Shown: positions 1-64,000 of the stretch, piece by piece
How positions within the stretch are numbered: position 1 is the stretch's first letter
How the letters are laid out: the number at the start of each line of letters is the position of its first letter
Source: a virus
Length of the DNA: 64,000 nucleotides
Virus record (IMG/VR): IMGVR_UViG_3300005529_000007
Span: 3,169-67,168 of that record
Strand: one strand, 5' to 3'
Made by a program: the position numbers and the translations under genes
Notes under the pieces: generated by a model
Seen by the model: only the letters and a program-made list of their open reading frames with translations
Told to the model about the DNA's origin: nothing
The model's database searches: none

Positions 1-194
1 CTGCACGCACAGACCCAACTAATACGAACATTGGGATCTACACGAAGGTCCCAAGCATTACCGTAACCAAGGCCACCGCCCAGGGAGCCGCCGTCAGTGA
101 TCCCGTCGAACGAGACGCTGACATGGCTCTGTGGGACACCACGGCCAACTGCTACGTCGCCCCGGAAAATACCTCCGTGGGCGTCAACCAGTAA
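1..194 (+). CDS. 3' end of a truncated hypothetical protein
   Basis: Open frame from position 3 (ARTDPTNTNIGIYTKVP...VGVNQ) ending TAA at 192-194. Confidence 0.6.
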   Translation, partial: ARTDPTNTNIGIYTKVPSITVTKATAQGAAVSDPVERDADMALWDTTANCYVAPENTSVGVNQ

Positions 195-204
195 CCTTGA
201 CCTT

Positions 205-291
205 GGGTAGACACGACGCGAGTCCCGCCCTCTTACTCGCCAGCAGCTCCGCTCTCTTCCTGCCTTGCGTTGAGTTGACTAAGGTCTACCC
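205..291 (+). other. Intergenic three-way-junction structured element
   Basis: GGGTAGAC(205-212)/GTCTACCC(284-291) closes the hairpins GCGAGT/ACTCGC and CAGCTC/GAGTTG. Confidence 0.45.
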
Positions 292-304
292 TAGCCCCTT
301 CTAA

Positions 305-601
305 ATGGAAATTATCGGTATCACGCGCCTGGATGCAGACGGCAACCCCACAGATCAGTTCGTGGTTCGTTGCGAGATTCACAACTGGTACTTCAAGGGA
401 ATGCCCCCAATTACTACAGGGTGCCGGGAATGCTGGCAAGCCTACTACTTCGCCCAGGTCGCACGCGCCGGAATGGACAAGAAGGAGTGCGTAGATCAAC
501 TAGAGAGTGCCATTCGGCACACTACGGAGTTGGTTGAAAAAGGCGGCTGGGATTTCGAGCCCTTAGAACATCCTGAAATCAAAATAGAAGAAGAAAACTA
601 A
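305..601 (+). CDS. Hypothetical protein with CxxH/CxxC motifs
   Basis: 98 aa ORF, stop overlaps the next start, motifs CEIH and CREC. Confidence 0.7.
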   Translation: MEIIGITRLDADGNPTDQFVVRCEIHNWYFKGMPPITTGCRECWQAYYFAQVARAGMDKKECVDQLESAIRHTTELVEKGGWDFEPLEHPEIKIEEEN

Positions 602-921
602 TGGCAACATATTCAAGTATTTTCATCCCCGCTTGCAGTGGATCTGCCTCCACACAGGACATTAGCGGTTCTGTGGGAGCGGCCTCGGCATCGGGCGAGA
701 TCGTCCTGGGTAAGTATCGCCTCTTTGCGATCAATGCCTCGGGAGATCTGAACATCATCGTGGGGCAGGCAGGTGTGCAAGCGCCTACGGCTGCCAACTT
801 CCGCATTCCCTCCGGGGTTGTGGCGGTCTACGACCTGGGTTCTCACGCCGACAGGATTCGCCTCTTCAACAACGGTGCTGGTTCGGTCACGTACTGGATT
901 CAGCCCCTGGAGCGCACCTAA
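601..921 (+). CDS. Small beta-rich putative virion protein
   Basis: 106 aa, translationally coupled within the structural operon. Confidence 0.65.
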   Translation: MATYSSIFIPACSGSASTQDISGSVGAASASGEIVLGKYRLFAINASGDLNIIVGQAGVQAPTAANFRIPSGVVAVYDLGSHADRIRLFNNGAGSVTYWIQPLERT

Positions 922-1802
922 TGAAAAAACTCCTCTTAACGTGCCTTCTCCTAGTGGGCAGCGCCTTCGGGCAGCTCGGGCAGTTCGGGGGAGGGACGAG
1001 CAACGGCTCAGGGAGCTCCGGGACGCTCAGTGCAGGCACACCGCTCTGCATTGGAGGTGACACTGGATGGTCCAGGTCGGCGGCAGCTATTTGGAACGCG
1101 GGAACGTGCGCCAATGGCAACGCCACAGGGACTATCAACGCAGCCACGATCAATGCTGGCTCGGGTGTATTCTCCACTGGAACAGGCGCAGGGCAACTTA
1201 CGCTTGGCCAGGGTGCAGCTCCGGGAGCGCTCACGGCGAATACTTGGAACCTCTATGCCCCTGCGACGCTCACAACTTCCTATGGCTGGACCCTACCTGC
1301 GGCGGGCAACACTGGCGCAGCCCAGGGACTCCTGGTAAGCCAAGCTACAGGCTCTCCTCTCAATTCCAATCTTAGTTTCTTGACGCTGTCTAACCCCACT
1401 ACGACTGGTGGGTATGCGACCTTCACGGGCACGCTGACTAATAACAACGTAGCTTGTATCCTCGGGACCTCCCCCAACCAGGACATCGGCAACTGTGGCG
1501 CTTCTGCCTCGTTGAACGGCCTGAACTTCACCAAGCTCAACGCCAATACCAACGGCACGCACTTCACGGCCACTACTGCCAACAAGGACATCTACGGCGT
1601 CTGTGCCTTCGCTGCCGCAACAACCTGCTCAATCGTTTTCACCACGAACTATTCATCGACTCCTGGCGTGCTAATCACGCCCCTGATTCCTGGCTCCACC
1701 ACCTTCACCGTTACTGCCGTGGCCACGACTGGCTTCACGATCACAGCCAGCGCCTCCTTCACCGGGAACGTGGCCTACCTAACGTTCGGTGACCCGAACT
1801 AA
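921..1802 (+). CDS. Tail fibre-like protein with N-terminal signal peptide
   Basis: Leader MKKLLLTCLLLVGSAFG; G/T/N/S-rich body; C-terminal beta domain typical of fibre tips (TTGFTITASASFTGNVAYLTFG). Confidence 0.7.
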   Translation: MKKLLLTCLLLVGSAFGQLGQFGGGTSNGSGSSGTLSAGTPLCIGGDTGWSRSAAAIWNAGTCANGNATGTINAATINAGSGVFSTGTGAGQLTLGQGAAPGALTANTWNLYAPATLTTSYGWTLPAAGNTGAAQGLLVSQATGSPLNSNLSFLTLSNPTTTGGYATFTGTLTNNNVACILGTSPNQDIGNCGASASLNGLNFTKLNANTNGTHFTATTANKDIYGVCAFAAATTCSIVFTTNYSSTPGVLITPLIPGSTTFTVTAVATTGFTITASASFTGNVAYLTFGDPN

Positions 1803-3595
1803 TGTTCCGTAAGCTCATCGCAGTCTTAGCGCTGTGTGCTTCTAGCTTCGCTGTTACAGCGGGGCATGGCTGGAAAGGGATTACCCTCACGGCTACGCCA
1901 GGACTTCCTGGTTGCGTTGGGGGCTCTCTCGTCTGCGGGAACCTGGGCACCTCTGCCACGATCCAAACCGACATCGTCAATGACACCACCATCATGACGA
2001 ACATCAAGCCTGCCTTTCAGCCGAACGTGGCCTGGGCAGCTTGGGACGGCGATCAGAATGGCAATGGTACTTGTGCAACCAACCACACATCTGCCTGTGT
2101 GGACTGGACGCAAGTAGACAACATGTTGATGCAGTACGTGAGCGCAGGTGTGGTTGTCAACCCCATGATGGTCCCTACCCAGGGCATCCAGGCGGCGATT
2201 GAGAACTACTTGCCGACGTATGTGACAAGTCCTACGTATGCCACGACCCTCGGGGCCCTGCCGAATACCCTCACTTGTTGCAATAACTTCTCAGCTAGTC
2301 TCTGGACTGGCACCAGTGTAAACACCGGAACGAACTGCGCAGGAGGGGATGCAAACACCGTCTGCGTGAACGTGGGTCCGAATTTCACCACGGGTAGTTC
2401 CTGGGTGGGAATGGGAGTAGTTGTGGGGACTTCGGTCTTTACGATAGCTTCTGTTACCAACACCACCAACCTAGAGCTTACTACCAGCCCTGGGAATCAA
2501 TCAGCAGTCTTCTTTGGGGTAGGTAGTCCGTTTGGTTCTGGTGCGAACTGCGGAACTCCGCCGTGCACCTATCCCCAGTGCGGCGGCACAAACGGCTGCC
2601 TCTGGACACAGAGCCAATTCAACGGCAACCAGGGCGAGCCCGTGCAATACGAGATCCCCTTCCAGACTGCCTGGCAAGTCGCCATTGGCAAGATCCTCCG
2701 ACATTTTTCAGGGAATACCTCCCTCTGCCAGTCCGACCAGGCCACGGGAGATGTGACCGATTGCACCCAGGCGAATCAGATCGCGGCTGCTATTGGCTAT
2801 GTCCGCTTCGGCTTCGGCGGCAACTCCGAGAACTTCGGCATTTGCTTCAACCACTGGACGTTTAACGTAAACAGTTTCCTGGGGACAGGCTTTACAAATG
2901 CCGAGGATGAATACATCCTCCACGCCTCCACGAACTACATCCAGACGATGTTCAACTATACCCAGAGCCTGGCCACGACCTACAACGTGCCCTTTGATCT
3001 GGTGGCTGACACGCATGGCTGGGGCGCTGGCGCAGGCGATGTCAACGCCGCGAATGCGGAATTTAAGTACGCAGTGGCCGTGGGCTGGGGCTCCGGCAAC
3101 CACGGAATGCAGAAGTCCGACCTTACGAACTTCGCCACGGGCGTAGCTACGAATGCTAACTGGCTAGGGAATCATCTCCTCTACGCTGGCCAGACCTTGG
3201 ACTACATGCAGCTCTTTGCTGCGGACGATCCAAGTTGCATGTTGGGCGCGTGCGCGAGCACCAATCCAAATGCCGTCCAGGTCGGTGCCCTTCCTCCGCT
3301 TCTAGTGTTCGCCTCCGAGCATGGGATTCGTCGAATCGAATTCACCATTTGCCCGGTTGTGGGACTCCACTTCACCGTAGGCAACTACGCCTCACTGCCG
3401 ACGAACGGCCTGGCTTCTGGGAACAACTTGAATTGCTCCTCGGGCTGGGTCAGCTCTGCCACCTTCAATGCCCTGGGAGGCCCCACCGGGGTCTACTTCC
3501 AGGCCATGCAGAACTTCGTCAACGGCACCCCTGTGTCAGCCTCCGCCCTCTCGGGCAGCGTTGCCATCAAGGGGAACAACGCCATACTTCACTGA
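1802..3595 (+). CDS. Cys-rich exported protein, possible glycoside hydrolase or virion appendage
   Basis: Signal peptide MFRKLIAVLALCASSFA; about 20 Cys; WAAWD...DWTQVDNML segment resembles TIM-barrel glycosidases. Confidence 0.6.
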   Translation: MFRKLIAVLALCASSFAVTAGHGWKGITLTATPGLPGCVGGSLVCGNLGTSATIQTDIVNDTTIMTNIKPAFQPNVAWAAWDGDQNGNGTCATNHTSACVDWTQVDNMLMQYVSAGVVVNPMMVPTQGIQAAIENYLPTYVTSPTYATTLGALPNTLTCCNNFSASLWTGTSVNTGTNCAGGDANTVCVNVGPNFTTGSSWVGMGVVVGTSVFTIASVTNTTNLELTTSPGNQSAVFFGVGSPFGSGANCGTPPCTYPQCGGTNGCLWTQSQFNGNQGEPVQYEIPFQTAWQVAIGKILRHFSGNTSLCQSDQATGDVTDCTQANQIAAAIGYVRFGFGGNSENFGICFNHWTFNVNSFLGTGFTNAEDEYILHASTNYIQTMFNYTQSLATTYNVPFDLVADTHGWGAGAGDVNAANAEFKYAVAVGWGSGNHGMQKSDLTNFATGVATNANWLGNHLLYAGQTLDYMQLFAADDPSCMLGACASTNPNAVQVGALPPLLVFASEHGIRRIEFTICPVVGLHFTVGNYASLPTNGLASGNNLNCSSGWVSSATFNALGGPTGVYFQAMQNFVNGTPVSASALSGSVAIKGNNAILH

Positions 3596-3849
3596 TGGGC
3601 AGAATATATATCTATAAAAATCCCCGCACCCCCTTTAGGAAGCTCCCTAAGGGCGTGAACCTCCACCTCGTGGAGCCGCCACAGTACGTCTGTGCGAAGT
3701 GCCGAGAGTACGCCAAGGAATACTCCGATGGCGTCATCTGGTGCGACAAGTGCGGTGGGCCCAAAGAACAATCCGACCTCGTCAATCTCCGTCGCGGAAG
3801 ATCGCGTGTGACGCCAACCCCTGAATGGAAACGCATCAACGTTGATTAA
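3595..3849 (+). CDS. Zinc-ribbon protein
   Basis: ATG 3595 overlaps the upstream TGA; CAKC and CDKC motifs. Confidence 0.65.
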   Translation: MGRIYIYKNPRTPFRKLPKGVNLHLVEPPQYVCAKCREYAKEYSDGVIWCDKCGGPKEQSDLVNLRRGRSRVTPTPEWKRINVD

Positions 3850-5644
3850 GAAACTTCTTCTTAGCTTAGTCCTGCTAGGTTCTGCCTTCGCCCAGGTGAA
3901 CACGGCCAACATTGGCTTGATTCAGATCCCAGATGGCACGCTCAACTGGGGCGGATCAATGCGCACCAACTTCAACATCCTGGATAACCTGTTCTCTGCG
4001 TCGAATCCAACCGTTGTCCCAGGCTTCAAGGTTACGAATCTTTATCTCCCTGCGGTCTCTGTCGGGAGCTGTCTCAACGTCGGGGCGCTTAACGTCGTCA
4101 CCGGATACAACTGCCTGAACTTGGTATCTGGTCCGGGCATGAACTGCACGGGCTTCTCGGGCACGGTTACCTGTGGTATGACCAACACGGGTGTGACTGC
4201 GGGAAGCTACTCGAATGTCAACGTGACGGTGGATGCTCAGGGAAGAATCCTTGGTATCTCCAGCAGCACTGGCGGGACAGGCCTTCCAGCGACAGTCAAC
4301 TATCTCCCCTCTGGGTCGAACCAAGCCACCATCCAAGCTGCCCTGACGGGCGCGATCAGCGGAGAGACCATCTGGTTCTCAGGGTCCTATACCGCGTGCG
4401 GACTTACTTTGTCCGTGCCGGATGTGCACCTCCTTGGAATGGACGAAGACGGTTCAGTAATTTCCTGCGCAACCGCCAGTTCACCCATCTTGACAGTCAG
4501 CGGCGCAGGCGACCAGGTAGACAACCTGAACCTGAAGCACGTGACCAACTCCCCTACTTGTCCTGGAGGCAATGGAACTGCAACCTGCGGAGACGGCATT
4601 CAAGTCTTCCCCTCAGGCTCTCGGGTCAGGATCTCGAACGTCCACACGAATTTCAACTACAACGGTATCGCCCTGGGCTGGACGGCCTACGCGGTTCTCG
4701 ACAACTTCATCTCCGAGTTCAATAACAACCACGGAGTAGCGTTCATCCTGGACGCCAGCAACCCCCACATGCAGTGGGAGGTGGGACGCGGACTCTCTGA
4801 GCAGAACCTGGGCAATGGCTTCGATGTCACCTGTCCAGCGTCGTTCACCAATGTCCACACTCCTGGCCCGCACTTCTCGGGCAAGACCCAGACCTTCGGC
4901 AACAACGGCTACGGCTTCAACTTCGACTGCACGGCAGCGACCTCGTCCGGGATCTCGGACATCTGGATAGACGGAGCATTCTCCTCCCAGAACAACAAGT
5001 CAGGCTTCCACTTCAGCAACGGTGGGCGGAACGTCATCATGACGGGAACCTATTCCGAGCAAGCTGGAAGCTACGCGGGTGGCGCAGGATTTCCAAACTG
5101 TAGCGGCAATCCTTGTTCGCAAACCCCCTCGGGCTCGGGCTACGGAATCGAAGTAACCTCCGCTTGCGACAACACCTTTCCCCCGGATATTACGGGCGGC
5201 GGCATATGGCAGAACGACTACAGCGGAATCTTTGCTGGATGCCCTGGCATGTCGATCACTGGCGTCAATACGTTTGACAACGGCTTCGCCTCTGCCTCGG
5301 CCCAGACCGAAGCAGGCATCACCATCGCGGCAGACAACGTGAACGTCACGGGTGGGTACAACCAGAAGGGCTCGCATGAGACTTCCGGTATCTACATCCA
5401 GTCTGGGGACAAGCCGAACATCATGGGCTACCAGTGCGATTCCAACGTGAACAACTGCATCAACGTGGCCTCGATCCCCGCTAGTGGCTTCATCGAGCGC
5501 ATTGGCAACTCCCGCTGGACACAGTCGGACTCGGTAGCCTCCGGTTCCTGCCAGAACGGCGACAAGTGGACGCGGACGAATGCTGCCAACACTGGCACCT
5601 CCGAATGGACGTGCAAGAACGGCGCATACGTGGCCATTAACTAA
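3842..5644 (+). CDS. Tailspike, right-handed beta-helix (pectin-lyase-like), with signal peptide
   Basis: Leader MIKKLLLSLVLLGSAFA; head-binding-like segment TANIGL..P.G..NWG...NFNILD; fibre motif GVTAGSY...TVDAQGRI; then N/G-rich beta-helix repeats. Confidence 0.8.
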   Translation: MIKKLLLSLVLLGSAFAQVNTANIGLIQIPDGTLNWGGSMRTNFNILDNLFSASNPTVVPGFKVTNLYLPAVSVGSCLNVGALNVVTGYNCLNLVSGPGMNCTGFSGTVTCGMTNTGVTAGSYSNVNVTVDAQGRILGISSSTGGTGLPATVNYLPSGSNQATIQAALTGAISGETIWFSGSYTACGLTLSVPDVHLLGMDEDGSVISCATASSPILTVSGAGDQVDNLNLKHVTNSPTCPGGNGTATCGDGIQVFPSGSRVRISNVHTNFNYNGIALGWTAYAVLDNFISEFNNNHGVAFILDASNPHMQWEVGRGLSEQNLGNGFDVTCPASFTNVHTPGPHFSGKTQTFGNNGYGFNFDCTAATSSGISDIWIDGAFSSQNNKSGFHFSNGGRNVIMTGTYSEQAGSYAGGAGFPNCSGNPCSQTPSGSGYGIEVTSACDNTFPPDITGGGIWQNDYSGIFAGCPGMSITGVNTFDNGFASASAQTEAGITIAADNVNVTGGYNQKGSHETSGIYIQSGDKPNIMGYQCDSNVNNCINVASIPASGFIERIGNSRWTQSDSVASGSCQNGDKWTRTNAANTGTSEWTCKNGAYVAIN

Positions 5645-6213
5645 TGCCAGGCTTTGGTTCAAATCCGTTCGGACAGACAGCCTTTGGTGATCCCCCTGTA
5701 CCGACTTTAACGGTCTCAGGTTGCATCCCGCTGATTCCTTCTCCGAATGGACAGAACTGGACCCTGGGCATCACCGACAACGGAGAACTCACCACCACCC
5801 CAGCGCGGCAGGCAGGCATTCCTTCTCCTATGAAGATCGCCTCCCCGAGCTTTAGTTGGCTCATCACTGCCGACAACAACGGGGCAATCGTAACTACCCA
5901 GTTCTCCCTGGACTCCTCGCCCTTCTACTGGACGTTGAGATCCCTCCCTAGCTTCCTGCGCTATGCCATCTCAGCCGACGATCTCGGGGAACTTCAAACG
6001 CAACTGTTCAATGTTGCGGCGAATATCTCGGCTACTGTTCCTTATCCCCAAGATGTAACCATGTCCCGCTGGCCTGACACCATTGGCCTGATCTGCTACT
6101 CCTGTGGCAACGCCACGGTCAGCCTCTCAGCGGACATGAGCTGCTGGTGCTGTTCCTGCAACTCCTTCGTAGACGTAGAAGACACCAACGAGCTGGTCAT
6201 CATAGACGAGTAA
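5644..6213 (+). CDS. Putative tail-associated protein with three short repeats and a C-terminal Zn ribbon
   Basis: Repeats WTLGITDNGELTT / WLITADNNGAIVT / YAISADDLGELQT; CYSC...CWCCSC. Confidence 0.6.
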   Translation: MPGFGSNPFGQTAFGDPPVPTLTVSGCIPLIPSPNGQNWTLGITDNGELTTTPARQAGIPSPMKIASPSFSWLITADNNGAIVTTQFSLDSSPFYWTLRSLPSFLRYAISADDLGELQTQLFNVAANISATVPYPQDVTMSRWPDTIGLICYSCGNATVSLSADMSCWCCSCNSFVDVEDTNELVIIDE

Positions 6214-8111
6214 TGTTTAAGAAATTTATAGCAATCCTCACCCTGGCTGCTACGTGCTTCGCACAGACGCACACTACCGTGATGAAGGATCTGAATAGCA
6301 CCATCACTGGCGCAGTCTCCACCAGGCAGTGGATCGACGCCTCGGACACCTCCCGGTTCACGGGCGATGCCTGCCAGATGATTCTCGCGGCCCAGCAAAG
6401 CACAGCCGTGGGAGTGGTGATTGATGCCCGTGGCTTCACGGGCGACCAGGCATGTTCGGTTAATCCGTTCTCCTTTAGCTACCAGGGGACCATTCTCCTG
6501 GGGCCTACGTTCTACCACATTGCCACGCCCTGGATGCTGCCTCACAAGGTCAATCTTCTCGGAGCTGGCTGGGAGACGGGCCTGGGCAATAACTCCATTG
6601 GCTCGACGGTTATTCAGGCTTGCAGCGGGGCTGGACAGTATTGTGCCGGAGCATTTCCCTCGAATGGGATCATGTTCTGCTACACGGACGATGGCACTAC
6701 GTGCAACCACACTAGCGGACCAGTCTTTGACTCGCCTTTATATAACTTAACCTTCGACGGGAACAACGTCCTAGGCATCACTCTCTTGGCGAACTTCGTA
6801 GGCCAAGAGGGAACGGGCTTCTTCCGCATCAACGGCTTCGGCTACGGCAACCATGGCGTGGGTATCAACCTCGGTGGGATTGGCAAGGACCCCGTAGACA
6901 ATGGTCCTGGCTCCCAGAACACCACCCTCGACGAGATCTCCCTCTCGCTCATCACAGGCAATACCTGCACCGTAGATTCGATTGGCATCCTGGTGGACAC
7001 TGGCGGTCCGGCTTTCCCGAGCGCCCGCTCGATCAGCAATGTGACCATCACCAACCAGGGATGCGCCTCGAACCTCTACCCGGATGTAAACATCCAGATC
7101 AGCACAGGCTCCATGAAGCTGGACTCGATTCACTGCGAGAGCTTTCAGCGAGCGTGTGTCACCCTGGGGTATAGCCCAGTTGGCTTAGCAGGCGGCGCTT
7201 CCGGCATCTCCATCGACGAGATCAACTGCGGGAACTGTGCGCCACAGCCTTCGACCAACCTGGCCACCACCACTTCCATTAGCGGCAACACCGTCACCGT
7301 CACAGGCCTGGGCACGAACACCAACATCCGCGTGGGCGACCTGGTCATCATGTCGGGTTGCGCCCCGGCTGGCTACAACAACGCCTACGTAGTTCTTACT
7401 ACGACCGCCACGACTTTCACAGGCGTCATCGGCGGGAACACCCCTCCTGTCGGGAACGGCACCTGTAGTGCCTACCAGCCAGAGAACACGGTTGTTCTGA
7501 TCTCCAATCAATATGCGGCAGGCACGGCCTCTATCTCTCTTTCCAACGTTAGGGCTGTCGGGCCTAATCTCCCCTTCGACACGATTGTCGATGAAATCAA
7601 CGCCACGGCCAGCACCGGAGCCACGGTCAATACCACCAACGCGAACGTGCTAAATGCTGCGGTTGAAAATCAAGTCTCCCTCTACATCCTGGGCGATGCC
7701 AGCTCCTTCCCCGCATTCGGCACGAACGTCTTCACGACTTCCTGGCAGATCCCGCAAACGCAGCTTTCGGTGATGTCCACACAGGAAATTGTCACCTCGT
7801 ATAACTGCGCTGCCCAAGGCGGCAACTGTCAGAACGGCGGTCCCTCACAGCCAGCGGTCATTGCGGGCCTGGTCGCCATCGGCACCGGACAGACCACCGT
7901 CACAGTGACGACGAAGGCTGTCACATCGAACTCCGAAATCTTCATTCAAGAAGATCCCTCTGCCGGGAGCAGGTTCCTGGCCACGTGCAGCACCTCTCAA
8001 TTCGTCAACGCCATGGTCACCTCTCGCAGCGCTGGAGTCAGTTTCACGATCACGATCTCTGCCCCGGTTACAAGCAATCCCCTCTGTTTTGACTTCTGGA
8101 TAGTCAACTAA
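6213..8111 (+). CDS. Tailspike/fibre (beta-helix) with signal peptide
   Basis: Start ATG 6213 overlaps the upstream TAA; leader MFKKFIAILTLAATCFA; beta-helix body; fibre-tip C-terminus (TVTVTTKAVTSNSEIF...GVSFTITIS...FWIVN). Confidence 0.78.
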   Translation: MFKKFIAILTLAATCFAQTHTTVMKDLNSTITGAVSTRQWIDASDTSRFTGDACQMILAAQQSTAVGVVIDARGFTGDQACSVNPFSFSYQGTILLGPTFYHIATPWMLPHKVNLLGAGWETGLGNNSIGSTVIQACSGAGQYCAGAFPSNGIMFCYTDDGTTCNHTSGPVFDSPLYNLTFDGNNVLGITLLANFVGQEGTGFFRINGFGYGNHGVGINLGGIGKDPVDNGPGSQNTTLDEISLSLITGNTCTVDSIGILVDTGGPAFPSARSISNVTITNQGCASNLYPDVNIQISTGSMKLDSIHCESFQRACVTLGYSPVGLAGGASGISIDEINCGNCAPQPSTNLATTTSISGNTVTVTGLGTNTNIRVGDLVIMSGCAPAGYNNAYVVLTTTATTFTGVIGGNTPPVGNGTCSAYQPENTVVLISNQYAAGTASISLSNVRAVGPNLPFDTIVDEINATASTGATVNTTNANVLNAAVENQVSLYILGDASSFPAFGTNVFTTSWQIPQTQLSVMSTQEIVTSYNCAAQGGNCQNGGPSQPAVIAGLVAIGTGQTTVTVTTKAVTSNSEIFIQEDPSAGSRFLATCSTSQFVNAMVTSRSAGVSFTITISAPVTSNPLCFDFWIVN

Positions 8112-10208
8112 GTGCCTCTAGAGTACAACAACCCATCCGTTGCTCCCATGGTCTCGGTCTCCGAAGACCCTAACGAGCAGATTACCAACAAGGCTATTAC
8201 CAGCCTGCGTCGTATGCGGTACTTCCGCAAGCAATACGACCAGCGCCGGGCCTACTTCTATCGGCAATACATTGGGCAGCGGGACCAGAGATTCTACCCG
8301 GATAACATCACCCCCAGGGCGAACTCCTTTGTTCCATATCCTCTCTCCAACGTAGAGACCATCGTCTCCCGTGTTCTGGATGCCTTCTTTTCATATGAGG
8401 ACTTCTTTGATTCGCGTGGCCGCTCTGCGCAAGATGAGCCCTCTGCCGAGAAGATGAAGCACGTCCTGCTCAAGATGTTCCACGAGGCCAAGCTCATCCA
8501 GTCCTTCGAGACCCTGGTGCGGAACATCGCCATCTACGGCCACGCAGGAATGAAGATCGACTGGGATTGGGACTTCGATTGGGTGACATACGCCAAGCCC
8601 ATCTTTGCCATGAGCGACGATGGCATGACGCCGCTGATGCAGCCGACCCTGGACCCCAATACGATGCAACCTGTCATGCAGCCTGTCATCCTGGGGTATC
8701 AGCCAGATCGCAAGCCAGTGGCGCGGAACAGGCCGCGCTTCATCCCCATCGACGTGTATGACCTGATGGTCGATCCCGATGGCGGAATCATTGCCCATCT
8801 CACCGAACGCACCCTTGGACAAATGAAGCGCGAGCAAGCCATGAGTCTCATGGCAGCGCAGCAGGACCCCAGCAAGAAGCCGCTCTATCTCCCAGAGGCA
8901 ATGGAGACCTTGGAGCGCCGCGTCAGGGAAAGCGTCAAGGCTCCCGACAACCCGGATGATACTGTCATCCGCCTAGCAGAGCTCTGGGATGAATATGCCC
9001 AGACTCAAACCATCATGACCTACGGCGAAGATGCCGAGGCCATAAGCTGGAAAGATCTCCGCGCATCCTACAGGGCCGCAGGCTACAGCCCCTTCAAGCG
9101 CAAAGTTTACGCAGGCACGCCTCTCCTTCTCTACCACGGAGAGAGCCCCTTCATGCACAAGAAGTGCCCGATTGTGCACACGAGCTTCATCAAGATTCCG
9201 AATGAAATCTTCGGCCTGGGTGCCATCGAGATCATCTCGGACTTGACCGAGTCCCTGAACAAGTTCGTCAACATGGTTACGGACAACTGGAACCTGGGCA
9301 TCAATCGGCGGTTTGCCTTCGACGTGAACGCCGACATCGACCATGAAGCACTGAACAGTTTCAACGTCCCAGGCGGACGAGTGGGCGTCTCCGGCGATCC
9401 CACCAAGGTCATCATGCCCCTGCCCTTCTTCACCCCCCAGGCAGGCGACTACCAGGTCCTCGATCTCTACAAGGGCATGATCGAAATGACCTCCGGGGTG
9501 AGTGACTTCTACTCCAAGGCAGTGGGTTCCCCGACTGGGAATCGCACCGCCACAGGCATCAGCAATGTCATGCAGGAGTCCAACTACAGGTTCAAGATGT
9601 TCATCCGCAACCTGGAACTGGATGTCCTACAGCCTCTCCTTGAAATGTGCGCCTCGATGGTCCAGCAGTACTTGACGGATGACATTGAAGTGCAGATCAC
9701 CGGGGAGAACCCCACCATCAAGAAGTGGATCACCCTGCGCCCCGAGGAACTCATCGGGACTTTGCAGTTCGATCTCATTGCCGCCAACTACGCCAGCAAT
9801 CGGATGATTCGCCAGAGAAACCTGCTGGCCTTGTTCAACCTGGCTGCACAGAGCCCGTACCTCAACCAGTACGAGGCCCTTAAAGAACTCTTCGTGGCCT
9901 TCGAGGTGCGCAACGTCAACAAGCTGTTGTACGCCCCGCCTCAAGTTCAGATGATGCAGCTCCAAGAACAAGAGCAGCAGATCAAGATGATGGCCTTGCA
10001 GAGCATGATGGACACCGAAGGGAAGGCCCGGTTAAGCCAGGCCAAACCGCAAATGGGCAAGGGCCCAGACGGGCGTCCGCGCAAGATGCAGTTCGAGGGC
10101 AAGATCCCAGGCGCAGGCCTGATGGGTCCGATCCGCGAGCTCGCGCAAAGCATGGGAGCCAACGGCCTCGGCCTTGAAGGCATGGGTCAGGTTCCTGAGG
10201 GAGAGTAA
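8112..10208 (+). CDS. Portal protein
   Basis: 698 aa upstream of scaffold and capsid; IYGHAGMKIDW and RTATGIS motifs; Q/M-rich C-terminal tail typical of podoviral portals. Confidence 0.88.
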   Translation: MPLEYNNPSVAPMVSVSEDPNEQITNKAITSLRRMRYFRKQYDQRRAYFYRQYIGQRDQRFYPDNITPRANSFVPYPLSNVETIVSRVLDAFFSYEDFFDSRGRSAQDEPSAEKMKHVLLKMFHEAKLIQSFETLVRNIAIYGHAGMKIDWDWDFDWVTYAKPIFAMSDDGMTPLMQPTLDPNTMQPVMQPVILGYQPDRKPVARNRPRFIPIDVYDLMVDPDGGIIAHLTERTLGQMKREQAMSLMAAQQDPSKKPLYLPEAMETLERRVRESVKAPDNPDDTVIRLAELWDEYAQTQTIMTYGEDAEAISWKDLRASYRAAGYSPFKRKVYAGTPLLLYHGESPFMHKKCPIVHTSFIKIPNEIFGLGAIEIISDLTESLNKFVNMVTDNWNLGINRRFAFDVNADIDHEALNSFNVPGGRVGVSGDPTKVIMPLPFFTPQAGDYQVLDLYKGMIEMTSGVSDFYSKAVGSPTGNRTATGISNVMQESNYRFKMFIRNLELDVLQPLLEMCASMVQQYLTDDIEVQITGENPTIKKWITLRPEELIGTLQFDLIAANYASNRMIRQRNLLALFNLAAQSPYLNQYEALKELFVAFEVRNVNKLLYAPPQVQMMQLQEQEQQIKMMALQSMMDTEGKARLSQAKPQMGKGPDGRPRKMQFEGKIPGAGLMGPIRELAQSMGANGLGLEGMGQVPEGE

Positions 10209-10423
10209 TGTTCCACCACTGGGATTATGTCGCGCTGTGTGTCGCCATGGCAGTTGTCTTCGCCCTGGAGATGCTGGGCGTGTTCGGCAAGCATTACGTC
10301 ACGATCACTTACATCATCCGCACCTACATGCCCTGGGCGGCACGGGTAGCCGTGTGGCTCTGGCTAGGGCACCACTTCCTTAAGCCATTGCCTGAATGGC
10401 TCCAGAAGTATCTGGGGAAATAA
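10208..10423 (+). CDS. Small membrane protein
   Basis: 71 aa with two hydrophobic segments, coupled to the portal stop. Confidence 0.6.
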   Translation: MFHHWDYVALCVAMAVVFALEMLGVFGKHYVTITYIIRTYMPWAARVAVWLWLGHHFLKPLPEWLQKYLGK

Positions 10424-10427
10424 ATTA

Positions 10428-10458
10428 CCACTACCCCCAAAACGGGTCGCATAGACAC
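10428..10458 (+). repeat. Dispersed repeat R1 (CCACTACCC-n-AAAACGGGTCGCATAGACAC)
   Basis: Matches copies at 22801, 22901, 39135, 39296, 54838 and 59987. Confidence 0.8.
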
Positions 10459-10468
10459 AAACAAACAT

Positions 10469-10825
10469 ATGTTCAAGAGGGATATTCACCACTACCACGT
10501 TGTAGAAGTCGAGAAAGGGAGCAAGCTCCCCGAGATGAACGGAGACCTCCGCGAATCTCTCAAGACTCTTCAACATCACCCCGGTTTCCAATACCTGATC
10601 CAGCGCTGGCGTTTTCACAAGGCAGCCCTTGAGACTACTCTCAAGGAAGGTTTGAATCTTACTGAGGTTCAACTCCGCTACCTGCAAGCTGGCATCTACT
10701 GGGCAGGTAAGATCGAAGACGAGATCAATCTTCTCACCAAGGCAACTCCCAAGTCCCGCCCTGCCGAAGACGACGAACATGCGGCCTTCGCCGCCATGGC
10801 GTCCAATCTCGAACTCGTTAAATAA
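10469..10825 (+). CDS. Hypothetical head-module protein
   Basis: 118 aa between portal and scaffold. Confidence 0.7.
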   Translation: MFKRDIHHYHVVEVEKGSKLPEMNGDLRESLKTLQHHPGFQYLIQRWRFHKAALETTLKEGLNLTEVQLRYLQAGIYWAGKIEDEINLLTKATPKSRPAEDDEHAAFAAMASNLELVK

Positions 10826-10866
10826 GCTCGGACCCACAAGGTCCATATCTCCCACAAGGAACTGTA

Positions 10867-11778
10867 ATGCCCAATCAAGTGTCCCCTGGTTTCGACCGTG
10901 GCTTTGTCAGCATGAGCGATGCCCCTGGGGCAGACATTGGTTTCGACGATTTGTTCCCACCCGAAACCAACAATCTCGGTGCGCCACAAGCGCCACCTCA
11001 GGGAACTAACCCTCAAGAGCCGCCACAAGCTACACCTCCTACCGAAGCGGATTTCATCCGCGCTGGTCAGACGGTCTACAGAACTCGTGAGGATGCAGAA
11101 AAGGGAATCGAACATAAAGACTCCCTGATCTCGCGCTACCGGACATTCCTTGCAGACCAAGGAATCGACCCTGACGAACTCAAACCTCGCCCCAAAGCTC
11201 CCGAGCCCACAACGACTCCCGAGCCTCCTTCCCAGTTCAAGTACTACCAGAATCCCAAGATGTTCGATGAATTGTCCGAGGCTGTCAAAGCCCAGGACAA
11301 GGTTCGTTATCAGCAGATCCTGGAACAGCACAACCTGGAGCAGATGAACGCTGTCTTCGCTCCTGTTGCGCCGTACATCGCTGAAGTCGCCCGGCAACGG
11401 GCCGTCCGTCAAGTTGCGGACGAAGTCCCAGACTTCACACAGTTCATCAATAGCCAAGGCTACCGAGAAACCCTCAAGAGCCTGCCCAGCTTAGAGATGG
11501 CTGTCAAGAACGCGGAAAGCAACTTTGCGATGGCAGAGAACCTAGGCGAACTCTACAAGATCGCCTACCTGGTCAATCAGGGGCGGAACCGAAGCGCAAA
11601 TCCGGCACCGATTCAACAGTCTGTGCCTCCCCCGGCTGTGAGACCGACAACCGCACCCTCTACCATGACTCCCCCCGCCCCCGCTCCCCCGACTAGCGAC
11701 TGGACCACTAATCGTGATTCACGTCGCCAGCTCATCAAGGACATGGAGGGCAGAGGCATAAAAGACGTTGCGTTTTAA
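10867..11778 (+). CDS. Capsid scaffolding protein
   Basis: Pro-rich termini, helical core, directly upstream of the capsid gene; SD AAGGA. Confidence 0.75.
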   Translation: MPNQVSPGFDRGFVSMSDAPGADIGFDDLFPPETNNLGAPQAPPQGTNPQEPPQATPPTEADFIRAGQTVYRTREDAEKGIEHKDSLISRYRTFLADQGIDPDELKPRPKAPEPTTTPEPPSQFKYYQNPKMFDELSEAVKAQDKVRYQQILEQHNLEQMNAVFAPVAPYIAEVARQRAVRQVADEVPDFTQFINSQGYRETLKSLPSLEMAVKNAESNFAMAENLGELYKIAYLVNQGRNRSANPAPIQQSVPPPAVRPTTAPSTMTPPAPAPPTSDWTTNRDSRRQLIKDMEGRGIKDVAF

Positions 11779-11813
11779 CTACTCACAGCAGGGTCCAATT
11801 CACGAGGAAAACC

Positions 11814-12824
11814 ATGTTTAAGAAGTTTCTTTCCCTTCTCTTCATTGTCCTCGGTTTCGGACCTGATGTCGTAACTGTCACAGCAGGTACGGCAGGCAAT
11901 GCGGGGTCAACAGCCGCCGAGCTGATTACCTACATGTCTGCCCGTCTCTTGGAAGTGGCCGAGTTCAATACCATCCTCGACCAGTTCGGAGACAAGCATC
12001 CCCTCCCCAGCAACTCCTCGAAGACGATTCGTTTCGTCCGTGAAGAGAAGCTGACGGTTGCTGCTACGCCTACTCAGTTGACAGAAGGCATCCCGCCCGA
12101 TGCTGTGGGCCTGACCCTTAACCAGATTGAGGCCACGATTGAGCAGTATGGTTCCGTGGTTCGTTTGTCAGATCTTGCTGAGATCACCGCTCGTCATTCC
12201 ATTACCGAGCGCACGATCTACATCCTAGGTCTGCAAGCGGCTGAAACCTACGACCAGCTCATCTTCAACGTCCTCAACGCTGCAACTAACACCTACTACC
12301 CCAACAACAGAGCGGGTGATACCTCTCTGCTTGGCTCTGACTTGGTCGGCTTCCCTGACCTGGTCGAACTGGATGCTGCCCTGCAAGATCAGGGTGCGCG
12401 GCCCTTTGAAGGGGGCGAATACGTTTTCGTCACCCCGCCTCAGGTCTATGCAGGCATCCTGAAAGACCCGGACTACAAGGCCTCCAATCAGTTCCGCGCC
12501 CCTGAAAAGATCTGGCGTGGTGAAGTCGGCGCTCTCGGTGGATTCCGCGTAATCCGCTCGAACAGCGCTGCATTCGCTGCCACCTCTCAGGCGGGTGCGG
12601 GCCAGGCGAGCAAGGTGTTTAGCTCGTTTGCCATTGCTCGTTTTGCTTATCAGATTACTGATTTGCAGAACCTGCGCGTCTATGTCGTGGCCCCTGGTGG
12701 CCAGACTGACCCGTTGCAACAGAGCCGGAAGATCGGCTGGAAGTTCGCTTTCAAGTCGCTGATAACCAATCAGAATTGGGTGCGGCGAGTTCGTTCAGCG
12801 GGTGCAAACTCCATCACTAACTAA
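11814..12824 (+). CDS. Major capsid protein (N4-gp56-like) with hydrophobic N-terminal leader
   Basis: LPSNSSKTIRF, LTEGIPP, QYGSVVRLSD, GEVGALGGFRVI and DPLQQSRKIGWK motifs; SD GAGGA. Confidence 0.9.
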   Translation: MFKKFLSLLFIVLGFGPDVVTVTAGTAGNAGSTAAELITYMSARLLEVAEFNTILDQFGDKHPLPSNSSKTIRFVREEKLTVAATPTQLTEGIPPDAVGLTLNQIEATIEQYGSVVRLSDLAEITARHSITERTIYILGLQAAETYDQLIFNVLNAATNTYYPNNRAGDTSLLGSDLVGFPDLVELDAALQDQGARPFEGGEYVFVTPPQVYAGILKDPDYKASNQFRAPEKIWRGEVGALGGFRVIRSNSAAFAATSQAGAGQASKVFSSFAIARFAYQITDLQNLRVYVVAPGGQTDPLQQSRKIGWKFAFKSLITNQNWVRRVRSAGANSITN

Positions 12825-12826
12825 TA

Positions 12827-13396
12827 GTGCCTAAGACCGCAAAGCAAAAGTCCCAGAACAGAATTTGGTACCACCGTCATCGTGATGAACAAATCATCAA
12901 GATGAAAGAGTACCGGAACAAACTCAAAGACCGCTGCTTTGCGGCTTACGGTGGCTATGTGTGCGCTTGTTGCAAAGAGACTGAACAGTCTTTCCTTTGC
13001 ATCGACCACATCAACAACGACGGTTATCAACATAGAAAGGAAATCGGGTTCAGGGGAGGAATTGGAATTTACCTTTGGTTAATTCGCAATAACTTCCCTC
13101 CCGGTTTCCAAGTTCTCTGTTTCAACTGTAACCAAAGCAAGCGTCTAAACAAAGGCGTTTGCGCACACAAAGGAACAAAGATGAGTCATTCATTTGAGCA
13201 ACCTGGTCCTGGAGATGGCATCCACGAAATGCGGAGGCCGGAAGGTCACGCCCATCTCGACCAGAAACTCGACAAAGGGATGCGGTCTCCAATGATTGGT
13301 CAGCTTCCCATGAACGCTGGCCTAGAGAGCCCCTCTGAATCTGCCCAGAATGGTAGTGGCCACGGTGATAGTGGCTACACCGGGAGCGGCTTCTAG
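12827..13396 (+). CDS. HNH endonuclease fused in frame to a ~71 aa protein with its own start at 13181
   Basis: CACC...IDHINNDG...LCFNCN; internal AAGGAACAAAG-ATG at 13181 starts MSHSFEQPG. Confidence 0.75.
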   Translation: MPKTAKQKSQNRIWYHRHRDEQIIKMKEYRNKLKDRCFAAYGGYVCACCKETEQSFLCIDHINNDGYQHRKEIGFRGGIGIYLWLIRNNFPPGFQVLCFNCNQSKRLNKGVCAHKGTKMSHSFEQPGPGDGIHEMRRPEGHAHLDQKLDKGMRSPMIGQLPMNAGLESPSESAQNGSGHGDSGYTGSGF

Positions 13397-13740
13397 TGGC
13401 TGAGACCAAACCCAAAGTAGAGACCAAGGACCCTTGGCAGACGCCAAAGGAAACCTGGCAGTACGTCACCGTCCCGGACGAAGATCCGCTAGGTCATGCT
13501 CACCCCACGGTCAGCTTGAACAAGCATGTCTTCGAGCCGGGGAAAACGTATCTGCTTCCCCCACAGGTCGCGGAGTATGTAACTGATCGCGTGCGCGTGT
13601 ATGCGCGTTCGTGCGTCCGCCAGCTCCAGCCCAACGTGGATCTCAAGTCTCTGAGAGAAGTTGCTGTAGGTACAGCCAACTCAACTGCCAGCCAATATAC
13701 CAGTGGTGCGCAGCTTGTAGATGGCTCCACCCTTCCGTGA
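13396..13740 (+). CDS. Hypothetical head-module protein
   Basis: 114 aa coupled ORF. Confidence 0.65.
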   Translation: MAETKPKVETKDPWQTPKETWQYVTVPDEDPLGHAHPTVSLNKHVFEPGKTYLLPPQVAEYVTDRVRVYARSCVRQLQPNVDLKSLREVAVGTANSTASQYTSGAQLVDGSTLP

Positions 13741-14120
13741 CCTGGGACGACTACAACAAAGCACTCTTGGCCTTAACCATGTGGCGTGAAGCCCGTGGGG
13801 AGGGCCGAGAGGGCATGTACGCAGTGGGATGCGTCGTGCGTAACAGGGTCGTTGCGAACGACTGGGAACTGGTCATGGCGAAGAAACGGCAGTTCTCATC
13901 CCTTACTGCGCCAGGAGATGCCATGCTTGTGCAGTGGCCCCTCCAAGGCGATCTCCCCTTTGAGACGGCAATGGAACTTGCCGAGGCCATTTACTCCGGT
14001 TCCCTGCCGGACATTACCGAAGGCGCAACTCACTACTTCAACCCAAACGTAGTTCTTCCAACCTGGGCGAAGGACATGACCAAGATCAAGTCCATTGGCC
14101 ATCATGACTTCTATAAGTGA
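13737..14120 (+). CDS. SleB-like cell wall hydrolase (endolysin candidate)
   Basis: GTG 13737 overlaps the upstream TGA; EARGEG..GM.AV..V..NR, QFS, GATHY and IG.H.FY motifs. Confidence 0.88.
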   Translation: MTWDDYNKALLALTMWREARGEGREGMYAVGCVVRNRVVANDWELVMAKKRQFSSLTAPGDAMLVQWPLQGDLPFETAMELAEAIYSGSLPDITEGATHYFNPNVVLPTWAKDMTKIKSIGHHDFYK

Positions 14121-14731
14121 ACCCAACTGTCCTTCTTGTTCGGCACGCAGAAACAGAACTAAACGATCCTAAGAATGAGAAGATCCGGGGATACTCGGAT
14201 ATTCCCATCTCCTACAAGGGCAAAGACGGCTTGCGGAATACCGCGAGCTTTCTCAAAGAGCAAGCGTTTCCGATTGCCTTTGTACTCAGCTCCCCTCTCC
14301 AGCGGGCAATGATGTCCGCGAACGAAGTGGCGCAGCCCTTCGGAGCCAAGGTCATTCCCAACAATTCCCTTCTCCCTTGGAGCCTGGGCAAGTTGACAGG
14401 CGAGCCCGTGGCCATGGCTGCCAAGGAGATGAATTACTACCAAGAGTATCCCGACATCAAGGTGCCTGAAGGTGAAAGCTACCGCGACTTCTACAACCGC
14501 TGGGCCGTTGGCCTGGACAAGATGTTGCTCTATGCCGAGCAGCATCCTGAGGAGGTTCTAGTTGGAGTGGTTCATTCGCGTAACCTACTGGCTCTACCTA
14601 GTATTTTGGGCTCACGTGATATTGGGGACGTGCCTGTCAAAGGGGGCCCACCTCCCGAAAGCGTCACGCAAATCTCGCAAGACGAAAACGGAAACTGGCA
14701 CATGAAAGTAATCCACCAGGAGCCAGCGTAA
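14117..14731 (+). CDS. Histidine phosphatase (phosphoglycerate mutase family)
   Basis: LVRHAET, SSPLQRA, GES...R and VVHS motifs. Confidence 0.88.
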   Translation: MNPTVLLVRHAETELNDPKNEKIRGYSDIPISYKGKDGLRNTASFLKEQAFPIAFVLSSPLQRAMMSANEVAQPFGAKVIPNNSLLPWSLGKLTGEPVAMAAKEMNYYQEYPDIKVPEGESYRDFYNRWAVGLDKMLLYAEQHPEEVLVGVVHSRNLLALPSILGSRDIGDVPVKGGPPPESVTQISQDENGNWHMKVIHQEPA

Positions 14732-15267
14732 TGTCCTTCCTAGACATCATTAAAAAAGCCTTTCCCTTTATATCTGCTGCGGCCTCCCTCGGTGGTCCGC
14801 TGGGCACGATGGCAGCGAATGCCGTAGGGAAAGCTCTCAACGTAGACGCCAGCAAGGCGGTTACTCCTGAGAACATTGAAAGCATAATCACCCAGGCCTT
14901 TGCCGATCCCGCACAGCGTGCGGCCCTCCTACAAGCGGAGCAAAACTTCCAAGCCCAGATGGCTGAGCTCGGCTACAAAGACGCCGAGACCATGGTGGAA
15001 GATGCGAATGCTGATCGAGCCAATGCCCGCGCCAGGGAGATTGCAGTAAGGGACTGGACTCCGAAAGTCCTAGCCGCCTGCGTCACCATCGGCTTCTTTG
15101 GTGTGTTGATGCTGATGGGATTCCACAAGACGCCCGACTCAGCCCACGACGCTTGGATGCTAATGCTCGGTGCCCTCAGCACAGCCTGGGGCGGAATCAT
15201 CCAGTACTACTTCGGCAGCTCGGCAGGCAGCGCACGCAAGACTGAACTCATGGCCCAGAATGGCTAA
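14731..15267 (+). CDS. Holin (3TM/GTA-holin-like)
   Basis: DRANARARE coil, two C-terminal TM segments, YYFGSSAGS motif. Confidence 0.75.
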   Translation: MSFLDIIKKAFPFISAAASLGGPLGTMAANAVGKALNVDASKAVTPENIESIITQAFADPAQRAALLQAEQNFQAQMAELGYKDAETMVEDANADRANARAREIAVRDWTPKVLAACVTIGFFGVLMLMGFHKTPDSAHDAWMLMLGALSTAWGGIIQYYFGSSAGSARKTELMAQNG

Positions 15268-16429
15268 TCTATATTCCGCAACTACAACTTGCCAGAACGT
15301 AATTAGCGCAACCGCGCAAGACGTTCGCAACACCCTCGATACTACGCAGAACCAAGCTCTGCTCATTGACTACACCAACCGTGTGCAGCTAGAGATGCTG
15401 CGCTGGAGTAGGTGGATCTTCTTGCTTAGTGCACCGCAGAGGTTCATCACCCAACTTGGCGTGACTGACTACTGGCTTGGGGCCACGGCAGGAAACTCCC
15501 AGGGGCAGTACGACACGGGCCTCAACCTTACGGACATCCGTACCATCAAGCCTGGCACGGTCTTTGACAGGACAAACTTCACCCCTCTCCAAAAGGTAGA
15601 CGAGCCACCTCTGGTTGCGAAGGTCGCATACCCGGATGCTACATCTCGTCCCGCTCGGCCCTCGCAATGGCGGCAAGCCATCGACACGCCGAACGTAATG
15701 AACATCTATCCGGCCCCGGATAACCAGACGCTTTACTCTCCCCAGCCGGAGCCGCCGATCTGCACGACAGCTACTTCAGGAGCTCTGGCCAATCGCCTCT
15801 ACTGGGTCACGGTGACATTTGTGGACTCGACTGGGGCAGAATCTACTGCTCCCCGCGCCACCAAGATCTTCGTCCCCGCAGGCAAGGTGCTGGTTGTCAA
15901 TCCCCCGAAGGAGCCGCTCATCGCTGGCACCACGGGCATCAAGTACGACCGCTACAACGTCTACGCAGTCTCGTCGCCGTTCGGCACGACCCTAACTGCC
16001 AACCAAGCTACCCAACAAGCAACTCTCATTTCCACCAGCTCCAACTGGCAGGAGCCCAACTCCGGCCTCACCACAACTGGTCTCAATCCTCCGACCAACA
16101 ATGCCGTGGAGCCCATCGACGGCTACATCATCGAGTTCCGTTACTGGAAGCAGCGCAAGCAGGTTGCTGCCACAAGCGATGTCCTCCAGATCCCGGACGA
16201 CTACAAAGACATCGTCATCGCGGGAGTCAATGCGCTTTCATTTCAATTCCTCAACCGTATGCCCGACGCCAGTGCCTGGATGCAGCGCTACCGCGAAGGC
16301 CTCACGGGAATCATCCGAGATATAAACCTGTTCCCACGCGGAAGCGAATTCATTCGCCCCGACTCCGCAGGAATTGGTGGCCAGCTCCCGGCTATCGAAT
16401 CCATCGACCTCTCGGTCTTGCAGAACTAA
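15260..16429 (+). CDS. Head-tail adaptor / tail tubular protein A-like
   Basis: ATG 15260; RWSRWIFL, NIYPAPD and IPDDYKDIVI segments; lies upstream of the large nozzle-like gene. Confidence 0.65.
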   Translation: MANLYSATTTCQNVISATAQDVRNTLDTTQNQALLIDYTNRVQLEMLRWSRWIFLLSAPQRFITQLGVTDYWLGATAGNSQGQYDTGLNLTDIRTIKPGTVFDRTNFTPLQKVDEPPLVAKVAYPDATSRPARPSQWRQAIDTPNVMNIYPAPDNQTLYSPQPEPPICTTATSGALANRLYWVTVTFVDSTGAESTAPRATKIFVPAGKVLVVNPPKEPLIAGTTGIKYDRYNVYAVSSPFGTTLTANQATQQATLISTSSNWQEPNSGLTTTGLNPPTNNAVEPIDGYIIEFRYWKQRKQVAATSDVLQIPDDYKDIVIAGVNALSFQFLNRMPDASAWMQRYREGLTGIIRDINLFPRGSEFIRPDSAGIGGQLPAIESIDLSVLQN

Positions 16430-18916
16430 ATGTCCTGGTACAAATCCCCCATACGCCCCATTGATCCGATTGTCTCGGACGTACAGCCGGAATATCCCGA
16501 GCGGTATATACGAGACAACTTCGAGGGCACGGGGCTGGACCTCTATACCCAGCCTCCTGCCCAGGATCAATCCATGTGGACGCTGCTGACCAATGTGATG
16601 CCCATCACAGATGGGACACTCCATCGGCGCTGGGGAGCGCAGTTCTTTACCACGAACGCACAGTTCGGTGGGAATACATATGGTCCCTACACGCGAGCCT
16701 ATCAGTATCGCAATGATCTAAACGGCAGCACAGGCACGCGGCGGCTCATCTTCATGGGTGGGTCCTTCGATGTCTTCAACGAAGACGGCACGGTCTACAC
16801 CGCCAGCGCCTTCGGCACCAGACCCAATCCCATGTTCCGTGGCGTCCTCTCCCGGAACTGGTTCTACATGTGCAACACCCAAAGCGCCTTCAAGTGGGCG
16901 GACATGTGGAACGGGGTCAACTTCCCTAACTGGGGAATCGCTGCCCCGGTGGGAGCCACGTCGTCAGTCATCACCTCTGGGCCGAATCCCCCCACCACCG
17001 CCACCAACATCGGCTCCTGGTCAAACCCGAACAACATCCTCGTTTCAGATAACACCTACGCTGTCGAGAGCCTGGCCACAGGCATCACCGATGGCGGCGA
17101 CATCCAGGCGACGGGGTTTGGTTTCGCCATCCCCAGCAACGCAACCATCACAGGCTTTCGGGTAGAAGTTCAAGCTAAGGCAACCACCTCCGGCTCCGAT
17201 GTCCCTGAGTTGTCCATTCTCCTCCTCAAGGCAGGTGTGATCTACGGAGGAACTTCCCAACTAAGCGGCTTCCAATCGCTCGTGAGCGGCGCACCGGAGA
17301 CGTTCATCTCCTTCGGTGGCAACGGCGATCTGTTCTACGGAGCTCTGTGGACACCCGCTGATGTGAATGCGTCGAACTTCGGCGTGCAGATTCATCCCAT
17401 GGTGCGGCCCACGTCCTCCGGCCCCGCCACCTTTAACATCGACTTCGTAAGAGTCACAGTCTTCTACACGACCGTCACGGGCGCGATCAATGCCACTCCT
17501 GGCGGCGGCGCAGGCATCACCCTCTCCCTCGGGCGCGTTTACTACTGCGTCTTTGAGAACAGCAGGACCGGGCACTTCTCCGATCTCAACCCGAGCAGCG
17601 GCTCGACTGGTCCCCTCAACAACCAGAACGTCAACCTGACGAACATTCCCGTCTCGGGCGATAACCAGGTGGACAAGAAGGTAATCCTCGCCACGGCAGA
17701 TGGAGGAGATCCCAGTACGTTGTACCTCGTGGCGGAAATCCCCAACAGCTCCACGACCTACACCGACAGCACGCCTGAGCTCACGCTGCTGAACAATCAG
17801 ATATACGTCTACACCGACCAGTTCGGAACTGAGTTTGGGGTGGCGAACAATACTCCTCCCCCTCTTGGCCAGATCATGTGCAAGCACAAGGGCCGCTTGT
17901 GGATGGCAGTGCAGGAGAATCTCTTCTTCTCCAAGAGCGTGGACGAGCTCACGCTTCCCGATGGCTTCATTGCCGGGAAGTACGAAGAAGCCTGGCCAGC
18001 CGATAGTTACTTTGATGTTTCCAACGGCGCAGAGACCATCACAGGTCTTCTCTCTGATGGCAACGTGCTTTACATCGGGACCACGCAGCATGTCCGCCGT
18101 CTCTTCGGAGATAGCCCCTCCAACTTCCAGCAGCCCGAGATTGTCCACACCAATGTAGGCGTGGTCAATCAAGAGGTCTGGCAGATGGTCTATATGGAAG
18201 GCACACCCGCAGGAGCCATCTGGCTTACGCCCGATGGACGTGTCATCCAGTCAGATGGGAACACTTACGTTGATATTGGCAAGCCTGTTCAGCCTCTCCT
18301 GAACGGCATCTCCCCTGGCGTCATGGCCAACTCCCACGCAGCCTTCATGAGCGACGGGGAGTTTGATCTTTACTTCCTCTGCATCCCGAGCGGCTCCAAC
18401 TACGGGGACGTGCACCTGGTCTACGATCTCCGCTCCCAGCGCTGGTTCGAGTGGGTTCCCCCGGTAGCCAGTGCAAGCATTCTCTACAACGTCAAAGCTG
18501 ATGGCACACCGCAATGGCTATTCTGCGATGACACGGCCCAGGGCGTCGTCTATCGCTACACCCCAGGATTCGTAACCGACAACGGGGGCGCGAACATCTT
18601 CGTGACTGCCACGACTGCTTGGTTGCACATGGGCGATCCTACTTATCGCAAGGTCCTCGATGAGCTAGAAGTCACGACCCAAGACCCCGGACTCACGGTC
18701 TCCGTGTCTGGCTCCAGTGGGGACGATGGCTTCTCCGGCACTTCCATCGTGGCCAATGCCGCTCTCAAGACGAGCCCATTTGGACAAAAGAAAATCTACT
18801 TCCCCGGCACAGGCAGCAAGCACCGCTACTACAAAGTAACCTTCAGCACATCCACCGCCACGGACCAAGTGATCCTTGGCTACAGCTTCCGCTTCACCCC
18901 CTGGAACACTCTCTAA
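16430..18916 (+). CDS. Tail nozzle / tubular protein B / stabilisation protein
   Basis: 828 aa; GTLHRRWG start, HKGRLW, LFFSK and LVYDL motifs; beta-propeller-like composition. Confidence 0.72.
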   Translation: MSWYKSPIRPIDPIVSDVQPEYPERYIRDNFEGTGLDLYTQPPAQDQSMWTLLTNVMPITDGTLHRRWGAQFFTTNAQFGGNTYGPYTRAYQYRNDLNGSTGTRRLIFMGGSFDVFNEDGTVYTASAFGTRPNPMFRGVLSRNWFYMCNTQSAFKWADMWNGVNFPNWGIAAPVGATSSVITSGPNPPTTATNIGSWSNPNNILVSDNTYAVESLATGITDGGDIQATGFGFAIPSNATITGFRVEVQAKATTSGSDVPELSILLLKAGVIYGGTSQLSGFQSLVSGAPETFISFGGNGDLFYGALWTPADVNASNFGVQIHPMVRPTSSGPATFNIDFVRVTVFYTTVTGAINATPGGGAGITLSLGRVYYCVFENSRTGHFSDLNPSSGSTGPLNNQNVNLTNIPVSGDNQVDKKVILATADGGDPSTLYLVAEIPNSSTTYTDSTPELTLLNNQIYVYTDQFGTEFGVANNTPPPLGQIMCKHKGRLWMAVQENLFFSKSVDELTLPDGFIAGKYEEAWPADSYFDVSNGAETITGLLSDGNVLYIGTTQHVRRLFGDSPSNFQQPEIVHTNVGVVNQEVWQMVYMEGTPAGAIWLTPDGRVIQSDGNTYVDIGKPVQPLLNGISPGVMANSHAAFMSDGEFDLYFLCIPSGSNYGDVHLVYDLRSQRWFEWVPPVASASILYNVKADGTPQWLFCDDTAQGVVYRYTPGFVTDNGGANIFVTATTAWLHMGDPTYRKVLDELEVTTQDPGLTVSVSGSSGDDGFSGTSIVANAALKTSPFGQKKIYFPGTGSKHRYYKVTFSTSTATDQVILGYSFRFTPWNTL

Positions 18917-19450
18917 ATGCCCCGCGTAGCACAAGTACAAAACACATCCGAGCTGAACAAGCTCCTGTCGCGCATTGACAAATTAGAAAAGCGCATGGTC
19001 TCCGTGCAGGACACCGTTGATGTCCATGCCTCTCAACTGGCGCGGATAGATGTGGCGCACGCGCAGCCGACAACGAATAATCTTGTCTTCACCTGGACGG
19101 GAGGAAGTACCAGCCTCTCCTGGGCCACAGGTTGGATCAAAGACAAGAACGCCAGCAGCTCTAAGACGATCTCCCCGCCAACCTTCTCGTCGGCTCCTGG
19201 CACCTCTCATTCCAGCACGGTGATCGCCGGGTCCCTGACCCTGTCACCGTCAACTCACTACTGGCTCGGCTGGGACAAGGTCCACCAGAAGATGGTGGCC
19301 AATACGGACGCCAGTGTCTTGTTTCAAAACTACAACGTGCAAATCGTCTGCCGCCTGTTCACCGGAACAGCGGGCCAGACGGGAACTGCCGGGGGAGGCG
19401 GAAGTGCAGCAAGCAGCGACCTCTCAGGGCAGACATACAAATTGTTCTAA
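18917..19450 (+). CDS. Putative tail protein
   Basis: N-terminal coiled coil followed by a beta domain; abuts the previous gene. Confidence 0.6.
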   Translation: MPRVAQVQNTSELNKLLSRIDKLEKRMVSVQDTVDVHASQLARIDVAHAQPTTNNLVFTWTGGSTSLSWATGWIKDKNASSSKTISPPTFSSAPGTSHSSTVIAGSLTLSPSTHYWLGWDKVHQKMVANTDASVLFQNYNVQIVCRLFTGTAGQTGTAGGGGSAASSDLSGQTYKLF

Positions 19451-19456
19451 ACGCAA

Positions 19457-19687
19457 ATGCAAATCTCAACAATTTACTACGGCGTTGGAATCGTTGGCGC
19501 AGGGGGAACGGTCCTTTACAAAGTGGCGAAGTTCTTCCTGGGTATGGATTTCAACATCAAGACAATCTTAACCAACCACCTGCCTCACATTGATGCGCGG
19601 TTGAACTTAATAGAGGAGCACCTTTTTGAGAGAACGAATCCGTCCAGCAACGCCCGAAGAGATCGAGAAGATCGCAGCGAAGGCTGA
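19457..19687 (+). CDS. Small membrane protein
   Basis: N-terminal TM segment followed by ILTNHLPHI. Confidence 0.55.
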   Translation: MQISTIYYGVGIVGAGGTVLYKVAKFFLGMDFNIKTILTNHLPHIDARLNLIEEHLFERTNPSSNARRDREDRSEG

Positions 19688-19964
19688 CTTAACGCCACGC
19701 AGTGCCGTATGGGCCTTGGGCGAGAGCATAGCAGTAACAAGATTAGCAGCAGAGATTGACCCCGTCTTCTATGGAGAAGGCACCCCGACCATCCGCAAGG
19801 CATGGTTCATCTGGGGGCTGGAGAACATGCTGAAGGGTAATGGCTACACCGAGTACTACTTCAATGTGCCAGTTCGTGACGAGGAATACGTAAAGATCGT
19901 CAAGGGCTTTGGCGCGGAGCAGACCTCCTTGGAGCCGGAGTTCCGATTCAAGAAAGTTCTTTAA
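19626..19964 (+). CDS. GNAT-like protein of the tail/ejection module
   Basis: IRPATPEE start, position before the ejection genes, SD GAGGAG. Confidence 0.55.
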   Translation: MRERIRPATPEEIEKIAAKADLTPRSAVWALGESIAVTRLAAEIDPVFYGEGTPTIRKAWFIWGLENMLKGNGYTEYYFNVPVRDEEYVKIVKGFGAEQTSLEPEFRFKKVL

Positions 19965-20671
19965 TGAGCACTAAGACCACCACCTCAAGCGACAATCAAA
20001 GTAATCTGAACTTTGATCCAGGTTCGATGAGTCTCTACAAGAACCTGACTGGCAATGCTGGCAATGTACTGAACCAGTACATGAACAACCCCTTTACGAA
20101 TGCCTTTTATCAAATGGGCCTTCAGACCAGTCAAAAGGGAGCCATGCAGCAGGGCCAGAACAACATCCAGGCCATGCTCCAGAACATGAAAGTATCTGGG
20201 CTGGGCGGAGCCTCTGGCGCTGGCTTCCAGCAAGCGCAGCTTGGCAAGATCGGACGTAGCAATGCGTCCATGTTGTCGCAAGCGAACTTGGGGAACGTGA
20301 TGAACGCTTTCCAACGGCAGCTTGGCGCGACGGGCATGGGCATGGCCTTCCAGCCACTCATGACTGGCGAGAAGTCTCACGGTCAGCAGACGCAGCAGAC
20401 GGGTGGGCTGGGCACATGGTTGCCACAGCTTGCTGGCGCGGCGTTTGGCGGACTCACTGGCGGCTTAGGTGGCCTCTTTGGAGGTGGCGGGGGAGCTGGC
20501 TCAGGGTTAATTAGTCCCACGATGAGCAGCATGGCTGGCGGAGCGCCGACCATGATCCCTGGCATGATGGGAGGAATCAATTCCATGGCCATCAATCCCT
20601 TCAGCGCTGGCATGGACCCGAGCTCCTTGTTCAGTGGCTACAGCCCCACAATGCCTAGCTTCGGAGGTTAA
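19964..20671 (+). CDS. Internal virion (ejection/pilot) protein
   Basis: G/Q/M/N-rich with a Gly-rich hydrophobic segment. Confidence 0.65.
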   Translation: MSTKTTTSSDNQSNLNFDPGSMSLYKNLTGNAGNVLNQYMNNPFTNAFYQMGLQTSQKGAMQQGQNNIQAMLQNMKVSGLGGASGAGFQQAQLGKIGRSNASMLSQANLGNVMNAFQRQLGATGMGMAFQPLMTGEKSHGQQTQQTGGLGTWLPQLAGAAFGGLTGGLGGLFGGGGGAGSGLISPTMSSMAGGAPTMIPGMMGGINSMAINPFSAGMDPSSLFSGYSPTMPSFGG

Positions 20672-20674
20672 TCA

Positions 20675-21904
20675 ATGGGATTACTAGACGACGTTTCTTT
20701 CATGGGGGGCGGCTTCAACTCAATGGGTATGCCCTCTGCCCAGATGATGCGCCAGTATCAACAGATGCGGAACATCCGCCTGCTCGATCCTGAACGACAA
20801 CTCCGAGAGATGGGACCCATGCGCGGCATGGGTAATCGTGGCGCGGCCAACCCCTGGTTCGCGCAGATGGGGCAGCTCGGGAACACACCGGACTATAGTG
20901 GATTTACGTATGACCCTGGCGCGAATGCTGCGGCCAGTGCGGCCCTGCGGCCCTATGGACTCAGCCCGCTTAATCCCAATCAAGTTAACCCCAATGCGAT
21001 CTTTCCCAACAGCGGATTCTTCGGACGCCATCCTGGACTGACGAGTCGGCTGGAAGGTGGGATCTTTGGAGCGGCTGCGACACGGGGAGCAAATACCTGG
21101 GGCGAGGGAATCTCTAACGTCGCTCAGTCCATGATCGAAGGGCCACGCGCCAAGGCAGGGATTGTCAACCAGCAATTCGCCAGGCCATTCCAGCAAGCCC
21201 AGATGCTTGAGAGCTTGCAGGACATGCAGCAGAAGCGAGAGCTTACTGAGGCAGACATTCAATGGCGCAGAGCCGAAGCGCAGAAGGCCGGGCAGTCTCC
21301 CTTTCCGAAATACGGCGAAGCCAAGATCGGCGCAAAGGGCGAAGCGTATATGTTCCCGAACGATGGAGGTGAGCCCAAGCAAGTACTTCCTCCTGGGACA
21401 TTCAACACCAAGGACGACAAGGTGCTATCTCCAGAGGAACAAGCCATCGACGCCTTCAGGCGTGAGCAAAAACGAGAGCCCACTTCTCAAGAACTCGTCA
21501 CGTTACATAACGAGTGGACCGAGAAAGAGCGCAAGGCTGCGAATGCTGCGAACGGAGCCAAGATGGCCGTGCCAAACGGCAAGGGTGGATTTACCTTTCA
21601 AGTTATCCAACCTGGTTCCCCTATCCCCGCAGGCTCCCGAACCATTAACGACATTGGAACCGAGCAGCACAAAGAGACAGCCTCACGGGAGAAGTTCCTG
21701 GCCAGCTCCGCCAGTTGGCCCGCCTCACGCTGGGCAAGGCTCAAGGCCTTCGGCGTGAAGCGCGGCGACATGCAATCGCTGGGTCAGTTCTACGATCAGA
21801 ACATTTCCTCCGGCGCGTACACCATGGACGAGAGCGGTGCGCCTCGTGCTAACGGCGACGCCCCCAGTCCCACCCCTTCTTTATCCAACCCCTTTAGGAA
21901 ATAG
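20675..21904 (+). CDS. Internal virion (ejection) protein
   Basis: 409 aa between the pilot-like and large internal protein genes. Confidence 0.62.
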   Translation: MGLLDDVSFMGGGFNSMGMPSAQMMRQYQQMRNIRLLDPERQLREMGPMRGMGNRGAANPWFAQMGQLGNTPDYSGFTYDPGANAAASAALRPYGLSPLNPNQVNPNAIFPNSGFFGRHPGLTSRLEGGIFGAAATRGANTWGEGISNVAQSMIEGPRAKAGIVNQQFARPFQQAQMLESLQDMQQKRELTEADIQWRRAEAQKAGQSPFPKYGEAKIGAKGEAYMFPNDGGEPKQVLPPGTFNTKDDKVLSPEEQAIDAFRREQKREPTSQELVTLHNEWTEKERKAANAANGAKMAVPNGKGGFTFQVIQPGSPIPAGSRTINDIGTEQHKETASREKFLASSASWPASRWARLKAFGVKRGDMQSLGQFYDQNISSGAYTMDESGAPRANGDAPSPTPSLSNPFRK

Positions 21905-24900
21905 TGGCCGACCAAGTAGCAGATTACCTTCGTTCACAGCAAATTCCTGACAGTGTTCGAGCGGACGCTTGGGATGCGTACCATCAGGCAACTGATGCGA
22001 ACGACTTCCAGTCTCGCTTTACCAAGCTGCAAGTCCCGGACAACGTCAAGGCTGACTTGTGGGATATGCGCTTTGCTGCCCAGCCGCAACGTCGTGTTAC
22101 GAATGTCCCCACCGGGGAGATCCGCGCTGACGATAGCTGGATGTCTGGCGCTCGTCGCATGGTTGCGAACACAGCCCTGGGACATGCTCTGCAATCTTCC
22201 ATGCCGAAGGTCGCGGACTTCTTCGGGCTTACGCCTTCGCATACCGTGTACGACCCGGAGTACGAAGCTACCAAAGGCCAGCTCCTTGCTCCACAAGAAC
22301 TGATCGCCGCCTCGCAACCAGACAGTGTCATGGGCTACGTCAAGGACGCAGCCAGGGCAGGCCTGGGAGGTGTCGGATCTCTAACCTCTGGCGAGAACAT
22401 GGCCACCATGGCCGGGATCGCCACGGGTGGAGGTGCGCTGGCTGAAGTTTACTTCGGTTCGGAGATGTTGATCGGGGCCGACCAAGGACTGAAGCGCAGT
22501 TACCAGGCCGCGAGCCGAGGTGATTACCACACAGCGGCGGCTGAGTTTGGCGCAGCGGCAACTAACTTAGAACTTGGCAGACGTACTCTCCGGCACTTGG
22601 CTGGCGCGGAAACTCACAGCCCGATGCCCGGCACGAATCTTGTTGCTCCAGAAAATGGCAACGGAGTATCATCCCCGGCATCTGTACCAGCAGCACCTGA
22701 AGTTTTAGCACCCAAACCAAAAGTACCCGAGCCGCCACTCGTGCCTGAAGGGTCCGAACAACCCGCGCCCCAAGTGTCTGCCCCGCCCCCTGCGCCTGAA
22801 GTGTCTGCGCGACCCGTTTTTAAGGGGAGTGACATCGCTTCGCGCTTGGACACGATTGAACGGAGCCTGCCTGGAGAGGTACCCGAGGCGAAGCCGAAGG
22901 CACTACCCCAAAACGGGTCCCTAGAAGATGAGCCCAACTATCTCAAGCGGCCCTTGAGCGTGGACCCTGCAACAGGCGAGCGCAAGGTTATCCGGGATTC
23001 TTATCCCGAGGACATGGCAGCCCGTGGCAAGAAGAAGTTCGACTTCTACACGGATGCCAACAAGCAGATCGAGAATGCCGCCAAGTACAACCCTCAAGGC
23101 GAGCAGATCGGGGATGCGAAGATCCTGGCAGCCTACCGGGAGAACCAGGCGAATGCCGTTGCTGGCTTCCGCACCTGGGCTCAGTATGCCGACATCGAGG
23201 ATGTCAAGGGAGCTGTAAAGGATCTCGCCGCGAAGATCAAAGACGGCGGAGAACGCCTGGATATGATGCGCGTCCTAGGCTACGGCCTCTCCAAAGACAA
23301 GCTGGTATTTCACGCGGGCATCGAGGGAACCGAGCAAATCACCGAGGACGCACTCCAGAAGGCCATTGGACGCAGGACCGTTCCCAGTGTGCCCAAGGAT
23401 TACACGATTGAAGATCCCATCAAGAAGGACATGGTGGACAAGGGGCTGGCCCGTCAGAAAGACGTGGACGCCCTGGATGAGCAGATTGACAAGCTAAAAG
23501 AGACGTACAAGAAGGCCACTTCCCTCGACGAGAAGCAATCCATCAGCGATCACATTGATGCCTTGAGGGAACAGCGTAAAGCACCCTTCAAGGAAGTCAA
23601 GGACGCCAAGGCCACCCTCCGTCGTGACTGGGCCTCGAACTACATCCGCAGCAAGGGACTGGAGCTCTCCGACCAGATCGCGCACTACCGTGACCTGGCA
23701 CAGGCAGCCATCCGCGCCAAGCAGCTCAGGCCGAAAGATTTCGTAGAAGAAGTCAAGACAGACGTTGCTCCTATCCGACAACTCGGCACGGGCGAAGAAG
23801 CCGTGCAGTATTCCAAGGAGTCCATCGCTGGGGCCGTGTTCGGCTCCGAGGCAGATGCCCGCAAAGCTGCGGAGCAAGTCTATGGCGACAAGTACACACT
23901 CCGCACCCGCGAGCGAGAGGGCAAGCAAGTCTATTCTGTCCTCCCCCGTGAGGAAGTGGCGCGGCAGGTTACCGCCCAATCCACCGGGGACATAGCAGCT
24001 CGCAAGCAGAACCTGGACTTCCTGAAGAAGGAATTGACCAAAGCCACCACCGAGAAAGCGAGGCTTAAACTCCAACGTGCAATCGCAAAAGAGGAGCGTG
24101 CGCTGGGCCTTTCAGCCAGCGAAGCCCCGACAGGTCCGACCGCCGCAACTGCGGGCACCCCTAAAGCCCCCGAAGCCGCAGCGCCCACCAGAGAATCCGT
24201 TCAGGCCCCCCAGGGGACAGAAGTAAGACCTAGCTTCGACGAGCGCATGAAGGCTCGTACTGAGGTTAAGGACGACATCTTCGAGTACCGCGTACAGCAG
24301 CTCGTCAAGAAGGGCATGAGTCGCGCCACAGCCGAGCTCATGGTACGCAAGAAGATGGAGAGCGAGCGTGGCTCCTTCTCCAACAAGCCGCCCATGGGAG
24401 CTTATGGCCCCTCTGGCCCAGGCGTCCTCTGGCGTTTAGGCAGCGCCCTCGACAGAGTCTTCGGAGATCGCAGCTCAGAGGAAAAGAAACAAACCGAGAC
24501 CATCATCCGGGAAGCTGGGGGCGAACTCGCCCGCAAGCACGAGATGATCTGGAACAAGCTCCAGGAAGGCATCGACCGCCACGATGCTGATACCGAAGTC
24601 CAGACCAGGCAGTTCATGGACGCAGGGGAAATGAAACCCGGCGCAACCGTCCTCTCTCCCGAGGACCAGGCCATGGCCCAGGAACTCCACTCCATGTTCC
24701 AGGAGCGCTGGGACAAACTAAAGAACCTTCTCCCTGATCGCTTCGATGGCGCAGGGATCGAGAACTACCTAAAACACATCTGGGAAGGCAAGCGTGGCCA
24801 GGTCGCAGCCGAACGCCTCTGGCAGAGTGTCGGAGGCAAGCGGCCCCTGGAAGGCTCGGCTACCTTCGCACGCCACCGCTTCTATAGATATTTCTCAGAC

Positions 24901-26847
24901 GGCCTGGACGCAGGACTCAAGCCGCTGACCTACAACCCAATTAAGATGCAGCTCCTGGGCCTCTATGAGATCGACCGCTTCATCATGGCCCATGAGATGA
25001 AGAACGACATGCGCCAGGCTGGCCTGGTGAAGTTCGTGAAGATCGGCCAGGATGTCCCTCCCGGCTGGTCCAAGCTGGATGACAAGATCTTCAAGCCGCG
25101 CCTGTTCAAGGACGGTGGCCTTACGTCGTACGGCGAATACTGGGCCCCGGCTGACGTGGCCAAGGTATTTAATAACTACCTCTCTCCTGGTCTCCGTTCC
25201 AACGAGGCCTATGAGATCGCCCGCCAGTACGGCAACTTCATGAACCAGATTCAGCTCGGGGCCTCTGCCTTCCACGGCGGCTTCGAGGTCGTCAATGCGA
25301 GTTCCTCTGAGGTGGCCCTTGGCCTCCAGCAGCTCACCCGTGGACAGTACGCGGATGGCATGAAGCGCATCGCTCGTGGCTACGCAGTTGGCCTCGCGGC
25401 CAAGCATTACTACTCCCTGGGCAAAGCCATCGAGCAGGAGTACATCGCCCCTACAGGCATCACGCCCAACAACATCAAGCTCGTTGAAGCTGTCCGAGAA
25501 CTGGAGATCGCAGGTGGCCGTATCGGCCTCGATCCCATCTACTCCAATCAATCCTTTGATGCCATGCGCAAAGCCTGGACCGAGGGAAGATACATCGCCT
25601 CTGGTGCACACGCCCTGGGTCACGCTGTCGAATACACCGCCCGCCCCTTGATGAAGTACTTCGTTCCCCGCATCAAGCTGGGGATGTTCGCGGACATGGC
25701 ACAACATCGCCTGACTGAACTCATCAACCAAGGAGCCACCCGCGACGAGATCGCCCACGAACTGGGCAAGGTCTGGGACAGCGTAGACAACCGCGCTGGC
25801 CAGCTCGTTTACGACAATCTCTTCTGGAACAAGGCCACCAAGGACATTGGCTTCCTGGCTGTCCGCTCTCTGGGCTGGACCCTCGGTACTGTCCGTGAAC
25901 TTGGCGGCGCAGGCGTCGATACCTTCCGCCAGGCTTCTGACCTCCTCAAAGGCAACGGCAAGAATATCCGCCTCACCGAGCGCCAGGCCTATGCCATCGG
26001 TATGACGACCACTGTCGGTCTGATCGGTGGCATCATGACCTACCTGGCCACAGGCAAAGCCCCCCAGAAGGCCGAGGATTACTTCTTCCCACCTACGGGT
26101 ACCCTGGACCCCTCCGGCAACCCCGCTCGTCGCTCCTTGCCCTCCTACGTGCGCGATGTGGCGGCTTTTAAGAACCAACCGCTCCAGACTATAACCAACA
26201 AGGCCCAGCCCCTCCTGGTGGACATCCACCAGCTCTGGACCAACCAGGACTACTACGGCACTGAGATCCGGCACCCAGGAGATAGTACCCTGGCTCAAGT
26301 AGGCGAAGTTGCCAAGCACGAGCTGACTAACCTTCAGCCGTTCGGCATTCAGTCCTACATGCGCAGCAGACATTCGGCTGAGTCCCGCTTAGACAGTGCC
26401 CTCTCATTTGTCGGCGTGACCCCAGCCCCTCGCTACATCGGCCAGACCAAAGCCGAGAAACTGGCCTACGAACTTTCCGAGCGGCACAGAGAAGCAGGCC
26501 CGAGAGACGCGAATACCTTCCAGAAGTACCGCACCGCAGGGCAACTACGAGCCCTATATGCCGCAGGCAAGATCGACGAATCCAAACTAGATGACGCTCT
26601 CTTCTCTGGGAAGATCACCGACTCCCAGTACAACGACATAGTAGACGCCACCCAGATGACTCCCTTCGAGCGACAGGTCAAGTCCCTGAAAACTCCTGAG
26701 GAGATCATGACGGTCTGGCGCGAAGCCAACCCATCTGAACGTGCAACCATGCACGACTACATGGAAGGAATGTGGGATAGAATAGACCCAGATACTCAGC
26801 CCGAACTCTTCAAGCAGTTCGAGAAAGAACTGGGATACGAGCAATGA
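21904..26847 (+). CDS. Large internal virion / DNA ejection protein
   Basis: 1647 aa, helical, last gene of the podoviral structural block; C-terminal region resembles large polyvalent proteins. Confidence 0.72.
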   Translation: MADQVADYLRSQQIPDSVRADAWDAYHQATDANDFQSRFTKLQVPDNVKADLWDMRFAAQPQRRVTNVPTGEIRADDSWMSGARRMVANTALGHALQSSMPKVADFFGLTPSHTVYDPEYEATKGQLLAPQELIAASQPDSVMGYVKDAARAGLGGVGSLTSGENMATMAGIATGGGALAEVYFGSEMLIGADQGLKRSYQAASRGDYHTAAAEFGAAATNLELGRRTLRHLAGAETHSPMPGTNLVAPENGNGVSSPASVPAAPEVLAPKPKVPEPPLVPEGSEQPAPQVSAPPPAPEVSARPVFKGSDIASRLDTIERSLPGEVPEAKPKALPQNGSLEDEPNYLKRPLSVDPATGERKVIRDSYPEDMAARGKKKFDFYTDANKQIENAAKYNPQGEQIGDAKILAAYRENQANAVAGFRTWAQYADIEDVKGAVKDLAAKIKDGGERLDMMRVLGYGLSKDKLVFHAGIEGTEQITEDALQKAIGRRTVPSVPKDYTIEDPIKKDMVDKGLARQKDVDALDEQIDKLKETYKKATSLDEKQSISDHIDALREQRKAPFKEVKDAKATLRRDWASNYIRSKGLELSDQIAHYRDLAQAAIRAKQLRPKDFVEEVKTDVAPIRQLGTGEEAVQYSKESIAGAVFGSEADARKAAEQVYGDKYTLRTREREGKQVYSVLPREEVARQVTAQSTGDIAARKQNLDFLKKELTKATTEKARLKLQRAIAKEERALGLSASEAPTGPTAATAGTPKAPEAAAPTRESVQAPQGTEVRPSFDERMKARTEVKDDIFEYRVQQLVKKGMSRATAELMVRKKMESERGSFSNKPPMGAYGPSGPGVLWRLGSALDRVFGDRSSEEKKQTETIIREAGGELARKHEMIWNKLQEGIDRHDADTEVQTRQFMDAGEMKPGATVLSPEDQAMAQELHSMFQERWDKLKNLLPDRFDGAGIENYLKHIWEGKRGQVAAERLWQSVGGKRPLEGSATFARHRFYRYFSDGLDAGLKPLTYNPIKMQLLGLYEIDRFIMAHEMKNDMRQAGLVKFVKIGQDVPPGWSKLDDKIFKPRLFKDGGLTSYGEYWAPADVAKVFNNYLSPGLRSNEAYEIARQYGNFMNQIQLGASAFHGGFEVVNASSSEVALGLQQLTRGQYADGMKRIARGYAVGLAAKHYYSLGKAIEQEYIAPTGITPNNIKLVEAVRELEIAGGRIGLDPIYSNQSFDAMRKAWTEGRYIASGAHALGHAVEYTARPLMKYFVPRIKLGMFADMAQHRLTELINQGATRDEIAHELGKVWDSVDNRAGQLVYDNLFWNKATKDIGFLAVRSLGWTLGTVRELGGAGVDTFRQASDLLKGNGKNIRLTERQAYAIGMTTTVGLIGGIMTYLATGKAPQKAEDYFFPPTGTLDPSGNPARRSLPSYVRDVAAFKNQPLQTITNKAQPLLVDIHQLWTNQDYYGTEIRHPGDSTLAQVGEVAKHELTNLQPFGIQSYMRSRHSAESRLDSALSFVGVTPAPRYIGQTKAEKLAYELSERHREAGPRDANTFQKYRTAGQLRALYAAGKIDESKLDDALFSGKITDSQYNDIVDATQMTPFERQVKSLKTPEEIMTVWREANPSERATMHDYMEGMWDRIDPDTQPELFKQFEKELGYEQ
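22801..22925. repeat. Inverted pair of the dispersed repeat (R2 -, R3 +) forming a ~125-bp palindromic element inside the CDS
   Basis: GACCCGTTTT..GGGGAGTG pairs with CACTACCCCAAAACGGGTC; inner stem GCTTCGC/GCGAAGC. Confidence 0.7.
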
Positions 26848-27710
26848 CCTTTAGAGATTACGAAGCACAGTACGAGAACTTTGTCAGAATCCATCTTCGC
26901 TTTTCAACTTGGCTGCGCTACTGCGACTGCCTGGAAAAGCTCATGGAGCACTTCGGAGACCGCCACCCCAAAGACATCTTCCGCATTGATGTCATCGGCT
27001 ACGTCACCAAGCGCACCCAGCAAGGAGCTGCATATCGAACCGTAGCCCTGGAGAAGATGGTAGGGAGTGCTTTCTTTCGCTGGATGGCAGACAACAACAT
27101 CGTGGAAGAGGATCACAATCCCTTCGCTGCTACCAAGGTTCCTGGTAGGGAGCCGCAGTTTGTGCACAAGGCCCTGTCGCCTGAGACCATCAAGGCCATG
27201 TGGAACGCCACTCGTACAGACGAGGACCGTCTCCTCATGCGCCTGGCCAACACTACCCCGCTCACTGTCGGCATGATGGCCGCACTCCAGAGGGAGGACT
27301 TCGACTTCGAGAGAGCCCGTCTCACTGTCAAGCGCAGCAAGACCCAGAAGGTCGTGACGCTGCCAGTAGACCCAGCTCTCCTGGAGCAGGTGCGCAATCG
27401 CCCGCCTGGGCCGCTGTTCCCCGAGGCCGCCAAGCGCCTCCAGGGATCACGCTACCTCAGACAAAAATTTGAATGCTTAGCAAGACGGGCTGGCGTAAAG
27501 GCTACCGCCCATTGCTTCCGGCACACCTTTGCAACGGACGCGCTACGTGGTGGGATTGATCTGAGGACCGTCCAAGAACTTCTTGGTCACGCGAACATCT
27601 TAACTACTTCGCGTTACCTCGCTCCTGCCGACGTGGAGTCTGTCCGGGGTTTTCTGGAGACTCGCCCGAAGCTGGATGAAGCCAGTCCTCTTTCTCCTTC
27701 TCACTGTTAG
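26844..27710 (+). CDS. Xer-like tyrosine recombinase without an arm-binding domain
   Basis: HCFRHTFAT, VQELLGHANILTTSRY and SKT motifs; first catalytic Arg box appears degenerate (TTPLTVGM). Confidence 0.88.
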   Translation: MTFRDYEAQYENFVRIHLRFSTWLRYCDCLEKLMEHFGDRHPKDIFRIDVIGYVTKRTQQGAAYRTVALEKMVGSAFFRWMADNNIVEEDHNPFAATKVPGREPQFVHKALSPETIKAMWNATRTDEDRLLMRLANTTPLTVGMMAALQREDFDFERARLTVKRSKTQKVVTLPVDPALLEQVRNRPPGPLFPEAAKRLQGSRYLRQKFECLARRAGVKATAHCFRHTFATDALRGGIDLRTVQELLGHANILTTSRYLAPADVESVRGFLETRPKLDEASPLSPSHC

Positions 27711-27879
27711 CAACATCCCAGACCTTATCTGAACACAATTTAAGGACCCTGACTTCAGCGTACAATTCAGCACGCTTAACAGGGTCCTTTTCATTGGACA
27801 GAAGGTCGTCGAGCTCTTGCGCTTTACGGGCCCAAGCAGTGGCCAGATTCAATAGGTCGGCATACCCGTAGAGGACCAT
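27604..27879 (-). CDS. Hypothetical protein
   Basis: 91 aa helical ORF, convergent overlap with the recombinase. Confidence 0.45.
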   Translation of the reverse strand: MVLYGYADLLNLATAWARKAQELDDLLSNEKDPVKRAELYAEVRVLKLCSDKVWDVANSEKEKEDWLHPASGESPENPGQTPRRQERGNAK

Positions 27880-27909
27880 GGACGAATAGTAGCATAATTT
27901 TTGTACTCG

Positions 27910-28080
27910 TCATGTGGATTGCCCTAATACGGTCACCAGGCCGATGACATCCAACAATCCTGCCACGCAAACGGCGGTAGCCATAGCGAGAGGGTGACGA
28001 AGCAGTCCCAGAAAGCCGCCAGCCATTAGGGACACCCCAGAGAGTGACACACAGCCAAGTAGAACGTGGCCCTTGTCCAT
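27910..28080 (-). CDS. Small two-TM membrane protein (56 aa, not in ORF track)
   Basis: MDKGHVLLGCVSLSGVSLMAGGFLGLLRHPLAMATAVCVAGLLDVIGLVTVLGQST. Confidence 0.45.
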   Translation of the reverse strand: MDKGHVLLGCVSLSGVSLMAGGFLGLLRHPLAMATAVCVAGLLDVIGLVTVLGQST

Positions 28081-28180
28081 TGTCTTTTTTTACAGAACCG
28101 GGGGGCGAGCGTCGTGGACCTTACTACGTAATCAATAGTACACGCAACTATATTTTTATCTTGTTACGAAATCCGAACAA

Positions 28181-28480
28181 AACCTAAGTTGAACGCCCTA
28201 TGAGTCTATTCGCATGAGATCGCCTGCCGCGAAACACACTGTACTCATTTCGAGAACAATCGTACTCAGAACGAGAACGAAAACTTAGGCACAACTTAGG
28301 CACAAAAAAGGGGGGCTATTCGCCCCCTTTTCGCCTTTCAGGACTCTAAAGGCAACAGATTCAACAGGACTTTTAGAATGGTACTGAGTTAAGCGCCCTG
28401 AAAGTCAAACACATAAGTTATACATTCGGTTGGATTTGGCTGTCAACCTGGGAGCAAGATGGGATCAAAATTGATCCCAA
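28181..28480. other. Candidate attP region with arm-type repeats
   Basis: Mostly non-coding, at the integrase 3' end; tandem AACTTAGGCAC x2 (28282-28303), inverted CCTAAGTT (28183-28190), GTACTCA-n4-GAGAAC x2, TGGGA(G/T)CAA repeats at 28449-28479. Confidence 0.55.
28304..28332. terminator. Bidirectional intrinsic terminator
   Basis: AAAAAAGGGGGG-CTATTCG-CCCCCTTTT between convergent gene blocks. Confidence 0.7.
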
Positions 28481-29614
28481 TTTGTTTGCCATCTTCCTGC
28501 TGTGCTCTCGGCTGGCATGGGCATAGACCTTCAGCGTAATGCTGGGATCAGAATGCCCCAGGCGTGCGGCGACCGTGCGGATGTCCTCCCCTTCAGAGAT
28601 GAGGGCCGTAGCATTCCCATGGCGAAAAGCATGGAGCCCCGCCTTGGGGATACCTAATGTGGCAAGGAGTTTTTGAAGTTTGTCTCGCACCACATATCGG
28701 CTATCCCACGGTCTTCCATTGGCGGTTGCAAACAGAAACGGCACCGAAGCGTCATGGGATCTGACGGCCAGGAAACGAAGAATATGTTCTGCAAGGGTGT
28801 CGGATATTTCAACAGAACGGATTCCACTTGCGCTTTTAGGAGTTTGAAGTCTTCCTCTCCATACTCCCTGCCGCACACGCAGACAACGGTTCGCATAGTC
28901 GAAGTCCTCCACACGAAGACCACACAGCTCACCTGCACGTAGGCCCGTCTCCGCCGCGATCAGGAAGAACGTCTTGAACGGTTCCTGGGCTGCGGATATG
29001 ATCTGTTGCATCTGCTCAGTTGTAAAGGAAGGACGTTCAACAGGCGTTAGCCTGGGGAGCACAATGCCCTCTTTGACATTGTGGGAGACATATCCCCAGG
29101 CTTTCGCTGTCTTCCACGCGGTCCTGAAGGTGGCGTAGATATTTCTAACCGTCTTCGGGCGACACACGAGCGTGGAAATAAATTGTTGCACGAGGGCTGT
29201 GGAGATGTCCCCCATGTTCATCTTCCCGAAGAAGGGCATGATGTACTTGGTCATGTGCACCTTCTCCGAGTTCTGACTAGATGGCTTGTGCTGTGGGAGC
29301 ACAGTCTTCATCCAGCGTTGTGCGAAATCGTTGTAAGACACGACCGCCTTGGGGCGGTAGCTAGTAGAGTTGATCTCCGCCAGCTTCGCTTCCAAGGCGC
29401 GTTGTGCTAGTCGTTTAGTAGGGAGTTCCTGTAGAGTCCCCAAGACCACGGACTTTTGCAAGCGGTGGGTGTTTGTAGATGCAGGGGGTGCACCACAACT
29501 CGCTCGATGTTCTGTGACAGGAGCAAGGACATCCTCCCGCCATCTCCCTACCCACACTTTGTTTCGCTTGCCCCTCAAGAACAGTTGCCCCTTCTGATAC
29601 CTTCTCCGGGCCAT
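28418..29614 (-). CDS. int: Phage integrase (tyrosine recombinase with arm-binding N-terminus)
   Basis: ATG 29614 with SD AGGAG; MARRRYQKG...WVGRWRE; TGLRAGEL, TPKS, HAFRH and RLGHSDPSITLKVY motifs. Confidence 0.93.
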   Translation of the reverse strand: MARRRYQKGQLFLRGKRNKVWVGRWREDVLAPVTEHRASCGAPPASTNTHRLQKSVVLGTLQELPTKRLAQRALEAKLAEINSTSYRPKAVVSYNDFAQRWMKTVLPQHKPSSQNSEKVHMTKYIMPFFGKMNMGDISTALVQQFISTLVCRPKTVRNIYATFRTAWKTAKAWGYVSHNVKEGIVLPRLTPVERPSFTTEQMQQIISAAQEPFKTFFLIAAETGLRAGELCGLRVEDFDYANRCLRVRQGVWRGRLQTPKSASGIRSVEISDTLAEHILRFLAVRSHDASVPFLFATANGRPWDSRYVVRDKLQKLLATLGIPKAGLHAFRHGNATALISEGEDIRTVAARLGHSDPSITLKVYAHASREHSRKMANKLGSILIPSCSQVDSQIQPNV

Positions 29615-29936
29615 GTTTATCTCCTGGCCCGTTGAAACTATTGCCAGGGGTATTGTACTCTCTTGGGTAGGCTGCATACAAGACTGCGTAGTTGATGATG
29701 TCGGCAATGGTGTCCTGGAGTCCTTCATCTTCAACCGCGAAGTGTCCCTTCTCCTCGTAAGATACTAGCCGTGCGATCTTGTCCGACATGCGGACAAGTA
29801 TTCCGTAGGTGCCAAAGGCTCGGAAGTTGGCGAAGATGTCGCTGCTCCGTCCGTAGTCTTGGTTCTTCTTCTCCATGACGGCTCGCGCCTTCCTGGAAAG
29901 ATCGGCGTGAAACGCCAGTAGCTCTTGTCTATTCAT
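29415..29936 (-). CDS. DUF1599-like (all-alpha NTP pyrophosphatase-related) protein
   Basis: KKNQDYG, RMSDKIARL and DTIADIINYAVL motifs; C-terminal tail overlaps the integrase. Confidence 0.75.
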   Translation of the reverse strand: MNRQELLAFHADLSRKARAVMEKKNQDYGRSSDIFANFRAFGTYGILVRMSDKIARLVSYEEKGHFAVEDEGLQDTIADIINYAVLYAAYPREYNTPGNSFNGPGDKHGPEKVSEGATVLEGQAKQSVGREMAGGCPCSCHRTSSELWCTPCIYKHPPLAKVRGLGDSTGTPY

Positions 29937-30073
29937 CTGCGTCCGCCTTCCACTTCTCGTACATACGAACCCAATCTATATTGGGATCGTAGCCATCTTC
30001 GGAGAGAGCGGTCATCGTTGCTGACCAATTATTCTCAAGGCACATCCGCATACATGCCAGGTAGGCTTCTTTG

Positions 30074-30376
30074 TTAGTTATTGCAACACCCCTTCTTGGC
30101 GTGACGTACACGCAACTTCTTCACATTCGCGTCCATGACATCCTCAGGATCGAAGCCAAACTCCTGGCATATCCTGGTCCAATAGAAGATCTGGTCCCCT
30201 AGCTCTAGCTTGAGTTCTTCCAGGTCCAGACGGTCATCCCGAATGTGCTTCTTCAAATGTTCCAGGACCTCGCCAGTTTCCCCAGCGAGGCCTGTAGACA
30301 TGACGAAGAGGCCGCGTAGCTTCTCTCCGTCGTGCCAGAGTTTCTTTACTTCCTTCTTGTACTGGTCAATCGTCAA
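30074..30376 (-). CDS. MazG-like nucleotide pyrophosphohydrolase
   Basis: GLAGETGEVLEHLKK...LELGDQIFY...NVKKL. Confidence 0.88.
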   Translation of the reverse strand: MTIDQYKKEVKKLWHDGEKLRGLFVMSTGLAGETGEVLEHLKKHIRDDRLDLEELKLELGDQIFYWTRICQEFGFDPEDVMDANVKKLRVRHAKKGCCNN

Positions 30377-30560
30377 TCTTCATTTCTCCATAGCCCAAGC
30401 CTGTTAGCACCTGAGTCTCTAGAATTCCTAGATCCTCCACTAGCGCGAACAGAGCCGAAGGCTCCTCAAACTCCAGGACAACTTTCTCGTCCCTGGTTTC
30501 GACTTTGATACTCCTGCATAAAGGAATCTCGAAGATAAACATCTCACGCGAGCTGGTCAC
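30366..30560 (-). CDS. Hypothetical protein
   Basis: Short ORF overlapping both neighbours. Confidence 0.5.
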   Translation of the reverse strand: MTSSREMFIFEIPLCRSIKVETRDEKVVLEFEEPSALFALVEDLGILETQVLTGLGYGEMKIDD

Positions 30561-31377
30561 GAAACACGTAATCGTGTCTCAATTCATGCTGACCATCGGA
30601 ACGGAAGATGCGACTCTCTTGCCTCCGCATTGCCGTGCCTTCAATAATCCGTCCATCAAAGGTGACGACAATGTACGCAGGGAGAATTGGCGGGTAGGCT
30701 TTCTCTTCTGCATACCCACTACGTGAGTCGTAGCCACAGCCACAGATGTACTGATGGCGCAGCTTCGTTCTTATCTTCCGTGTTCCATTGTCACAGCTCA
30801 AAAGGGCCGCAGGAGGAACCTCCATGCAGGCATGGGAGTGCGCGGTGAACAGAGCGTCCGCGTCGATGAATTGTTTGAACGTCTCGGCCTTGGTGACCTT
30901 GGACTGCATGGCCACACCCGAGTCCGCGCCGTGGTGGAAGAACAGATCATACGTAGACCGATTCACCACCAGGTTGCACATGGCGCATACCCCCAGGTAG
31001 GGAATCCCCAAACGATGGCAAAGGTTCTTGTCAAAGCTGAGGCCAGTCTCCTTGAAGATGCGGTGCCCGTGGTTTCCCCGAATGCCGAATAGCAACTTGT
31101 CGGCAACGGGAGCGAGTTCTTCTACGACCACATCGTGCTGTTGCTGGGGGGACAAGATCTGCTCGTACAGCCCACCCTTGCTCAGCTTGGTGACGCACTC
31201 CCCGCCGTCCCCCATGTAGATGCCAAATCCATTAGGGTCCTTGCGAAGGCGCTCGATATGCTCGCGGATAAATTGCATGTCGCACTGGCTCGCGCCGACG
31301 TGCATACACACAAGTGGATAAAGTCGAATGACTGATTCCTTCAACTCCATCTTCTTGGTGTCGAAGGCGAACCTCAT
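30544..31377 (-). CDS. Calcineurin-like metallophosphoesterase
   Basis: CMHVG (DxH variant), MGDGGE, GNHG, HHG and AHSH motifs. Confidence 0.82.
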   Translation of the reverse strand: MRFAFDTKKMELKESVIRLYPLVCMHVGASQCDMQFIREHIERLRKDPNGFGIYMGDGGECVTKLSKGGLYEQILSPQQQHDVVVEELAPVADKLLFGIRGNHGHRIFKETGLSFDKNLCHRLGIPYLGVCAMCNLVVNRSTYDLFFHHGADSGVAMQSKVTKAETFKQFIDADALFTAHSHACMEVPPAALLSCDNGTRKIRTKLRHQYICGCGYDSRSGYAEEKAYPPILPAYIVVTFDGRIIEGTAMRRQESRIFRSDGQHELRHDYVFRDQLA

Positions 31378-31388
31378 GTATTCCAGAG

Positions 31389-31769
31389 TTAAGCTCCTAG
31401 AGCGGCTGCTTTAACTGTCTGCCACTCTTCCTTGGTGATCTGTGCGTACCGCGCACTGGCCCCCACAGCCGCCTTGCCCTTCTCGTTGAGCAGGCTCCAA
31501 TAATGGGCAACCAGGCTCCCGACCAGGGTAAAGAGCGTGTAGTAAAGGGCCGTGAAGATTGCCATGCCGATACCGTACTTCCCGGTCATCATGGCGAACA
31601 TCTTCGAGAAGATAATGATCTGGCTAATGAACCAGACCCCGTTGCTGGCTAGACCAGCAACCATGTGGCGACTGAGGGAGCCACTGTTTCTCGCACGGCT
31701 AACGAATGTGAAAGCAAAATTCTGAGCCACCAGGATGGGTGCCCAGTACAGCCAGGTTAAGTCAAACAT
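31389..31769 (-). CDS. Membrane protein
   Basis: About three hydrophobic helices. Confidence 0.65.
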   Translation of the reverse strand: MFDLTWLYWAPILVAQNFAFTFVSRARNSGSLSRHMVAGLASNGVWFISQIIIFSKMFAMMTGKYGIGMAIFTALYYTLFTLVGSLVAHYWSLLNEKGKAAVGASARYAQITKEEWQTVKAAALGA

Positions 31770-31907
31770 TCCCTTTTAACTTTCTCCAACGCTCGTCGAG
31801 CAATTTCTTGTTCCGTAGGTGTTGGATCGTATTCATACGAAGCACACACTGGCCCGTGTATGATTTGCTCCAAAGCCTGCTTATAAATATCACGTTCCCT
31901 CCGAAGG

Positions 31908-32159
31908 CTAGACAACCGCGTTCAACTCCTTCTTCCCCTCCAGGACTTCCCGGAGCAGCTTGTCCATGGCCTGCATCAACTGCGCCAGGACATCGCTCTC
32001 GGGGTTGAGTAATTCTTTGGAGACCTTGTACGAGGTCTGGAAGGCATACTTCTCCCCCACCACCTTGCAGATCAGGTCCACTTTTAGTTTGTCGTCATCG
32101 GAAGGGGTCGCTATAAGCGCCAGCTTCTCGATCTCGAATTTGGATTTAAGTTCTTCCAT
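31908..32159 (-). CDS. Hypothetical protein
   Basis: ATG 32159 (MEELKSKF). Confidence 0.55.
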   Translation of the reverse strand: MEELKSKFEIEKLALIATPSDDDKLKVDLICKVVGEKYAFQTSYKVSKELLNPESDVLAQLMQAMDKLLREVLEGKKELNAVV

Positions 32160-33303
32160 GTACCCTTCTGAACTTCCCATCGACGAACAGAATGTCCCTG
32201 CTCCCCAGGAGACTCTGTAGCATCTTGTCCACATCCTGGCTGGAGCAATAGTTCCTCATCGCCCGCTTGATCTGGACATCGCTCACGTAGTCATCTCCAA
32301 TAGCTTCCATGACCTTGTTGAGCATCTTGCCCTGCGGACTCATAGGCACGATGACCTCTTGCAACCGTCGCTGGGTATAGTCATACAGCGCTATCCCCGC
32401 TTGGATGTCCTCCGCAGTCAGCTCCGCCCTGCGGCAGCTCAAGGCCACCAGCAAAGCCATCCTCAGAACATGTGCTCCCGCTCTCGCGGCGAACGGTGCC
32501 AAGTTTCCCGTATCCGGTGTGAAGGACTGATACCACAGCCCATAGGCATCGCTCGCCGCATAGTCAGCGAAGTCCACAGGACCTTCCGACATCCTGAGTA
32601 TCCTCGTGAACTCATAGAAGACGCGCTCGCGTTCGATGGCCAGCGTGTCCCTTTGAGCCTTTGACAATACCCGGTTCGGGTCCGGGACTCTCTGCCCCTT
32701 GTGGTCTTCTTTAACGATCACAAATCTAGGCAGGAAGCCCCCAACTCCAGCGGAGCTGGGGAGCTGTTCTTGTAACCACTCTTTCGTACTTCCCCCACAT
32801 ACACAGACCGCCGGATCGTAGACGATTTTCGCGGGGCCACCACCCTTTGTGCGAATGCTCGCAGGACGAAGGTCCAGCAAGTCTGTCATGTAGGGGATCA
32901 TGCCCTCCTGGTACTTCTCCTTGGAGAAGAAGTTCGCCAGCTCCGAGGCCATGATGATCGAATGCGGCTTTTGCATCAGATCCTCATGCAGGGCTTCCTT
33001 GGTTGATTTACCCGTGATGATGTGTGGAGGTTGCAAGCCTTCTGGTAGTGGCCGGATAAGGTGGTCCATTGCCATGTCAACCAGGGCTGTGCTTTTTCCT
33101 ATTCCGCTTGGGCCTATGAGCAGAAGATTCATCAGGGGATAGGTCGTGTGGATGTCGAGATCCACCCACACTCTACGGCCCAAAGCCGCGCCCAGCATGG
33201 CCATTCCTGCGAACAGGATGTAGCTCTTGGGGGGCTCGGCAGTGGGCCAAATCTGCATATACTCTCTCAGCCAGCTATCGTTTGGTAGACAGCTTTCTAA
33301 CAA
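32146..33303 (-). CDS. DUF3987-type P-loop ATPase (putative replicative helicase)
   Basis: Walker A GPSGIGKST, ASEL Walker B-like motif, GGFLPRF. Confidence 0.78.
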   Translation of the reverse strand: MLESCLPNDSWLREYMQIWPTAEPPKSYILFAGMAMLGAALGRRVWVDLDIHTTYPLMNLLLIGPSGIGKSTALVDMAMDHLIRPLPEGLQPPHIITGKSTKEALHEDLMQKPHSIIMASELANFFSKEKYQEGMIPYMTDLLDLRPASIRTKGGGPAKIVYDPAVCVCGGSTKEWLQEQLPSSAGVGGFLPRFVIVKEDHKGQRVPDPNRVLSKAQRDTLAIERERVFYEFTRILRMSEGPVDFADYAASDAYGLWYQSFTPDTGNLAPFAARAGAHVLRMALLVALSCRRAELTAEDIQAGIALYDYTQRRLQEVIVPMSPQGKMLNKVMEAIGDDYVSDVQIKRAMRNYCSSQDVDKMLQSLLGSRDILFVDGKFRRVHGRT

Positions 33304-33413
33304 TCCCTTTTTCCTTTAGCCTCTTCTCCTGCGCATCGCAGGCCTCTTCCCACCAGCGGTTGAGACCCACCTGCGCTATGCGCTTCTTGTCTTCTGGATT
33401 GAGTCCGTCGATA

Positions 33414-33707
33414 CTAAGATAGGCCGGGATCAAGAGCAGGTTTCGCCGTCGTGAATGAGCCAAAGCGGTTGGTGATCTCGCTATACTGACGAGCATTCTT
33501 CTCGTCCAAGGTTTCGATCTCCTCGGTCAGGAAATCTTCTACGATATACCGCAGCCCATGCTCGGAGAGCTGAGGGCGACGAACGGTTAAAGTGCTACCG
33601 GAAAAGCCTGCATACTGCGGCTCACCTGAATTCAGCGAGAGGACAAAGAGAGGCTCCTCCGTGGTCTTCATGTAAACTACAGTTCCGGGTTTGATGGTGT
33701 CTGACAA
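33414..33707 (-). CDS. Hypothetical protein
   Basis: SD GGAGG, directly downstream of promoter P1. Confidence 0.7.
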   Translation of the reverse strand: MSDTIKPGTVVYMKTTEEPLFVLSLNSGEPQYAGFSGSTLTVRRPQLSEHGLRYIVEDFLTEEIETLDEKNARQYSEITNRFGSFTTAKPALDPGLS

Positions 33708-33723
33708 TTACTTCCTCCGTTAA

Positions 33724-33756
33724 AGATTAGACGCTACAGATGTTAAATTCTGGTCA
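33724..33756 (-). promoter_or_regulatory. Phage ECF-sigma promoter P1
   Basis: TGACCAGAA-N13-GCGTCTAATCT. Confidence 0.75.
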
Positions 33757-33838
33757 GGGTGGTGAATTCTGGCCTTGTATTTATCCGGGTGGGCTACGAA
33801 CTTGTCGAAGTTCACTGGATAAGCTGGTGCCCCCTCTG

Positions 33839-34201
33839 TTATCGCTCATTTCCCCGTAACCGGATAGCACCGCACCAGCAGAATTGCTTCCCTTGACAAC
33901 ATGAATCGCATGGACATGGGTTGGTCCATATGTGCCGACCGGACTCGCAGAATGGATGCGTTCTGTCTGTTATCTCGTGGTCTTGAAAGATAGCGGGGAG
34001 TGAGCAATACCAGCACTCGTACTCATACCTACCTTCAGGTCTATTCGGGCTGCTGGACCGGAGAGTCAGGCTATGCTTTACAGCACATCGGGCCGCATCT
34101 ATCGCGTGATAGTTAGGGCAATTAGTCGGGTGTTTAAGCCACGTCAACCCGCAATACTCACACGGTGTATTCCAGAGATCGGGTTTGATCGTGACCTTCA
34201 T
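33839..34201 (-). CDS. Cys-rich hypothetical protein
   Basis: MKVTIKPD...; multiple CxxC motifs. Confidence 0.55.
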   Translation of the reverse strand: MKVTIKPDLWNTPCEYCGLTWLKHPTNCPNYHAIDAARCAVKHSLTLRSSSPNRPEGRYEYECWYCSLPAIFQDHEITDRTHPFCESGRHIWTNPCPCDSCCQGKQFCWCGAIRLRGNER

Positions 34202-36665
34202 AGTCGTCTGCCTCTCCCCAGCTATCTCCCACCTTGATGCCAATGGGAATGTGGAACCCACCCAACTCTGGCCAGGGCTGTTCCATAACCTCGCGCACTA
34301 CCGCTATCAGCTCGTCCACCTGCTCGGCTGGACATTCAAACACCAGCGAGTCATGGACCTGGATCAGCAATCTTGCTGGCTTCGGGAGTGCTTTATATAT
34401 CTTGACAACACGGCGCACCTTCTCCTCGGGCCAGCCAATCCTCTCGTACATCAGTCCGATCATGGCGCGGAAAATGATGTCTGCGGCAGTGCTCTGGGGC
34501 AAGAAGGACAAAGACTCCGTATAGTACGAGCTTGTCCAGAACCACCTCATCCTTGAGAATGGGGTCCGCAGGTAGCCTTGCTTTTTTGCGAGGTCGGCGG
34601 TCCTTTGTTGCCAGGTGATGGTGGGCCATATTTCTTTTTTCCATTTCTCTTGCAGGTCCCTCGTTTCGACCAGGTCCATGTCGTACATGTTGGCGATCTT
34701 CTTGTAACCGCCCCCATAGTTCGTCATGTGGACGATGCGCTTGGCTTTGCCATAGGGCGCATCTTTATCGTTGTCTTTTACGACCTCGTCGTAGGGCACT
34801 CCGAGGAAGAGGCTGGCGGCATATCGGTGTTCCGAAAATTTAGGATCAGCTCTGAACCTTTCGAGCCTGGCCTTATCCCCAGCGAAATAAGCCGTGAGCC
34901 TGTTTTCGATCTGGGAGTAATCCACGTCAACGATCTTCCATCCTTCGTGACTTGGAACGTAAATGAACCGAGCCGTCTCGGGAATGTTTTGAAAGTTCGG
35001 ATCTGAACTAGATAGCCTTCCTCCGTTTGTCCCATGTACGTTGAAGTGCGGAAACATTCGGTCAATCTTGACCATGTCCGCTTTAGCAAATGTCGTAATG
35101 AGCTCATCGAGTTGGTTCAGTCTCCGAATTGCCTTGAGGGTACGAGCTTCCTTGGGCTTGCCCGCCTTGACCAGGCGGTGGGTCAACTTGTCCAGGGCGA
35201 TCTTGCCCGTGGTTACATTGCCACTCTTCTGGTCAGTGATCTCCTCAAGTCCAAGGCAACCCTCTTCTTTGCTGTATAAATATCTCGCCTTAATTGCAGG
35301 AGAGCGCCAAGGAATTTCCTTTTCCGTGGTTGGGACGAGAACGTATTTAACAGGCTTTCCGCTCTTGCCGAGAGTTCCAGGAGGTGCCTCCCTTCGACGA
35401 TTAACCTGCACCTCTCTTGTTCGCAGGAAATCGGGGAGATATTTTTCTTCGTCATCGCGTTCCTTTAGGAGTTTCTCCCGGACGTTCAGGATCTGGTTGG
35501 GGTTGATCTTGAAGCCCGTCTCGTGCATGAGGCGGCAGATCCTGGCCAGGGGAACCTGAACATTGAGATAAAGGTCAAGGAGCTTGTAGCTCTTGACCAT
35601 AGGCAGAAGCTGATTGAAACATTGCAGCGTGACATCAACGTCACGGCAGCAGTACCACTCTAGGCCTAAGCTCTTGTCGTCTTTCCAGGCGGGCTTGTTT
35701 ACGAACTGACTTCCGACAAACTCAAGGTCATGAGGAAAGTCCGGGAAACACAAATGCTGGAGGAGCATCGTATCGTAAACGACGCACTCTTCCCGAGCTG
35801 TAATATCGAACTTCCGCAATATGGGCAGGTCAAATTGCAGAGCGTTGTGACCCACCAGCGTTTCCGCTTCTCGGAAGATTCGCTTGAGCTCGGGGATATA
35901 GGCTCCCCGGTACGGGATGGTAAGAGCCTTTGTGGGTTCCGCACACAACCCGACCATGAGGAGTTCTCCGGTCCAGCGGTTGGTTTCAATATCGAAGGCG
36001 AATTTTCTGTATCTAAAGGCTCGGACATCTTCTAGGCTCGGTTGCGGGTTGTAGTGCTCAGGTGGAGGATCGAGGCCTTTCAGGAGGTCATTGACCGCCA
36101 CCGGGAACATCGTCTGGTCCCGCATGATGTATGCGGGGTGGAGGGTGGCTACATAAGGTATTCTTCCGCCGCCAGGCAGAAGGATCTCACCAGGGCTGCC
36201 ACGCCACTTAAAAATGCCACCGTCCCTTCCAGCGACGAGCCGTAGTGGTTTATCTCCAAGTAGATCAAGCCGCCTCCAAGGACGAGAAGACAGAAGGGGT
36301 TCGAGGTGACTCCTTCGACAATATCTGACAGCTTCATTTGCATCCTCCTTGGATATGTAACTCCGTGCCTCGGGATCTGTCGGGAAGACATTGTCCGGGG
36401 GACGGCATTGAATACAGTTCGTGATGGTCAGGCCATCGCGGGGGATGTGGGCCTTGGCCAACATCTGGTTGAACCAGTTCCCCGCCCCGCCCACCAACGG
36501 CTCCCCGATCTCAGCCTCGTGCTCGCCAGGGGCCTCGGCAATCACCAGCCTGACCAGGTCCTTGCTGGGGTCAGGCATCTTGGGAGGGACGAAAGAGTTA
36601 TTGGGAAAGAGCCGCCTCATGGGGCAGCCCTCGCAACCTGCTACTTCAGAAACTTTTTTAGGCAA
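34158..36665 (-). CDS. polA: Family A DNA polymerase with N-terminal family-4 uracil-DNA glycosylase domain and 3'-5' exonuclease
   Basis: UDG: CEGC, AEAPG, CRPP, HPA. Exonuclease: FDIET, GHNALQFD, YCCRD. Polymerase: DYSQIE, KRIVHMTNYG, QVHDS. Confidence 0.93.
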   Translation of the reverse strand: MPKKVSEVAGCEGCPMRRLFPNNSFVPPKMPDPSKDLVRLVIAEAPGEHEAEIGEPLVGGAGNWFNQMLAKAHIPRDGLTITNCIQCRPPDNVFPTDPEARSYISKEDANEAVRYCRRSHLEPLLSSRPWRRLDLLGDKPLRLVAGRDGGIFKWRGSPGEILLPGGGRIPYVATLHPAYIMRDQTMFPVAVNDLLKGLDPPPEHYNPQPSLEDVRAFRYRKFAFDIETNRWTGELLMVGLCAEPTKALTIPYRGAYIPELKRIFREAETLVGHNALQFDLPILRKFDITAREECVVYDTMLLQHLCFPDFPHDLEFVGSQFVNKPAWKDDKSLGLEWYCCRDVDVTLQCFNQLLPMVKSYKLLDLYLNVQVPLARICRLMHETGFKINPNQILNVREKLLKERDDEEKYLPDFLRTREVQVNRRREAPPGTLGKSGKPVKYVLVPTTEKEIPWRSPAIKARYLYSKEEGCLGLEEITDQKSGNVTTGKIALDKLTHRLVKAGKPKEARTLKAIRRLNQLDELITTFAKADMVKIDRMFPHFNVHGTNGGRLSSSDPNFQNIPETARFIYVPSHEGWKIVDVDYSQIENRLTAYFAGDKARLERFRADPKFSEHRYAASLFLGVPYDEVVKDNDKDAPYGKAKRIVHMTNYGGGYKKIANMYDMDLVETRDLQEKWKKEIWPTITWQQRTADLAKKQGYLRTPFSRMRWFWTSSYYTESLSFLPQSTAADIIFRAMIGLMYERIGWPEEKVRRVVKIYKALPKPARLLIQVHDSLVFECPAEQVDELIAVVREVMEQPWPELGGFHIPIGIKVGDSWGEADDYEGHDQTRSLEYTV

Positions 36666-36679
36666 CTATAGAGAATCCA

Positions 36680-36765
36680 AGAGGGGCCCCATCAACGCCC
36701 CATGTGAAAGGAGAAAAGCCATGGGAGGAGCCCCTCTGTGCGCAGGGCTTAGATCTGCCCGCGCA
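36680..36765 (-). promoter_or_regulatory. Structured leader upstream of the DNA polymerase
   Basis: Stems AGAGGGGC/GCCCCTCT with inner CCCATG/CATGGG, and TGCGCAGGGC/GCCCGCGCA. Confidence 0.45.
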
Positions 36766-36770
36766 AACCT

Positions 36771-36980
36771 TTATTCAGTTTTGGGTTCGTATTCGTTGCA
36801 ACAACCCCGAGGGTGCACAACTGCCTTGCCGTTTAGCATTGGCAGCACACCACTCCTGGCGTCACGAAGGACTACCGGGTTGCCACAAAGGGTGGGACGC
36901 TTGAAGTACTCACAGTGCTCGCACTTGAATGGTCCGAGGTCAGGCGGAGCATATTTGGCACGGCCAGAGCCTACACTCAT
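36771..36980 (-). CDS. Small HiPIP-like Cys protein
   Basis: AKY...CEHCEYF...C...V.PRGCCNEY spacing. Confidence 0.55.
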   Translation of the reverse strand: MSVGSGRAKYAPPDLGPFKCEHCEYFKRPTLCGNPVVLRDARSGVLPMLNGKAVVHPRGCCNEYEPKTE

Positions 36981-37285
36981 TTCTTCGGCGCTTCCCGGAT
37001 GACCACATCCCCAGGAACATCCAGCACGTACTTGTCAGGGTCCAGCTTCAGCTTCTTGAACAGCTTCAACTGAGCGTCCTGGCCTTCCTGGTTGATGGCG
37101 CGAAGTTCACTCTCAGCAGCCTTGTAGTCCAGCTCAAGCTGTTTCATCTTGAGCAACGCGGTCTGCTGGCGAATGACAATGGCCTGAATTACGCTCTTGT
37201 CTTCAAGGGGAGCAGTGGGAATATCCTTAGCGTGAGCCAGAGGCAACACCAGTGTCAGGAACAGAATTGTCCGTATCAGGCGCAT
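36977..37285 (-). CDS. Exported coiled-coil protein
   Basis: Signal peptide MRLIRTILFLTLVLPLAHA; SD GAGGAGG. Confidence 0.65.
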   Translation of the reverse strand: MRLIRTILFLTLVLPLAHAKDIPTAPLEDKSVIQAIVIRQQTALLKMKQLELDYKAAESELRAINQEGQDAQLKLFKKLKLDPDKYVLDVPGDVVIREAPKK

Positions 37286-37544
37286 TGCAGACCTCCTCGA
37301 TGTCTTGCATAGCATGTTTGAGTTCCGCGACGGGCACGAATCCCTTCAAGGCGGTCTTGGCTTCGATCCAGTGATTGCAGGCTTGCCCTATGTTGCCGCT
37401 GTCAAAGTTGGCAGCGATGTAGCCATATGCGAAGCCGCCAGACTGGTTGTTCACCAGCACGTCATGCTTTGGGGTAGGGGGGAAGATGCGGAACATAATC
37501 ATGCACAAGATCATCCCCGTTGCTATTCCAGAAAGTATTCTCAA
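37227..37544 (-). CDS. Membrane-anchored hypothetical protein
   Basis: N-terminal TM segment. Confidence 0.5.
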   Translation of the reverse strand: MRILSGIATGMILCMIMFRIFPPTPKHDVLVNNQSGGFAYGYIAANFDSGNIGQACNHWIEAKTALKGFVPVAELKHAMQDIEEVCNAPDTDNSVPDTGVASGSR

Positions 37545-37675
37545 TCTTTTTTCCTCGTTACGGGATTGTCCTTGTGGTTGGAGTTGTAGATTTTCGCGGC
37601 TTTACTCTTCGCCGCTTTGTCTGACATTCCCTCCTTCTTGAACTTGTCCCGCATTGCTTCGTACTGTTTTGGCAT
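37541..37675 (-). CDS. Small basic protein (44 aa, not in ORF track)
   Basis: MPKQYEAMRDKFKKEGMSDKAAKSKAAKIYNSNHKDNPVTRKKD; stop overlaps the next start. Confidence 0.6.
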   Translation of the reverse strand: MPKQYEAMRDKFKKEGMSDKAAKSKAAKIYNSNHKDNPVTRKKD

Positions 37676-37939
37676 CTTTGTGCCTTATCTCCAGTCTCCA
37701 GCCCTTGGTGTTGAAACTAACCACGGGGCTGATTAAGGTCATGTGTTTAAGGTCTGGGCCTGGACCGTCTGCTAGTTCGGTCACCGGGGCTTCGAGGCGG
37801 GTACGGACGTTCTTGTCGATGGAGGTAATGCAACCCTCGTCACACACGTAAACGCCGTATTGGTCGGTGCGCTCCGCGATGAGTGAGCAGTCAGGTTCGT
37901 GTCTCCCTGCACAAACCATTGCCAACCATAAAGTCAAAG

Positions 37940-38275
37940 TCACCATAGCTCGTTAAGCGCTCCCCTCACTGCTAAGCGAAGCATCTCCTCGTTGAACTTC
38001 TTGCCGTGCTTCATGTACGGGTACAGCTTTATGTGACACATCTCATGGAGCAAGGTCAGCCGATATTGTTCTGAACTAAAGTGCTTACGAGGGTCAATAG
38101 AGATCGTGAACAACAGATGGTTGCCCTCGTCGGCGACTGAGATGTTCAAGCCAAAGGTCTTGGGACCTAGCTCGTCGTTCCAGCCAACCAAAGTCTCAGA
38201 CGGGAGTTGCCCATCGAAGTACTTACGGTTGTAAGTGTTGTAGATCGTTTTTAGCCGAGCACTTGCTATGAACAA
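37940..38275 (-). CDS. SprT-like zinc metalloprotease domain protein
   Basis: YNRKYFDGQLP, TLLHEMCH and HGKKF motifs. Confidence 0.82.
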   Translation of the reverse strand: MFIASARLKTIYNTYNRKYFDGQLPSETLVGWNDELGPKTFGLNISVADEGNHLLFTISIDPRKHFSSEQYRLTLLHEMCHIKLYPYMKHGKKFNEEMLRLAVRGALNELW

Positions 38276-38291
38276 TTTTTATAAAAGATTG

Positions 38292-38472
38292 ATTGAGGGG
38301 AGCCGAAGCCCCCCTCAATTTGTCCAGGGAATAGCCTTTCCCCGGACGGTTGCCACGTGGCGGTGGGAACTTGAGGGAGTCTCAGTGTGTCGTTTACAGA
38401 GGATTACCAAGTCCTCTCCAGGGACGATAGTGACTCTCCCTCATAGCCGGGTTCGCTGGTACCGCTACCCGG
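38292..38472 (-). ncRNA. Candidate structured RNA (~180 nt) ending in a C(UUCG)G terminator
   Basis: Four helical domains; G-U pairs and the UUCG loop fit the - strand. Confidence 0.5.
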
Positions 38473-38480
38473 TACGTCGA

Positions 38481-38876
38481 TTAGGCCGCTGGCTTCACGT
38501 TGAAGATGTCCAGATTGGCCCGAGCGCGGGGGTACTCAGGAGTAGGGGCGGAGTGCTTCACAGCAGCCGAGAAGCGCGAGCCACTCGCTGCGTTAAGAAC
38601 TTCCACCGGATTCTGCCCAGGTGTCGAATCCAAACCCATCACTTCGATGAGCCGCTTGAGAACGCGAGGACTCCAGTCATAGTGTTCAGGATTCGGATAC
38701 GAGAACGTCAGGCGACGGCCAGTGAATTCACCGTCGTTTACAATGGTAGCGCTGGCTACGATCCGACCAGATTCGTCTTCACGTGCGCCTGGAGCTAACT
38801 CCCAGGTGTAAGTTTTCTCAGGAATGGTTTCGAGATTCGTAGAGATGTTAGAGAGATCAATGTTTTGCCAACCCAA
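38481..38876 (-). CDS. DUF669-like single-stranded DNA-binding protein
   Basis: TTG 38876 after GGAGG; IPEKTY...DGEFTGRRL; clustered with the Sak4-like ATPase. Confidence 0.65.
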   Translation of the reverse strand: MGWQNIDLSNISTNLETIPEKTYTWELAPGAREDESGRIVASATIVNDGEFTGRRLTFSYPNPEHYDWSPRVLKRLIEVMGLDSTPGQNPVEVLNAASGSRFSAAVKHSAPTPEYPRARANLDIFNVKPAA

Positions 38877-38907
38877 AGGTGCGACTTCCTCCAATTTTGT
38901 CTTGCAA

Positions 38908-38940
38908 AGATTAGACGCTCCAGACGATAATTTCTTGTCT
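38908..38940 (-). promoter_or_regulatory. Phage ECF-sigma promoter P2
   Basis: AGACAAGAA-N13-GCGTCTAATCT. Confidence 0.78.
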
Positions 38941-39126
38941 ATGCCAACCAAAAAACGGGTCTGGACGCCTGAACAACGGGCACGAGTAGCAGCCTCGCAG
39001 AAAGCTCGCTGGGACGCTAAACGTGCCGCAACAACCACCAGCACGCAAGTCAACACGATCAGGGACTCGGAGTCCTACCGCATTGGTTATCGTGATGGCT
39101 ATAAAGATGGACGAGAGGGGAGATGA
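38941..39126 (+). CDS. Small basic putative DNA-binding protein, antisense to its block
   Basis: MPTKKRVWTPEQRARVAASQKARWDAKRA...GYRDGYKDG. Confidence 0.6.
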   Translation: MPTKKRVWTPEQRARVAASQKARWDAKRAATTTSTQVNTIRDSESYRIGYRDGYKDGREGR

Positions 39127-39134
39127 TCCCCTCC

Positions 39135-39325
39135 TGTCTGTGAACCCGTTTTTGGGGTAGTGGTACAGGGTTTCCGCAGGGCTTGTAGCCCATTGGAGGC
39201 TTGTTGAGAGGCACTACCCACCGGACCAGAACGGGTCAGAAACTGGTTGCCCGGATTTCGCAACCTCTCGCATCCTTGGCTTGCGAACCCTGTATCCACT
39301 ACCCTAAAAATGGGTCGAACAGACA
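39135..39325. repeat. ~190-bp palindromic element bounded by repeats R4 (-) and R5 (+)
   Basis: About 45-bp imperfect terminal inverted repeats; internal stems GAGAGG/CCTCTC, ACCAG/CTGGT and GGGCT/AGCCC. Confidence 0.75.
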
Positions 39326-39410
39326 AAAACTTGGCCCGAGTCATATTCCCTACTTCCTCTTGGGGCCAGCGCGGCGTTGCAAAATTTCACTAGGGAACCG
39401 CGAGATCGAA

Positions 39411-39464
39411 CTACTTGCTAAATTTCTTGCTCGACTTCTTTGCGGTTTTCTTCTTCGTTGCCAT
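39411..39464 (-). CDS. 17-aa Lys-rich micropeptide
   Basis: MATKKKTAKKSSKKFSK after a strong SD AAAGGAGG. Confidence 0.4.
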   Translation of the reverse strand: MATKKKTAKKSSKKFSK

Positions 39465-39773
39465 TTGACCCTCCTTTCGTAGGCTCGATTGAGTTCTTCC
39501 ACTGACGCAAGGTCAGCCCGTGATAGACATAGCAATCACCACAGCACGTCCAATGTGGGCCGATGCCGTGGCATTCACAACTACACTGGGGTTGGACCAT
39601 CATCGTTTCCTTTCCAGACCAGAACCATAAGCATGAGCAGGATGCCTTCGAGGGCATACGTTAGGTAGCTCACGACTTCCGCCTAAACTTCTCCCAACAC
39701 TTGAGGCAGCCCTTGCCACCGTTACAGCGCGGGACTCTGATGCCCTTGTATCGTTTGTAGTTCTTGCACATTT

Positions 39774-39959
39774 TCATACAAAATGCTCCCCGCACACGTA
39801 CTGACTGTAGTGATACCGTTCCTGCAAAGGAGGAGGCGGACCGTACTTGCGATAGCGATGTGTGTGACCGCGCCCGCAGAGGACGCACTCGTCTGACTCA
39901 AACTCATACCAGTAAGAACCAGTACGGTATTGAATCTCCGGCACACCCCAAGCTCTCAT
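39774..39959 (-). CDS. Small Zn-binding hypothetical protein
   Basis: CVLC...CGEH; ATGA overlap with the upstream gene. Confidence 0.5.
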   Translation of the reverse strand: MRAWGVPEIQYRTGSYWYEFESDECVLCGRGHTHRYRKYGPPPPLQERYHYSQYVCGEHFV

Positions 39960-40780
39960 GCCACTACCGCGCTCGTGTACCCTGCTTTGATTTTCTCTAG
40001 CAGCATGTTAAACGTCCCCCTGCCCTCCGTGGGTTTCCCCTCGACGGGCTCGAAGATCTCCTCCCGATCAAGCAGCGCCTTGCTGGAACTATTGGCCCTG
40101 CACTTCGCCACGACGCCACCTTCCGGCTGCGTCACCAGGAACCTCTGGCTGTACTTCGACTTCGCATCTGCGGGATTCCGCAACGCTGTCCGCGTCCGCA
40201 TCCTCAGCACAAAGTCAAACATCGCTGGCGCTCCCAGGAACATCTGCCCTGGTAGATCTGGCCCGATGAGGCTCTCCGTCCCTGGAGGATCATCCGGTCC
40301 AGCCTTGTCATACTTCTCCAGCGCTGTCACAATAATGTGCTTGTCGGGGGCAGAGTCGAACAGCCTGACGAGCAGCCTACGGGATAGTTCTCCCATGACC
40401 TGGTAGTCATCGAGCTCCGGTATCCCCTGCTTCCGCTTGTCCGACTCGCCCCTTGCCCGTGGGATCTGGAGGGCCGCTGCCTTGATGTGCTTGCGCACAA
40501 CTTCGGTCCAGGAGTCCACAATCAGGCTATCTTTATCTTTGAAGATCTCTCCTGAGCAGAATTCTTCCACTTCCTTGAAAGACTGAGGTATGACAAAATC
40601 AACTGCACGATCAGCAATAGTAAGTAACCCATTACCTTGCCCTGTCTCACAAGCGCAGCACCCAGGATTAGGAGCCCCACCAGCCCAAAGAGTTTTACCA
40701 GTTCCCGGCAGTCCATATACCAGGACCTTAATCTTGAGATTATCCGCATTGACCAGTTCCTTCGTGTTTCTTATCTGCAA
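39956..40780 (-). CDS. Sak4-like / AAA_24 ATPase (ssDNA annealing)
   Basis: VLVYGLPGTGKT, LIVDSWT, HIIVTALE and FDFV motifs. Confidence 0.82.
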   Translation of the reverse strand: MQIRNTKELVNADNLKIKVLVYGLPGTGKTLWAGGAPNPGCCACETGQGNGLLTIADRAVDFVIPQSFKEVEEFCSGEIFKDKDSLIVDSWTEVVRKHIKAAALQIPRARGESDKRKQGIPELDDYQVMGELSRRLLVRLFDSAPDKHIIVTALEKYDKAGPDDPPGTESLIGPDLPGQMFLGAPAMFDFVLRMRTRTALRNPADAKSKYSQRFLVTQPEGGVVAKCRANSSSKALLDREEIFEPVEGKPTEGRGTFNMLLEKIKAGYTSAVVA

Positions 40781-40981
40781 CTACTCTGCCTCCAATGAAT
40801 CGTCAACCGTGGCAGGAATGGCCTCGCAATACTCCACTTCCGGCATCCCAAGAGCCCCGCTGTCCCCGTCTTCCAACATTCTCTCCGCAATTACCTCAGC
40901 CTCTTCAGGTGAGTTTGCACTGTCTACATAGTAAGTATGGTCCTGCGTTACAGTCACAGTGACCTTATATGGTTTCTTCAT
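40781..40981 (-). CDS. Hypothetical protein
   Basis: VDSANSPEEAEVIA pattern, coupled ORF. Confidence 0.6.
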   Translation of the reverse strand: MKKPYKVTVTVTQDHTYYVDSANSPEEAEVIAERMLEDGDSGALGMPEVEYCEAIPATVDDSLEAE

Positions 40982-41741
40982 TTTTCTCTTTCATGTGTAG
41001 GCGCTTGAAGAGTTTCAGTGCGCCTAAAAAGGCTTGAAAATCCTGTCGATATTCCCTGCGACCACTGGCGTGGTCCTCAAAGACAGCCGCTTCTTTATCC
41101 AGTCGGATTAGTATCCGTTTCTCTATTCGCCGTTGTGTCTCCTCCTCATAAGCAGCTTGATACGCAGAGGTTTGAAGCCAGTACTCGTCATAAAGAGACT
41201 TGGAAGTCTTCCAGTCGATGAGGGTAAGCTCACCGTCCACGTATGCAAGTTTGTCCAGCGTCCCACTGAATCTGTGTCGCCGTGAATATATACGACGTTC
41301 GACTTCCACAAGCCGAACCTCGTGCTCTCGTAACCACGCGAGAGCAGCATCGACACAGGACCTAACCGCAGTACCCTCGGCGGGAAGAAGGGGCTTCTCA
41401 GTGCTCTTGAGGTGCTTCTCAAGGAAAGAGTGAACTTCCTTGCCCACGTTGAGAGCCTCGTCCCGAACGGAACGATAGGCGCTTGTGGCCTGCTTCCATA
41501 CCTGTTCGAGATAGAGATCGCTGTGAGCGACATCAGGACTAACGGCCCCCTTGCAAAGGTTAACTGCCGAGTTGACAGCCCAGGGGATTAGCCAGGGCTT
41601 ATCAATCACACTGCATATGCGCGTGACCGAGGGAACCTTACGGCGTTCCTCTCCCTCGATGACGTGATACGTATGGGCCCGGTCGTTGTACTCCAGGCAA
41701 ACTTCCCCACCATACAAGTGGGTGATTTCTACTTCAGCCAA
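40965..41741 (-). CDS. PD-(D/E)XK exonuclease
   Basis: PSVT, GKEVH, SGTLD, IDWKTS and LQTSAY motifs. Confidence 0.87.
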   Translation of the reverse strand: MAEVEITHLYGGEVCLEYNDRAHTYHVIEGEERRKVPSVTRICSVIDKPWLIPWAVNSAVNLCKGAVSPDVAHSDLYLEQVWKQATSAYRSVRDEALNVGKEVHSFLEKHLKSTEKPLLPAEGTAVRSCVDAALAWLREHEVRLVEVERRIYSRRHRFSGTLDKLAYVDGELTLIDWKTSKSLYDEYWLQTSAYQAAYEEETQRRIEKRILIRLDKEAAVFEDHASGRREYRQDFQAFLGALKLFKRLHMKEKNEETI

Positions 41742-41747
41742 TAAGTC

Positions 41748-42017
41748 TTATCTGTTCCAGGTGTCCCCCAGTTCTTCGATGCCCCCCTCGATGGCTCCCC
41801 ATGGAACGGTGATGTCATCAATGGTTTCTCGGTGTGTGCCAATGGACGAAGTGATGGTGATCCCTTCATCGTTGGCCTGGACGACGTAACCTAGCGTCTG
41901 GATTTTTGCGGTCTGTCGCGGCCTTTCGGGGTTGTATTGCCAGCCCATGTGAGACTTTGAGTCATGCCAACAGAACCTGACTGCTGTCCCAAATGGGATC
42001 TTCCGTACTCTTGCCAC
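41748..42017 (-). CDS. Hypothetical protein
   Basis: GTG 42017 after GGAGG, downstream of P3; WHDS..GW and TLGYV motifs. Confidence 0.65.
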   Translation of the reverse strand: MARVRKIPFGTAVRFCWHDSKSHMGWQYNPERPRQTAKIQTLGYVVQANDEGITITSSIGTHRETIDDITVPWGAIEGGIEELGDTWNR

Positions 42018-42027
42018 TGTTCCTCCA

Positions 42028-42060
42028 AGATTAGACGCCTGAGAAGGGTGTATCTTGTCA
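42028..42060 (-). promoter_or_regulatory. Phage ECF-sigma promoter P3
   Basis: TGACAAGAT-N13-GCGTCTAATCT. Confidence 0.78.
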
Positions 42061-42091
42061 AGCATCTGTAGTTAATTTGATCTCCCCCGTG

Positions 42092-42163
42092 TGTCTCTCT
42101 CTGCCTATATATTTATTAGAAAAAAGATATATAAGAGAGAGAGCCAAAACCGTACCGCTGAGT
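42092..42163 (+). repeat. (TC)n/(AG)n hairpin plus CGTACCGCTGAGT element, copy A
   Basis: Homologous to 62172-62246. Confidence 0.75.
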
Positions 42164-42268
42164 CTACTTGTGCCTAAATTTAATTTGCATCTCCTTCAAC
42201 TTAGTTGCATCTCGGTGCACGCACGATGCGAAGTATGCAGAAAAGTAGCAGGATAATGATAATTATCT

Positions 42269-43369
42269 TCACAGTTGTGCCTTTCCTTTCCAACGTTCTC
42301 TGAAGTCAACTTCCGGGTCCGCCACCAGGGCCTTGTGTCCCTGGCTTAGGACCTTGTCCACAAGCCTCCGCGCATTGACATCCTTCTCCTTGAATAGCTC
42401 GAACCAGTTCACGAGCTGCTTCCAGGGGATGGTCGTTCGCTTGATGTGCTCTAGCGCAACCTGCGGCTCGGCTGCTGCCAGCTTAGCCGCAGTGAGGCAT
42501 AAAAAAGCATTCCTGGGATCGTAGAGCCAGCTCGCCATGGTGCGGTACTCGGTGTGGAGATGCCACGAGGGGCGATAAGCAGGATCGTATTTAAGGTGCC
42601 GCTGGACCCGCACATCTCCATAGTGCCCGTAATCCCCGGAAGATCGACGGGTCTGTGACTCATGATTCGGAAGAATGTCTAGCTGTTCCAATCGGGCGGT
42701 GATAGTATCCAGGGCCTTGACTCTCGCCTTGTGCTCATCTGTCCAGGTTTCTTCAACTAGCACCTGCTCAGGATTGTCCGGGTCACGCACGACACTGGTC
42801 TCGTGCACATATCCTTCCTTCAAGGGGGAGATGTCCAGGTGCACGTGGCCTCCCAGGGTCACGGTCCTCCCCGCCAGGCGCGACACGGCCCCGGCCTTCC
42901 ACTTGTTGCCCAGGTCCAGGGAGTCTGCCCTCATCATTAGTTCCTTGAGTCTCTTAACCAAAGTAAAGGTCCCCTTCGCAGGCTGTGGCCGAAGCTCCGC
43001 CACGTACCCGCTATGGTCCCAACCGATCTGCCCCGCATGAGGCAGCTTGTGCGATAGATTCACGCCCTCTCCCGCAGCGTCAAAGACAACAAACTCAGGA
43101 TCACAACCTACAAGAAATGAATTGACCACAACTTCTTCAACCTCCGGTGAAGGTACATCGCCTTCACTTCTATAGTGTCGAGCGTACAAATTTTGGGACT
43201 GGAGGAGTATGCCCAAGGGGCGACTCTGGGAAAGCTGAACCTGGGCTAGTTGGTTCCCATACGACCCCATCAGTTGATTCGTATAGGCATTCCGCCCCTC
43301 TTCAAAGCCCTGCTGAAACGCCTGCATCCCTAGTCCAAGCAAATCCCCCAGCCCGCTAAACCCTCCCAT
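42269..43369 (-). CDS. phiEco32-like COOH-NH2 ligase (paralog 1)
   Basis: GCDPEF, AELRP, GGHVH, YGDVR and EYRT motifs. Confidence 0.82.
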   Translation of the reverse strand: MGGFSGLGDLLGLGMQAFQQGFEEGRNAYTNQLMGSYGNQLAQVQLSQSRPLGILLQSQNLYARHYRSEGDVPSPEVEEVVVNSFLVGCDPEFVVFDAAGEGVNLSHKLPHAGQIGWDHSGYVAELRPQPAKGTFTLVKRLKELMMRADSLDLGNKWKAGAVSRLAGRTVTLGGHVHLDISPLKEGYVHETSVVRDPDNPEQVLVEETWTDEHKARVKALDTITARLEQLDILPNHESQTRRSSGDYGHYGDVRVQRHLKYDPAYRPSWHLHTEYRTMASWLYDPRNAFLCLTAAKLAAAEPQVALEHIKRTTIPWKQLVNWFELFKEKDVNARRLVDKVLSQGHKALVADPEVDFRERWKGKAQL

Positions 43370-43901
43370 CGCGCATCCTCTCTTCCAGCCTGCGCCAACG
43401 CGAGGTCACACAATCCAAGGTCTCGCCTGACTTCTCAGCAATCTCCGGGAGGGTCATACCCTCCAGCTTGCATCGAACTAAAAACATCTCCTCTTCTTTT
43501 AAGCCCTCGGTCAGCTTCTCCAGGGCGATCTCCGCCTCCAGGCTGTCCTCGAACATCCCCGCCCCCACGTCATCCGTGAGCTCCACCTGCTGCCTGCGCA
43601 TCTTGTCGCGGATCGCAGTGCGGCACAGGTTGAGTACAATGGCATGGAACCAGGTGGAGAATTTGCTATCCCCCCGGAACTTGTCAGACATGTAAAGGGC
43701 TTTGGTAATGGCCTCGTCAGCGATCTCCTGATCGCTTCGGCCTAGAGTGAGGACGCAGACACTTTCTGCGTGATAGCGCAGGGCCTTGAAGAGTTTCTCC
43801 AGCACTTGCTCGTCTTGCGTCTCGCGCCAGAGTTGAAACAGTTCGTTCTCATCGCCGCCACCAACCCCAGTGTTTGAGGTCGTAAAAGAACAAGTGGACA
43901 T
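43356..43901 (-). CDS. ECF-type sigma-70 factor
   Basis: Region 2 KFRGDSKFSTWFHAIVLNLC; region 4 EGMTLPEIAEKSG. Confidence 0.87.
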   Translation of the reverse strand: MSTCSFTTSNTGVGGGDENELFQLWRETQDEQVLEKLFKALRYHAESVCVLTLGRSDQEIADEAITKALYMSDKFRGDSKFSTWFHAIVLNLCRTAIRDKMRRQQVELTDDVGAGMFEDSLEAEIALEKLTEGLKEEEMFLVRCKLEGMTLPEIAEKSGETLDCVTSRWRRLEERMRDGRV

Positions 43902-43970
43902 TAAAAGTCAACCTCTCTCCCCTGTCTCGGGGCTGAATAAATAGAAATCCTGGTAATGCGCTGTGATGTC

Positions 43971-44201
43971 TCATGCTGCTCTCCCTGCCTCGTGCTCCCG
44001 CTGCACCCACCACAAGGCCAACTCTACTCGATTCGAGAGACCCGTCTTGTCATAGATGCAACAGACATAATTCTTTATTGTGTTCTCTGTGGTTCCGATA
44101 GCGTTGGCCACTTCCCGGTTTGTGTTTCCGTCTGCGACCAGGCGGACGACATCTCGTTCTCGGGGAGTGAGCTCACGCTTCCCTTCGTATCTTGTAGGCA
44201 C
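43971..44201 (-). CDS. LuxR-type HTH protein
   Basis: LTPRERDVVRLVADGNTNREVA...TIKNY...IYDKTG..NRVEL. Confidence 0.9.
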   Translation of the reverse strand: MPTRYEGKRELTPRERDVVRLVADGNTNREVANAIGTTENTIKNYVCCIYDKTGLSNRVELALWWVQREHEAGRAA

Positions 44202-44584
44202 AGATCCTCCTTGTAAATCAGGACAGCCAACTTCACGCGCTTGACCCCGGTGTCAATTCCATAACGGTCGTACATATTGTTCAGGTGCTGCTTGACTGAA
44301 CGGTTTGCGATTCCCAACGTCTTTGCCATGTCTCGGGTCTCGTAACCCTGGAGAAGAAGCTCGACAATCTGCCGCTCGCGGGGGGTGAGGGTGTCCCGCA
44401 TCTTGTCGCGTGGCATGGTCGCGGCCAGTACTTCACGGGCGAAGGCGGTTACTGTATTTACCATCTGCCGGACTTTGGCATCGTGAAACATTGGAAGTCC
44501 GTATCTATAGCTGTCGTAATTGCGGGCTATTTCGTCGAGCTTCCATACCAATTCAAGCGCTCGCTTCTCTAGATCGTCGCTCAT
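44075..44584 (-). CDS. Protein with a LuxR-type HTH domain
   Basis: LTPRERQIVELLLQG...MAKTLGIANRSVKQHL. Confidence 0.8.
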   Translation of the reverse strand: MSDDLEKRALELVWKLDEIARNYDSYRYGLPMFHDAKVRQMVNTVTAFAREVLAATMPRDKMRDTLTPRERQIVELLLQGYETRDMAKTLGIANRSVKQHLNNMYDRYGIDTGVKRVKLAVLIYKEDLCLQDTKGSVSSLPENEMSSAWSQTETQTGKWPTLSEPQRTQ

Positions 44585-44775
44585 CGCCATCGTAGTATCT
44601 CCCCCATGAGAATAATTCCGCTGACTACGCCGAAGAATAGCCCGGCTCCTGCGGCAAACGCTGCCGCCCTAATCGCCCTTGTGTCGCTTACACTTTCGCA
44701 GTAAGTATGCAGCCCACAGAACTGGCACTTGCCAGGAATATCGCAGCCTTCGAAGTTCTCTAGATCGTCGCTCAT
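44581..44775 (-). CDS. Small protein with CxxC and a C-terminal TM segment
   Basis: Coupled ORF; first 20 nt identical to those of the next gene. Confidence 0.55.
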   Translation of the reverse strand: MSDDLENFEGCDIPGKCQFCGLHTYCESVSDTRAIRAAAFAAGAGLFFGVVSGIILMGEILRWR

Positions 44776-45002
44776 GACGCTGGCTCCTCTGGTGTGGGTG
44801 CAGGCGCGGCCTCGAAGTAAAACGTATACGTCAATGGCAAGACGTACCCGGCACAGTATTCATGAATCATGTAAGGCGGGAGTTCGCTTACAAGAATGAA
44901 TGGATAACCGCTCCAGTTTCTCAGCGCCTGCCAGAAACGCTGTTCGGGATTGTCTTCACAGTAGGCGACGAACTTAGCCAGTAATTCGCTGTTCTTGCTC
45001 AC
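44772..45002 (-). CDS. Hypothetical protein
   Basis: PEQRFWQALRNW; coupled ORF. Confidence 0.6.
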   Translation of the reverse strand: MSKNSELLAKFVAYCEDNPEQRFWQALRNWSGYPFILVSELPPYMIHEYCAGYVLPLTYTFYFEAAPAPTPEEPAS

Positions 45003-45352
45003 ACTTCCTCCTTCGGACTCTCCACGGCAGCGCGGTCAATGGGTGCGCTCGGCTGCGGACTCTGGGCGAGAGCGCGTTCGGCAACGCAATGCAGGCACAC
45101 GTAATCAGGCACCGACCAGTCTTCAGTGTGCTCCAGACGCTCGGCTATTTTCTGCAACGCTTCCCGCAGTTGCGCGTTCTCAGCGGAGAGAGCGGCCCGG
45201 CCAGCTTGCCATGCTTTATACGCCAGCTCTGTCGCAAACAGCCAGTATGTACCCTCATTATCCGGGTCTGTTGCGATGGCCAGTTTTTCAGTCTTGGCCC
45301 ACTTCTCAAACTCCGCTCGGCTCGCTTCCTGTACCTCGGTAGGCTCAGTCAT
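44999..45352 (-). CDS. Hypothetical protein
   Basis: RAEFEKW...AWQAGRA pattern; SD GGAGG. Confidence 0.6.
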   Translation of the reverse strand: MTEPTEVQEASRAEFEKWAKTEKLAIATDPDNEGTYWLFATELAYKAWQAGRAALSAENAQLREALQKIAERLEHTEDWSVPDYVCLHCVAERALAQSPQPSAPIDRAAVESPKEEV

Positions 45353-45367
45353 CTCCGTCCCTCCCTC

Positions 45368-45772
45368 TCATCGACCTTCAGACTGCGAACTCAGTGATGG
45401 CCCTTCAATCGGCGGCGGACATTGTTTATGGGAATGCTGCCTCTCGTAGTCTGGATTGTGTGAGGGCAGTATTGGCGCTTTACCCGCTATGATGGCATCG
45501 ACTAATCTCCTTGCCGCCTCCTCCTGTGTCGCGCCGTGCTCTGCCCAAAAACCCTTCGCCCCGTCTTCGATATATATCCTGTGGCAGTCGTCCATACATA
45601 AGTTAGCTTGAAATTGCGCGTTCGGATCGTCCTGCCAATCCACACAAAATATCCAATAGTGCATGTGACGCGCCTTAGCGAGTTGGATCAATTCCGCGAT
45701 TCCGTTTCGTTGTTTAGCAAATACCGTTACCGACAACAACAGACAAGTCAGCATCAATTTGATAATTTTCAT
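45368..45772 (-). CDS. Exported hypothetical protein
   Basis: Signal peptide MKIIKLMLTCLLLSVTVFA. Confidence 0.6.
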   Translation of the reverse strand: MKIIKLMLTCLLLSVTVFAKQRNGIAELIQLAKARHMHYWIFCVDWQDDPNAQFQANLCMDDCHRIYIEDGAKGFWAEHGATQEEAARRLVDAIIAGKAPILPSHNPDYERQHSHKQCPPPIEGPSLSSQSEGR

Positions 45773-46058
45773 CGACCCCCCTCTGCTGCTACGCTCCCTT
45801 CTGCCGCCCTTCTACTCGCTGCCATGTCTGCCTCCAGCAGAATACCTACTCACTCACGTGTAACTATCCATGTCATCAATGTAATCATCGTCGCAATCTC
45901 CCACGACGGAAGCCACGCTGTCGCCTGCCGCTACCAGATCATCGTCCGCCACTTCCTCGATGAAGCACCGATCACAGGCAGGAATCAACACCCCTCCCAC
46001 AGACACCCACAGTACTTCCGTAAACGCCTTGCACTTCTGGCAGAAGTAACTGTCTCCG

Positions 46059-46526
46059 TCATTCCTCGACACTTGCCTGAGATGCGACGTTCCCGGAATA
46101 GGGGGTGAGAGAACTCTCGTAGTATCGGATGGTCCTGATGGGGACGCTGTCGAGGTCCCATGTAAATCTCTCTCGTCCTGGTGGTGGTGTCGGGGTGGCG
46201 GCAACTGAATTGTCATCTCTTTCTCTCCTTTTAAGTGGCACGTTCAGCCTGTACTTCCTGGCGAAGTGCATATAACGGCTGTTCTTCACATGCACACGCG
46301 AGGGCTCGCGGAATACCCACATACCCTTCCTGGCATAGCTCAGCCTATCCATGTACCACCGCGCACGTTCCCACCAGGGCCACTTCTTAAAGCCCTCTGG
46401 ATAATCCTCCGGCTTCAGGAACGGCGTCAGGTACTTCTCCACGCTCGCCATGAGTATGGCCTTGGCCCTGCCCCCGGCGTACTTCCTGCCCTCGATGTCT
46501 ATTACAAAACGAACTTTGTTCGGCAT
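46059..46526 (-). CDS. Hypothetical protein
   Basis: 155 aa ORF within the operon. Confidence 0.55.
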   Translation of the reverse strand: MPNKVRFVIDIEGRKYAGGRAKAILMASVEKYLTPFLKPEDYPEGFKKWPWWERARWYMDRLSYARKGMWVFREPSRVHVKNSRYMHFARKYRLNVPLKRRERDDNSVAATPTPPPGRERFTWDLDSVPIRTIRYYESSLTPYSGNVASQASVEE

Positions 46527-46529
46527 AAG

Positions 46530-46724
46530 CTAATCTACCAGTCCCTTGGTGAGTTCATACCGCAACTGCTCGGCCCTTCTCATGGCTTCTTCCCGAGGGT
46601 TGTACCAATCCCAATAGAGATTCCCAACCCTCACCCAGCCACCGCGCCCATCTTCGGGCACTTCTACTTCAACCATTGCTCGGATGCGTCTCCGCAGCAC
46701 CCTTGCGTCTACGGTATCCGCCAT
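46530..46724 (-). CDS. Hypothetical protein
   Basis: SD GAGGTG; 64 aa. Confidence 0.5.
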   Translation of the reverse strand: MADTVDARVLRRRIRAMVEVEVPEDGRGGWVRVGNLYWDWYNPREEAMRRAEQLRYELTKGLVD

Positions 46725-47460
46725 TGACCCACCTCACAATGTGCTCCGCAAGAGACGTGATGCCCTGCCGCCGATCTTGCACACCTGGGGCGGTGTTGAC
46801 CTCCAGGACAAACATCCTATCGTCCATGCTGTGGATGATGTCCACGGCCCCGAAGTCCAGGTCCATCGCCTCGACCGCCGCTGACCCGAGGTCCTTCAGC
46901 GCTTGCGGTGCATTATCGTAAAATCTAAACGCAAAACCGTGTCCCCAGTTCCACCCGATGCCCGCCGTTCGTCCAACACCGTATCTTTCAGGGTACTGCA
47001 TAACTTTCTCATACACTGCGATAGGTCTCCGGCGATACGCCCAGACTCGATACTCTCGTTGCCTCGGGATATACTGTACGAAATAATCACAAGCACCTCC
47101 TTGTGTGCGCCATGTGAACTCCACATCATTCTGGAGTATTGGCACGATGTCCTTCGCCTTCGAGTGCTTGAACTTGCGCCCTAAGATGGGGAAGGAAAGT
47201 GGCTGGCCATTCGTCCACCCGCCATTCGTGCTCCAGGTATTATGTGGAGGCACAAGAACTCCTCTGCTGTGCAGGCGCTGGAGTTCCTGGAATTTGTTTA
47301 GCCTGCCTGCATTGCCATTGAGCACGGGCACCGAAGCAGCCACGGGGACGCCATAAGAAACTATGGCTTCCCCCGGTGTGCCGATCTGTATCCCTTGCTC
47401 TTGTAGGAGCTGCCCCAACAGTCTCCCGGTGTCCCCTTTTACTGCGCGAAGTTCGATCAC
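46669..47460 (-). CDS. ATP-grasp ligase (RimK/YheCD-like)
   Basis: QYIP..REYRV, LDFGAVD and VLEVNTAPG motifs. Confidence 0.87.
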   Translation of the reverse strand: MIELRAVKGDTGRLLGQLLQEQGIQIGTPGEAIVSYGVPVAASVPVLNGNAGRLNKFQELQRLHSRGVLVPPHNTWSTNGGWTNGQPLSFPILGRKFKHSKAKDIVPILQNDVEFTWRTQGGACDYFVQYIPRQREYRVWAYRRRPIAVYEKVMQYPERYGVGRTAGIGWNWGHGFAFRFYDNAPQALKDLGSAAVEAMDLDFGAVDIIHSMDDRMFVLEVNTAPGVQDRRQGITSLAEHIVRWVNGGYRRRKGAAETHPSNG

Positions 47461-47469
47461 AAAGACTCC

Positions 47470-47931
47470 TTAAAGTTGTTTCGACCAGAACTCAACCACG
47501 TGTTTCTCCATGTAGTTTGAAGCAAAGCTCCCGGTCGTCTTCCATCCTTGTTTCAGTAGCAAGGTGCGCTCGACGATGTTGTCCTCACGTACTGTGGCAA
47601 CGAGCACTTCTGCCCCTGCCTTTCGTGCGATCTCTTCTCGGTAGCTCGCCATGAGCGTGCCGATCCCACGCCCTCGTTGAAAGCGGCTGACACTCACCTC
47701 GTGCGACACCAGAATCAAGTCGTTCCCTGGCATTGGAGCCAGGGCAAAGTTGCACAGACAGAAGCCATTACTTTCCCCTTCACGAACCATGATGCTGGCG
47801 TGAAAGTTGTCTCCTGCCGAGTTGGTGGTCAGCCTGAGATTCTCTGGCCTGATGTAAGTAAGCCTTGCGATGGTCCGCAAGGCTTCCTCGTTGAGTACCT
47901 CTTTCGTCTTTTCGTCGAGTGTGTAGATCAC
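47470..47931 (-). CDS. GNAT acetyltransferase
   Basis: V...QRGRGIGT acetyl-CoA motif; ATVREDN...KQGW. Confidence 0.85.
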   Translation of the reverse strand: MIYTLDEKTKEVLNEEALRTIARLTYIRPENLRLTTNSAGDNFHASIMVREGESNGFCLCNFALAPMPGNDLILVSHEVSVSRFQRGRGIGTLMASYREEIARKAGAEVLVATVREDNIVERTLLLKQGWKTTGSFASNYMEKHVVEFWSKQL

Positions 47932-48887
47932 GCCTTCAACTCCTTGACTGCGAGGAATGTATTACAACCAGTGCAAACCAGTTCCCAGAGGGGCTGGTTC
48001 TTCTGGCTGTGCGTAAGACTCACGTACTTTTTGCACCCCGGACACTCCACTACATCCAAGGTCTTCTCGTCGTAGTACCGTGTGCGATGACTACGATAGT
48101 TGTCGTGCAGCTTCCCATAGTCCGGGGCAGTGTAGAACTTCGCCACCCGGAACTCGTCATGCCACTCCAGCCCACGTTCCCCGAACATGTAGATCGAGTC
48201 GTTGTTCATGGTGATAAAGGCCAGGTCCGCCCGATTGGGCTGCATGAGCAACCCATGCCGCTCTACGAACGGCCTCATGGCATTATGTATCGCCTGCTTT
48301 TCACTACTCCACACCAGCAAGTTCGGCGTGCTCGCCAGCACGAGCGGGCTCCCGCTGCGTGCCAGGACCAGCTTGCCTGGATACGCATTGGCAATGGCTG
48401 CGATGGCCACGGAACCTGAGATCTTCCTCAAGGCCCGCAGACCCTTCATCGTAAAGCCCCCCTCATCGAGGATCGCCCGCAGGATGTCGCTGTCCACGTC
48501 TGCCTTCCGGTCCAGCGAAAGCTCCCGGAACAACGTGTCATCGTTGTGAATCATGCCGTTGTGCACCACTGCCACGTTCCCGGCAAACACAGGATGATTA
48601 TTGGCGTTGTCCTTCGGGTTGCCTTGCGTCGCTGCTCTTGTGTGCCCCAGGAAGATCTCGGTCTCTTCCCTCAGGTGAGCTGTAAGAAACTCCTTATACG
48701 CCCGGCTCCTCACGAAGTGATTCGCAGGCTCGTCCTGCTTGAGCACCTGGACTTCTTCGCCAGGATTTTGCAAGGCCATCCCCGTGGCGTCCAGCCCACG
48801 TCTCTCATTCGCGCAGAGAAGCGTGGTGATCTTCTCCTCGGTTATAGGTTCGTCGCCAAAGCGGCGGATGCCGCAGATTCCACACAT
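47928..48887 (-). CDS. Class II glutamine amidotransferase
   Basis: N-terminal MCGICG, GHTRAATQG, NNHP, HNGMI and VDSD motifs. Confidence 0.9.
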   Translation of the reverse strand: MCGICGIRRFGDEPITEEKITTLLCANERRGLDATGMALQNPGEEVQVLKQDEPANHFVRSRAYKEFLTAHLREETEIFLGHTRAATQGNPKDNANNHPVFAGNVAVVHNGMIHNDDTLFRELSLDRKADVDSDILRAILDEGGFTMKGLRALRKISGSVAIAAIANAYPGKLVLARSGSPLVLASTPNLLVWSSEKQAIHNAMRPFVERHGLLMQPNRADLAFITMNNDSIYMFGERGLEWHDEFRVAKFYTAPDYGKLHDNYRSHRTRYYDEKTLDVVECPGCKKYVSLTHSQKNQPLWELVCTGCNTFLAVKELKA

Positions 48888-49213
48888 GACTGTTCTCCTC
48901 GTCCGCTCCAGGCATATCCCTGGATTTCGGCTTTCTCTCGCTCGGATAGCTCTCCGAAAAACTTCCATTTGTACTGCTGCATCCAGGAAAGGTGCTTTGC
49001 CTTATTCTGGTGTTTGATAACCCACTTGCGAAATCCGGTTACGTACATACTGCTTTTCCTTGTGTTGCAGAGAGCACAAGCCGGGACCAGGTTCTGTTGG
49101 TACTGATGTCTCGTCCAACCCCTGGGTAAGTACACCCTCGGTACTTGGTGATCTCTGGTTGTGGCAGGTTGCCCACAATACCAGCAGGGTTTCCCCCTTA
49201 CATAAGACTTCAT
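48842..49213 (-). CDS. HNH endonuclease
   Basis: CWYCG...DHQVP...NLVPACALCN. Confidence 0.85.
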   Translation of the reverse strand: MKSYVRGKPCWYCGQPATTRDHQVPRVYLPRGWTRHQYQQNLVPACALCNTRKSSMYVTGFRKWVIKHQNKAKHLSWMQQYKWKFFGELSEREKAEIQGYAWSGRGEQSCVESAASAALATNL

Positions 49214-49277
49214 GGCGCGGTCCCCAAAGAAAAGGGGCAAGATGTACTATCCTCGCCCCCCAGAGTCGAAGCAGCTA

Positions 49278-50786
49278 CTACTCCAAGTCTTTGCTTGGGT
49301 ATTCGTACAACACTTTGCCCTTGAATCTGACAGGAGCGGGAACATATTGGGATTTCCACTCCTTCAGACTGTCGCGGTGAACTTTTTTTATGTCCCAGAT
49401 AGGCAACACTCCGTTGAGTAATGCCTTCTTCATCTTGTGGAACCGCTCGCCTTCGCGCCAGTCGGCACCAATGGAGATGTGCTTTCCTCCATCTGCCTCG
49501 AAGGTCTTGACCGAAAACGGGAACCTGGTCTGCCAGCCAGAGGGCAGGTACTTCACCAGGCTCCTGGACAACATCAACGGATGCACGCCTCTTGTATGCC
49601 CTTGTATGGACATCTTCAATTCCTTGTGGTAGCAGATGTCCCAGATCATCTCGCCCAGGCCCTTGGCTTGGTGAGTATTGGCCGTAGCCAGCGCCAGGGC
49701 ATAGCCATCCGGCAACACAGTCGGGTGCCAGGTAGCTGTCGGCGTCCTCGCAGGAATGGGCACGCCCGAAAAGAGATGGTCAAACATGTCCCGGACATCC
49801 TGCTCACTGGGAGCGATGCTCAAAGGCACAACCTTCACGGGCGTCTTCTCTGTCGGGGTCGTGATCCCCCAGCGTCCCTTGAAGTCCCAGCCCACATGCC
49901 TCGGGAACCCGCCGCGCTTAATTAGGTACAGCGCCAGCAGAGCGTCATCGTCCGTGTCCTTGAAGTACGCCAGGAGGTTCCGCAACTTGGCCGCAAGTAC
50001 CGTAGGATTAGTTCCGTTCCCCGATCTCGTCACCAGCCCTGGGCAATGCACACACAGCTTCGCCAGGGTGATGCTGATAAAGGCCAGCGCTGGGCTGTCT
50101 AGCCAGCTCGGAAACGTGCGGTACTCATAGCCGTGGGTCTGTAGCCTAAAGTCCCCCGGCATCCCGTAATGCTGGCCCAGTCGATCCCCGCCTCGCCTCT
50201 CGGCCATCTCTCGCGTGGGATAGACGCCCATGCCAAGCAGATCCTCGGTGAGATTGTCCAGGGCACGGACCTCATCGGCTCTCGTGGGCCGCTTGCGTCC
50301 CATGTGCACATGCCCGCCAATCCCGTCACCAAAGACAAATGCCCCACAGCGCCATTGGTACGTCGTAATACCTTCCACTAAGGTGGACATCCACCTCAGG
50401 GTGCTCAGAATGCTCGCGCACACACGCAGCGCACACCGGCTCGGGTGAGGCCGAATCTCTGCCAGTCGCCCGTTGTTGTCTGCGCCAAACGCTGGCCCTT
50501 GTTGCAAGCCCAGGTGATGTGCATCCACCCGAGAATCCTCATCTCTCGTCAGCCCACTGCTCACGAACACGAACTCCGGGTCAGCTCCCAGCTTGAAGCG
50601 ATTCACATACCGCCTCTGCGGGCCGAACTCGGGCAACTTCTGGAGCCGTTTCAACCAGCTCTCTAGCTTCTGGTCGGAGACCGTGTAGCCCAACGGGAAC
50701 GCACGGTGGATTCCCTCCGGCGCAGAGATCCCGTGGCTGATGGCCACCCGATAAAAGGCATCCTTGAGTTTCACAAGTTCGCTCAT
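49278..50786 (-). CDS. phiEco32-like COOH-NH2 ligase (paralog 2) with C-terminal extension
   Basis: GADPEF, AEIRP, GGHVH, YGMPGDFR and EYRTFPSW motifs. Confidence 0.83.
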   Translation of the reverse strand: MSELVKLKDAFYRVAISHGISAPEGIHRAFPLGYTVSDQKLESWLKRLQKLPEFGPQRRYVNRFKLGADPEFVFVSSGLTRDEDSRVDAHHLGLQQGPAFGADNNGRLAEIRPHPSRCALRVCASILSTLRWMSTLVEGITTYQWRCGAFVFGDGIGGHVHMGRKRPTRADEVRALDNLTEDLLGMGVYPTREMAERRGGDRLGQHYGMPGDFRLQTHGYEYRTFPSWLDSPALAFISITLAKLCVHCPGLVTRSGNGTNPTVLAAKLRNLLAYFKDTDDDALLALYLIKRGGFPRHVGWDFKGRWGITTPTEKTPVKVVPLSIAPSEQDVRDMFDHLFSGVPIPARTPTATWHPTVLPDGYALALATANTHQAKGLGEMIWDICYHKELKMSIQGHTRGVHPLMLSRSLVKYLPSGWQTRFPFSVKTFEADGGKHISIGADWREGERFHKMKKALLNGVLPIWDIKKVHRDSLKEWKSQYVPAPVRFKGKVLYEYPSKDLE

Positions 50787-50980
50787 AGTTCGGTCCTCGG
50801 CTCCAAGTGCACCAGCCCTCCACAAGAAGAACAAATCACGTAGGGAAATGGCATCGAATTCACGGATGTTTCATGCACGCTGCCACACACGCTACAAGCT
50901 CCCCACATCCCTCCTACTTCTTCTGCGGCAGTAACCCCGTCCAGCTCGTAGATCTCCCCGTCTACATGTTGCTCAGCCAT
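50783..50980 (-). CDS. Zinc-ribbon protein
   Basis: CSVC...CSSC; ATG 50980. Confidence 0.55.
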   Translation of the reverse strand: MAEQHVDGEIYELDGVTAAEEVGGMWGACSVCGSVHETSVNSMPFPYVICSSCGGLVHLEPRTEL

Positions 50981-51453
50981 CTTTTGAACTCCCGTAACTG
51001 CTGTATGGTCAACTTGGCCATAGGCCCATAGACTCTCTTTATTTGGTGTTCGTGACGAACTTTCTTGATCTGAAACGGCTCCCTCATCCAGGACAAGGAC
51101 TGCAACCGCTGCCAAGGATGGTAGTAGTTCCATAAGGTCTGGCTGGCTGCTGACACGGGCATATCCAGCCCCGCGATCCGCCCCCATGAGGCTGAGTTGG
51201 AGATAATGTTCTCCCGGTCGAACTCGTAGAGGTAAACGGTTTTGTCCTGCGAGATCCGTAACACTTTCTCCCAAAGCTGGCGCGTGGGCTTGCCTAGATA
51301 GGTAAACTGACGCTGTCTACCACTCCCTGCAAGCACCAGCACCCTAGTGGGATAGTTCCCAGGGAATGGCTTGGGCTTTGTGCCAGTCATGCTCATTCCC
51401 CGCAACTGCGCGAGCGCCATCTTCACTACGATTTTCGGTGTAAACTTCTTCAT
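50962..51453 (-). CDS. Hypothetical basic protein
   Basis: ATG 51453 (MKKFTPK). Confidence 0.55.
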   Translation of the reverse strand: MKKFTPKIVVKMALAQLRGMSMTGTKPKPFPGNYPTRVLVLAGSGRQRQFTYLGKPTRQLWEKVLRISQDKTVYLYEFDRENIISNSASWGRIAGLDMPVSAASQTLWNYYHPWQRLQSLSWMREPFQIKKVRHEHQIKRVYGPMAKLTIQQLREFKRWLSNM

Positions 51454-51577
51454 GTTTTCGCCTTCTTTGCCGAAAGCTCCTTGAATGCCTGCCACAGCGT
51501 CCACACGGTCGTGGAGAAACACTGCACCCGCTTGATCTCGTTATTCCCGTTCCTGGTCCACACCCAATAGCTCGGAC

Positions 51578-52264
51578 TCAATCCGTGCATTGGCCCTGGC
51601 TCGACGTAGATTCCGTGTCGTTCAAGCCAGAACTGTTGAATAATGTTGAGTGACGAACCTGATGAAGTGTCATCTCCAGTGGCAGCCATCTGTCCATGTC
51701 GAACTTCCATCGCTCCTGACATGATCCTCCGCACAGGGGAACTCCCCATTTCTGTTTCTTCGTATAGTCCTTGCAAACAACGCACTTGCCCTTTTCAAGG
51801 AGCTCCTTGTACGTATTGACGAGCAGCACGTTGCAGTTCCACCAGGATTTCTTGCTGTCGTGCTTGTGCAGGAATCTCTCTGCTCCGCCGTGGCATACCG
51901 TTCTACATGCCCGGCAGACGGAGAACGTCCCGTACTCTTGAGCCACCCCAATCCAGAACCGATATTCCCAGTTCTTCAGGTTCCCAGGCTTCGGGTTAAA
52001 GGCCGTCGTGACCTTCACGAAGCCCATCGGGGTGAACTTTTGCGGCGTACTCCTATTGCACCAGGTACAGATCCAGATCCCATTTCGCAAGATCTTGGCC
52101 GAGGAACCATACGGCAACTTGCACAACGGACATCTATCGTCCGTGTCATATCGCCCTCGGGTCTTCTCCCAATGCGTGGCCTCCCTGGCCCTGACGGGCA
52201 TCTGGGGCTGGCGTGCCCCGTAGGGATACACGATGTTTCTGATTACCCAGAAGGGGACTTTCAT
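51578..52264 (-). CDS. Multi-Zn-finger hypothetical protein
   Basis: Several CxxC pairs; SD AGGAG. Confidence 0.65.
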   Translation of the reverse strand: MKVPFWVIRNIVYPYGARQPQMPVRAREATHWEKTRGRYDTDDRCPLCKLPYGSSAKILRNGIWICTWCNRSTPQKFTPMGFVKVTTAFNPKPGNLKNWEYRFWIGVAQEYGTFSVCRACRTVCHGGAERFLHKHDSKKSWWNCNVLLVNTYKELLEKGKCVVCKDYTKKQKWGVPLCGGSCQERWKFDMDRWLPLEMTLHQVRHSTLFNSSGLNDTESTSSQGQCTD

Positions 52265-52271
52265 GTCTCTC

Positions 52272-52613
52272 CTAGTTCACGAACGAAACTTCGATTCCGT
52301 TTTCAGCAAAAAGTCGAGTAATGTTTTTTTCCCGGTCAGCGTCATGCAGCGACGGGTCGTCATTCGTTGCCATTAGGTGGTCACCGACAAAAGAGCTGGA
52401 GAGCCCCTCGTCGTCGAAGAGAAAAGACATTTGTGTGGGACTATCCAACAAGTCCCGAGGCGAAACCACGCCTAGAATCTGATCCTCCCTCAACCCACAC
52501 GCCAACGAGAAGAAGCCCAAGCAGCACATCTTCCTGTCAGATTTGCGCAAGAGATAGGACCTATGTCCTCCTTCTCCCCTCAACCACTGCTTGCGATCAA
52601 TGACGAGTTTCAT
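52272..52613 (-). CDS. Hypothetical protein
   Basis: WLRG...MCCLG...ND motif pattern common in phage early genes. Confidence 0.7.
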   Translation of the reverse strand: MKLVIDRKQWLRGEGGHRSYLLRKSDRKMCCLGFFSLACGLREDQILGVVSPRDLLDSPTQMSFLFDDEGLSSSFVGDHLMATNDDPSLHDADREKNITRLFAENGIEVSFVN

Positions 52614-52630
52614 AATGCTTTAGTTCCTTC

Positions 52631-52819
52631 CTACGGACACATGTACTCGTATGCTTTGGTTTCCCGTTCTTCCCCACATTGAGCGCACACATCCATTTCG
52701 TATTGCCGAGTTCGTTGCTCGTCGGTACGCGGGTCATACGGGCCTAGCTTGGGGTGCGTTATGGTGCGATTCAAGCAGCACATCACCCATCTATGTAGAC
52801 CGAACCTGCACCAGTTCAC
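52631..52819 (-). CDS. Small Zn-binding protein
   Basis: CRFGLHRW...CAQCG. Confidence 0.6.
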   Translation of the reverse strand: MNWCRFGLHRWVMCCLNRTITHPKLGPYDPRTDEQRTRQYEMDVCAQCGEERETKAYEYMCP

Positions 52820-53097
52820 TGTTCCCTCAATTCCTCCACCGCCACAACCTGGCTGGTGTAAACCAATCTCCCTGCGGTCGCACCCAGCATCTTCCCCAAC
52901 TCCCTGAGGCTCTCATCTCTCGCCTCCATCACCATGCCGACGCGCTTGCCCACAACGGGCTCATCGCAAAGAATGAACGTCCCACTCTCGTCTCTCAACT
53001 CCCCGCTTTCAGTCGTCTTCTGGAGTCTCACCCACGTCTTAGCTGCGTGGTCAATTAGGTACTGGCTCCCTGTCTCAGTCGTTACGAGCTGTTTCAT
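52816..53097 (-). CDS. Hypothetical protein
   Basis: TETGSQY...TSQVV; SD GGAGG. Confidence 0.65.
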   Translation of the reverse strand: MKQLVTTETGSQYLIDHAAKTWVRLQKTTESGELRDESGTFILCDEPVVGKRVGMVMEARDESLRELGKMLGATAGRLVYTSQVVAVEELREQ

Positions 53098-53120
53098 GTG
53101 CCTCCCCCTAAAAAATTTAA

Positions 53121-53290
53121 GACCTGGGGAGAGGAGGCCTAAACACGCCCCTTCACCCAGGTCGTTTCACAGGGAGTTGAGCTTATCGTGCGCCAAGTGG
53201 CGAGCGGCAAGAAGGCCCCTCCTTGTCAAACTCCACCTGTCTCCCTGTATTGGCATAGGCCCACTTAGTGGACGCTGTCCAGGTCGCACT
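53121..53290 (-). ncRNA. Candidate structured RNA or regulatory leader
   Basis: Branched stems plus a terminal GACCTGGG/CCCAGGTC hairpin and U-tract. Confidence 0.4.
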
Positions 53291-53301
53291 AGAACGCAGT
53301 G

Positions 53302-53727
53302 TTACCGCGAGGTCTTTTTTCTCCTCGCCTTGCGTCCGCTGCGATTGCTCGCAGATACTTTGCGTGCTGCCAACAGGGGCATGGTCTTCATGCCCTTGGC
53401 GAACATGGTAATGACGTTCCCGCTCCGCCCCTTGAAGGTGCCGAGTGCTACATAACCCGCCTTGACGGCGGCCTTCTGGGCAGCGAGCTGGTTGTCGTTC
53501 AACGTAATGAGCTTGCAAGGGGCGCTGTCTTCGGAATCCTCAATGGATGCAACGATGACCTTGATGGCCTCTTCTTCATTCGTGACCAGGTTGTCATCTT
53601 TCAGGCTCTCGATCTCGTCTTTGTCTTCAGAGATCTGTTGTTTCAAATCCGCGTCGCTCGGGAAGGTGTAGATCACCTCCACCCCGCAACATCCTGGAAA
53701 ATCGTCTCGATTGATTTCCGTCTCCAT
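53302..53727 (-). CDS. Divergent GNAT-like protein
   Basis: FPGCCG...LITLNDNQ...GY..LGTF pattern; SD GAGGAG. Confidence 0.5.
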   Translation of the reverse strand: METEINRDDFPGCCGVEVIYTFPSDADLKQQISEDKDEIESLKDDNLVTNEEEAIKVIVASIEDSEDSAPCKLITLNDNQLAAQKAAVKAGYVALGTFKGRSGNVITMFAKGMKTMPLLAARKVSASNRSGRKARRKKTSR

Positions 53728-53830
53728 ATTTCTCCTCTTCTTTGTGAATGTCTCCTCCCGGCAGAACCGTGAGGCCTACAAAACCGTGCTCTACATCCGC
53801 AGAAAGCATGTTCCCACTCCTGTGCATAAA

Positions 53831-53856
53831 AAAGGCCACTATTTCAAGTGGCCTTT
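53831..53856 (-). terminator. Intrinsic terminator
   Basis: AAAGGCCACT/AGTGGCCTTT followed by a U-tract on the - strand. Confidence 0.75.
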
Positions 53857-53875
53857 ATTCTGCGTAGGCGCTGGG

Positions 53876-54229
53876 CTACTTCGGCGCAGCCTGCAAGTTG
53901 GATGGAGGCGACGGGAGCACAGGTATCAGTACCTGGACTTCTCCGTCACAGGCACTTTCCGCACCTCCTGTTCCGACATCCGAGACGTTGTAGAAGATCG
54001 TCTGGCCGTCAGTGAGGCCCACTGTGTCCACATACTGAAGGGCGTTGATTCCCGTGGCGTAGGGCGTCGGGGAGCCATTGCAAACTCCCTTGGCCGTGCC
54101 CTTATAGATGTTGTACGTCACACCTGGTGTCGTGGAAGCGTTCCACGAGAGTGTGACGGAATGTTGTCCAGGGGTATTGGCAAACGCCATCCCTCCCAAA
54201 GCAAGTACAACAAGCAAGCGTTTAATCAT
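53876..54229 (-). CDS. Exported fibronectin type III domain protein
   Basis: Signal peptide; SVTLSWNAS...YNIY...YVD...YNVS...GAES...PSPPSNL. Confidence 0.82.
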   Translation of the reverse strand: MIKRLLVVLALGGMAFANTPGQHSVTLSWNASTTPGVTYNIYKGTAKGVCNGSPTPYATGINALQYVDTVGLTDGQTIFYNVSDVGTGGAESACDGEVQVLIPVLPSPPSNLQAAPK

Positions 54230-54331
54230 TTCTTCCTCTTATTGTGGTCCTTGACATGATCCAACAACTTCTCCCAGCGCTTAAACTTCTTCTCGCAATG
54301 CCCGCAACGATGTAGTCTTTTCTTGGCCACC

Positions 54332-54619
54332 TCATCTCCCCTCGTGCACTGAGTAAGCCACCGCAGCACTCTCAGTGCCGATCAGTGCCCATTTGAAAAT
54401 CTTGGCCGCTCGCTTATGCCCGTGCTTGTTCAGCTCATGCGTAGCGAGGATCTCCAGCCCCAGGTCGGCTGCACATGAGCCGTACCCAATCGCTGGTCCA
54501 TGCGTAACAAATGGACGGGCTATGGGGTTTATCTCCCGATAGCCCCCTCTGTCCAGGCGCTGCATTGTGAGCTGGCAATCTGTGGCCGTCAGGGCCATCA
54601 ACAGGGCGAGTGTCTTCAT
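54332..54619 (-). CDS. Membrane hypothetical protein (E-x-N-P family)
   Basis: D..LT...GGYREINPIARP followed by hydrophobic helices. Confidence 0.6.
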   Translation of the reverse strand: MKTLALLMALTATDCQLTMQRLDRGGYREINPIARPFVTHGPAIGYGSCAADLGLEILATHELNKHGHKRAAKIFKWALIGTESAAVAYSVHEGR

Positions 54620-54828
54620 CGCTTGAATCCAAGAACTGTAAGGGCCTCTTGTATCTGGGCATCTCGCTTCGCCTTCGCTGCCTCAATGCGTTGTATTTCT
54701 TCTTCGCGGCACTTGGGGCAGAGGTAAGATAGAGAAGCGTAATCAGATGCCACATACTGCATCTTCACCCCATGCTTGCAGCAGTAGCCATTCCTAGCGA
54801 GCACATTGAGGGCTTCATCACGATTCAT
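54616..54828 (-). CDS. Small Zn-finger protein
   Basis: CCKHG...CPKC. Confidence 0.6.
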   Translation of the reverse strand: MNRDEALNVLARNGYCCKHGVKMQYVASDYASLSYLCPKCREEEIQRIEAAKAKRDAQIQEALTVLGFKR

Positions 54829-54837
54829 AAGTTCTCC

Positions 54838-54865
54838 CCACTACCCAAAAACGGGTCACACAGAC
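54838..54865 (+). repeat. Dispersed repeat R6
   Basis: CCACTACCCAAAAACGGGTCACACAGAC. Confidence 0.8.
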
Positions 54866-54883
54866 CCAAGTTCCTTTTATCCC

Positions 54884-55259
54884 CGCGAACCCCGGCATCT
54901 CCAGAGCGTATGCAAATCCCCGCCCTATCCGTAAAGAACTTCTCCGACAAACTTTGTTCCTTGTTTAACGGGACGCCCGGAGTAAAGGGGTACTAATCGG
55001 TGATATAAGCTCCCCGATTTCCCCCACCCATACGGTTTTCACCAAGGGCCTACCTACGTCGCCCACAGAGGGAACAAACTGATTGCCGTGCCCATCCAAT
55101 CCAGACAGGAGACAAGATGTCCTGTTCTAGAGAAGCACAAAACGAGAGCGAGCTTATGATCGCCCACTCCCATACTTCCCCCGGCCCGTCCGAGCCGCGA
55201 ACCTGGACTCCTTGCCTCGAAAAGCAAGGCCCGTGTCGCTCGGTTGCCGGGGTTCTGCG
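54884..55259 (-). ncRNA. Candidate large structured ncRNA (~375 nt)
   Basis: 11-bp perfect end-to-end helix, UUCG and GAAA tetraloops, many G-U pairs on the - strand, no credible ORF. Confidence 0.65.
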
Positions 55260-55265
55260 AAGAAC

Positions 55266-55583
55266 TTAATAGAAAATTCCATTCCAATTCTGATTGTCGT
55301 AATACGTTTCATACTGCGGCTTGGGATCTGTCTTGACCTTCACCAGGACATCCTCACAGCTTTTCCTGCCGCAACAGGGCACATGGCCCTTGGCCAAATG
55401 AAACGCAGGTCTGGCACAGCCCCGGCAGATAAACCTTGGCAATTTCCCCCTGCCTTTACAGGTCACACAAATGGGATCTTGCTTCTGGTATCTCGGGTCC
55501 ACTCGTGTCCCAAGCCCTCTACAAATGGGACACACGTCCACTACGATTTCTTTGCCAGTCGCTTGCTCGCTAGAATTCCCCAT
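55266..55583 (-). CDS. DnaJ-type CxxCxGxG zinc-finger protein
   Basis: CPICRGLG and CVTCKGRG. Confidence 0.65.
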   Translation of the reverse strand: MGNSSEQATGKEIVVDVCPICRGLGTRVDPRYQKQDPICVTCKGRGKLPRFICRGCARPAFHLAKGHVPCCGRKSCEDVLVKVKTDPKPQYETYYDNQNWNGIFY

Positions 55584-56971
55584 TGACCCTCGTTCTCCAC
55601 AAGGCGCTGGTCCCAATAAACCCTGCGCCCGTTTTTATCCACCTTCCCAAACATATCCAGCTTCCAATTCCCCTCGATGTCCGTGGGATCAGGAATGACA
55701 TGCTCAACACCCTTGAGAATAGTTTCCATTGCCAACGTGATCGTTGGGGAGGCAACACCCTCCGCGTGCGGGAAATTTGTGTACGTCAACAGCGCCGCGA
55801 GCACCTTGGAATTAGTCGCAATCATCTCGCGGGCCGCAGCCACGTCGCACGTGTTAATCACCTTCCGCACATCCGCCGCATTGGCCTTCCAGAGCAAATC
55901 ACACAGGCCAAGCCGCCCGAAGTTCAGGGCCACACGGAACAGCTCCATTGTCAAGTGACCAATCGCCGGATGGCACAACCAGAAGTTGCTCAACGTGCGG
56001 TATTCAATGCCATACGCAGGCAATCTATACTCGCCCGCGAGACCGTAGAATCTCCGCCGAATTGGATTGTCGATATTGGCAGCCATGCTGACCGCGCATA
56101 CACCCAGGACCGCATCCAACGAACGCACGGTCCGCGACACAATATCGTCATTCGTCGGGATCACACCATAGGTCAAATGTCCACCCGCGAATCTGTACTG
56201 CAACCGCCTGGGCTCCGCGACTTCCTGCCCCTTGTCGCCATAGATATTCCGGCTGGGCGTGCATCCCAGGATCACGTACTTCTCGTCGAGCTCCGCGAGC
56301 GTAGATAGGGGAATCTCAACCACATTCTCCAAGGACAACTTCGCATTTGCGTGCTTCTTCCGCGCCGCACTCAATGTGCGATACAAGCCCTCACGTATGT
56401 TGTACGTGACTGATTCCAGGCAATTTGCGGGATTCACATTGAACTCCGCCTGGAAGCCATCCCAAAATGCACGCGCACCCACGCCCACACCGTCAGGAGC
56501 TCCGCCTTCCTGCATTTTGGCCACACGCTTCTGGAACTCCTGCTGACTCCCCTCATTACTCTCCAGGAAATCAAACGCATTGAGCACCTGGTCGCCCACC
56601 TTCACGAAGATCTCCGGGTCGCTTCCTGTGGTCCAGGCCGTGCCTTTCCGCATGACATACTTCCCATTCAAAAGCGAATCTGCCAGCCTGCTCTGCAATT
56701 CCTTGGTCCGCTCTTCAGGGAGCACCTTCCAGGGCATAGTTGCCGGAATCTTGTTTGGCACAGTCATCGCAGCAATCGTGTTGTTGTGGCCGTGCAACAC
56801 GTGCAATTCCGGCCACACATAGGACGTGTTTATTTTGCCCGTGTGATCGTAGGTGCCCTCTGCACCCATAACCAGGGCCTCACGTCCCCCGAAGTATCCC
56901 GCGCCCCACTCGGGCGGGACCTCCACCGCAGTACCTGGGGGAATATCCTTAAATGGAATCTTGTTGCTCAT
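55541..56971 (-). CDS. phiEco32-like COOH-NH2 ligase (paralog 3)
   Basis: GSDPE, DGFQAEFN, GCTP, RFAGGHL, RRRFYGLAGEYR and EYRTLSNFW motifs. Confidence 0.88.
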   Translation of the reverse strand: MSNKIPFKDIPPGTAVEVPPEWGAGYFGGREALVMGAEGTYDHTGKINTSYVWPELHVLHGHNNTIAAMTVPNKIPATMPWKVLPEERTKELQSRLADSLLNGKYVMRKGTAWTTGSDPEIFVKVGDQVLNAFDFLESNEGSQQEFQKRVAKMQEGGAPDGVGVGARAFWDGFQAEFNVNPANCLESVTYNIREGLYRTLSAARKKHANAKLSLENVVEIPLSTLAELDEKYVILGCTPSRNIYGDKGQEVAEPRRLQYRFAGGHLTYGVIPTNDDIVSRTVRSLDAVLGVCAVSMAANIDNPIRRRFYGLAGEYRLPAYGIEYRTLSNFWLCHPAIGHLTMELFRVALNFGRLGLCDLLWKANAADVRKVINTCDVAAAREMIATNSKVLAALLTYTNFPHAEGVASPTITLAMETILKGVEHVIPDPTDIEGNWKLDMFGKVDKNGRRVYWDQRLVENEGQWGILASKRLAKKS

Positions 56972-56976
56972 GGTAC

Positions 56977-57384
56977 TCAATGTCCTTTCCCAGTGACTTC
57001 AAATCTCTTGTGAAAGCACAGTTGAACCAGATCAGCCGCGAACTCAATGCACGTATGATGTACTTGATACGCGGCCATCACCTGCTCAACCCATTTGCGG
57101 TCTTCAACAAGGCTAAGCACATCTTTCAACGTAGCCTTGTATAGTTTGAGTTGCAGCTTCTCCATGACCATCTTGGCTGCCCCCTTGGCATACTGCTCTC
57201 TTTCATGCTGTCGTCTCACCAAGTTGTGCCAAGCGACTTGTTCAGGAGTACCTTCTTGCAGCAAACGTTCATCGGTTACTGTCCTGAGCCCATGCACGAA
57301 TTTTCCCCTTGAGCGAAGTGCCCTCCCGAGAGCGAGCCCAAAAACCGTCGCACGTTCACGTCTTTTGGGCGTAAAAAAGGCCAT
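56977..57384 (-). CDS. Hypothetical protein (start uncertain)
   Basis: ORF abuts the ligase gene; its 5' end overlaps a terminator. Confidence 0.5.
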   Translation of the reverse strand: MAFFTPKRRERATVFGLALGRALRSRGKFVHGLRTVTDERLLQEGTPEQVAWHNLVRRQHEREQYAKGAAKMVMEKLQLKLYKATLKDVLSLVEDRKWVEQVMAAYQVHHTCIEFAADLVQLCFHKRFEVTGKGH

Positions 57385-57650
57385 AGGCAAACCCCTTCTG
57401 CCTATGGCCTCTTCGCTCTGGGGGAGAGACCTCCAGGTTTCCCTAGAGGCGGGTTCTTATAGAACCCTCACAATGGACCTAATCCACTGTGAGCGTTCCA
57501 CTGGAACGCCCGACGACTAGCACGGATAATTGCACCCGCAATAAGTGCGGGTGAGTCAAAACGAGGAAGGTACGTACCCAAGTTCGGATAGGTGCCCTCT
57601 CCTTCCAGATGGGAGCTTATGCCGCTCCCTGGCGTATTACCTCGTTTTAT
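57373..57650 (-). ncRNA. Candidate structured ncRNA (~280 nt) with abutting hairpins and a terminator
   Basis: At least seven strong helices; GAAA loop and G-U pairs fit the - strand. Confidence 0.6.
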
Positions 57651-57741
57651 GAGGCCGAACAAAACAGCCACTTTTCTTGCAATCATGCTTTGCCAGTGGC
57701 CGCTTCTTCAGGCGTGTAAAAAGCCTCTTGAGCAATTTCAT
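57637..57741 (-). CDS. 34-aa basic peptide (not in ORF track)
   Basis: MKLLKRLFTRLKKRPLAKHDCKKSGCFVRPHKTR after GGGAG. Confidence 0.4.
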   Translation of the reverse strand: MKLLKRLFTRLKKRPLAKHDCKKSGCFVRPHKTR

Positions 57742-57757
57742 GAATAGCTCCCATCAA

Positions 57758-57788
57758 AAAAGGGAACGGAGAATGTCCGTTCCCTTTT
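57758..57788. terminator. Intrinsic terminator (bidirectional)
   Basis: AAAAGGGAACGGA/TCCGTTCCCTTTT. Confidence 0.75.
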
Positions 57789-57951
57789 ATGTCGTTAGCT
57801 ATTGCTACTCTACGGCGTGTGTGACCCCGGCAACATCTGCACCAGCTCATGCTGCACAGAGCGCCTAAGCGCCCTCTGCTTGATGTCATCCAGGGAAACC
57901 ACCACCAGCAGCAACAACAAAACCACCGCAATCCACTTCATCGCTTCCCTC

Positions 57952-58665
57952 CTAATTGCGAGTACAATACGCTTTCGCAGGGGCGCTTGCATAGTGGGTT
58001 AATTCCAGCGCTATACCAATCGGGTGCCAATTCCCTGTCGGGGTGAATCTATACAGGGTTTGGTCATACGACCATCCCCATACTGACGCTTCCCCTGACG
58101 GCGCTTCCACACTGCCCGGATTCCAGTTCGGTGGCGTGTGCGCAGCATCGCACCACGTGGCCACCGGATACCAGCACCCATAGCCATCGCACGTGATTGC
58201 GAGACCTGTTCTTTGCAGCACATCCACCGCACTCTCGATGTACGTGTTCAAATTAAAGTACTGTGTCCCGGACTTGCATATCGCGCCGCCTGTATAGGCA
58301 ATCGCATACGTCACCGAGCCCGCGTAAACAGTCCCTTGAACCATTTTCCCTTGCAAGGCGTTGTTCGTAGCCCGCATGGCCTGCATGTTGCTGTCCCAAT
58401 ATCCGTTCACCGCAACACCGTTGACCGTAAACGTCAGCGCCGTAGGCGTTGCATAGCACGTCCAGGGAATGCAGGTGTTACCGTTGCAGTACTCGGTGTC
58501 CTCGGAGCCGCCGAATACATCAAACTCAAATACATCCGACGGGAAATCACTCCCCGAAGAAACGATCTGCGTACTTGTGGGCGGCGTCACCTCTTGCTGC
58601 CCTTGAGCGGCCATCACGAAGATCCCAAGTATCAACGAAACTAACACTCCACACCATCGCGTCAT
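57952..58665 (-). CDS. Exported Cys-rich protein
   Basis: Signal peptide MTRWCGVLVSLILGIFVMAAQG; beta-rich with paired Cys. Confidence 0.7.
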   Translation of the reverse strand: MTRWCGVLVSLILGIFVMAAQGQQEVTPPTSTQIVSSGSDFPSDVFEFDVFGGSEDTEYCNGNTCIPWTCYATPTALTFTVNGVAVNGYWDSNMQAMRATNNALQGKMVQGTVYAGSVTYAIAYTGGAICKSGTQYFNLNTYIESAVDVLQRTGLAITCDGYGCWYPVATWCDAAHTPPNWNPGSVEAPSGEASVWGWSYDQTLYRFTPTGNWHPIGIALELTHYASAPAKAYCTRN

Positions 58666-58672
58666 TTTGTCG

Positions 58673-58729
58673 CTCCTATATGCCTAGATTAGGCCGATAA
58701 AATCCAGAGCCCGAAGAGGCATTTAGGAG
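58673..58729 (-). promoter_or_regulatory. RBS-sequestering stem in the 5' UTR
   Basis: CUCCUA-A-AUGCCU pairs with AGGCAU-A-UAGGAG, which contains the SD. Confidence 0.55.
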
Positions 58730-58797
58730 TCCCCCAGGTTCAGAGAACTTAATCCCATTCCCTGGGGGGTGCGTTGCGAGCAGCAACAACGTCGAGA

Positions 58798-58968
58798 TTA
58801 TCTTGGCCACTTTCCTTTGGTCACCATGATGCCGCGTACAATGTCGGCTACATGTTGTGGGTCCGCCAAACGCTCTTGCCATACAGCTAATGCCTTCCTG
58901 GCCTCTCTACGCAACTGCCGTTTGGAAACGTGGCGAGTTGCCCGATGTTGAAATATGCCTGCTCGCAT
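58798..58968 (-). CDS. Small basic protein
   Basis: ATG 58968 after AGGAGG. Confidence 0.55.
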   Translation of the reverse strand: MRAGIFQHRATRHVSKRQLRREARKALAVWQERLADPQHVADIVRGIMVTKGKWPR

Positions 58969-59006
58969 ATTGCCTCCTGTTAATGTGTTTCTAGTGCTAA
59001 CCAACC

Positions 59007-59171
59007 CTAACTCGAAGGATTCATAACTTCGTGGCAAACTGCATGACACTCGCCACAACAACCTGCGTCCGCCGGACAGCGACACCCATTGCCATATTCG
59101 TCATCATTTGTGTATCCGTCCCATGGACAGCTAGGACAGAACCCTTCGTCGTGACAAACAGGGCATGTCAT
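59007..59171 (-). CDS. 54-aa protein with 10 Cys (not in ORF track)
   Basis: MTCPVCHDEGFCPSCPWDGYTNDDEYGNGCRCPADAGCCGECHAVCHEVMNPSS. Confidence 0.55.
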   Translation of the reverse strand: MTCPVCHDEGFCPSCPWDGYTNDDEYGNGCRCPADAGCCGECHAVCHEVMNPSS

Positions 59172-59179
59172 TTCGCTTT

Positions 59180-59572
59180 TCACTCAAATCCCTCCCACCG
59201 CTGATTCTTGCCCTCGCCCATGGTCCGCACCATACTGCCCGGCTGCGCCATACGCTTCTTGGCCTCACCCTCGCTAATCACTCTCCACTTGAGCTGCGAA
59301 TCACCCGTGTCCATGTACCTATGGCGTCTCGCGCCCTCTTTGGGCTGGCTCCATAGCCATCGCGTCGTTTTCCATTTCTGCTCAATACGATCAATCTCGC
59401 CCTGGAGGAAATCATCCAGTCTCTTGTACTCGCAGCCCTCTATGGGACGCATCCCAGGAGGCAATGTCCCCAATTTCGACCTGAGGAACCATTTGCGGAC
59501 ACGGCTGCGCCCATCCTCGAAGCTCTTTAGCTCCGTTTCGTATTCCTCTTTGGACTTGTAGATCTTGCTCAT
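59180..59572 (-). CDS. Hypothetical protein
   Basis: ATG 59572 overlaps the upstream stop. Confidence 0.6.
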   Translation of the reverse strand: MSKIYKSKEEYETELKSFEDGRSRVRKWFLRSKLGTLPPGMRPIEGCEYKRLDDFLQGEIDRIEQKWKTTRWLWSQPKEGARRHRYMDTGDSQLKWRVISEGEAKKRMAQPGSMVRTMGEGKNQRWEGFE

Positions 59573-59928
59573 CGCTTGTTCCACTCCTTGAGAAGGTGTC
59601 CCACAAACGCGGGCCAGAGCATATCCATTCCCTTGCCCCATTGGCTCCAACCACACGAACAACTCGCCAGCGATGGGTTTCTCTCGCGTCCATCCATCGT
59701 AAACACGGGGACGTGTTGTAGCATGAACTTCACGGGTATATTCACGTCTAGTTCTTTACCCATTGGGATGTGCCTCCGCGGCTTTCGCCAAACGATCACC
59801 GTACGTTTGTCTAAACACGGTTCGCAGCTAAAATATGTCGCCTCGCCCTCTGGGCGCATCCAAGTAGCAGGTTCCTTGTGGCAATCGTCACACAGTAAAC
59901 TCGAAGGTTCGATTTTGATCCAAGCCAT
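59569..59928 (-). CDS. Zn-finger hypothetical protein
   Basis: CDDC, CEPC and CSCGW motifs. Confidence 0.6.
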   Translation of the reverse strand: MAWIKIEPSSLLCDDCHKEPATWMRPEGEATYFSCEPCLDKRTVIVWRKPRRHIPMGKELDVNIPVKFMLQHVPVFTMDGRERNPSLASCSCGWSQWGKGMDMLWPAFVGHLLKEWNKR

Positions 59929-59952
59929 ATCGTCCTTCCCTACAACACGCGA

Positions 59953-60180
59953 TTAAGTTCTCTCCACCGCCCCCAAGTGCGAGTCGCTCTGTGCGACCCG
60001 TTTTTCGGGTAGTGCTAGAACAAGCTCTTGCCCATAGGGCACCACAACCCAGTCATCCATATGTGTCTTGGTATGTCCCGCAAGGTTGCGCATCATATCT
60101 CTCGCAACCTCCAAGGACATGTAGGAGGCCGACAATCTCCGCCAGCCCCCTGTTCGCAACTTAAGCGCGAGCTGATACAT
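59953..60180 (-). CDS. Hypothetical protein
   Basis: ATG 60180 after GAGGAG. Confidence 0.55.
   Translation of the reverse strand: MYQLALKLRTGGWRRLSASYMSLEVARDMMRNLAGHTKTHMDDWVVVPYGQELVLALPEKRVAQSDSHLGAVERT
59987..60014 (-). repeat. Dispersed repeat R7 (inside a CDS)
   Basis: Reverse complement CACTACCCGAAAAACGGGTCGCACAGAG. Confidence 0.78.
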
Positions 60181-60388
60181 TACGGCTCCTCTTGGTCGGC
60201 ATGGGATTCGCCAACAAGGCGAATTTCCCTCGTGTCTCATGCCCATTGATGCACTTCACGGTCCCAAGACGGTAATTCCCATCCGTCTTGACCAGTCTCC
60301 AATGCGAGAAACAATGCACAATCTGTGTCCCGTGCTTCTCAACCACCTTGCGACACGCAAACTTCGCCAGACGTAGTTCCTTGTTCAT
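60161..60388 (-). CDS. Hypothetical protein
   Basis: Coupled ORF. Confidence 0.5.
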   Translation of the reverse strand: MNKELRLAKFACRKVVEKHGTQIVHCFSHWRLVKTDGNYRLGTVKCINGHETRGKFALLANPMPTKRSRNVSARA

Positions 60389-60597
60389 GACTCTCTCCCA
60401 GGCGTACCGTGTGGGGCCAATCCTCGCAGTGCTCTTACCTGGTTGGCCCTCGTGATTAGCTTCGTGGCATTCTCATGCCATCTATCCAGCATGTTGCGAT
60501 CTACCACACGTGAGACACGCTCCACTAGCGTGTGCTCTCGCTTGGCATTCGTTTCCTCCACGTGGCGCTGAAGCACCACGGGATCGAAATTGCTCAT
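60385..60597 (-). CDS. Hypothetical protein
   Basis: SD AGGAG. Confidence 0.55.
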   Translation of the reverse strand: MSNFDPVVLQRHVEETNAKREHTLVERVSRVVDRNMLDRWHENATKLITRANQVRALRGLAPHGTPGRES

Positions 60598-60728
60598 AAC
60601 GCTCTCCTGAGGCGAGTAGCCTCACACAGGGGCGCATATAGCGCCCTAGTGCGCGATCACTCGCACAAGCTCATAAAGCCCGTACCACATCCACGCGCTC
60701 ACGATGCACGCCATGACGAACTTGGGAT

Positions 60729-60938
60729 TCATGGCTTCTCCCGCGTTATTGGGTCGTTGTCGTAGGAATACCCCTGATCGTTGATCTTGCGCCTGATGGA
60801 ATCGAACACCACGCGCGCTTCTCCCTCAACCCGCGTCCTCCACAACCCAACGTCATGGACGATCATCGGATCTCTGTGAGGATTAGCCTCATCCCTCTGC
60901 AAGAGAGTCAGCTTGATGATGTAGCGAGGCTTCTTCAT
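60729..60938 (-). CDS. Hypothetical protein
   Basis: SD GGAGG. Confidence 0.55.
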   Translation of the reverse strand: MKKPRYIIKLTLLQRDEANPHRDPMIVHDVGLWRTRVEGEARVVFDSIRRKINDQGYSYDNDPITREKP

Positions 60939-61008
60939 GGCAGCCTCCCAAGAACATGCACAACAAGCTCCGCCAGAACCGCAATACTTGCGAGTACTAC
61001 GAGAACTT

Positions 61009-61206
61009 TCAAGCCGTACATGGGTCGTCCCTCCATGTCTCGCAAGATGACCTGAACTCCATGTAGACGTTCGTCATCGCGCTCATGTCCCCAAACTCTA
61101 CGTATCTGTCCCACGCATCTAGCACGTTCTCCTCGCACATCATGAGAGCCGCTTGCAGGCCCTTGGGATCACGCTCAAGCTCGTGCTCGTAATCCCCCTT
61201 GTGCAA
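61009..61206 (-). CDS. Hypothetical protein
   Basis: Short ORF in the early block. Confidence 0.4.
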   Translation of the reverse strand: MHKGDYEHELERDPKGLQAALMMCEENVLDAWDRYVEFGDMSAMTNVYMEFRSSCETWRDDPCTA

Positions 61207-61276
61207 ATCATGCGTGCGACTTGCGAGCGGGTGGAAAAAGCGCGGGTGAGCGTATGCCCACCCGCATGGGAGAGAA

Positions 61277-61690
61277 CTACTCTGCGAGGCTGTTCAGGCG
61301 TTCGAGCGCGGCGATGTCGTCGGCGCTCACGGTTTGCTGCGTGCGCAAGGCGTCGGCGTACTTGGCCATGTCGGCATTGCCGGACTTGCTCGCCTTGGCC
61401 GCAATGCGCTCAAGGGCTTTCTGCTCACGGGGGGTGAGCTTGAATTTCCCGTCTGCACGGGCAGCCGTGCGCTTGTTAATACTTATCCCGATCTGGTACG
61501 ACTCGCCCGTGTTGGTATCTAGCACGGCGATGTTGTGCGCTCGGGTAGTAAACCCATACGGGCGTTCTTCCGCCTGCGTCCAGTCCACGCACGCAAGTAA
61601 TACTTCCGCAACCGTGAGGCGGTCGAGGGCACCATTGGGCGGTTCAGTCGTGTTCGTAATCTTCAACGCGGGTTGTTTCTTGTCGTCCAT
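61277..61690 (-). CDS. First early gene, hypothetical protein
   Basis: SD AGGAG; followed by a terminator-like hairpin at ~61235-61265. Confidence 0.7.
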   Translation of the reverse strand: MDDKKQPALKITNTTEPPNGALDRLTVAEVLLACVDWTQAEERPYGFTTRAHNIAVLDTNTGESYQIGISINKRTAARADGKFKLTPREQKALERIAAKASKSGNADMAKYADALRTQQTVSADDIAALERLNSLAE

Positions 61691-61814
61691 ACTCGCAATC
61701 TCCTGTAGGGCCTAAGCCCGGATGTGCTTGGCCGTTTGGCCGAGCCGCCGAACTCCCTGTCCTCCAGGGTCCAAAGTAAGTGGCCTGTTTTCAAGCACTT
61801 GCAGAAATCCGGCC

Positions 61815-62282
61815 CAAGTCCTTGATTCCAAAGGACTTATCTCCTCCTGCGTGCGTACACCCGCTTGTACGCAAGTGCCCGCGTATCACGGGCGTGCGCA
61901 GATTAACTAAATCAGGCGCGGGCGCACCCATATGCGCGTGCGTGCGTATGTCATTGATTGCGCGTGCGAGCGCGTATGTTTAGGCTTGTCGCCAGGCGGG
62001 TGGCCTTATCATCTTGGATGGGACCCATCGTCTACAAAATTTTAGAAACTTAGAACTAACTCATTGATTCTAAAGGGGGGCGGCAGAACTGAGGCGGGGG
62101 TCCTATAAGTCCTTTATAATGAGTGGAATGACACTTTTTCTCTAAATGGTTTATTTTCAACAAACTAAAAATGTCTCTCTCTCTACCCCCCTTATATATT
62201 AGGAGAAAGATATAGAAGAGAGAGAGACAGAATCGTACCGCTGAGTGCATTTTGAAGGAAAAGATCCCCCAACTTATTGATA
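61815..62282. promoter_or_regulatory. Divergent non-coding control/packaging region with IHF-consensus sites
   Basis: WATCAA-N4-TTR on the - strand at 61815-61827, 62057-62069 and 62270-62282; palindrome AAGTCCTT-N7-AAGGACTT. Confidence 0.55.
62172..62246 (+). repeat. (TC)n/(AG)n hairpin plus CGTACCGCTGAGT element, copy B
   Basis: Homologous to 42092-42163. Confidence 0.75.
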
Positions 62283-62351
62283 ATAGGAGGTTTAGACTTG
62301 AGCACAACAAGTAAGTATATGAAAACAAAGCAAATATAATTTTGCATAATG

Positions 62352-62384
62352 TGACAAGAAATGCCCTCCTGTGGCGTCTAATCT
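62352..62384 (+). promoter_or_regulatory. Phage ECF-sigma promoter P4 (late operon)
   Basis: TGACAAGAA-N13-GCGTCTAATCT. Confidence 0.78.
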
Positions 62385-62850
62385 ACGCGAGCCTAAGTTG
62401 CCCTCCAAGCCCTACACACCCCCCGCCTGGTATCGACCCGCAGCAGAGCTGATGGCCCGCAATAGCCTCTCCCTCAAGCAGGCCGTCAGCGAGCTGAAAG
62501 TCCAGATCACCCCTGAAGAGTGCGAACTCGTCTCTCGTAGGAAGGAATTCCAACAAATACTCCGTGAAGAACGAAACAAGTTCCACACGGAAGTTGCCGA
62601 TCAGCCAGGACGCAACAAGTCCACGGCCCTCGGCATGATGCAAGTCGCCATCGAGAAGCTCATGGTTGAAGGGGAATGGGACAAAGCCGTAGCAGCCATC
62701 GAGAAACTCGCCAAACTCGAAGGCTGGGTCGGGTCCGACAGCAACATAAACATCTTCTCCGGCCTCACTGCAAGAGACATTGCCGAGGCCAAAGAGCGCA
62801 TATCCAAGCAGATTGAACCTCGAAGCCCTCAAGAGATTCTCCCCAACTGA
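62371..62850 (+). CDS. Terminase small subunit (true start probably TTG 62398 or later)
   Basis: HTH-like N-terminus, AIEKLAKLEG motif, overlaps terL. Confidence 0.7.
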   Translation: MASNLREPKLPSKPYTPPAWYRPAAELMARNSLSLKQAVSELKVQITPEECELVSRRKEFQQILREERNKFHTEVADQPGRNKSTALGMMQVAIEKLMVEGEWDKAVAAIEKLAKLEGWVGSDSNINIFSGLTARDIAEAKERISKQIEPRSPQEILPN

Positions 62851-64000
62851 GCAGCTCGCCATTCTTGAGGCCCTAGAGGCCAAGAGAAAACAAGAGAACT
62901 TCATCAAGTACTGGGAACCACAGCCTCAACAGGCTGCGGCCCTCCCGAGGTTCACGAGCGACATTAAGATCTTCGGCTTCCTGGGCGGCAATCGCTCGGG
63001 CAAAACCGAAGTAGGCGTCTTCCTGGATGTCGCCTGGGCGCTAGGTAAAGAGTATTTCCAAGGCGAACCTGCCTGGGAATATGTCAAGGACCTCCCAATC
63101 CCCGAACCACCGAACAACATCTGGATCGTGGGGTTGGACTACGGGGTCCTGAAGAACGTCATTTGGTGGGAAAAGCTGCGCCAGGGCCGCAATCATCCCC
63201 CGTTACTCCCGAAAGATCCCCAAGTTGTCACGAAAGTCATAGATGGAGAGTTCCAAGTCCACTTCGCCAATGGGTCCATTATCACAGGCAAGAGCGCAGA
63301 TTCGGGCCGTGAGAAATTCCAGGGCGCAAGCGTTGACCTCGTCCACATTGATGAAGAGTGCGAAGTTGCAGTATTTGATGAGTGTTATCAGAGAACTGCG
63401 GACTGTGCGGGAAAAATCTTACTTACGCTCACTCCGCTCGTCGATGTAGCGAGTGGCGTTAAGACGCCGTGGGTATTTGATCTCTACGAGGAAAAACAGC
63501 AAGGCAGAAAAGACGTAGAGTTCGTCAAGCTGAGCGTACTGAATAATCCGTACGTCCCTGACGAAGAGAAAACAAAGCTCCTGGAGAAATGGTCAGGACA
63601 CTTTGAGGAGAAGGCAAGACTATACGGGGACTTCATCCAGAGAAGCGGGCTGGTTTATAACCTCTGGGATGAAAAGAAACATGTAGTTGATCCCTTCAAG
63701 ATCCCGAGAGACTGGAGAAGGATCGTCTCCATTGATCCTGCGGCTACGGGCACAACCGCTGTCATCTGGGCCGCCGTCGAACCAGGGACCAATAACCTCT
63801 ACATCTACAACGAATACTACGAGCGCGACATGGTTGTGTCTAACCATGCGAAGAATATCCTGGTTCGGAATGGATCTGATCCCATCGACATCTGGCTCAT
63901 TGATCCCAAATGGGGCAGCCAGCGGAACAACGAGACTCACAAGACAGGAGCCCAGCTCTATCGGGAAAACAACATCCCCGTTCGCCTGGCGGAAGTCAAC
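62780..64000 (+). CDS. terL: Terminase large subunit, truncated by the window end
   Basis: Walker A GGNRSGKT, Walker B VHIDEE, LTLTP coupling motif, nuclease SIDPA; start TTG 62780 or 62813. Confidence 0.93.
   Translation, partial: MPRPKSAYPSRLNLEALKRFSPTEQLAILEALEAKRKQENFIKYWEPQPQQAAALPRFTSDIKIFGFLGGNRSGKTEVGVFLDVAWALGKEYFQGEPAWEYVKDLPIPEPPNNIWIVGLDYGVLKNVIWWEKLRQGRNHPPLLPKDPQVVTKVIDGEFQVHFANGSIITGKSADSGREKFQGASVDLVHIDEECEVAVFDECYQRTADCAGKILLTLTPLVDVASGVKTPWVFDLYEEKQQGRKDVEFVKLSVLNNPYVPDEEKTKLLEKWSGHFEEKARLYGDFIQRSGLVYNLWDEKKHVVDPFKIPRDWRRIVSIDPAATGTTAVIWAAVEPGTNNLYIYNEYYERDMVVSNHAKNILVRNGSDPIDIWLIDPKWGSQRNNETHKTGAQLYRENNIPVRLAEVN

Follow-up and report, generated by a model that had tools for sequence, protein, structure and literature searches.

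A family of large structured RNAs encoded downstream of a ligase and a zinc-finger gene in uncultivated podophage-like viruses

Few classes of large, highly structured non-coding RNA are known in bacteria and phages. RNase P, tmRNA, SRP and the group I and group II introns are classes with important functions, and OLE, GOLLD, ROOL and raiA are still open problems. GOLLD and ROOL are typically found in the neighbourhood of tRNA genes. The prohead RNA (pRNA) of phage phi29 works only as part of a protein machine; it is about 170 nt long, is transcribed from a promoter of its own at the end of the genome and binds the portal. HK022 put and lambda nut/boxB are hairpins of 15–70 nt, and put, nut/boxB, EAR and translational operators together range from tens of nucleotides to about 120 nt. 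Riboswitches precede the genes they control. GOLLD and ROOL are described as RNA-only assemblies in the abstract of PMC12286853. OLE, according to the abstract of PMC12054373, is about 600 nt long and occurs in Bacillota rather than phages; like the RNA reported here, it is large, conserved and structured, has partner-protein genes alongside and has an unresolved biochemical role.

The RNA was located on the − strand of the window, by which we mean the whole 64-kb stretch of viral DNA that was analysed. It occupies most of a non-coding gap (54829–55265) between the stop of the − strand ORF 55266–55616 and the start of the − strand ORF 54616–54828, and measures about 384 or 385 nt. The features of the locus, in the direction of transcription, are as follows.

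55541..56980, − strand: COOH-NH2 ligase type 2 (phiEco32-like), 479 aa, the first gene in the conserved order ligase–ZF–RNA
55266..55616, − strand: zinc-finger (ZF) ORF, 116 aa from a TTG start, with DnaJ-type CxxCxGxG repeats; its stop codon (55268–55266) ends 2 nt before helix P1
54880..55263, − strand: structured RNA, type 1, spanning the outer ends of the two P1 strands (5′ and 3′), as delimited by the MFE, the helix list and covariation (18 members)
54846..54868, − strand: terminator-like hairpin UGGGUC-UGUGU-GACCCG, then UUUUU, 12 nt past the RNA
54616..54828, − strand: cysteine-rich ORF of 70 aa with no family match, the first ORF past the RNA

On the record, the ZF ORF is given in a 105-aa form that starts at an internal ATG. 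A 26-nt stretch elsewhere in the window (59988–60014) matches the terminator-like hairpin at 93%. The folding energy of the − strand at 54884–55259 was −170.5 kcal/mol, compared to a mean of −138.5 (sd 6.8) for 100 dinucleotide shuffles, none of which folded equally well (z = −4.74). Two homologous loci (designated here, as all others, by L numbers) gave z values of −6.21 (L003) and −6.48 (L214), and L204, a member of the shorter subtype, was no better than chance allows (z = −1.87). The nhmmer profile of the family described below matched the window once, at 55270–54866 (E 1.1e-52).

Known classes did not account for the element. Rfam 15, which includes RNase P, tmRNA, 6S, SRP, group I and II introns, GOLLD, ROOL, OLE, HEARO, raiA, riboswitches and ribozymes, returned no match at gathering score across the whole 64-kb window and nothing at the element in 10 homologous loci; at E ≤ 10, the region 54700–55400 yielded only chance-level hits to mir-787 (17.3 bits versus 57) and snoJ33 (14.8 versus 45). 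ARAGORN found no tRNA or tmRNA gene in the window and none inside the element in 18 homologous loci, in agreement with the absence of tmRNA and similar hallmarks reported in the preliminary description. A protein-coding gene was also rejected. On the sense strand, no reading frame is open across all 18 members, the longest stop-free stretch being 26–96 codons; antisense stop-free stretches reach 147 codons in L197 and 124 in L174 and only 33–86 in most others. Indels between the window and L003 measure 4, 7, 3, 5, 6 and 1 bases and are not multiples of three. Searching 50,697 phage records with the gap (blastn, distant mode) gave no match, and no cultured carrier of the RNA emerged when the same records were searched with the ligase (tblastn); the cultured relatives of the ligase, in Pseudomonas, Escherichia, Vibrio and other phages, are only 26–29% identical. 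A full-text literature search retrieved nothing on this RNA or on any RNA linked to phage COOH-NH2 ligases, and the accessible text of PMC2938197 likewise contains nothing on either.

Compared to the described systems, the RNA combines familiar and unfamiliar traits. Like GOLLD and ROOL, it is a large, multi-domain, covariation-supported, phage-borne RNA whose function is not known, and in one locus (L010) it is directly followed by a tRNA gene. Both of those classes are in Rfam without matching the present RNA, however, which is smaller (250–470 nt), has a dedicated neighbouring protein gene and lies beside a tRNA gene in only 1 of 18 loci, so general adjacency to tRNA genes was discarded. 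OLE has no Rfam match to it either, and the OLE partners are not zinc-finger proteins of the type encoded here. The phi29 pRNA shares with it the property of being a phage-encoded structured RNA; the present RNA instead lies about 45 kb away from the portal gene, in the block of early/metabolic genes, and does not match the Rfam pRNA family. HK022 put and lambda nut/boxB with N are likewise structured RNAs in a phage operon just before a terminator, with a small phage protein in the lambda case, and the ZF protein has a sub-threshold resemblance to Q-type antiterminators. By contrast, the present RNA has about 100 conserved pairs and is followed by a terminator in only some members, and neither N nor Q is related to a DnaJ-type zinc finger with four motifs.

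Homologs of the element were collected from IMG/VR and metagenome contigs exclusively with nhmmer profiles, which overlook divergent members. These searches recovered 19–20 further full or partial members of the same subtype (type 1) and 12 more loci, 9 of them distinct, of a shorter subtype (type 2), giving a family of about 30 members in two structural subtypes with RNA lengths of about 250–470 nt. A type 1 element lies downstream of the ligase and on its strand in 21 of 96 ligase loci, a count that includes both copies of duplicate contigs. The alignment A5, with 18 sequences and 53 proposed pairs, was compared to shuffled and slid controls. Paired cells amounted to 81.4%, as opposed to 65.7% after shuffling (0 of 500 as high) and 38–52% after sliding, and double-change cells numbered 160 versus 60 (shuffled) and at most 56 (slid), so that compensatory changes exceeded both controls. 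Both sides change in 39 of the 53 pairs, the covariation score was 0.495 versus 0.227, and pairs spanning more than 350 nt covary. Independent support for a structured RNA family came from RNAalifold on sub-alignments, which returned 99 pairs, 65 with compensatory changes, for nine main-clade sequences and 41 pairs, 30 with compensatory changes, for type 2. The window element is a member of a previously undescribed family of large structured RNAs in uncultivated podophage-like viruses; compensatory changes on the gene strand preserve its helices, and the RNA is conserved and non-coding.

The same data bear on whether the element acts as RNA at all. One might think instead of an element acting at the DNA level, for instance a replication origin or packaging site, or of a non-coding spacer that folds by chance, as the + strand also folds better than its shuffles (z = −2.61) and the element is situated in the early/replication half of the genome, which is terminally redundant. 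We find this hardly credible, since the z value is much lower on the − strand, distant pairs covary, and the orientation of the RNA is that of the flanking genes in 33 of 33 loci with an RNA match. Moreover, G-U/U-G combinations outnumber A-C/C-A combinations by 138 to 32 among 911 helix cells family-wide, bearing out the earlier observation that G-U pairs favour the − strand. The preliminary description had read the stretch as a novel structured phage RNA, and the tests it had named for itself (covariation among homologs, folding relative to dinucleotide shuffles, a conserved ORF and an Rfam hit) all came out in favour of that reading, which stands.

The conserved architecture comprises a long terminal stem, P1–P2–P3, with conserved junctions, leading to a three-way junction from which two arms extend. 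In the window, its parts are as follows.

55245..55263, − strand: P1 5′ strand (UCUUCGC-A-GAACCCCGGCA), pairing with 54880–54897 over 18 bp with one bulged A; its columns covary
54880..54897, − strand: P1 3′ strand (UGCCGGGGUUC-GCGGGGA), from alignments and MFE
55237..55243, − strand: P2 5′ strand CCGAGCG, pairing with CGCUC-U-GG at 54901–54908; conserved junctions AA (5′) and ACAC (3′)
55222..55233, − strand: P3 5′ strand CGGG-CCUUGCU, from alignments and MFE
54901..54925, − strand: 3′ core, with the P3 3′ strand GGCGGGG-A-UUUG, the conserved junction GCAUA and the P2 3′ strand CGCUCUGG; then a conserved AGAU junction
55109..55218, − strand: arm 1, in which P4 (GAGGCAAGG at 55218–55210 with UCUUGUCUC at 55117–55109) encloses P5 and P5a
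55197–55182, − strand: P5 hairpin (C)GGCUC-GGAC-GGGCC(G), which varies little and is conserved in all 18 rows of A5
55181–55129, − strand: P5a, a variable G-U-rich hairpin inside P4
54925..55108, − strand: arm 2, with Pa, Pb, P6, a 3-bp helix, P7–P8 and a window-specific distal part (55052–54981)
55108–55102/54931–54925 and 55088–55083/54950–54945, − strand: Pa and Pb, respectively, from an RNAalifold sub-alignment and MFE
55078–55071/54960–54953, − strand: P6, UUUGUUCC/GGAACAAA
55067–55065/54964–54962, − strand: 3-bp helix UGU/ACA
55063–55053/54980–54970, − strand: P7–P8

Several of these helices had been proposed from the window alone. The perfect 11-bp closing helix (55255–55245 with 54897–54887) is present, and the MFE lengthens it by 7 pairs (55263–55257 with 54886–54880) across one bulged A. 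The helix now called P6 proved to be real, with strong covariation; P6, the 3-bp helix, P7 and P8 have 87–96% of their cells paired and carry many compensatory changes. A G-U-rich hairpin, GGGGAAGUAU..GUGCUUCUCU, is found in the MFE, in a region that varies among homologs. Three internal pairings of the preliminary description are not the conserved ones. CCGAGC/GCUCGG can form in the window, but CCGAGC pairs with CGCUC-U-GG near the 3′ end (P2), and in L010, L174 and L013 the former pairing is not preserved, P2 covarying there with the 3′ end instead. GGCUC and GGGCC make up a separate hairpin (P5). The proposed CCUUGCUU-UUCG cap, although possible in the window, is not the conserved form; GAGGCAAGG pairs with UCUUGUCUC in P4, and ACAGGA/UCCUGU, again possible in the window, gives way to P4 and Pa. 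Compensatory variants of P2 could be recognized by eye in L010 (GGAACGG/CCGUUCU), L174 (AAAGGCG/CGCCUUU) and L005 (AAGACG/CGUUUU).

A multi-domain fold in which invariant junctions and one invariant hairpin accompany covarying helices might suggest a ribozyme, self-processing or with other chemistry, whose catalytic centre would be the conserved core. The RNA is in the size range of large ribozymes and, lying within a polycistronic transcript, would have to be cut out of it for release. No Rfam 15 ribozyme family matches it, however, and no pseudoknot or known catalytic motif was recognized in it; we consider a ribozyme highly improbable.

The gene context of the RNA was compared across the family. 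All loci were fetched via the ligase, a bias in the context. The order is a phiEco32-type COOH-NH2 ligase, a DnaJ-type ZF gene of ~85–160 aa and the RNA, all on the gene strand, with the RNA starting 0–14 nt past the ZF stop (10 members, by eye). Type 1 RNA and the ZF gene occur together in 21 loci, the RNA without the ZF gene in none, and neither in 33. Among 11 ZF-positive loci without a type 1 RNA, nine have a type 2 RNA; L153 and L012 have the ZF gene and no clear RNA match with the nhmmer profiles. The order persists across ligase identities of 31–46% and ZF identities of 17–39%, despite changed downstream genes, and is kept even where extra coding sequence lies between ZF and RNA (L185/L187 and L153, by eye). 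On a FastTree ligase tree, loci bearing the RNA and ZF gene group together, and a clade of 38 rows lacks both. Shared ancestry and conserved synteny, stemming from few evolutionary events, may therefore explain the co-occurrence, as opposed to repeated selection.

The ZF proteins share a core of seven invariant cysteines (20 of 20 proteins) within four CxxC-type motifs, of which only the first two fit CxxCxG(xG), the third being CxxCGRPA and the fourth YCGxxxC. The ZF protein resembles the DnaJ cysteine-rich family, with a Pfam DnaJ_CXXCXGXG (PF00684) score of 20.4 bits (E 6.1e-4) that is below the 32.7-bit cutoff for membership. In a Foldseek search of the PDB, the ZF model had no match at E ≤ 0.001; the best matches were DnaJA2, the DnaJ CR domain (E 0.013–0.5), BSD2 and Anti-TRAP. 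With these, the protein shares four CxxC-type motifs, two of them CxxCxGxG, but its motifs 3 and 4 differ from the DnaJ repeat and it has no J domain. Its fold resembles that of the protein-binding DnaJ/BSD2/Anti-TRAP zinc fingers and not that of a known RNA-binding domain, which counts against the ribonucleoprotein proposed below. A weak PHROG match to Q-like antiterminators (E 8.9e-4) was also observed, and Q-lambda was among the weak structural matches (E about 2). Searching for homologous proteins with a ZF profile gave four proteins, none named. A locus search with the single ZF protein found nothing, and one with a four-sequence ZF alignment found only three already known contigs.

Pattern scans of IMG/VR provided a search without the ligase as bait. 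The 5′ motif was found at five loci, one real (the L003 contig) and four chance matches in coding DNA; the 14-mer GATTTGCATACGCT at 119 or more loci, of which only the L003 contig was not a chance match; and the arm-2 motif at 11 loci, one real (the L013 contig) and nine without a match. The arm-2 locus L225, with a local match over 39 profile positions only (E 3.2e-4), was taken as chance. None of the 11 loci with GGGCNTCCCGNTAAACAAG was real, and L234, which was read, is a terminator hairpin with a ribosome-binding site. These scans recovered only two contigs, both of which also carry the ligase. A ligase-profile scan of genome contigs gave three loci in metagenome-assembled genomes, none with the RNA and therefore none with a clue to the host.

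On these grounds, we give about an even chance to a new phage RNA that is made on the ligase–ZF transcript and probably works with the ZF protein, the binding being deduced from gene order. A search for sequencing runs over positions 52000–58000 of the window listed none of RNA. The RNA would be transcribed as the tail of the ligase–ZF message, and the terminal helix P1, of 17–20 bp, would define and protect its ends and possibly serve as a double-strand-specific processing site. The junctions of the P1–P2–P3 stem and the invariant P5 hairpin would form a tertiary core, which the co-encoded ZF protein would bind as it is made. This would yield a small phage ribonucleoprotein, active in the early or middle phase of infection and perhaps acting together with the neighbouring amidoligase enzymes. 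The preliminary description had offered a scaffold, a decoy or an anti-defence RNA as examples of function; by context only, the ZF-gene neighbourhood favours a protein-bound RNA or scaffold over a decoy.

The sequence past the RNA is compatible with more than one role. Read by eye, many members have the start of the following ORF no more than about 25 nt from the P1 3′ strand, and the window, L003, L005 and L013 are the only ones in which the RNA is succeeded by a terminator-like hairpin and U run; a near ORF and few terminators suit an mRNA element lying between cistrons no less than a released RNA. A cis-acting element of the operon mRNA that controls downstream events, with or without the ZF protein, is possible though rather unlikely. 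Such an element could be a signal for processive antitermination that RNA polymerase reads, like put and nut–N, a translational operator hiding the ribosome-binding site of the next gene in the purine-rich P1 3′ strand or a 3′ stabilizer of the ligase–ZF message. In its favour, the RNA fits tightly between a stop codon and the gene that follows, within a long block of genes running in one direction, the next start codon of L186 and L159 lies about 4–15 nt past the GAGGA/GGGGAG of the P1 3′ strand (by eye), the terminator-like hairpins directly follow the RNA, and the ZF protein weakly resembles Q-like antiterminators. Against it, 250–470 nt with about 100 conserved pairs and invariant junctions far exceeds the sizes given above for put, nut, EAR and operators, and the Q-like matches are below any significance threshold. 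The next gene and its distance vary as well, from 52 nt with a terminator in the window to a tRNA in L010 and other ORF families elsewhere. For antitermination, the position before the terminator-like site fits in the window, whereas size and complexity do not.

Some of the same features might point to a very large riboswitch-like sensor that feeds back on the operon upon binding a small molecule, such as a product of the neighbouring amidoligase, glutamine amidotransferase or ATP-grasp enzymes. Highly conserved unpaired junction nucleotides beside covarying helices, as in ligand-binding RNAs, the position of the element within a cluster of small-molecule/peptide ligase genes and the terminator-like hairpin just downstream in the window are consistent with such a sensor, and some members have a purine-rich P1 3′ strand a short way from the next start codon (by eye). 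However, the hairpin (54868–54852) neither overlaps nor competes with P1, most members have no terminator-like site there (by eye), a P1 of 17–20 bp does not suggest a switching helix, and the enzymes are encoded upstream or far downstream of the RNA. We know of no riboswitch class as large as this RNA, and a sensor of this kind is very unlikely.

Returning to a transcript-borne RNA that works with proteins, the surrounding enzymes might themselves be its partners. It would surprise us if the RNA were a substrate, template or cofactor of the COOH-NH2 ligase, or a ribozyme held in shape by the ZF protein; it might, for example, be amidated or aminoacylated, or position substrates for a peptide-bond-like ligation. 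If true, this would be a phage RNA–protein enzyme system of a kind not described before. To our knowledge, the function of amidoligase enzymes in phages is not known.

The family adds a well-supported new class to the large structured RNAs, with roughly 100 conserved pairs, two subtypes and about 30 members. Its members come from uncultivated phages, and no cultured relative was found in the searches reported here. Unlike most orphan RNAs, it offers an experimental handle: its operon is defined and includes a dedicated zinc-finger protein, and both are synthesizable and directly testable. If the RNA and ZF protein assemble into a particle with a role in host takeover or alongside the amidoligase enzymes, they would represent a new type of phage RNA–protein machinery.

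The virus record (67,168 bp, of which the window is bases 3169–67168) has direct terminal repeats, and its completeness is rated 100%. PHROG matches divide the window into three gene blocks: a plus-strand structural block, two integrase-like genes and a long minus-strand block with genes for DNA polymerase A, primase, exonucleases and a sigma-factor-like protein. The RNA element sits within the minus-strand block, as does an amide-bond enzyme cluster of a glutamine amidotransferase, a RimK-like ATP-grasp enzyme and two phiEco32-type COOH–NH2 ligases.

Features of the window.
8112–10208, plus strand, portal (PHROG match)
11814–12824, plus strand, major head protein (PHROG match)
Structural block, plus strand, internal virion protein (PHROG match)
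49278–50834, minus strand, phiEco32-type COOH–NH2 ligase
54829–55265, gap holding the RNA, bounded by the stop of the ORF at 55266–55616 (minus strand) and the start of the ORF at 54616–54828 (minus strand)
55541–56980, minus strand, phiEco32-type COOH–NH2 ligase upstream of the RNA

The amide-bond enzyme set lies at window 46669–50834 and 55541–56980. Its two ligase paralogs are divergent, the second lying on a very long branch of the ligase tree with ≤24% identity to any other row. The glutamine amidotransferase-like gene, carried together with the RimK-like ATP-grasp gene, is of class II. The integrase-like genes, at 26844–27710 (plus strand) and 28418–29734 (minus strand), are convergently oriented and separate the structural from the replication block in this terminally redundant, podophage-like genome.

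The minus strand of 54884–55259, which the preliminary description had proposed as an end-closed noncoding RNA of ~375 nt, folds at −170.5 kcal/mol compared to −138.5 ± 6.8 kcal/mol for 100 dinucleotide shuffles (z = −4.74, 0/100 as good); the plus strand folds more weakly (z = −2.61). The proposed 11-bp closing helix is exact and gains seven pairs across a bulged A, so that the element spans about 55263–54880. In the minimum free energy fold of the window copy, helices P1–P6 match the family consensus and the sole difference is in P7, for which comparison pairs 55063–55053 with 54980–54970. Other pairings first proposed (CCGAGC/GCUCGG, CCUUGCUU-UUCG-AGGCAAGG and ACAGGA/UCCUGU) are possible in the window sequence but are not kept by the family. 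No known class was matched at the element: Rfam 15 gave zero matches at the gathering score over the whole window and two chance-level matches around the element at E ≤ 10. ARAGORN found 0 tRNA and 0 tmRNA in the window, in line with the absence of tmRNA hallmarks noted from sequence alone.

A blastn search of cultured phages gave no match to the gap sequence. Homologs were collected with the upstream ligase as bait. An IMG/VR search yielded 14 loci, and a ligase profile (A4) then yielded 79 metagenome loci and three genome loci. One IMG/VR locus, L003, is collinear with the window gap across the whole element (nhmmer, E = 7.8e-6); its copy likewise follows the ligase and a small ORF, folds at z = −6.21 and retains pairing in a terminal helix whose sequence differs from that of the window copy. 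Reading the gaps that follow the ligase in the remaining loci added L005 and L010, and iterated nhmmer profiles found the element in L186, L159, L142, L160, L155, L164, L144, L212, L172 (= L173), L197, L013, L174, L163 and L217, with partial copies, truncated where the contig stops, in L146, L188 and L171. All matches lie downstream of the ligase and on its strand, and the window holds one copy. In motif scans of IMG/VR made independently of the ligase, only the L003 and L013 contigs were real and the rest were chance matches. Seven IMG/VR loci (within L234–L244) share an identical nhmmer match (E = 7.4e-4) to ~35 profile positions over the word GGGCnTCCCGnTAAACAAG; the site in L234 (1982–2045, minus strand) was rejected as a family member: it is a terminator-like hairpin with AAGGAG and a start codon after it, and is unrelated to the RNA.

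Covariation was assessed on 18 full-length members aligned with MAFFT (A5). RNAalifold alone recovered the terminal helix and the long arm, with compensatory changes in 27/34 pairs. A 53-pair structure drawn from the window helices was then counted on A5, giving standard pairs in 81.4% of 911 cells, compared to 65.7% with shuffled 3′ partners (0/500 as high) and 38–52% with partners slid by 1–3 columns. Changes on both sides of a pair occurred in 160 cells (60 shuffled, ≤56 slid) and in 39 of the 53 pairs, and the covariation score was 0.495 versus 0.227. Pairing was highest in P7–P8 (96.3%), a 3-bp helix (94.2%) that alternates between UGU/ACA and UAG/CUA, and P6 (86.6%); the outer half of P1 was only 60% paired, since several rows have its 3′ strand misaligned by MAFFT. 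Kinship among sequences can, as the counting tool cautions, beat shuffles without structure, but here both the slid controls and the number of different pair types speak against this explanation. G-U outnumbers A-C by 138 to 32 in helix cells, which identifies the gene strand as the folded strand, as the preliminary description had it. No reading frame is open across the whole family; only L197 (147 codons) and L174 (124) have a nearly open antisense strand. That this is a genuine structured RNA family we regard as nearly certain, leaving only the slightest probability to a DNA element or a chance fold.

In a main-clade alignment of nine sequences, the consensus has 99 pairs, 65 with compensatory changes, arranged as follows.

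Consensus architecture of type 1, the long form that includes the window copy (nine sequences).
P1: 17–20 bp, leading to a small, conserved internal loop
P2: CC+GAGCG with CGCUC-U-GG
Conserved internal loop after P2: A-A/C-A opposite G/C-A-Y-A, beside GAUUUG
P3: opens to a three-way junction
Arm 1: P4 around the near-invariant hairpin GGCyC-loop-GGGCC (P5), plus a variable hairpin
Arm 2: long stack Pa-Pb-P6-3bp-P7-P8 with a variable tip

Eleven ligase loci carry the gene for the DnaJ-type zinc-finger-like (ZF) protein without a type 1 match, and reading the DNA past this gene revealed a shorter element, type 2. At 250–370 nt, it shares with type 1 the long terminal helix, the P1-P2-P3 stem, the GAAAC...GGAYAC junction words and the GGCyC/GGGyC hairpin; arm 2 is replaced by a different second arm, and a small conserved hairpin of the GGAGG-GGAA-CCUUC type directly follows P5. 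A profile of seven elements found 12 loci, nine of them distinct, always downstream of the ZF gene.

Type 2 members (locus and coordinates).
L204:4274–4577
L214:1426–1728
L162:4392–4681
L154:4740–5028 (= L004:5740–6028)
L149:1552–1800
L185:4251–4507 (L185 = L187)
L168:3370–3628
L206:1193–1498
L189:2875–3247 (L189 = L193)

RNAalifold on these nine sequences gave 41 pairs, of which 30 show compensatory changes; P1, P2, P3 and the hairpins are among them. Against shuffles, L214 folds at z = −6.48 and L204 at only −1.87. Two further loci with the ZF gene, L153 (2151–2569) and L012 (downstream of 6222), have no clear RNA match and may represent a third form that has diverged further; L153 matches the type 1 profile at E = 0.061 and has a GGCCC-TTC-GGGCC hairpin.

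The ZF ORF (55266–55616) ends 2 nt ahead of P1 in the window. Relatives occupy the same position in 4/4 IMG/VR members first compared and in 20/20 aligned loci (A6), with seven invariant cysteines in the motifs CPxCxG, CxxCxGxG, CxxCGRPA and YCGxxxC. The Pfam DnaJ zinc-finger model scores 20.4 bits, below threshold. The AlphaFold model (pLDDT 75.9, core 82–91) has DnaJ CR domains, BSD2 and Anti-TRAP as best PDB matches, all non-significant, and a profile run against 5.8 billion proteins found four relatives only, none named. Across 96 ligase loci, type 1 RNA and ZF occur together in 21, RNA without ZF in 0, ZF without type 1 RNA in 11 (nine with type 2 RNA, plus L153 and L012) and neither in 33, the downstream DNA of the other 31 being too short to judge; this tally counts some contigs twice, once per collection (L141 = L003, L154 = L004), and includes near-identical pairs (L172/L173, L185/L187, L189/L193). 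On a FastTree ligase tree, RNA/ZF loci group together, rows without RNA inside these groups are mostly truncated contigs, and both elements are missing from a clade of 38 rows. The link between RNA and ZF thus marks one part of the tree and represents few independent events. Ligase identity is 31–46% and ZF identity 17–39%, the RNA is conserved in its core only, downstream genes vary, and some loci have extra coding sequence between ZF and RNA; the ZF-then-RNA order persists regardless, which counts in favor of a functional tie.

By eye, P1 starts 0–14 nt past the ZF stop codon in the ten members inspected. In the window, P1 is followed after 12 nt by a terminator-like hairpin and U run (54868–54852). 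Also by eye, similar sites follow the RNA in L003, L005 and L013, and in the majority of the other members about 25 nt or less separates the RNA from the next ORF. A scan for sigma-70-like promoters found none between ligase and RNA. The tight gene packing and the window's terminator-like site would suit a cis-acting operon element (antitermination, translational control or message stability), but the size and complexity of the RNA fit it poorly, and we consider this main rival rather unlikely.

Several other features accompany these loci. Window positions 59988–60014 (plus strand) match 54839–54864, at the terminator-like hairpin 5 kb away, over 26 nt at 93%, and may be a further terminator of this kind. 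L010 carries a tRNA gene (5826–5896; Rfam tRNA, 50.7 bits) that begins ~30 nt after the RNA; ARAGORN returns 'tRNA-???' with an unnamed anticodon and an odd anticodon loop. L013 has, by eye, a tRNA-like piece at about 7060–7125 after the RNA and U run, with the T-arm-like word GGTTCAAGTCC and an acceptor-like end ...GCGTCCACC, where neither ARAGORN nor Rfam (E ≤ 10) finds a tRNA. Upstream of the ligase, L155:381–447 weakly matches YrlA, a Y RNA-like family (31.2 bits, gathering score 69, E = 0.0085). The ORF next after the RNA encodes a small cysteine-rich (zinc-ribbon-like) protein in the window (54616–54828), L186 (3878–4051), L010 (5947–6225) and L172 (from about 2403), with no visible homology among the four; other members have unrelated ORFs.

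The element is a multi-domain RNA structure that is conserved, strand-specific and non-coding, absent from Rfam and fixed behind the ZF gene in the ligase operon. From sequence and gene order, we give an even chance to a ribonucleoprotein, in which the RNA would be transcribed together with the operon and bound by the ZF protein, with the long P1 setting or protecting its ends. A riboswitch-like sensor seems improbable, and a ribozyme a shade more so. The closest likeness is to orphan large RNAs from bacteria and phages. GOLLD and ROOL are likewise phage-borne, with function unknown, and OLE has dedicated partner proteins, as the RNA here has a fixed neighboring ZF gene; the RNA belongs to none of the three, by the lack of an Rfam match in the window and at the element in 10 homologous loci. 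Within the literature searched, nothing was found on an RNA tied to phage COOH–NH2 ligases or to such a ZF gene. The RNA family is real and, to the extent that the tools and libraries used can show, new; it has about 30 members in two subtypes, covaries strongly and keeps a fixed partner in the protein gene beside it.

Follow-up and report, generated by a model that had tools for sequence, protein, structure and literature searches.

Stable phage RNAs include the phi29 packaging RNA and the P4 CI RNA, to which can be added 3'-UTR-derived sRNAs that use the terminator of their mRNA. In lambdoid phages, the sites of protein- or RNA-dependent processive antitermination (N/nut, HK022 put) comprise one or two hairpins over ~15-70 nt with conserved linear boxes; in the N type, an arginine-rich protein of ~100 aa from a nearby gene binds the hairpins of the nascent early transcript. 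The RNA antitoxins of type III toxin-antitoxin systems (ToxI-like) are built from tandem direct repeats of ~34-45 nt, and Cas6 substrates are, in general, shaped like short G+C-rich hairpins whose loops span 3-5 nt. Rfam includes both a packaging-RNA family and CRISPR direct-repeat families. Racrs, or solitary repeat units, are phage-borne and are defined, in PMC10651486, by their likeness to a known CRISPR repeat; the same paper describes a single repeat-length unit, usually right behind a promoter, and a collection of 17,823 repeats, with IMG/VR solitary repeat units listed in the supplements.

Here we analyze an element in a 64-kb stretch of DNA (64,000 nt, the window) from the complete 67-kb genome of an uncultured soil phage, whose capsid protein is at most 31% identical to that of any deposited phage and which belongs to a clade without a cultured relative. 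A first-pass annotation had read the element as a discrete ncRNA or a hairpin array, and we retain part of this reading: an extreme fold, strand-specific features, two bounding terminators, and an overlapping 72-aa frame (ORF72) that looks non-coding are all consistent with it, but no homologue was found. We tentatively favor the view that the stretch specifies an orphan, stable, early minus-strand phage RNA, which would be either a stand-alone ncRNA or a processed 3' end.

Compared with N/nut, the likeness is one of anatomy only: hairpins that would form in the nascent transcript just 5' of an intrinsic terminator, a GNRA-type loop (the hairpin that carries it, P8, lies 20 nt from the terminator), and a basic ORF nearby, although its candidate peptide has 34 aa rather than ~100 aa. 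As in ToxI arrays, a structured RNA would be followed by an intrinsic terminator and a small protein gene on one strand, but the element has no direct-repeat family longer than 13 nt (the longest within 57300-57800 is 13 nt, in 2 copies), and the 137-aa downstream ORFan has no PHROG or Pfam family, its sole database match being itself. The element would share with the phi29 packaging RNA, the P4 CI RNA, and 3'-UTR sRNAs a discrete, structured, and early character in the range of 80-200+ nt and a 3' end set by a terminator or by processing, while it differs from them in size, in its hairpin run, in its genomic setting, and in matching no Rfam family at gathering score. Like the Racrs (PMC10651486), it would be a small intergenic phage RNA in an accessory or anti-defense setting, for which a hairpin-bearing decoy of host RNA-binding proteins can be envisaged; unlike them, it has a multibranch fold of 270 nt made up of five hairpins that do not resemble one another, with no repeat likeness found among Rfam families and no promoter recognized.

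A run of perfect hairpins between two terminators

The hairpins, further helices, and 12-bp terminator named in the first-pass annotation are all present in the sequence when it is read on the minus strand, to which all positions in this section refer. At the 5' side lies an upstream intrinsic terminator (57756..57790), with a 9-bp G+C-rich stem (57784-57776/57770-57762), a 5-nt loop, a U6 tract (57761-57756), and an A-tract 5' of it. Next comes 57746..57755, which can pair perfectly over 10 bp with the distant segment 57617-57608; this pairing appears in the MFE structure of the 388-nt fold and covers the ribosome-binding site of a possible micro-ORF (57637..57741). Hairpin H0 (57611..57629; 6-bp stem GGGAGC/GCUCCC, 7-nt loop) belongs to the MFE structures of the 318-nt and 246-nt contexts; the 10-bp pairing, which is the alternative in the 388-nt fold, would take up the 3' arm of this hairpin. 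The core consists of P3 (57533..57553; 8-bp perfect stem, 5-nt loop), P5 (57493..57509; 7-bp perfect stem, loop AGU), P6 (57468..57492; 11 bp including 2 G.U, 3-nt loop), P7 (57451..57467; 7-bp perfect stem, loop AUA), and P8 (57429..57450; 9 bp including 2 G.U, GAAA tetraloop of the GNRA type), with P5 to P8 abutting at spacers of 0-1 nt. The 3' intrinsic terminator (57373..57410) has a 12-bp stem (57410-57399/57389-57378), a 9-nt loop, and a U run at 57378-57373. A terminator scan with simple rules flagged neither terminator; in our reading, the 9-nt loop of one and the pairing of A-tract with U-tract in the other fell outside the rules of the scan.

While P3, P5-P8, and the 3' terminator were present in every fold context tried, the helices around them depended on context. 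The GGAGAG/CUCUCC pairing proposed in the first-pass annotation belongs to a closing helix between 57597..57609 (UCUGG..GGAGAG) and 57417..57428 (CUCUCC.CCAGA), which encloses P3-P8 as a multibranch loop. It reached pair probabilities of 0.85-0.98 in a 246-nt context but was replaced by other pairings in the 388-nt fold. A further 9-bp perfect helix can form between 57648-57640 and 57566-57558, the latter strand being CCUCGUUUU; this strand (57558..57566) was unpaired in the MFE structures of the 318-nt and 246-nt contexts, and forcing the helix cost 5.8 kcal/mol relative to the MFE.

P6 and P8 contain four non-Watson-Crick pairs between them, each of which is a G.U pair on the minus strand, and those of P6 become A.C mismatches on the plus strand. 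Together, the G.U pairs, the GAAA loop, and the 12-bp/U6 terminator point to a minus-strand RNA, and the terminator at 57373..57410 is likely its 3' end.

An orphan element in a hypervariable early region

The element is a single-copy feature of the genome and lies in the early block, 5' of an operon of an ORFan, an amidoligase, and a zinc-finger gene. The flanking genes are all on the minus strand, the same strand as the GAAA loop and the U-tract terminator. Copies of a promoter-like motif, GCGTCTAATCTT, were found at 33723(-), 38907(-), and 42027(-), and with one mismatch at 62374(+), but none near the element, whose block is read before these promoter-like motifs of the phage begin. A 43-aa membrane-type ORF (57941-57810, judged by its translation) precedes the upstream terminator, and a 237-aa ORF further upstream had no relative in viral contigs. 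The same letters were found in a second assembly at a depth of 154, in an identical contig without variants from a DNA run that is possibly the source sample, which excludes a misassembly. Among public sequencing runs this was the only one to contain the stretch, and no RNA run contained it.

Four of five related phages retain the amidoligase and zinc-finger genes, with 34-47% identity, whereas the interval up to 60161 is non-homologous. Even relatives with a ~90% identical capsid protein have no DNA in common with this phage at the hypervariable region of the element. In the relatives, tightly packed small ORFs occupy the space 5' of the amidoligase gene, with no structured gap there.

Sequence searches returned nothing similar. 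No match was found in 50,697 phage records by blastn of the element at a distant setting or by megablast of 50000-62000, and comparison of 57340-57800 with 14 amidoligase loci (blastn with word size 7, and nhmmer) gave nothing beyond chance. With the amidoligase protein as a query, we found 14 viral loci, 80 metagenome loci, and 2 genome loci, none of them more than 43% identical. A single-sequence covariance model, searched against 93 sources (the window and 92 loci; 479,088 bases), scored 315 bits on the element, 35.8 bits on its own reverse strand, and E 0.24-1.2 at three weak places, with no homologue in the 92 loci; in 49 related phage records it matched 0/5 and 0/44. Since no homologue was found in these searches, there is no covariation and no sign of selection on the structure. 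The small ORFs had no tblastn match in loci L002-L166, and elsewhere in the 64-kb window neither complements nor repeats of the element exceed 13 nt. MFE scans of the regions 5' of the amidoligase in 56 loci, of 4 close relatives, and of 5 whole related genomes revealed no comparable stability, the best three places being ordinary terminator-type hairpins. We found no description of such an element in the literature that we searched. Judged by these searches, in which no other genome showed anything similar, the element is an orphan.

Known RNA families were likewise absent. The search of Rfam 15 (4227 models) suggested in the first-pass annotation gave 0 matches above the gathering thresholds over the entire window, and ARAGORN found 0 tRNA or tmRNA genes there. 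In E-value mode, 57200-57900 returned 13 weak matches, of which 11 fell at 57708-57852 (the upstream terminator and its flanks, resembling terminator-type sRNAs), one at 57830-57855, and one, with an E-value of 5.5, on the plus strand, where it spans the 3' terminator (57334-57415).

No Rfam family matched within 57416-57707 at E <= 10, and this lends no support to the earlier suggestion of a sponge for a Cas6-like protein. An RNA anti-CRISPR or Cas6 decoy, in which one or more hairpins would mimic a host CRISPR repeat and sequester Cas proteins, suits an early, hypervariable region of accessory type, and the hairpins do share the general shape of Cas6 substrates. Nevertheless, the four hairpins differ in sequence save for the common form of P5 and P7, and they measure 17-25 nt with only 0-1 nt between them. 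Phage-borne solitary repeat units work in this way according to PMC10651486, but their layout there, one repeat-length unit behind a promoter, is not the one seen here, and we consider such a decoy very improbable.

The predicted structure exceeds chance expectation

The 318-nt minus strand gave an MFE of -148.7, whereas its shuffles averaged -105.3 (z -7.84) and 0 of 100 of them folded as well, and the 388 nt between the two terminators gave an MFE of -177.3 (z -8.70). When both strands of the whole 64 kb were scanned in 200-nt windows at 50-nt steps, 57301-57500(-) was the most structured (GC-corrected z -6.2), while windows away from this locus reached at best -3.1 (minus strand) and -3.6 (plus strand). 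In five related complete genomes (3325 windows of 200 nt, both strands), the best z was -3.5, compared to -5.6 for the element on the same scale.

The four abutting perfect hairpins had been described in the first-pass annotation, and our counts show that such a run exceeds chance. With a run defined by stems of at least 7 and gaps of at most 1, the four-hairpin run occurs once in the window and on the minus strand only, whereas 40 first-order Markov simulations of the window gave a longest run of 2 in 34 cases and of 1 in the other 6. The longest run in the five related complete phage genomes was 3, in one case that lies inside a 503-aa ORF and is absent from the MFE fold there. P5 and P7 are of one form, GSGUUCY-NNN-RGAACSC, and both stem positions at which they differ are changed on both sides, the only within-sequence hint of compensatory change. 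The motif GTTCYNNNRGAAC matches P5 and P7 alone in the window (2 matches compared to 0.18 expected; 2 of 100 shuffles reach 2). A scan of viral contigs for two P5/P7-type hairpins 20-32 nt apart yielded at least 162 stretches, and the 15 best-folding of 327 scored matches were glycine/serine-rich coding repeats with a 9-nt period.

On the other hand, perfect symmetry could also act in duplex DNA. P5 and P7, as perfect 7-3-7 palindromes of one form found only here, with centers 42 bp apart, might be 17-bp operator-like sites spaced by four helical turns for a dimeric DNA-binding protein; alternatively, the region could be functionless palindromic DNA, a recombination remnant, or the scar of a mobile element. 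P5-P6-P7 jointly make up a larger imperfect palindrome with 25-nt arms, the plus strand of the 318-nt stretch folds well too (MFE -130.0, z -6.61), and the region is non-homologous even among the phages with similar capsids. We nonetheless hold a DNA-level feature to be improbable, since G.U pairs in P6, P8, and the terminator stem favor one RNA strand, the GNRA loop, U-tract, and long-range helices would be meaningless in duplex DNA, and no DNA-binding protein was recognized among 16 neighboring ORFs. Flanking 10-nt direct repeats (9/10 identical, 419 nt apart) are at chance level, with ~4 such pairs expected by our estimate, and we rejected them as a target-site duplication. Hairpin promoters of the N4 type were also rejected, as there are just two such hairpins, separated by 42 nt and not placed in front of genes; the 1647-aa protein of the virion block has no Pfam or PHROG match. 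In general, palindromes at the DNA level are another source of perfect stems when only one sequence is at hand, and this counts against our favored reading as well.

The overlapping reading frames lack coding support

Conservation of ORF72 (57686-57468(-)) at the protein level had been named in the first-pass annotation as evidence that would speak against an RNA, and none was found: the frame has no homologue among the 5.8 billion clusters that a word search could reach and no Pfam or PHROG match. Its coding score of -0.04 lies above most off-frame chunks (95th percentile -0.15) but under the 5th percentile of the true coding chunks of the phage (0.07; mean 0.29), and we read no ribosome-binding site before its AUG. 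A 141-aa ORF on the other strand (57095-57520(+)) scores -0.20 and runs antisense to every neighboring gene. Both frames are open, and the hairpins would be incidental if either were real, an explanation that we regard as extremely improbable.

The possible micro-ORF lies at 57637..57741(-). It would encode a very basic peptide of 34 aa, MKLLKRLFTRLKKRPLAKHDCKKSGCFVRPHKTR, with GGGAG 6 nt before its AUG, and it takes up the 5' third of the unit, which counts against our favored reading. The peptide is rich in lysine and arginine, has no Pfam match, and shows an H-x-C-x4-C-x4-H spacing that could, by its pattern, hold a metal ion. The coding score of the micro-ORF (-0.11, over only 34 codons) is not coding-like, and in the 388-nt MFE structure both its ribosome-binding site and its AUG lie in helices.

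A possible leader of the downstream operon

Our main rival explanation is that the element acts in cis within an early polycistronic transcript, as a structured leader or insulator before the ORFan-amidoligase-zinc-finger operon. In one form, the terminator would attenuate transcription, and a factor bound to the nascent hairpins, possibly the basic peptide, would permit read-through in a manner resembling processive antitermination; in another, the hairpins would be only processing or stability signals for the flanking mRNAs. The orientation that the element has in common with all its neighbors speaks for such a role, as does the lack of a recognized promoter of its own. We recognized no sigma-70-type promoter near 57650-57800(-), nor any between the upstream terminator and the element, and the unit may therefore exist only within longer read-through transcripts.

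Moreover, a strong terminator stands directly before an operon that must still be expressed. The first gene, the ORFan (56977..57390(-)), has a stop that overlaps the start of the amidoligase gene, and it measures 137 aa when read from a TTG; a call made elsewhere gives it 135 aa, from an ATG inside the terminator arm. The part from 57300 on has a coding score of 0.09, and the part at 57301-57390 one of -0.15; the GUG at 57297, with AGGGG before it, appears the more likely start. The segment immediately before the terminator, 57425-57406, shows complementarity to 57335-57325 (11 nt, 91%) and to 57323-57304 (20 nt, 80%), the latter overlapping the likely ribosome-binding site of this downstream ORF; the 3' strand of the closing helix (57417..57428) is complementary to these two segments as well. 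Further points in favor of a cis role are that several long-range pairings compete and that the micro-ORF adjoins the element upstream, with its last codons overlapping the 9-bp alternative helix and its stop inside that helix.

However, we found no convincing antiterminator, as the sole upstream segment that could pair with the 3' arm of the terminator lies 297 nt away and has 2 mismatches in 13 nt, and the terminator forms in all folds. Classical attenuators do not look like this leader, in which rigid hairpins fill the ~230 nt from the stop of the leader to the terminator, no riboswitch, T-box, or leader family was matched in Rfam, and the relatives keep the amidoligase and zinc-finger genes without a structured gap in front of them. 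Considering both sides, we view a cis-acting leader as possible, though on the unlikely side.

A candidate protein-binding RNA

If the stretch indeed specifies a discrete early RNA, as we tentatively favor, its 3' end would come from its own strong intrinsic terminator (57410-57373) and its 5' end either from an unrecognized promoter or from the processing of read-through from the upstream terminator (57784-57762). The RNA would then measure roughly 270 nt (the core) to 380 nt (the whole inter-terminator unit). The five perfect hairpins P3 and P5-P8 would form its core, in which the four abutting ones could stack as a rod. The most likely mechanism would be that of a protein-binding scaffold or decoy early in infection, with P5 and P7 possibly serving as two copies of one binding site; binding itself is purely our inference. 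A candidate partner may be the 34-aa basic peptide encoded just upstream.

A bolder and still less probable proposal is that everything between the two terminators forms a novel, self-contained type of ribonucleoprotein module, in which the 34-aa peptide would bind the twin P5/P7 hairpins of the very transcript that encodes it. The particle would either let host polymerase read through the strong terminators of the early block or serve to divert a host defense protein that binds RNA. Its genes would lie in the part of the genome with the fastest turnover among related phages.

Should it prove to be transcribed and stable, the element would add a new structured RNA to those encoded by phages, in an uncultured soil clade and at a place where anti-defense and host-takeover functions usually lie. 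Comparative methods that depend on covariation are blind to orphan structured RNAs, and those of hypervariable early regions may parallel the orphan early proteins while having escaped notice. The element is a singleton so far, and its value is that of a well-defined candidate for cloning and probing.

The first-pass annotation had also noted that this element, with another at 54.9 kb, brackets a third "ligase" paralogue. This gene (55541-56980; PF14395, phrog_3815) encodes a COOH-NH2 amidoligase and not a nucleic-acid ligase, so it provides no functional link to RNA. The bracketing itself is real: the third paralogue is flanked on its other side by a second structured gap at ~54.83-55.27 kb (z -4.6).

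The element is predicted to fold far more stably than the rest of the window

When the minus strand is read, every helix listed in the first-pass annotation is present in the element (57650-57373). As a 318-nt minus-strand RNA, it has a minimum free energy (MFE) of -148.7 kcal/mol, compared to -105.3 ± 5.5 for 100 dinucleotide shuffles (z -7.84); its plus strand has an MFE of -130.0 (z -6.61), and the 388 nt between the flanking terminators (57784-57762 and 57410-57373, minus strand) reach -177.3 (z -8.70). We scanned the whole window on both strands in 200-nt segments with 50-nt steps and G+C correction, and found that 57301-57500 on the minus strand was the most extreme segment (z -6.2), followed by its neighbours, while the best segments unrelated to the element gave z -3.1 (minus) and -3.6 (plus). 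With stems of at least 7 bp, gaps of at most 1 nt and at most two G.U pairs per hairpin, a run of four abutting hairpins occurs once in the window, on the minus strand only. Run length was two or less in all 40 Markov simulations of the window, and the longest run in five related complete genomes was three, a single case that lies within a 503-aa ORF and is unused by the MFE fold there. Hairpins P6 (57492-57468) and P8 (57450-57429) contain four non-Watson-Crick pairs, each of them G.U when the minus strand is read and A.C when the plus strand is; GAAA caps P8, and the last hairpin has a 12-bp stem with a U run after it. Together, the helices, fold statistics and strand features confirm the feature as real and, by fold z and hairpin-run statistics, exceptional, and they favour reading the predicted fold at the RNA level on the minus strand. 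Hairpins P3 (57553-57533) and P5-P8 (57509-57429) and the terminator were unchanged between the 246-nt and longer fold contexts. The closing long-range helix (57609-57597/57428-57417) had pair probabilities of 0.85-0.98 in the 246-nt context and was replaced by other pairings once the upstream 70 nt were included.

The hairpins overlap a 72-aa minus-strand ORF (57686-57468) whose conservation as a protein would, in the first-pass annotation, have counted against a structured RNA. A search of 5.8 billion clusters returned no homologue, and there was no Pfam or PHROG match. Its codon score was -0.04, on a scale where true 72-codon phage chunks have a mean of 0.29 (5th percentile 0.07) and off-frames a mean of -0.41 (95th percentile -0.15), and a genuine 72-aa gene is scarcely credible here. 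Plus-strand ORFs across the element scored below this ORF and had no family match.

The element is a singleton in a fast-turnover region of an uncultured phage

The window (bases 3169-67168) comes from a viral record of 67,168 bp that has direct terminal repeats and a completeness rating of 100%. PHROG matches identify a tailed phage, with the portal, major head protein, endolysin, internal virion protein and terminase on the plus strand, where the virion block also holds a 1647-aa ORF (21904-26847) with zero Pfam or PHROG matches. The minus strand from about 62 to 28 kb encodes a family-A DNA polymerase, primase, exonucleases, an annealing protein, a sigma-factor-like protein, two integrases and an amidoligase-type gene cluster. 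Two tyrosine-integrase-type genes, 26844-27710 (plus) and 28418-29734 (minus), converge where the late and early blocks meet; the 288-aa one matches just the C-terminal portion of the integrase profile. No deposited phage (n = 50,697) has a capsid protein more than 31% identical to this one, and the clade is uncultured; in IMG/VR there are many relatives whose capsid proteins are 88-91% identical. The sole public run containing the stretch is labelled soil metagenome; its contig is identical, at a depth of 154 with no variants, and the run may be the source of the record.

The amide-bond-forming enzymes, all on the minus strand, comprise two COOH-NH2 ligases matching PF14395 (49278-50834 and, beside the element, 55541-56980), a class-II glutamine amidotransferase (47928-48968) and an ATP-grasp/RimK-like protein (46669-47460); an acetyltransferase-like ORF also belongs to this cluster. 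Because of these family matches, the "ligase paralog" of the first-pass annotation is indeed a ligase, but of the peptide/amide-bond rather than the nucleic-acid type. The cluster is kept at 38-50% identity in four of five related phages, while all its surroundings turn over.

The suggested Rfam search gave zero matches at family thresholds across the entire window, and the element matches no family. Permissive searching of 57200-57900 gave 13 weak matches, none within 57416-57707: 11 fell entirely on the upstream terminator or its flanks (57708-57852), and the others lay at 57830-57855 and, over the 3' terminator, at 57334-57415 (E 5.5). ARAGORN found no gene. In its working, the element would come closest to stable phage-encoded structured RNAs and decoy RNAs, but it is a member of none, and tests for tRNA/tmRNA, tandem-repeat antitoxin RNAs and classical attenuators also failed.

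Sequence searches for RNA relatives were blank in deposited phages and 14 amidoligase loci. We derived a covariance model of 246 positions and 74 pairs from this one sequence and its MFE fold. Across 93 sources (479 kb), made up of the window and 92 loci, the model picked up only the element (315 bits), the element's reverse strand (35.8 bits) and three weak hits (E 0.24-1.2). In two sets of whole related-phage records, it had no match in any of 5 or any of 44; 11 of these records are rated at least 90% complete. In relatives whose capsid proteins are about 90% identical, no DNA shared with 55000-60000 was detectable; the amidoligase orthologues of these phages have 36-43% identity, and unrelated small ORFs fill the interval from the amidoligase to the next shared gene (60161-60388). 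Since the surrounding DNA is unshared too, the lack of a relative is not merely signal loss in one RNA. MFE scans upstream of the amidoligase at 56 loci showed nothing near the element's stability, and the best of 3325 windows on both strands of five whole related genomes had z -3.5, compared to -5.6 for the element on the same scale. The element is thus a singleton, and the early region around it turns over fast.

The element's block is presumably read first

A 12-nt motif, GCGTCTAATCTT, occurs exactly on the minus strand at 33723-33734, 38907-38918 and 42027-42038, and with one mismatch on the plus strand at 62374-62385, ahead of the terminase gene. Every copy precedes a gene block and is oriented with transcription; given the sigma-like gene at 43356-43901, the motif is likely a phage-specific promoter, possibly serving that protein. 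The minus strand from 62 to 43 kb has no copy, and the block holding the element is therefore presumably read first, by host polymerase.

Along the minus strand, a 237-aa cysteine-rich ORFan (57952-58665) carries a signal-like segment at its N-terminus and has no family match and no IMG/VR relative by peptide-pattern search. A 43-aa ORF (57941-57810) with a strong ribosome-binding site, hydrophobic N-terminal helix and charged tail is built like a small membrane peptide (of a holin, toxin or regulator type) and has no family match. Directly after it come an intrinsic terminator (stem 57784-57762, U6 57761-57756), a very basic 34-aa micro-ORF (57741-57637; GGGAG, 6 nt, then AUG), whose codon score of -0.11 covers too few codons to decide, the structured core with its terminator (57410-57373), and an additional inverted-repeat hairpin (57370-57336). 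An ORFan (57390-56977) with a likely GUG start at 57297 precedes the amidoligase (56980-55541) and a zinc-ribbon-type ORF. Past the latter lies a second structured gene-free gap of about 400 nt (55.27-54.83 kb; 54830-55270), which has no Rfam match at E ≤ 5 except one chance microRNA look-alike; it shows a long-range closing helix, then a terminator (54868-54852), and a 601-nt fold z of -4.6.

The main alternative to a discrete RNA is a cis-acting leader, insulator or antitermination site, conceivably N/nut-like, gating the ORFan-amidoligase-zinc-finger operon. No sigma-70-type promoter was recognised near the element, with a consensus that may not suit the phage's host, and this fits a cis-acting site, as do the position of the terminator and the complementarity near the downstream ribosome-binding site, where the segment directly 5' of the terminator complements two segments 3' of it. 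The micro-ORF's ribosome-binding site also pairs perfectly over 10 bp with the 3' arm of hairpin H0 (57629-57611), as part of the 388-nt MFE structure, and its last codons over 9 bp with 57566-57558; each of these competing pairings is individually within chance (an estimated 0.1-0.5 perfect pairs per 500 nt). On the other hand, an antiterminator is absent nearby and relatives retain the amidoligase without any such leader, leaving cis action possible but rather doubtful.

Candidate function

From its anatomy and statistics, we tentatively propose, with somewhat less than even confidence, that the element would be a discrete, very stable early RNA, its stacked perfect hairpins serving as a protein-binding scaffold or decoy. 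Its own terminator would form the 3' end, and the 5' end would be set by a promoter that escaped recognition or would arise when read-through transcripts are processed. Of the first-pass annotation's proposals, a discrete ncRNA or array of hairpins stands as the best reading, while the Cas6 sponge found no support. The layout is unlike that of Racrs, the phage RNA anti-CRISPRs described in PMC10651486, and an anti-CRISPR decoy is very improbable. We regard the element as an orphan and a clean candidate, not yet a discovery.

The most concrete leads on binding would be the adjacent basic peptide and the twin hairpins P5 (57509-57493) and P7 (57467-57451), two versions of one 17-nt form, 42 nt apart centre to centre, that differ at two stem positions, each altered on both sides. 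The form is absent elsewhere in the window (2 matches compared to 0.18 expected; 2 of 100 shuffles reach 2), and apart from this pair nothing within the element hints at a repeated binding site. The pair would suit an RNA hairpin just as well as a DNA operator; a DNA-level palindrome cluster, or a functionless scar, is unlikely. Two GTTC-N5-GAAC units 20-32 nt apart are a common pattern in viral contigs (loci L167-L246), where they fall in 9-nt-periodic coding repeats rich in glycine, serine and threonine in many large phage genomes.
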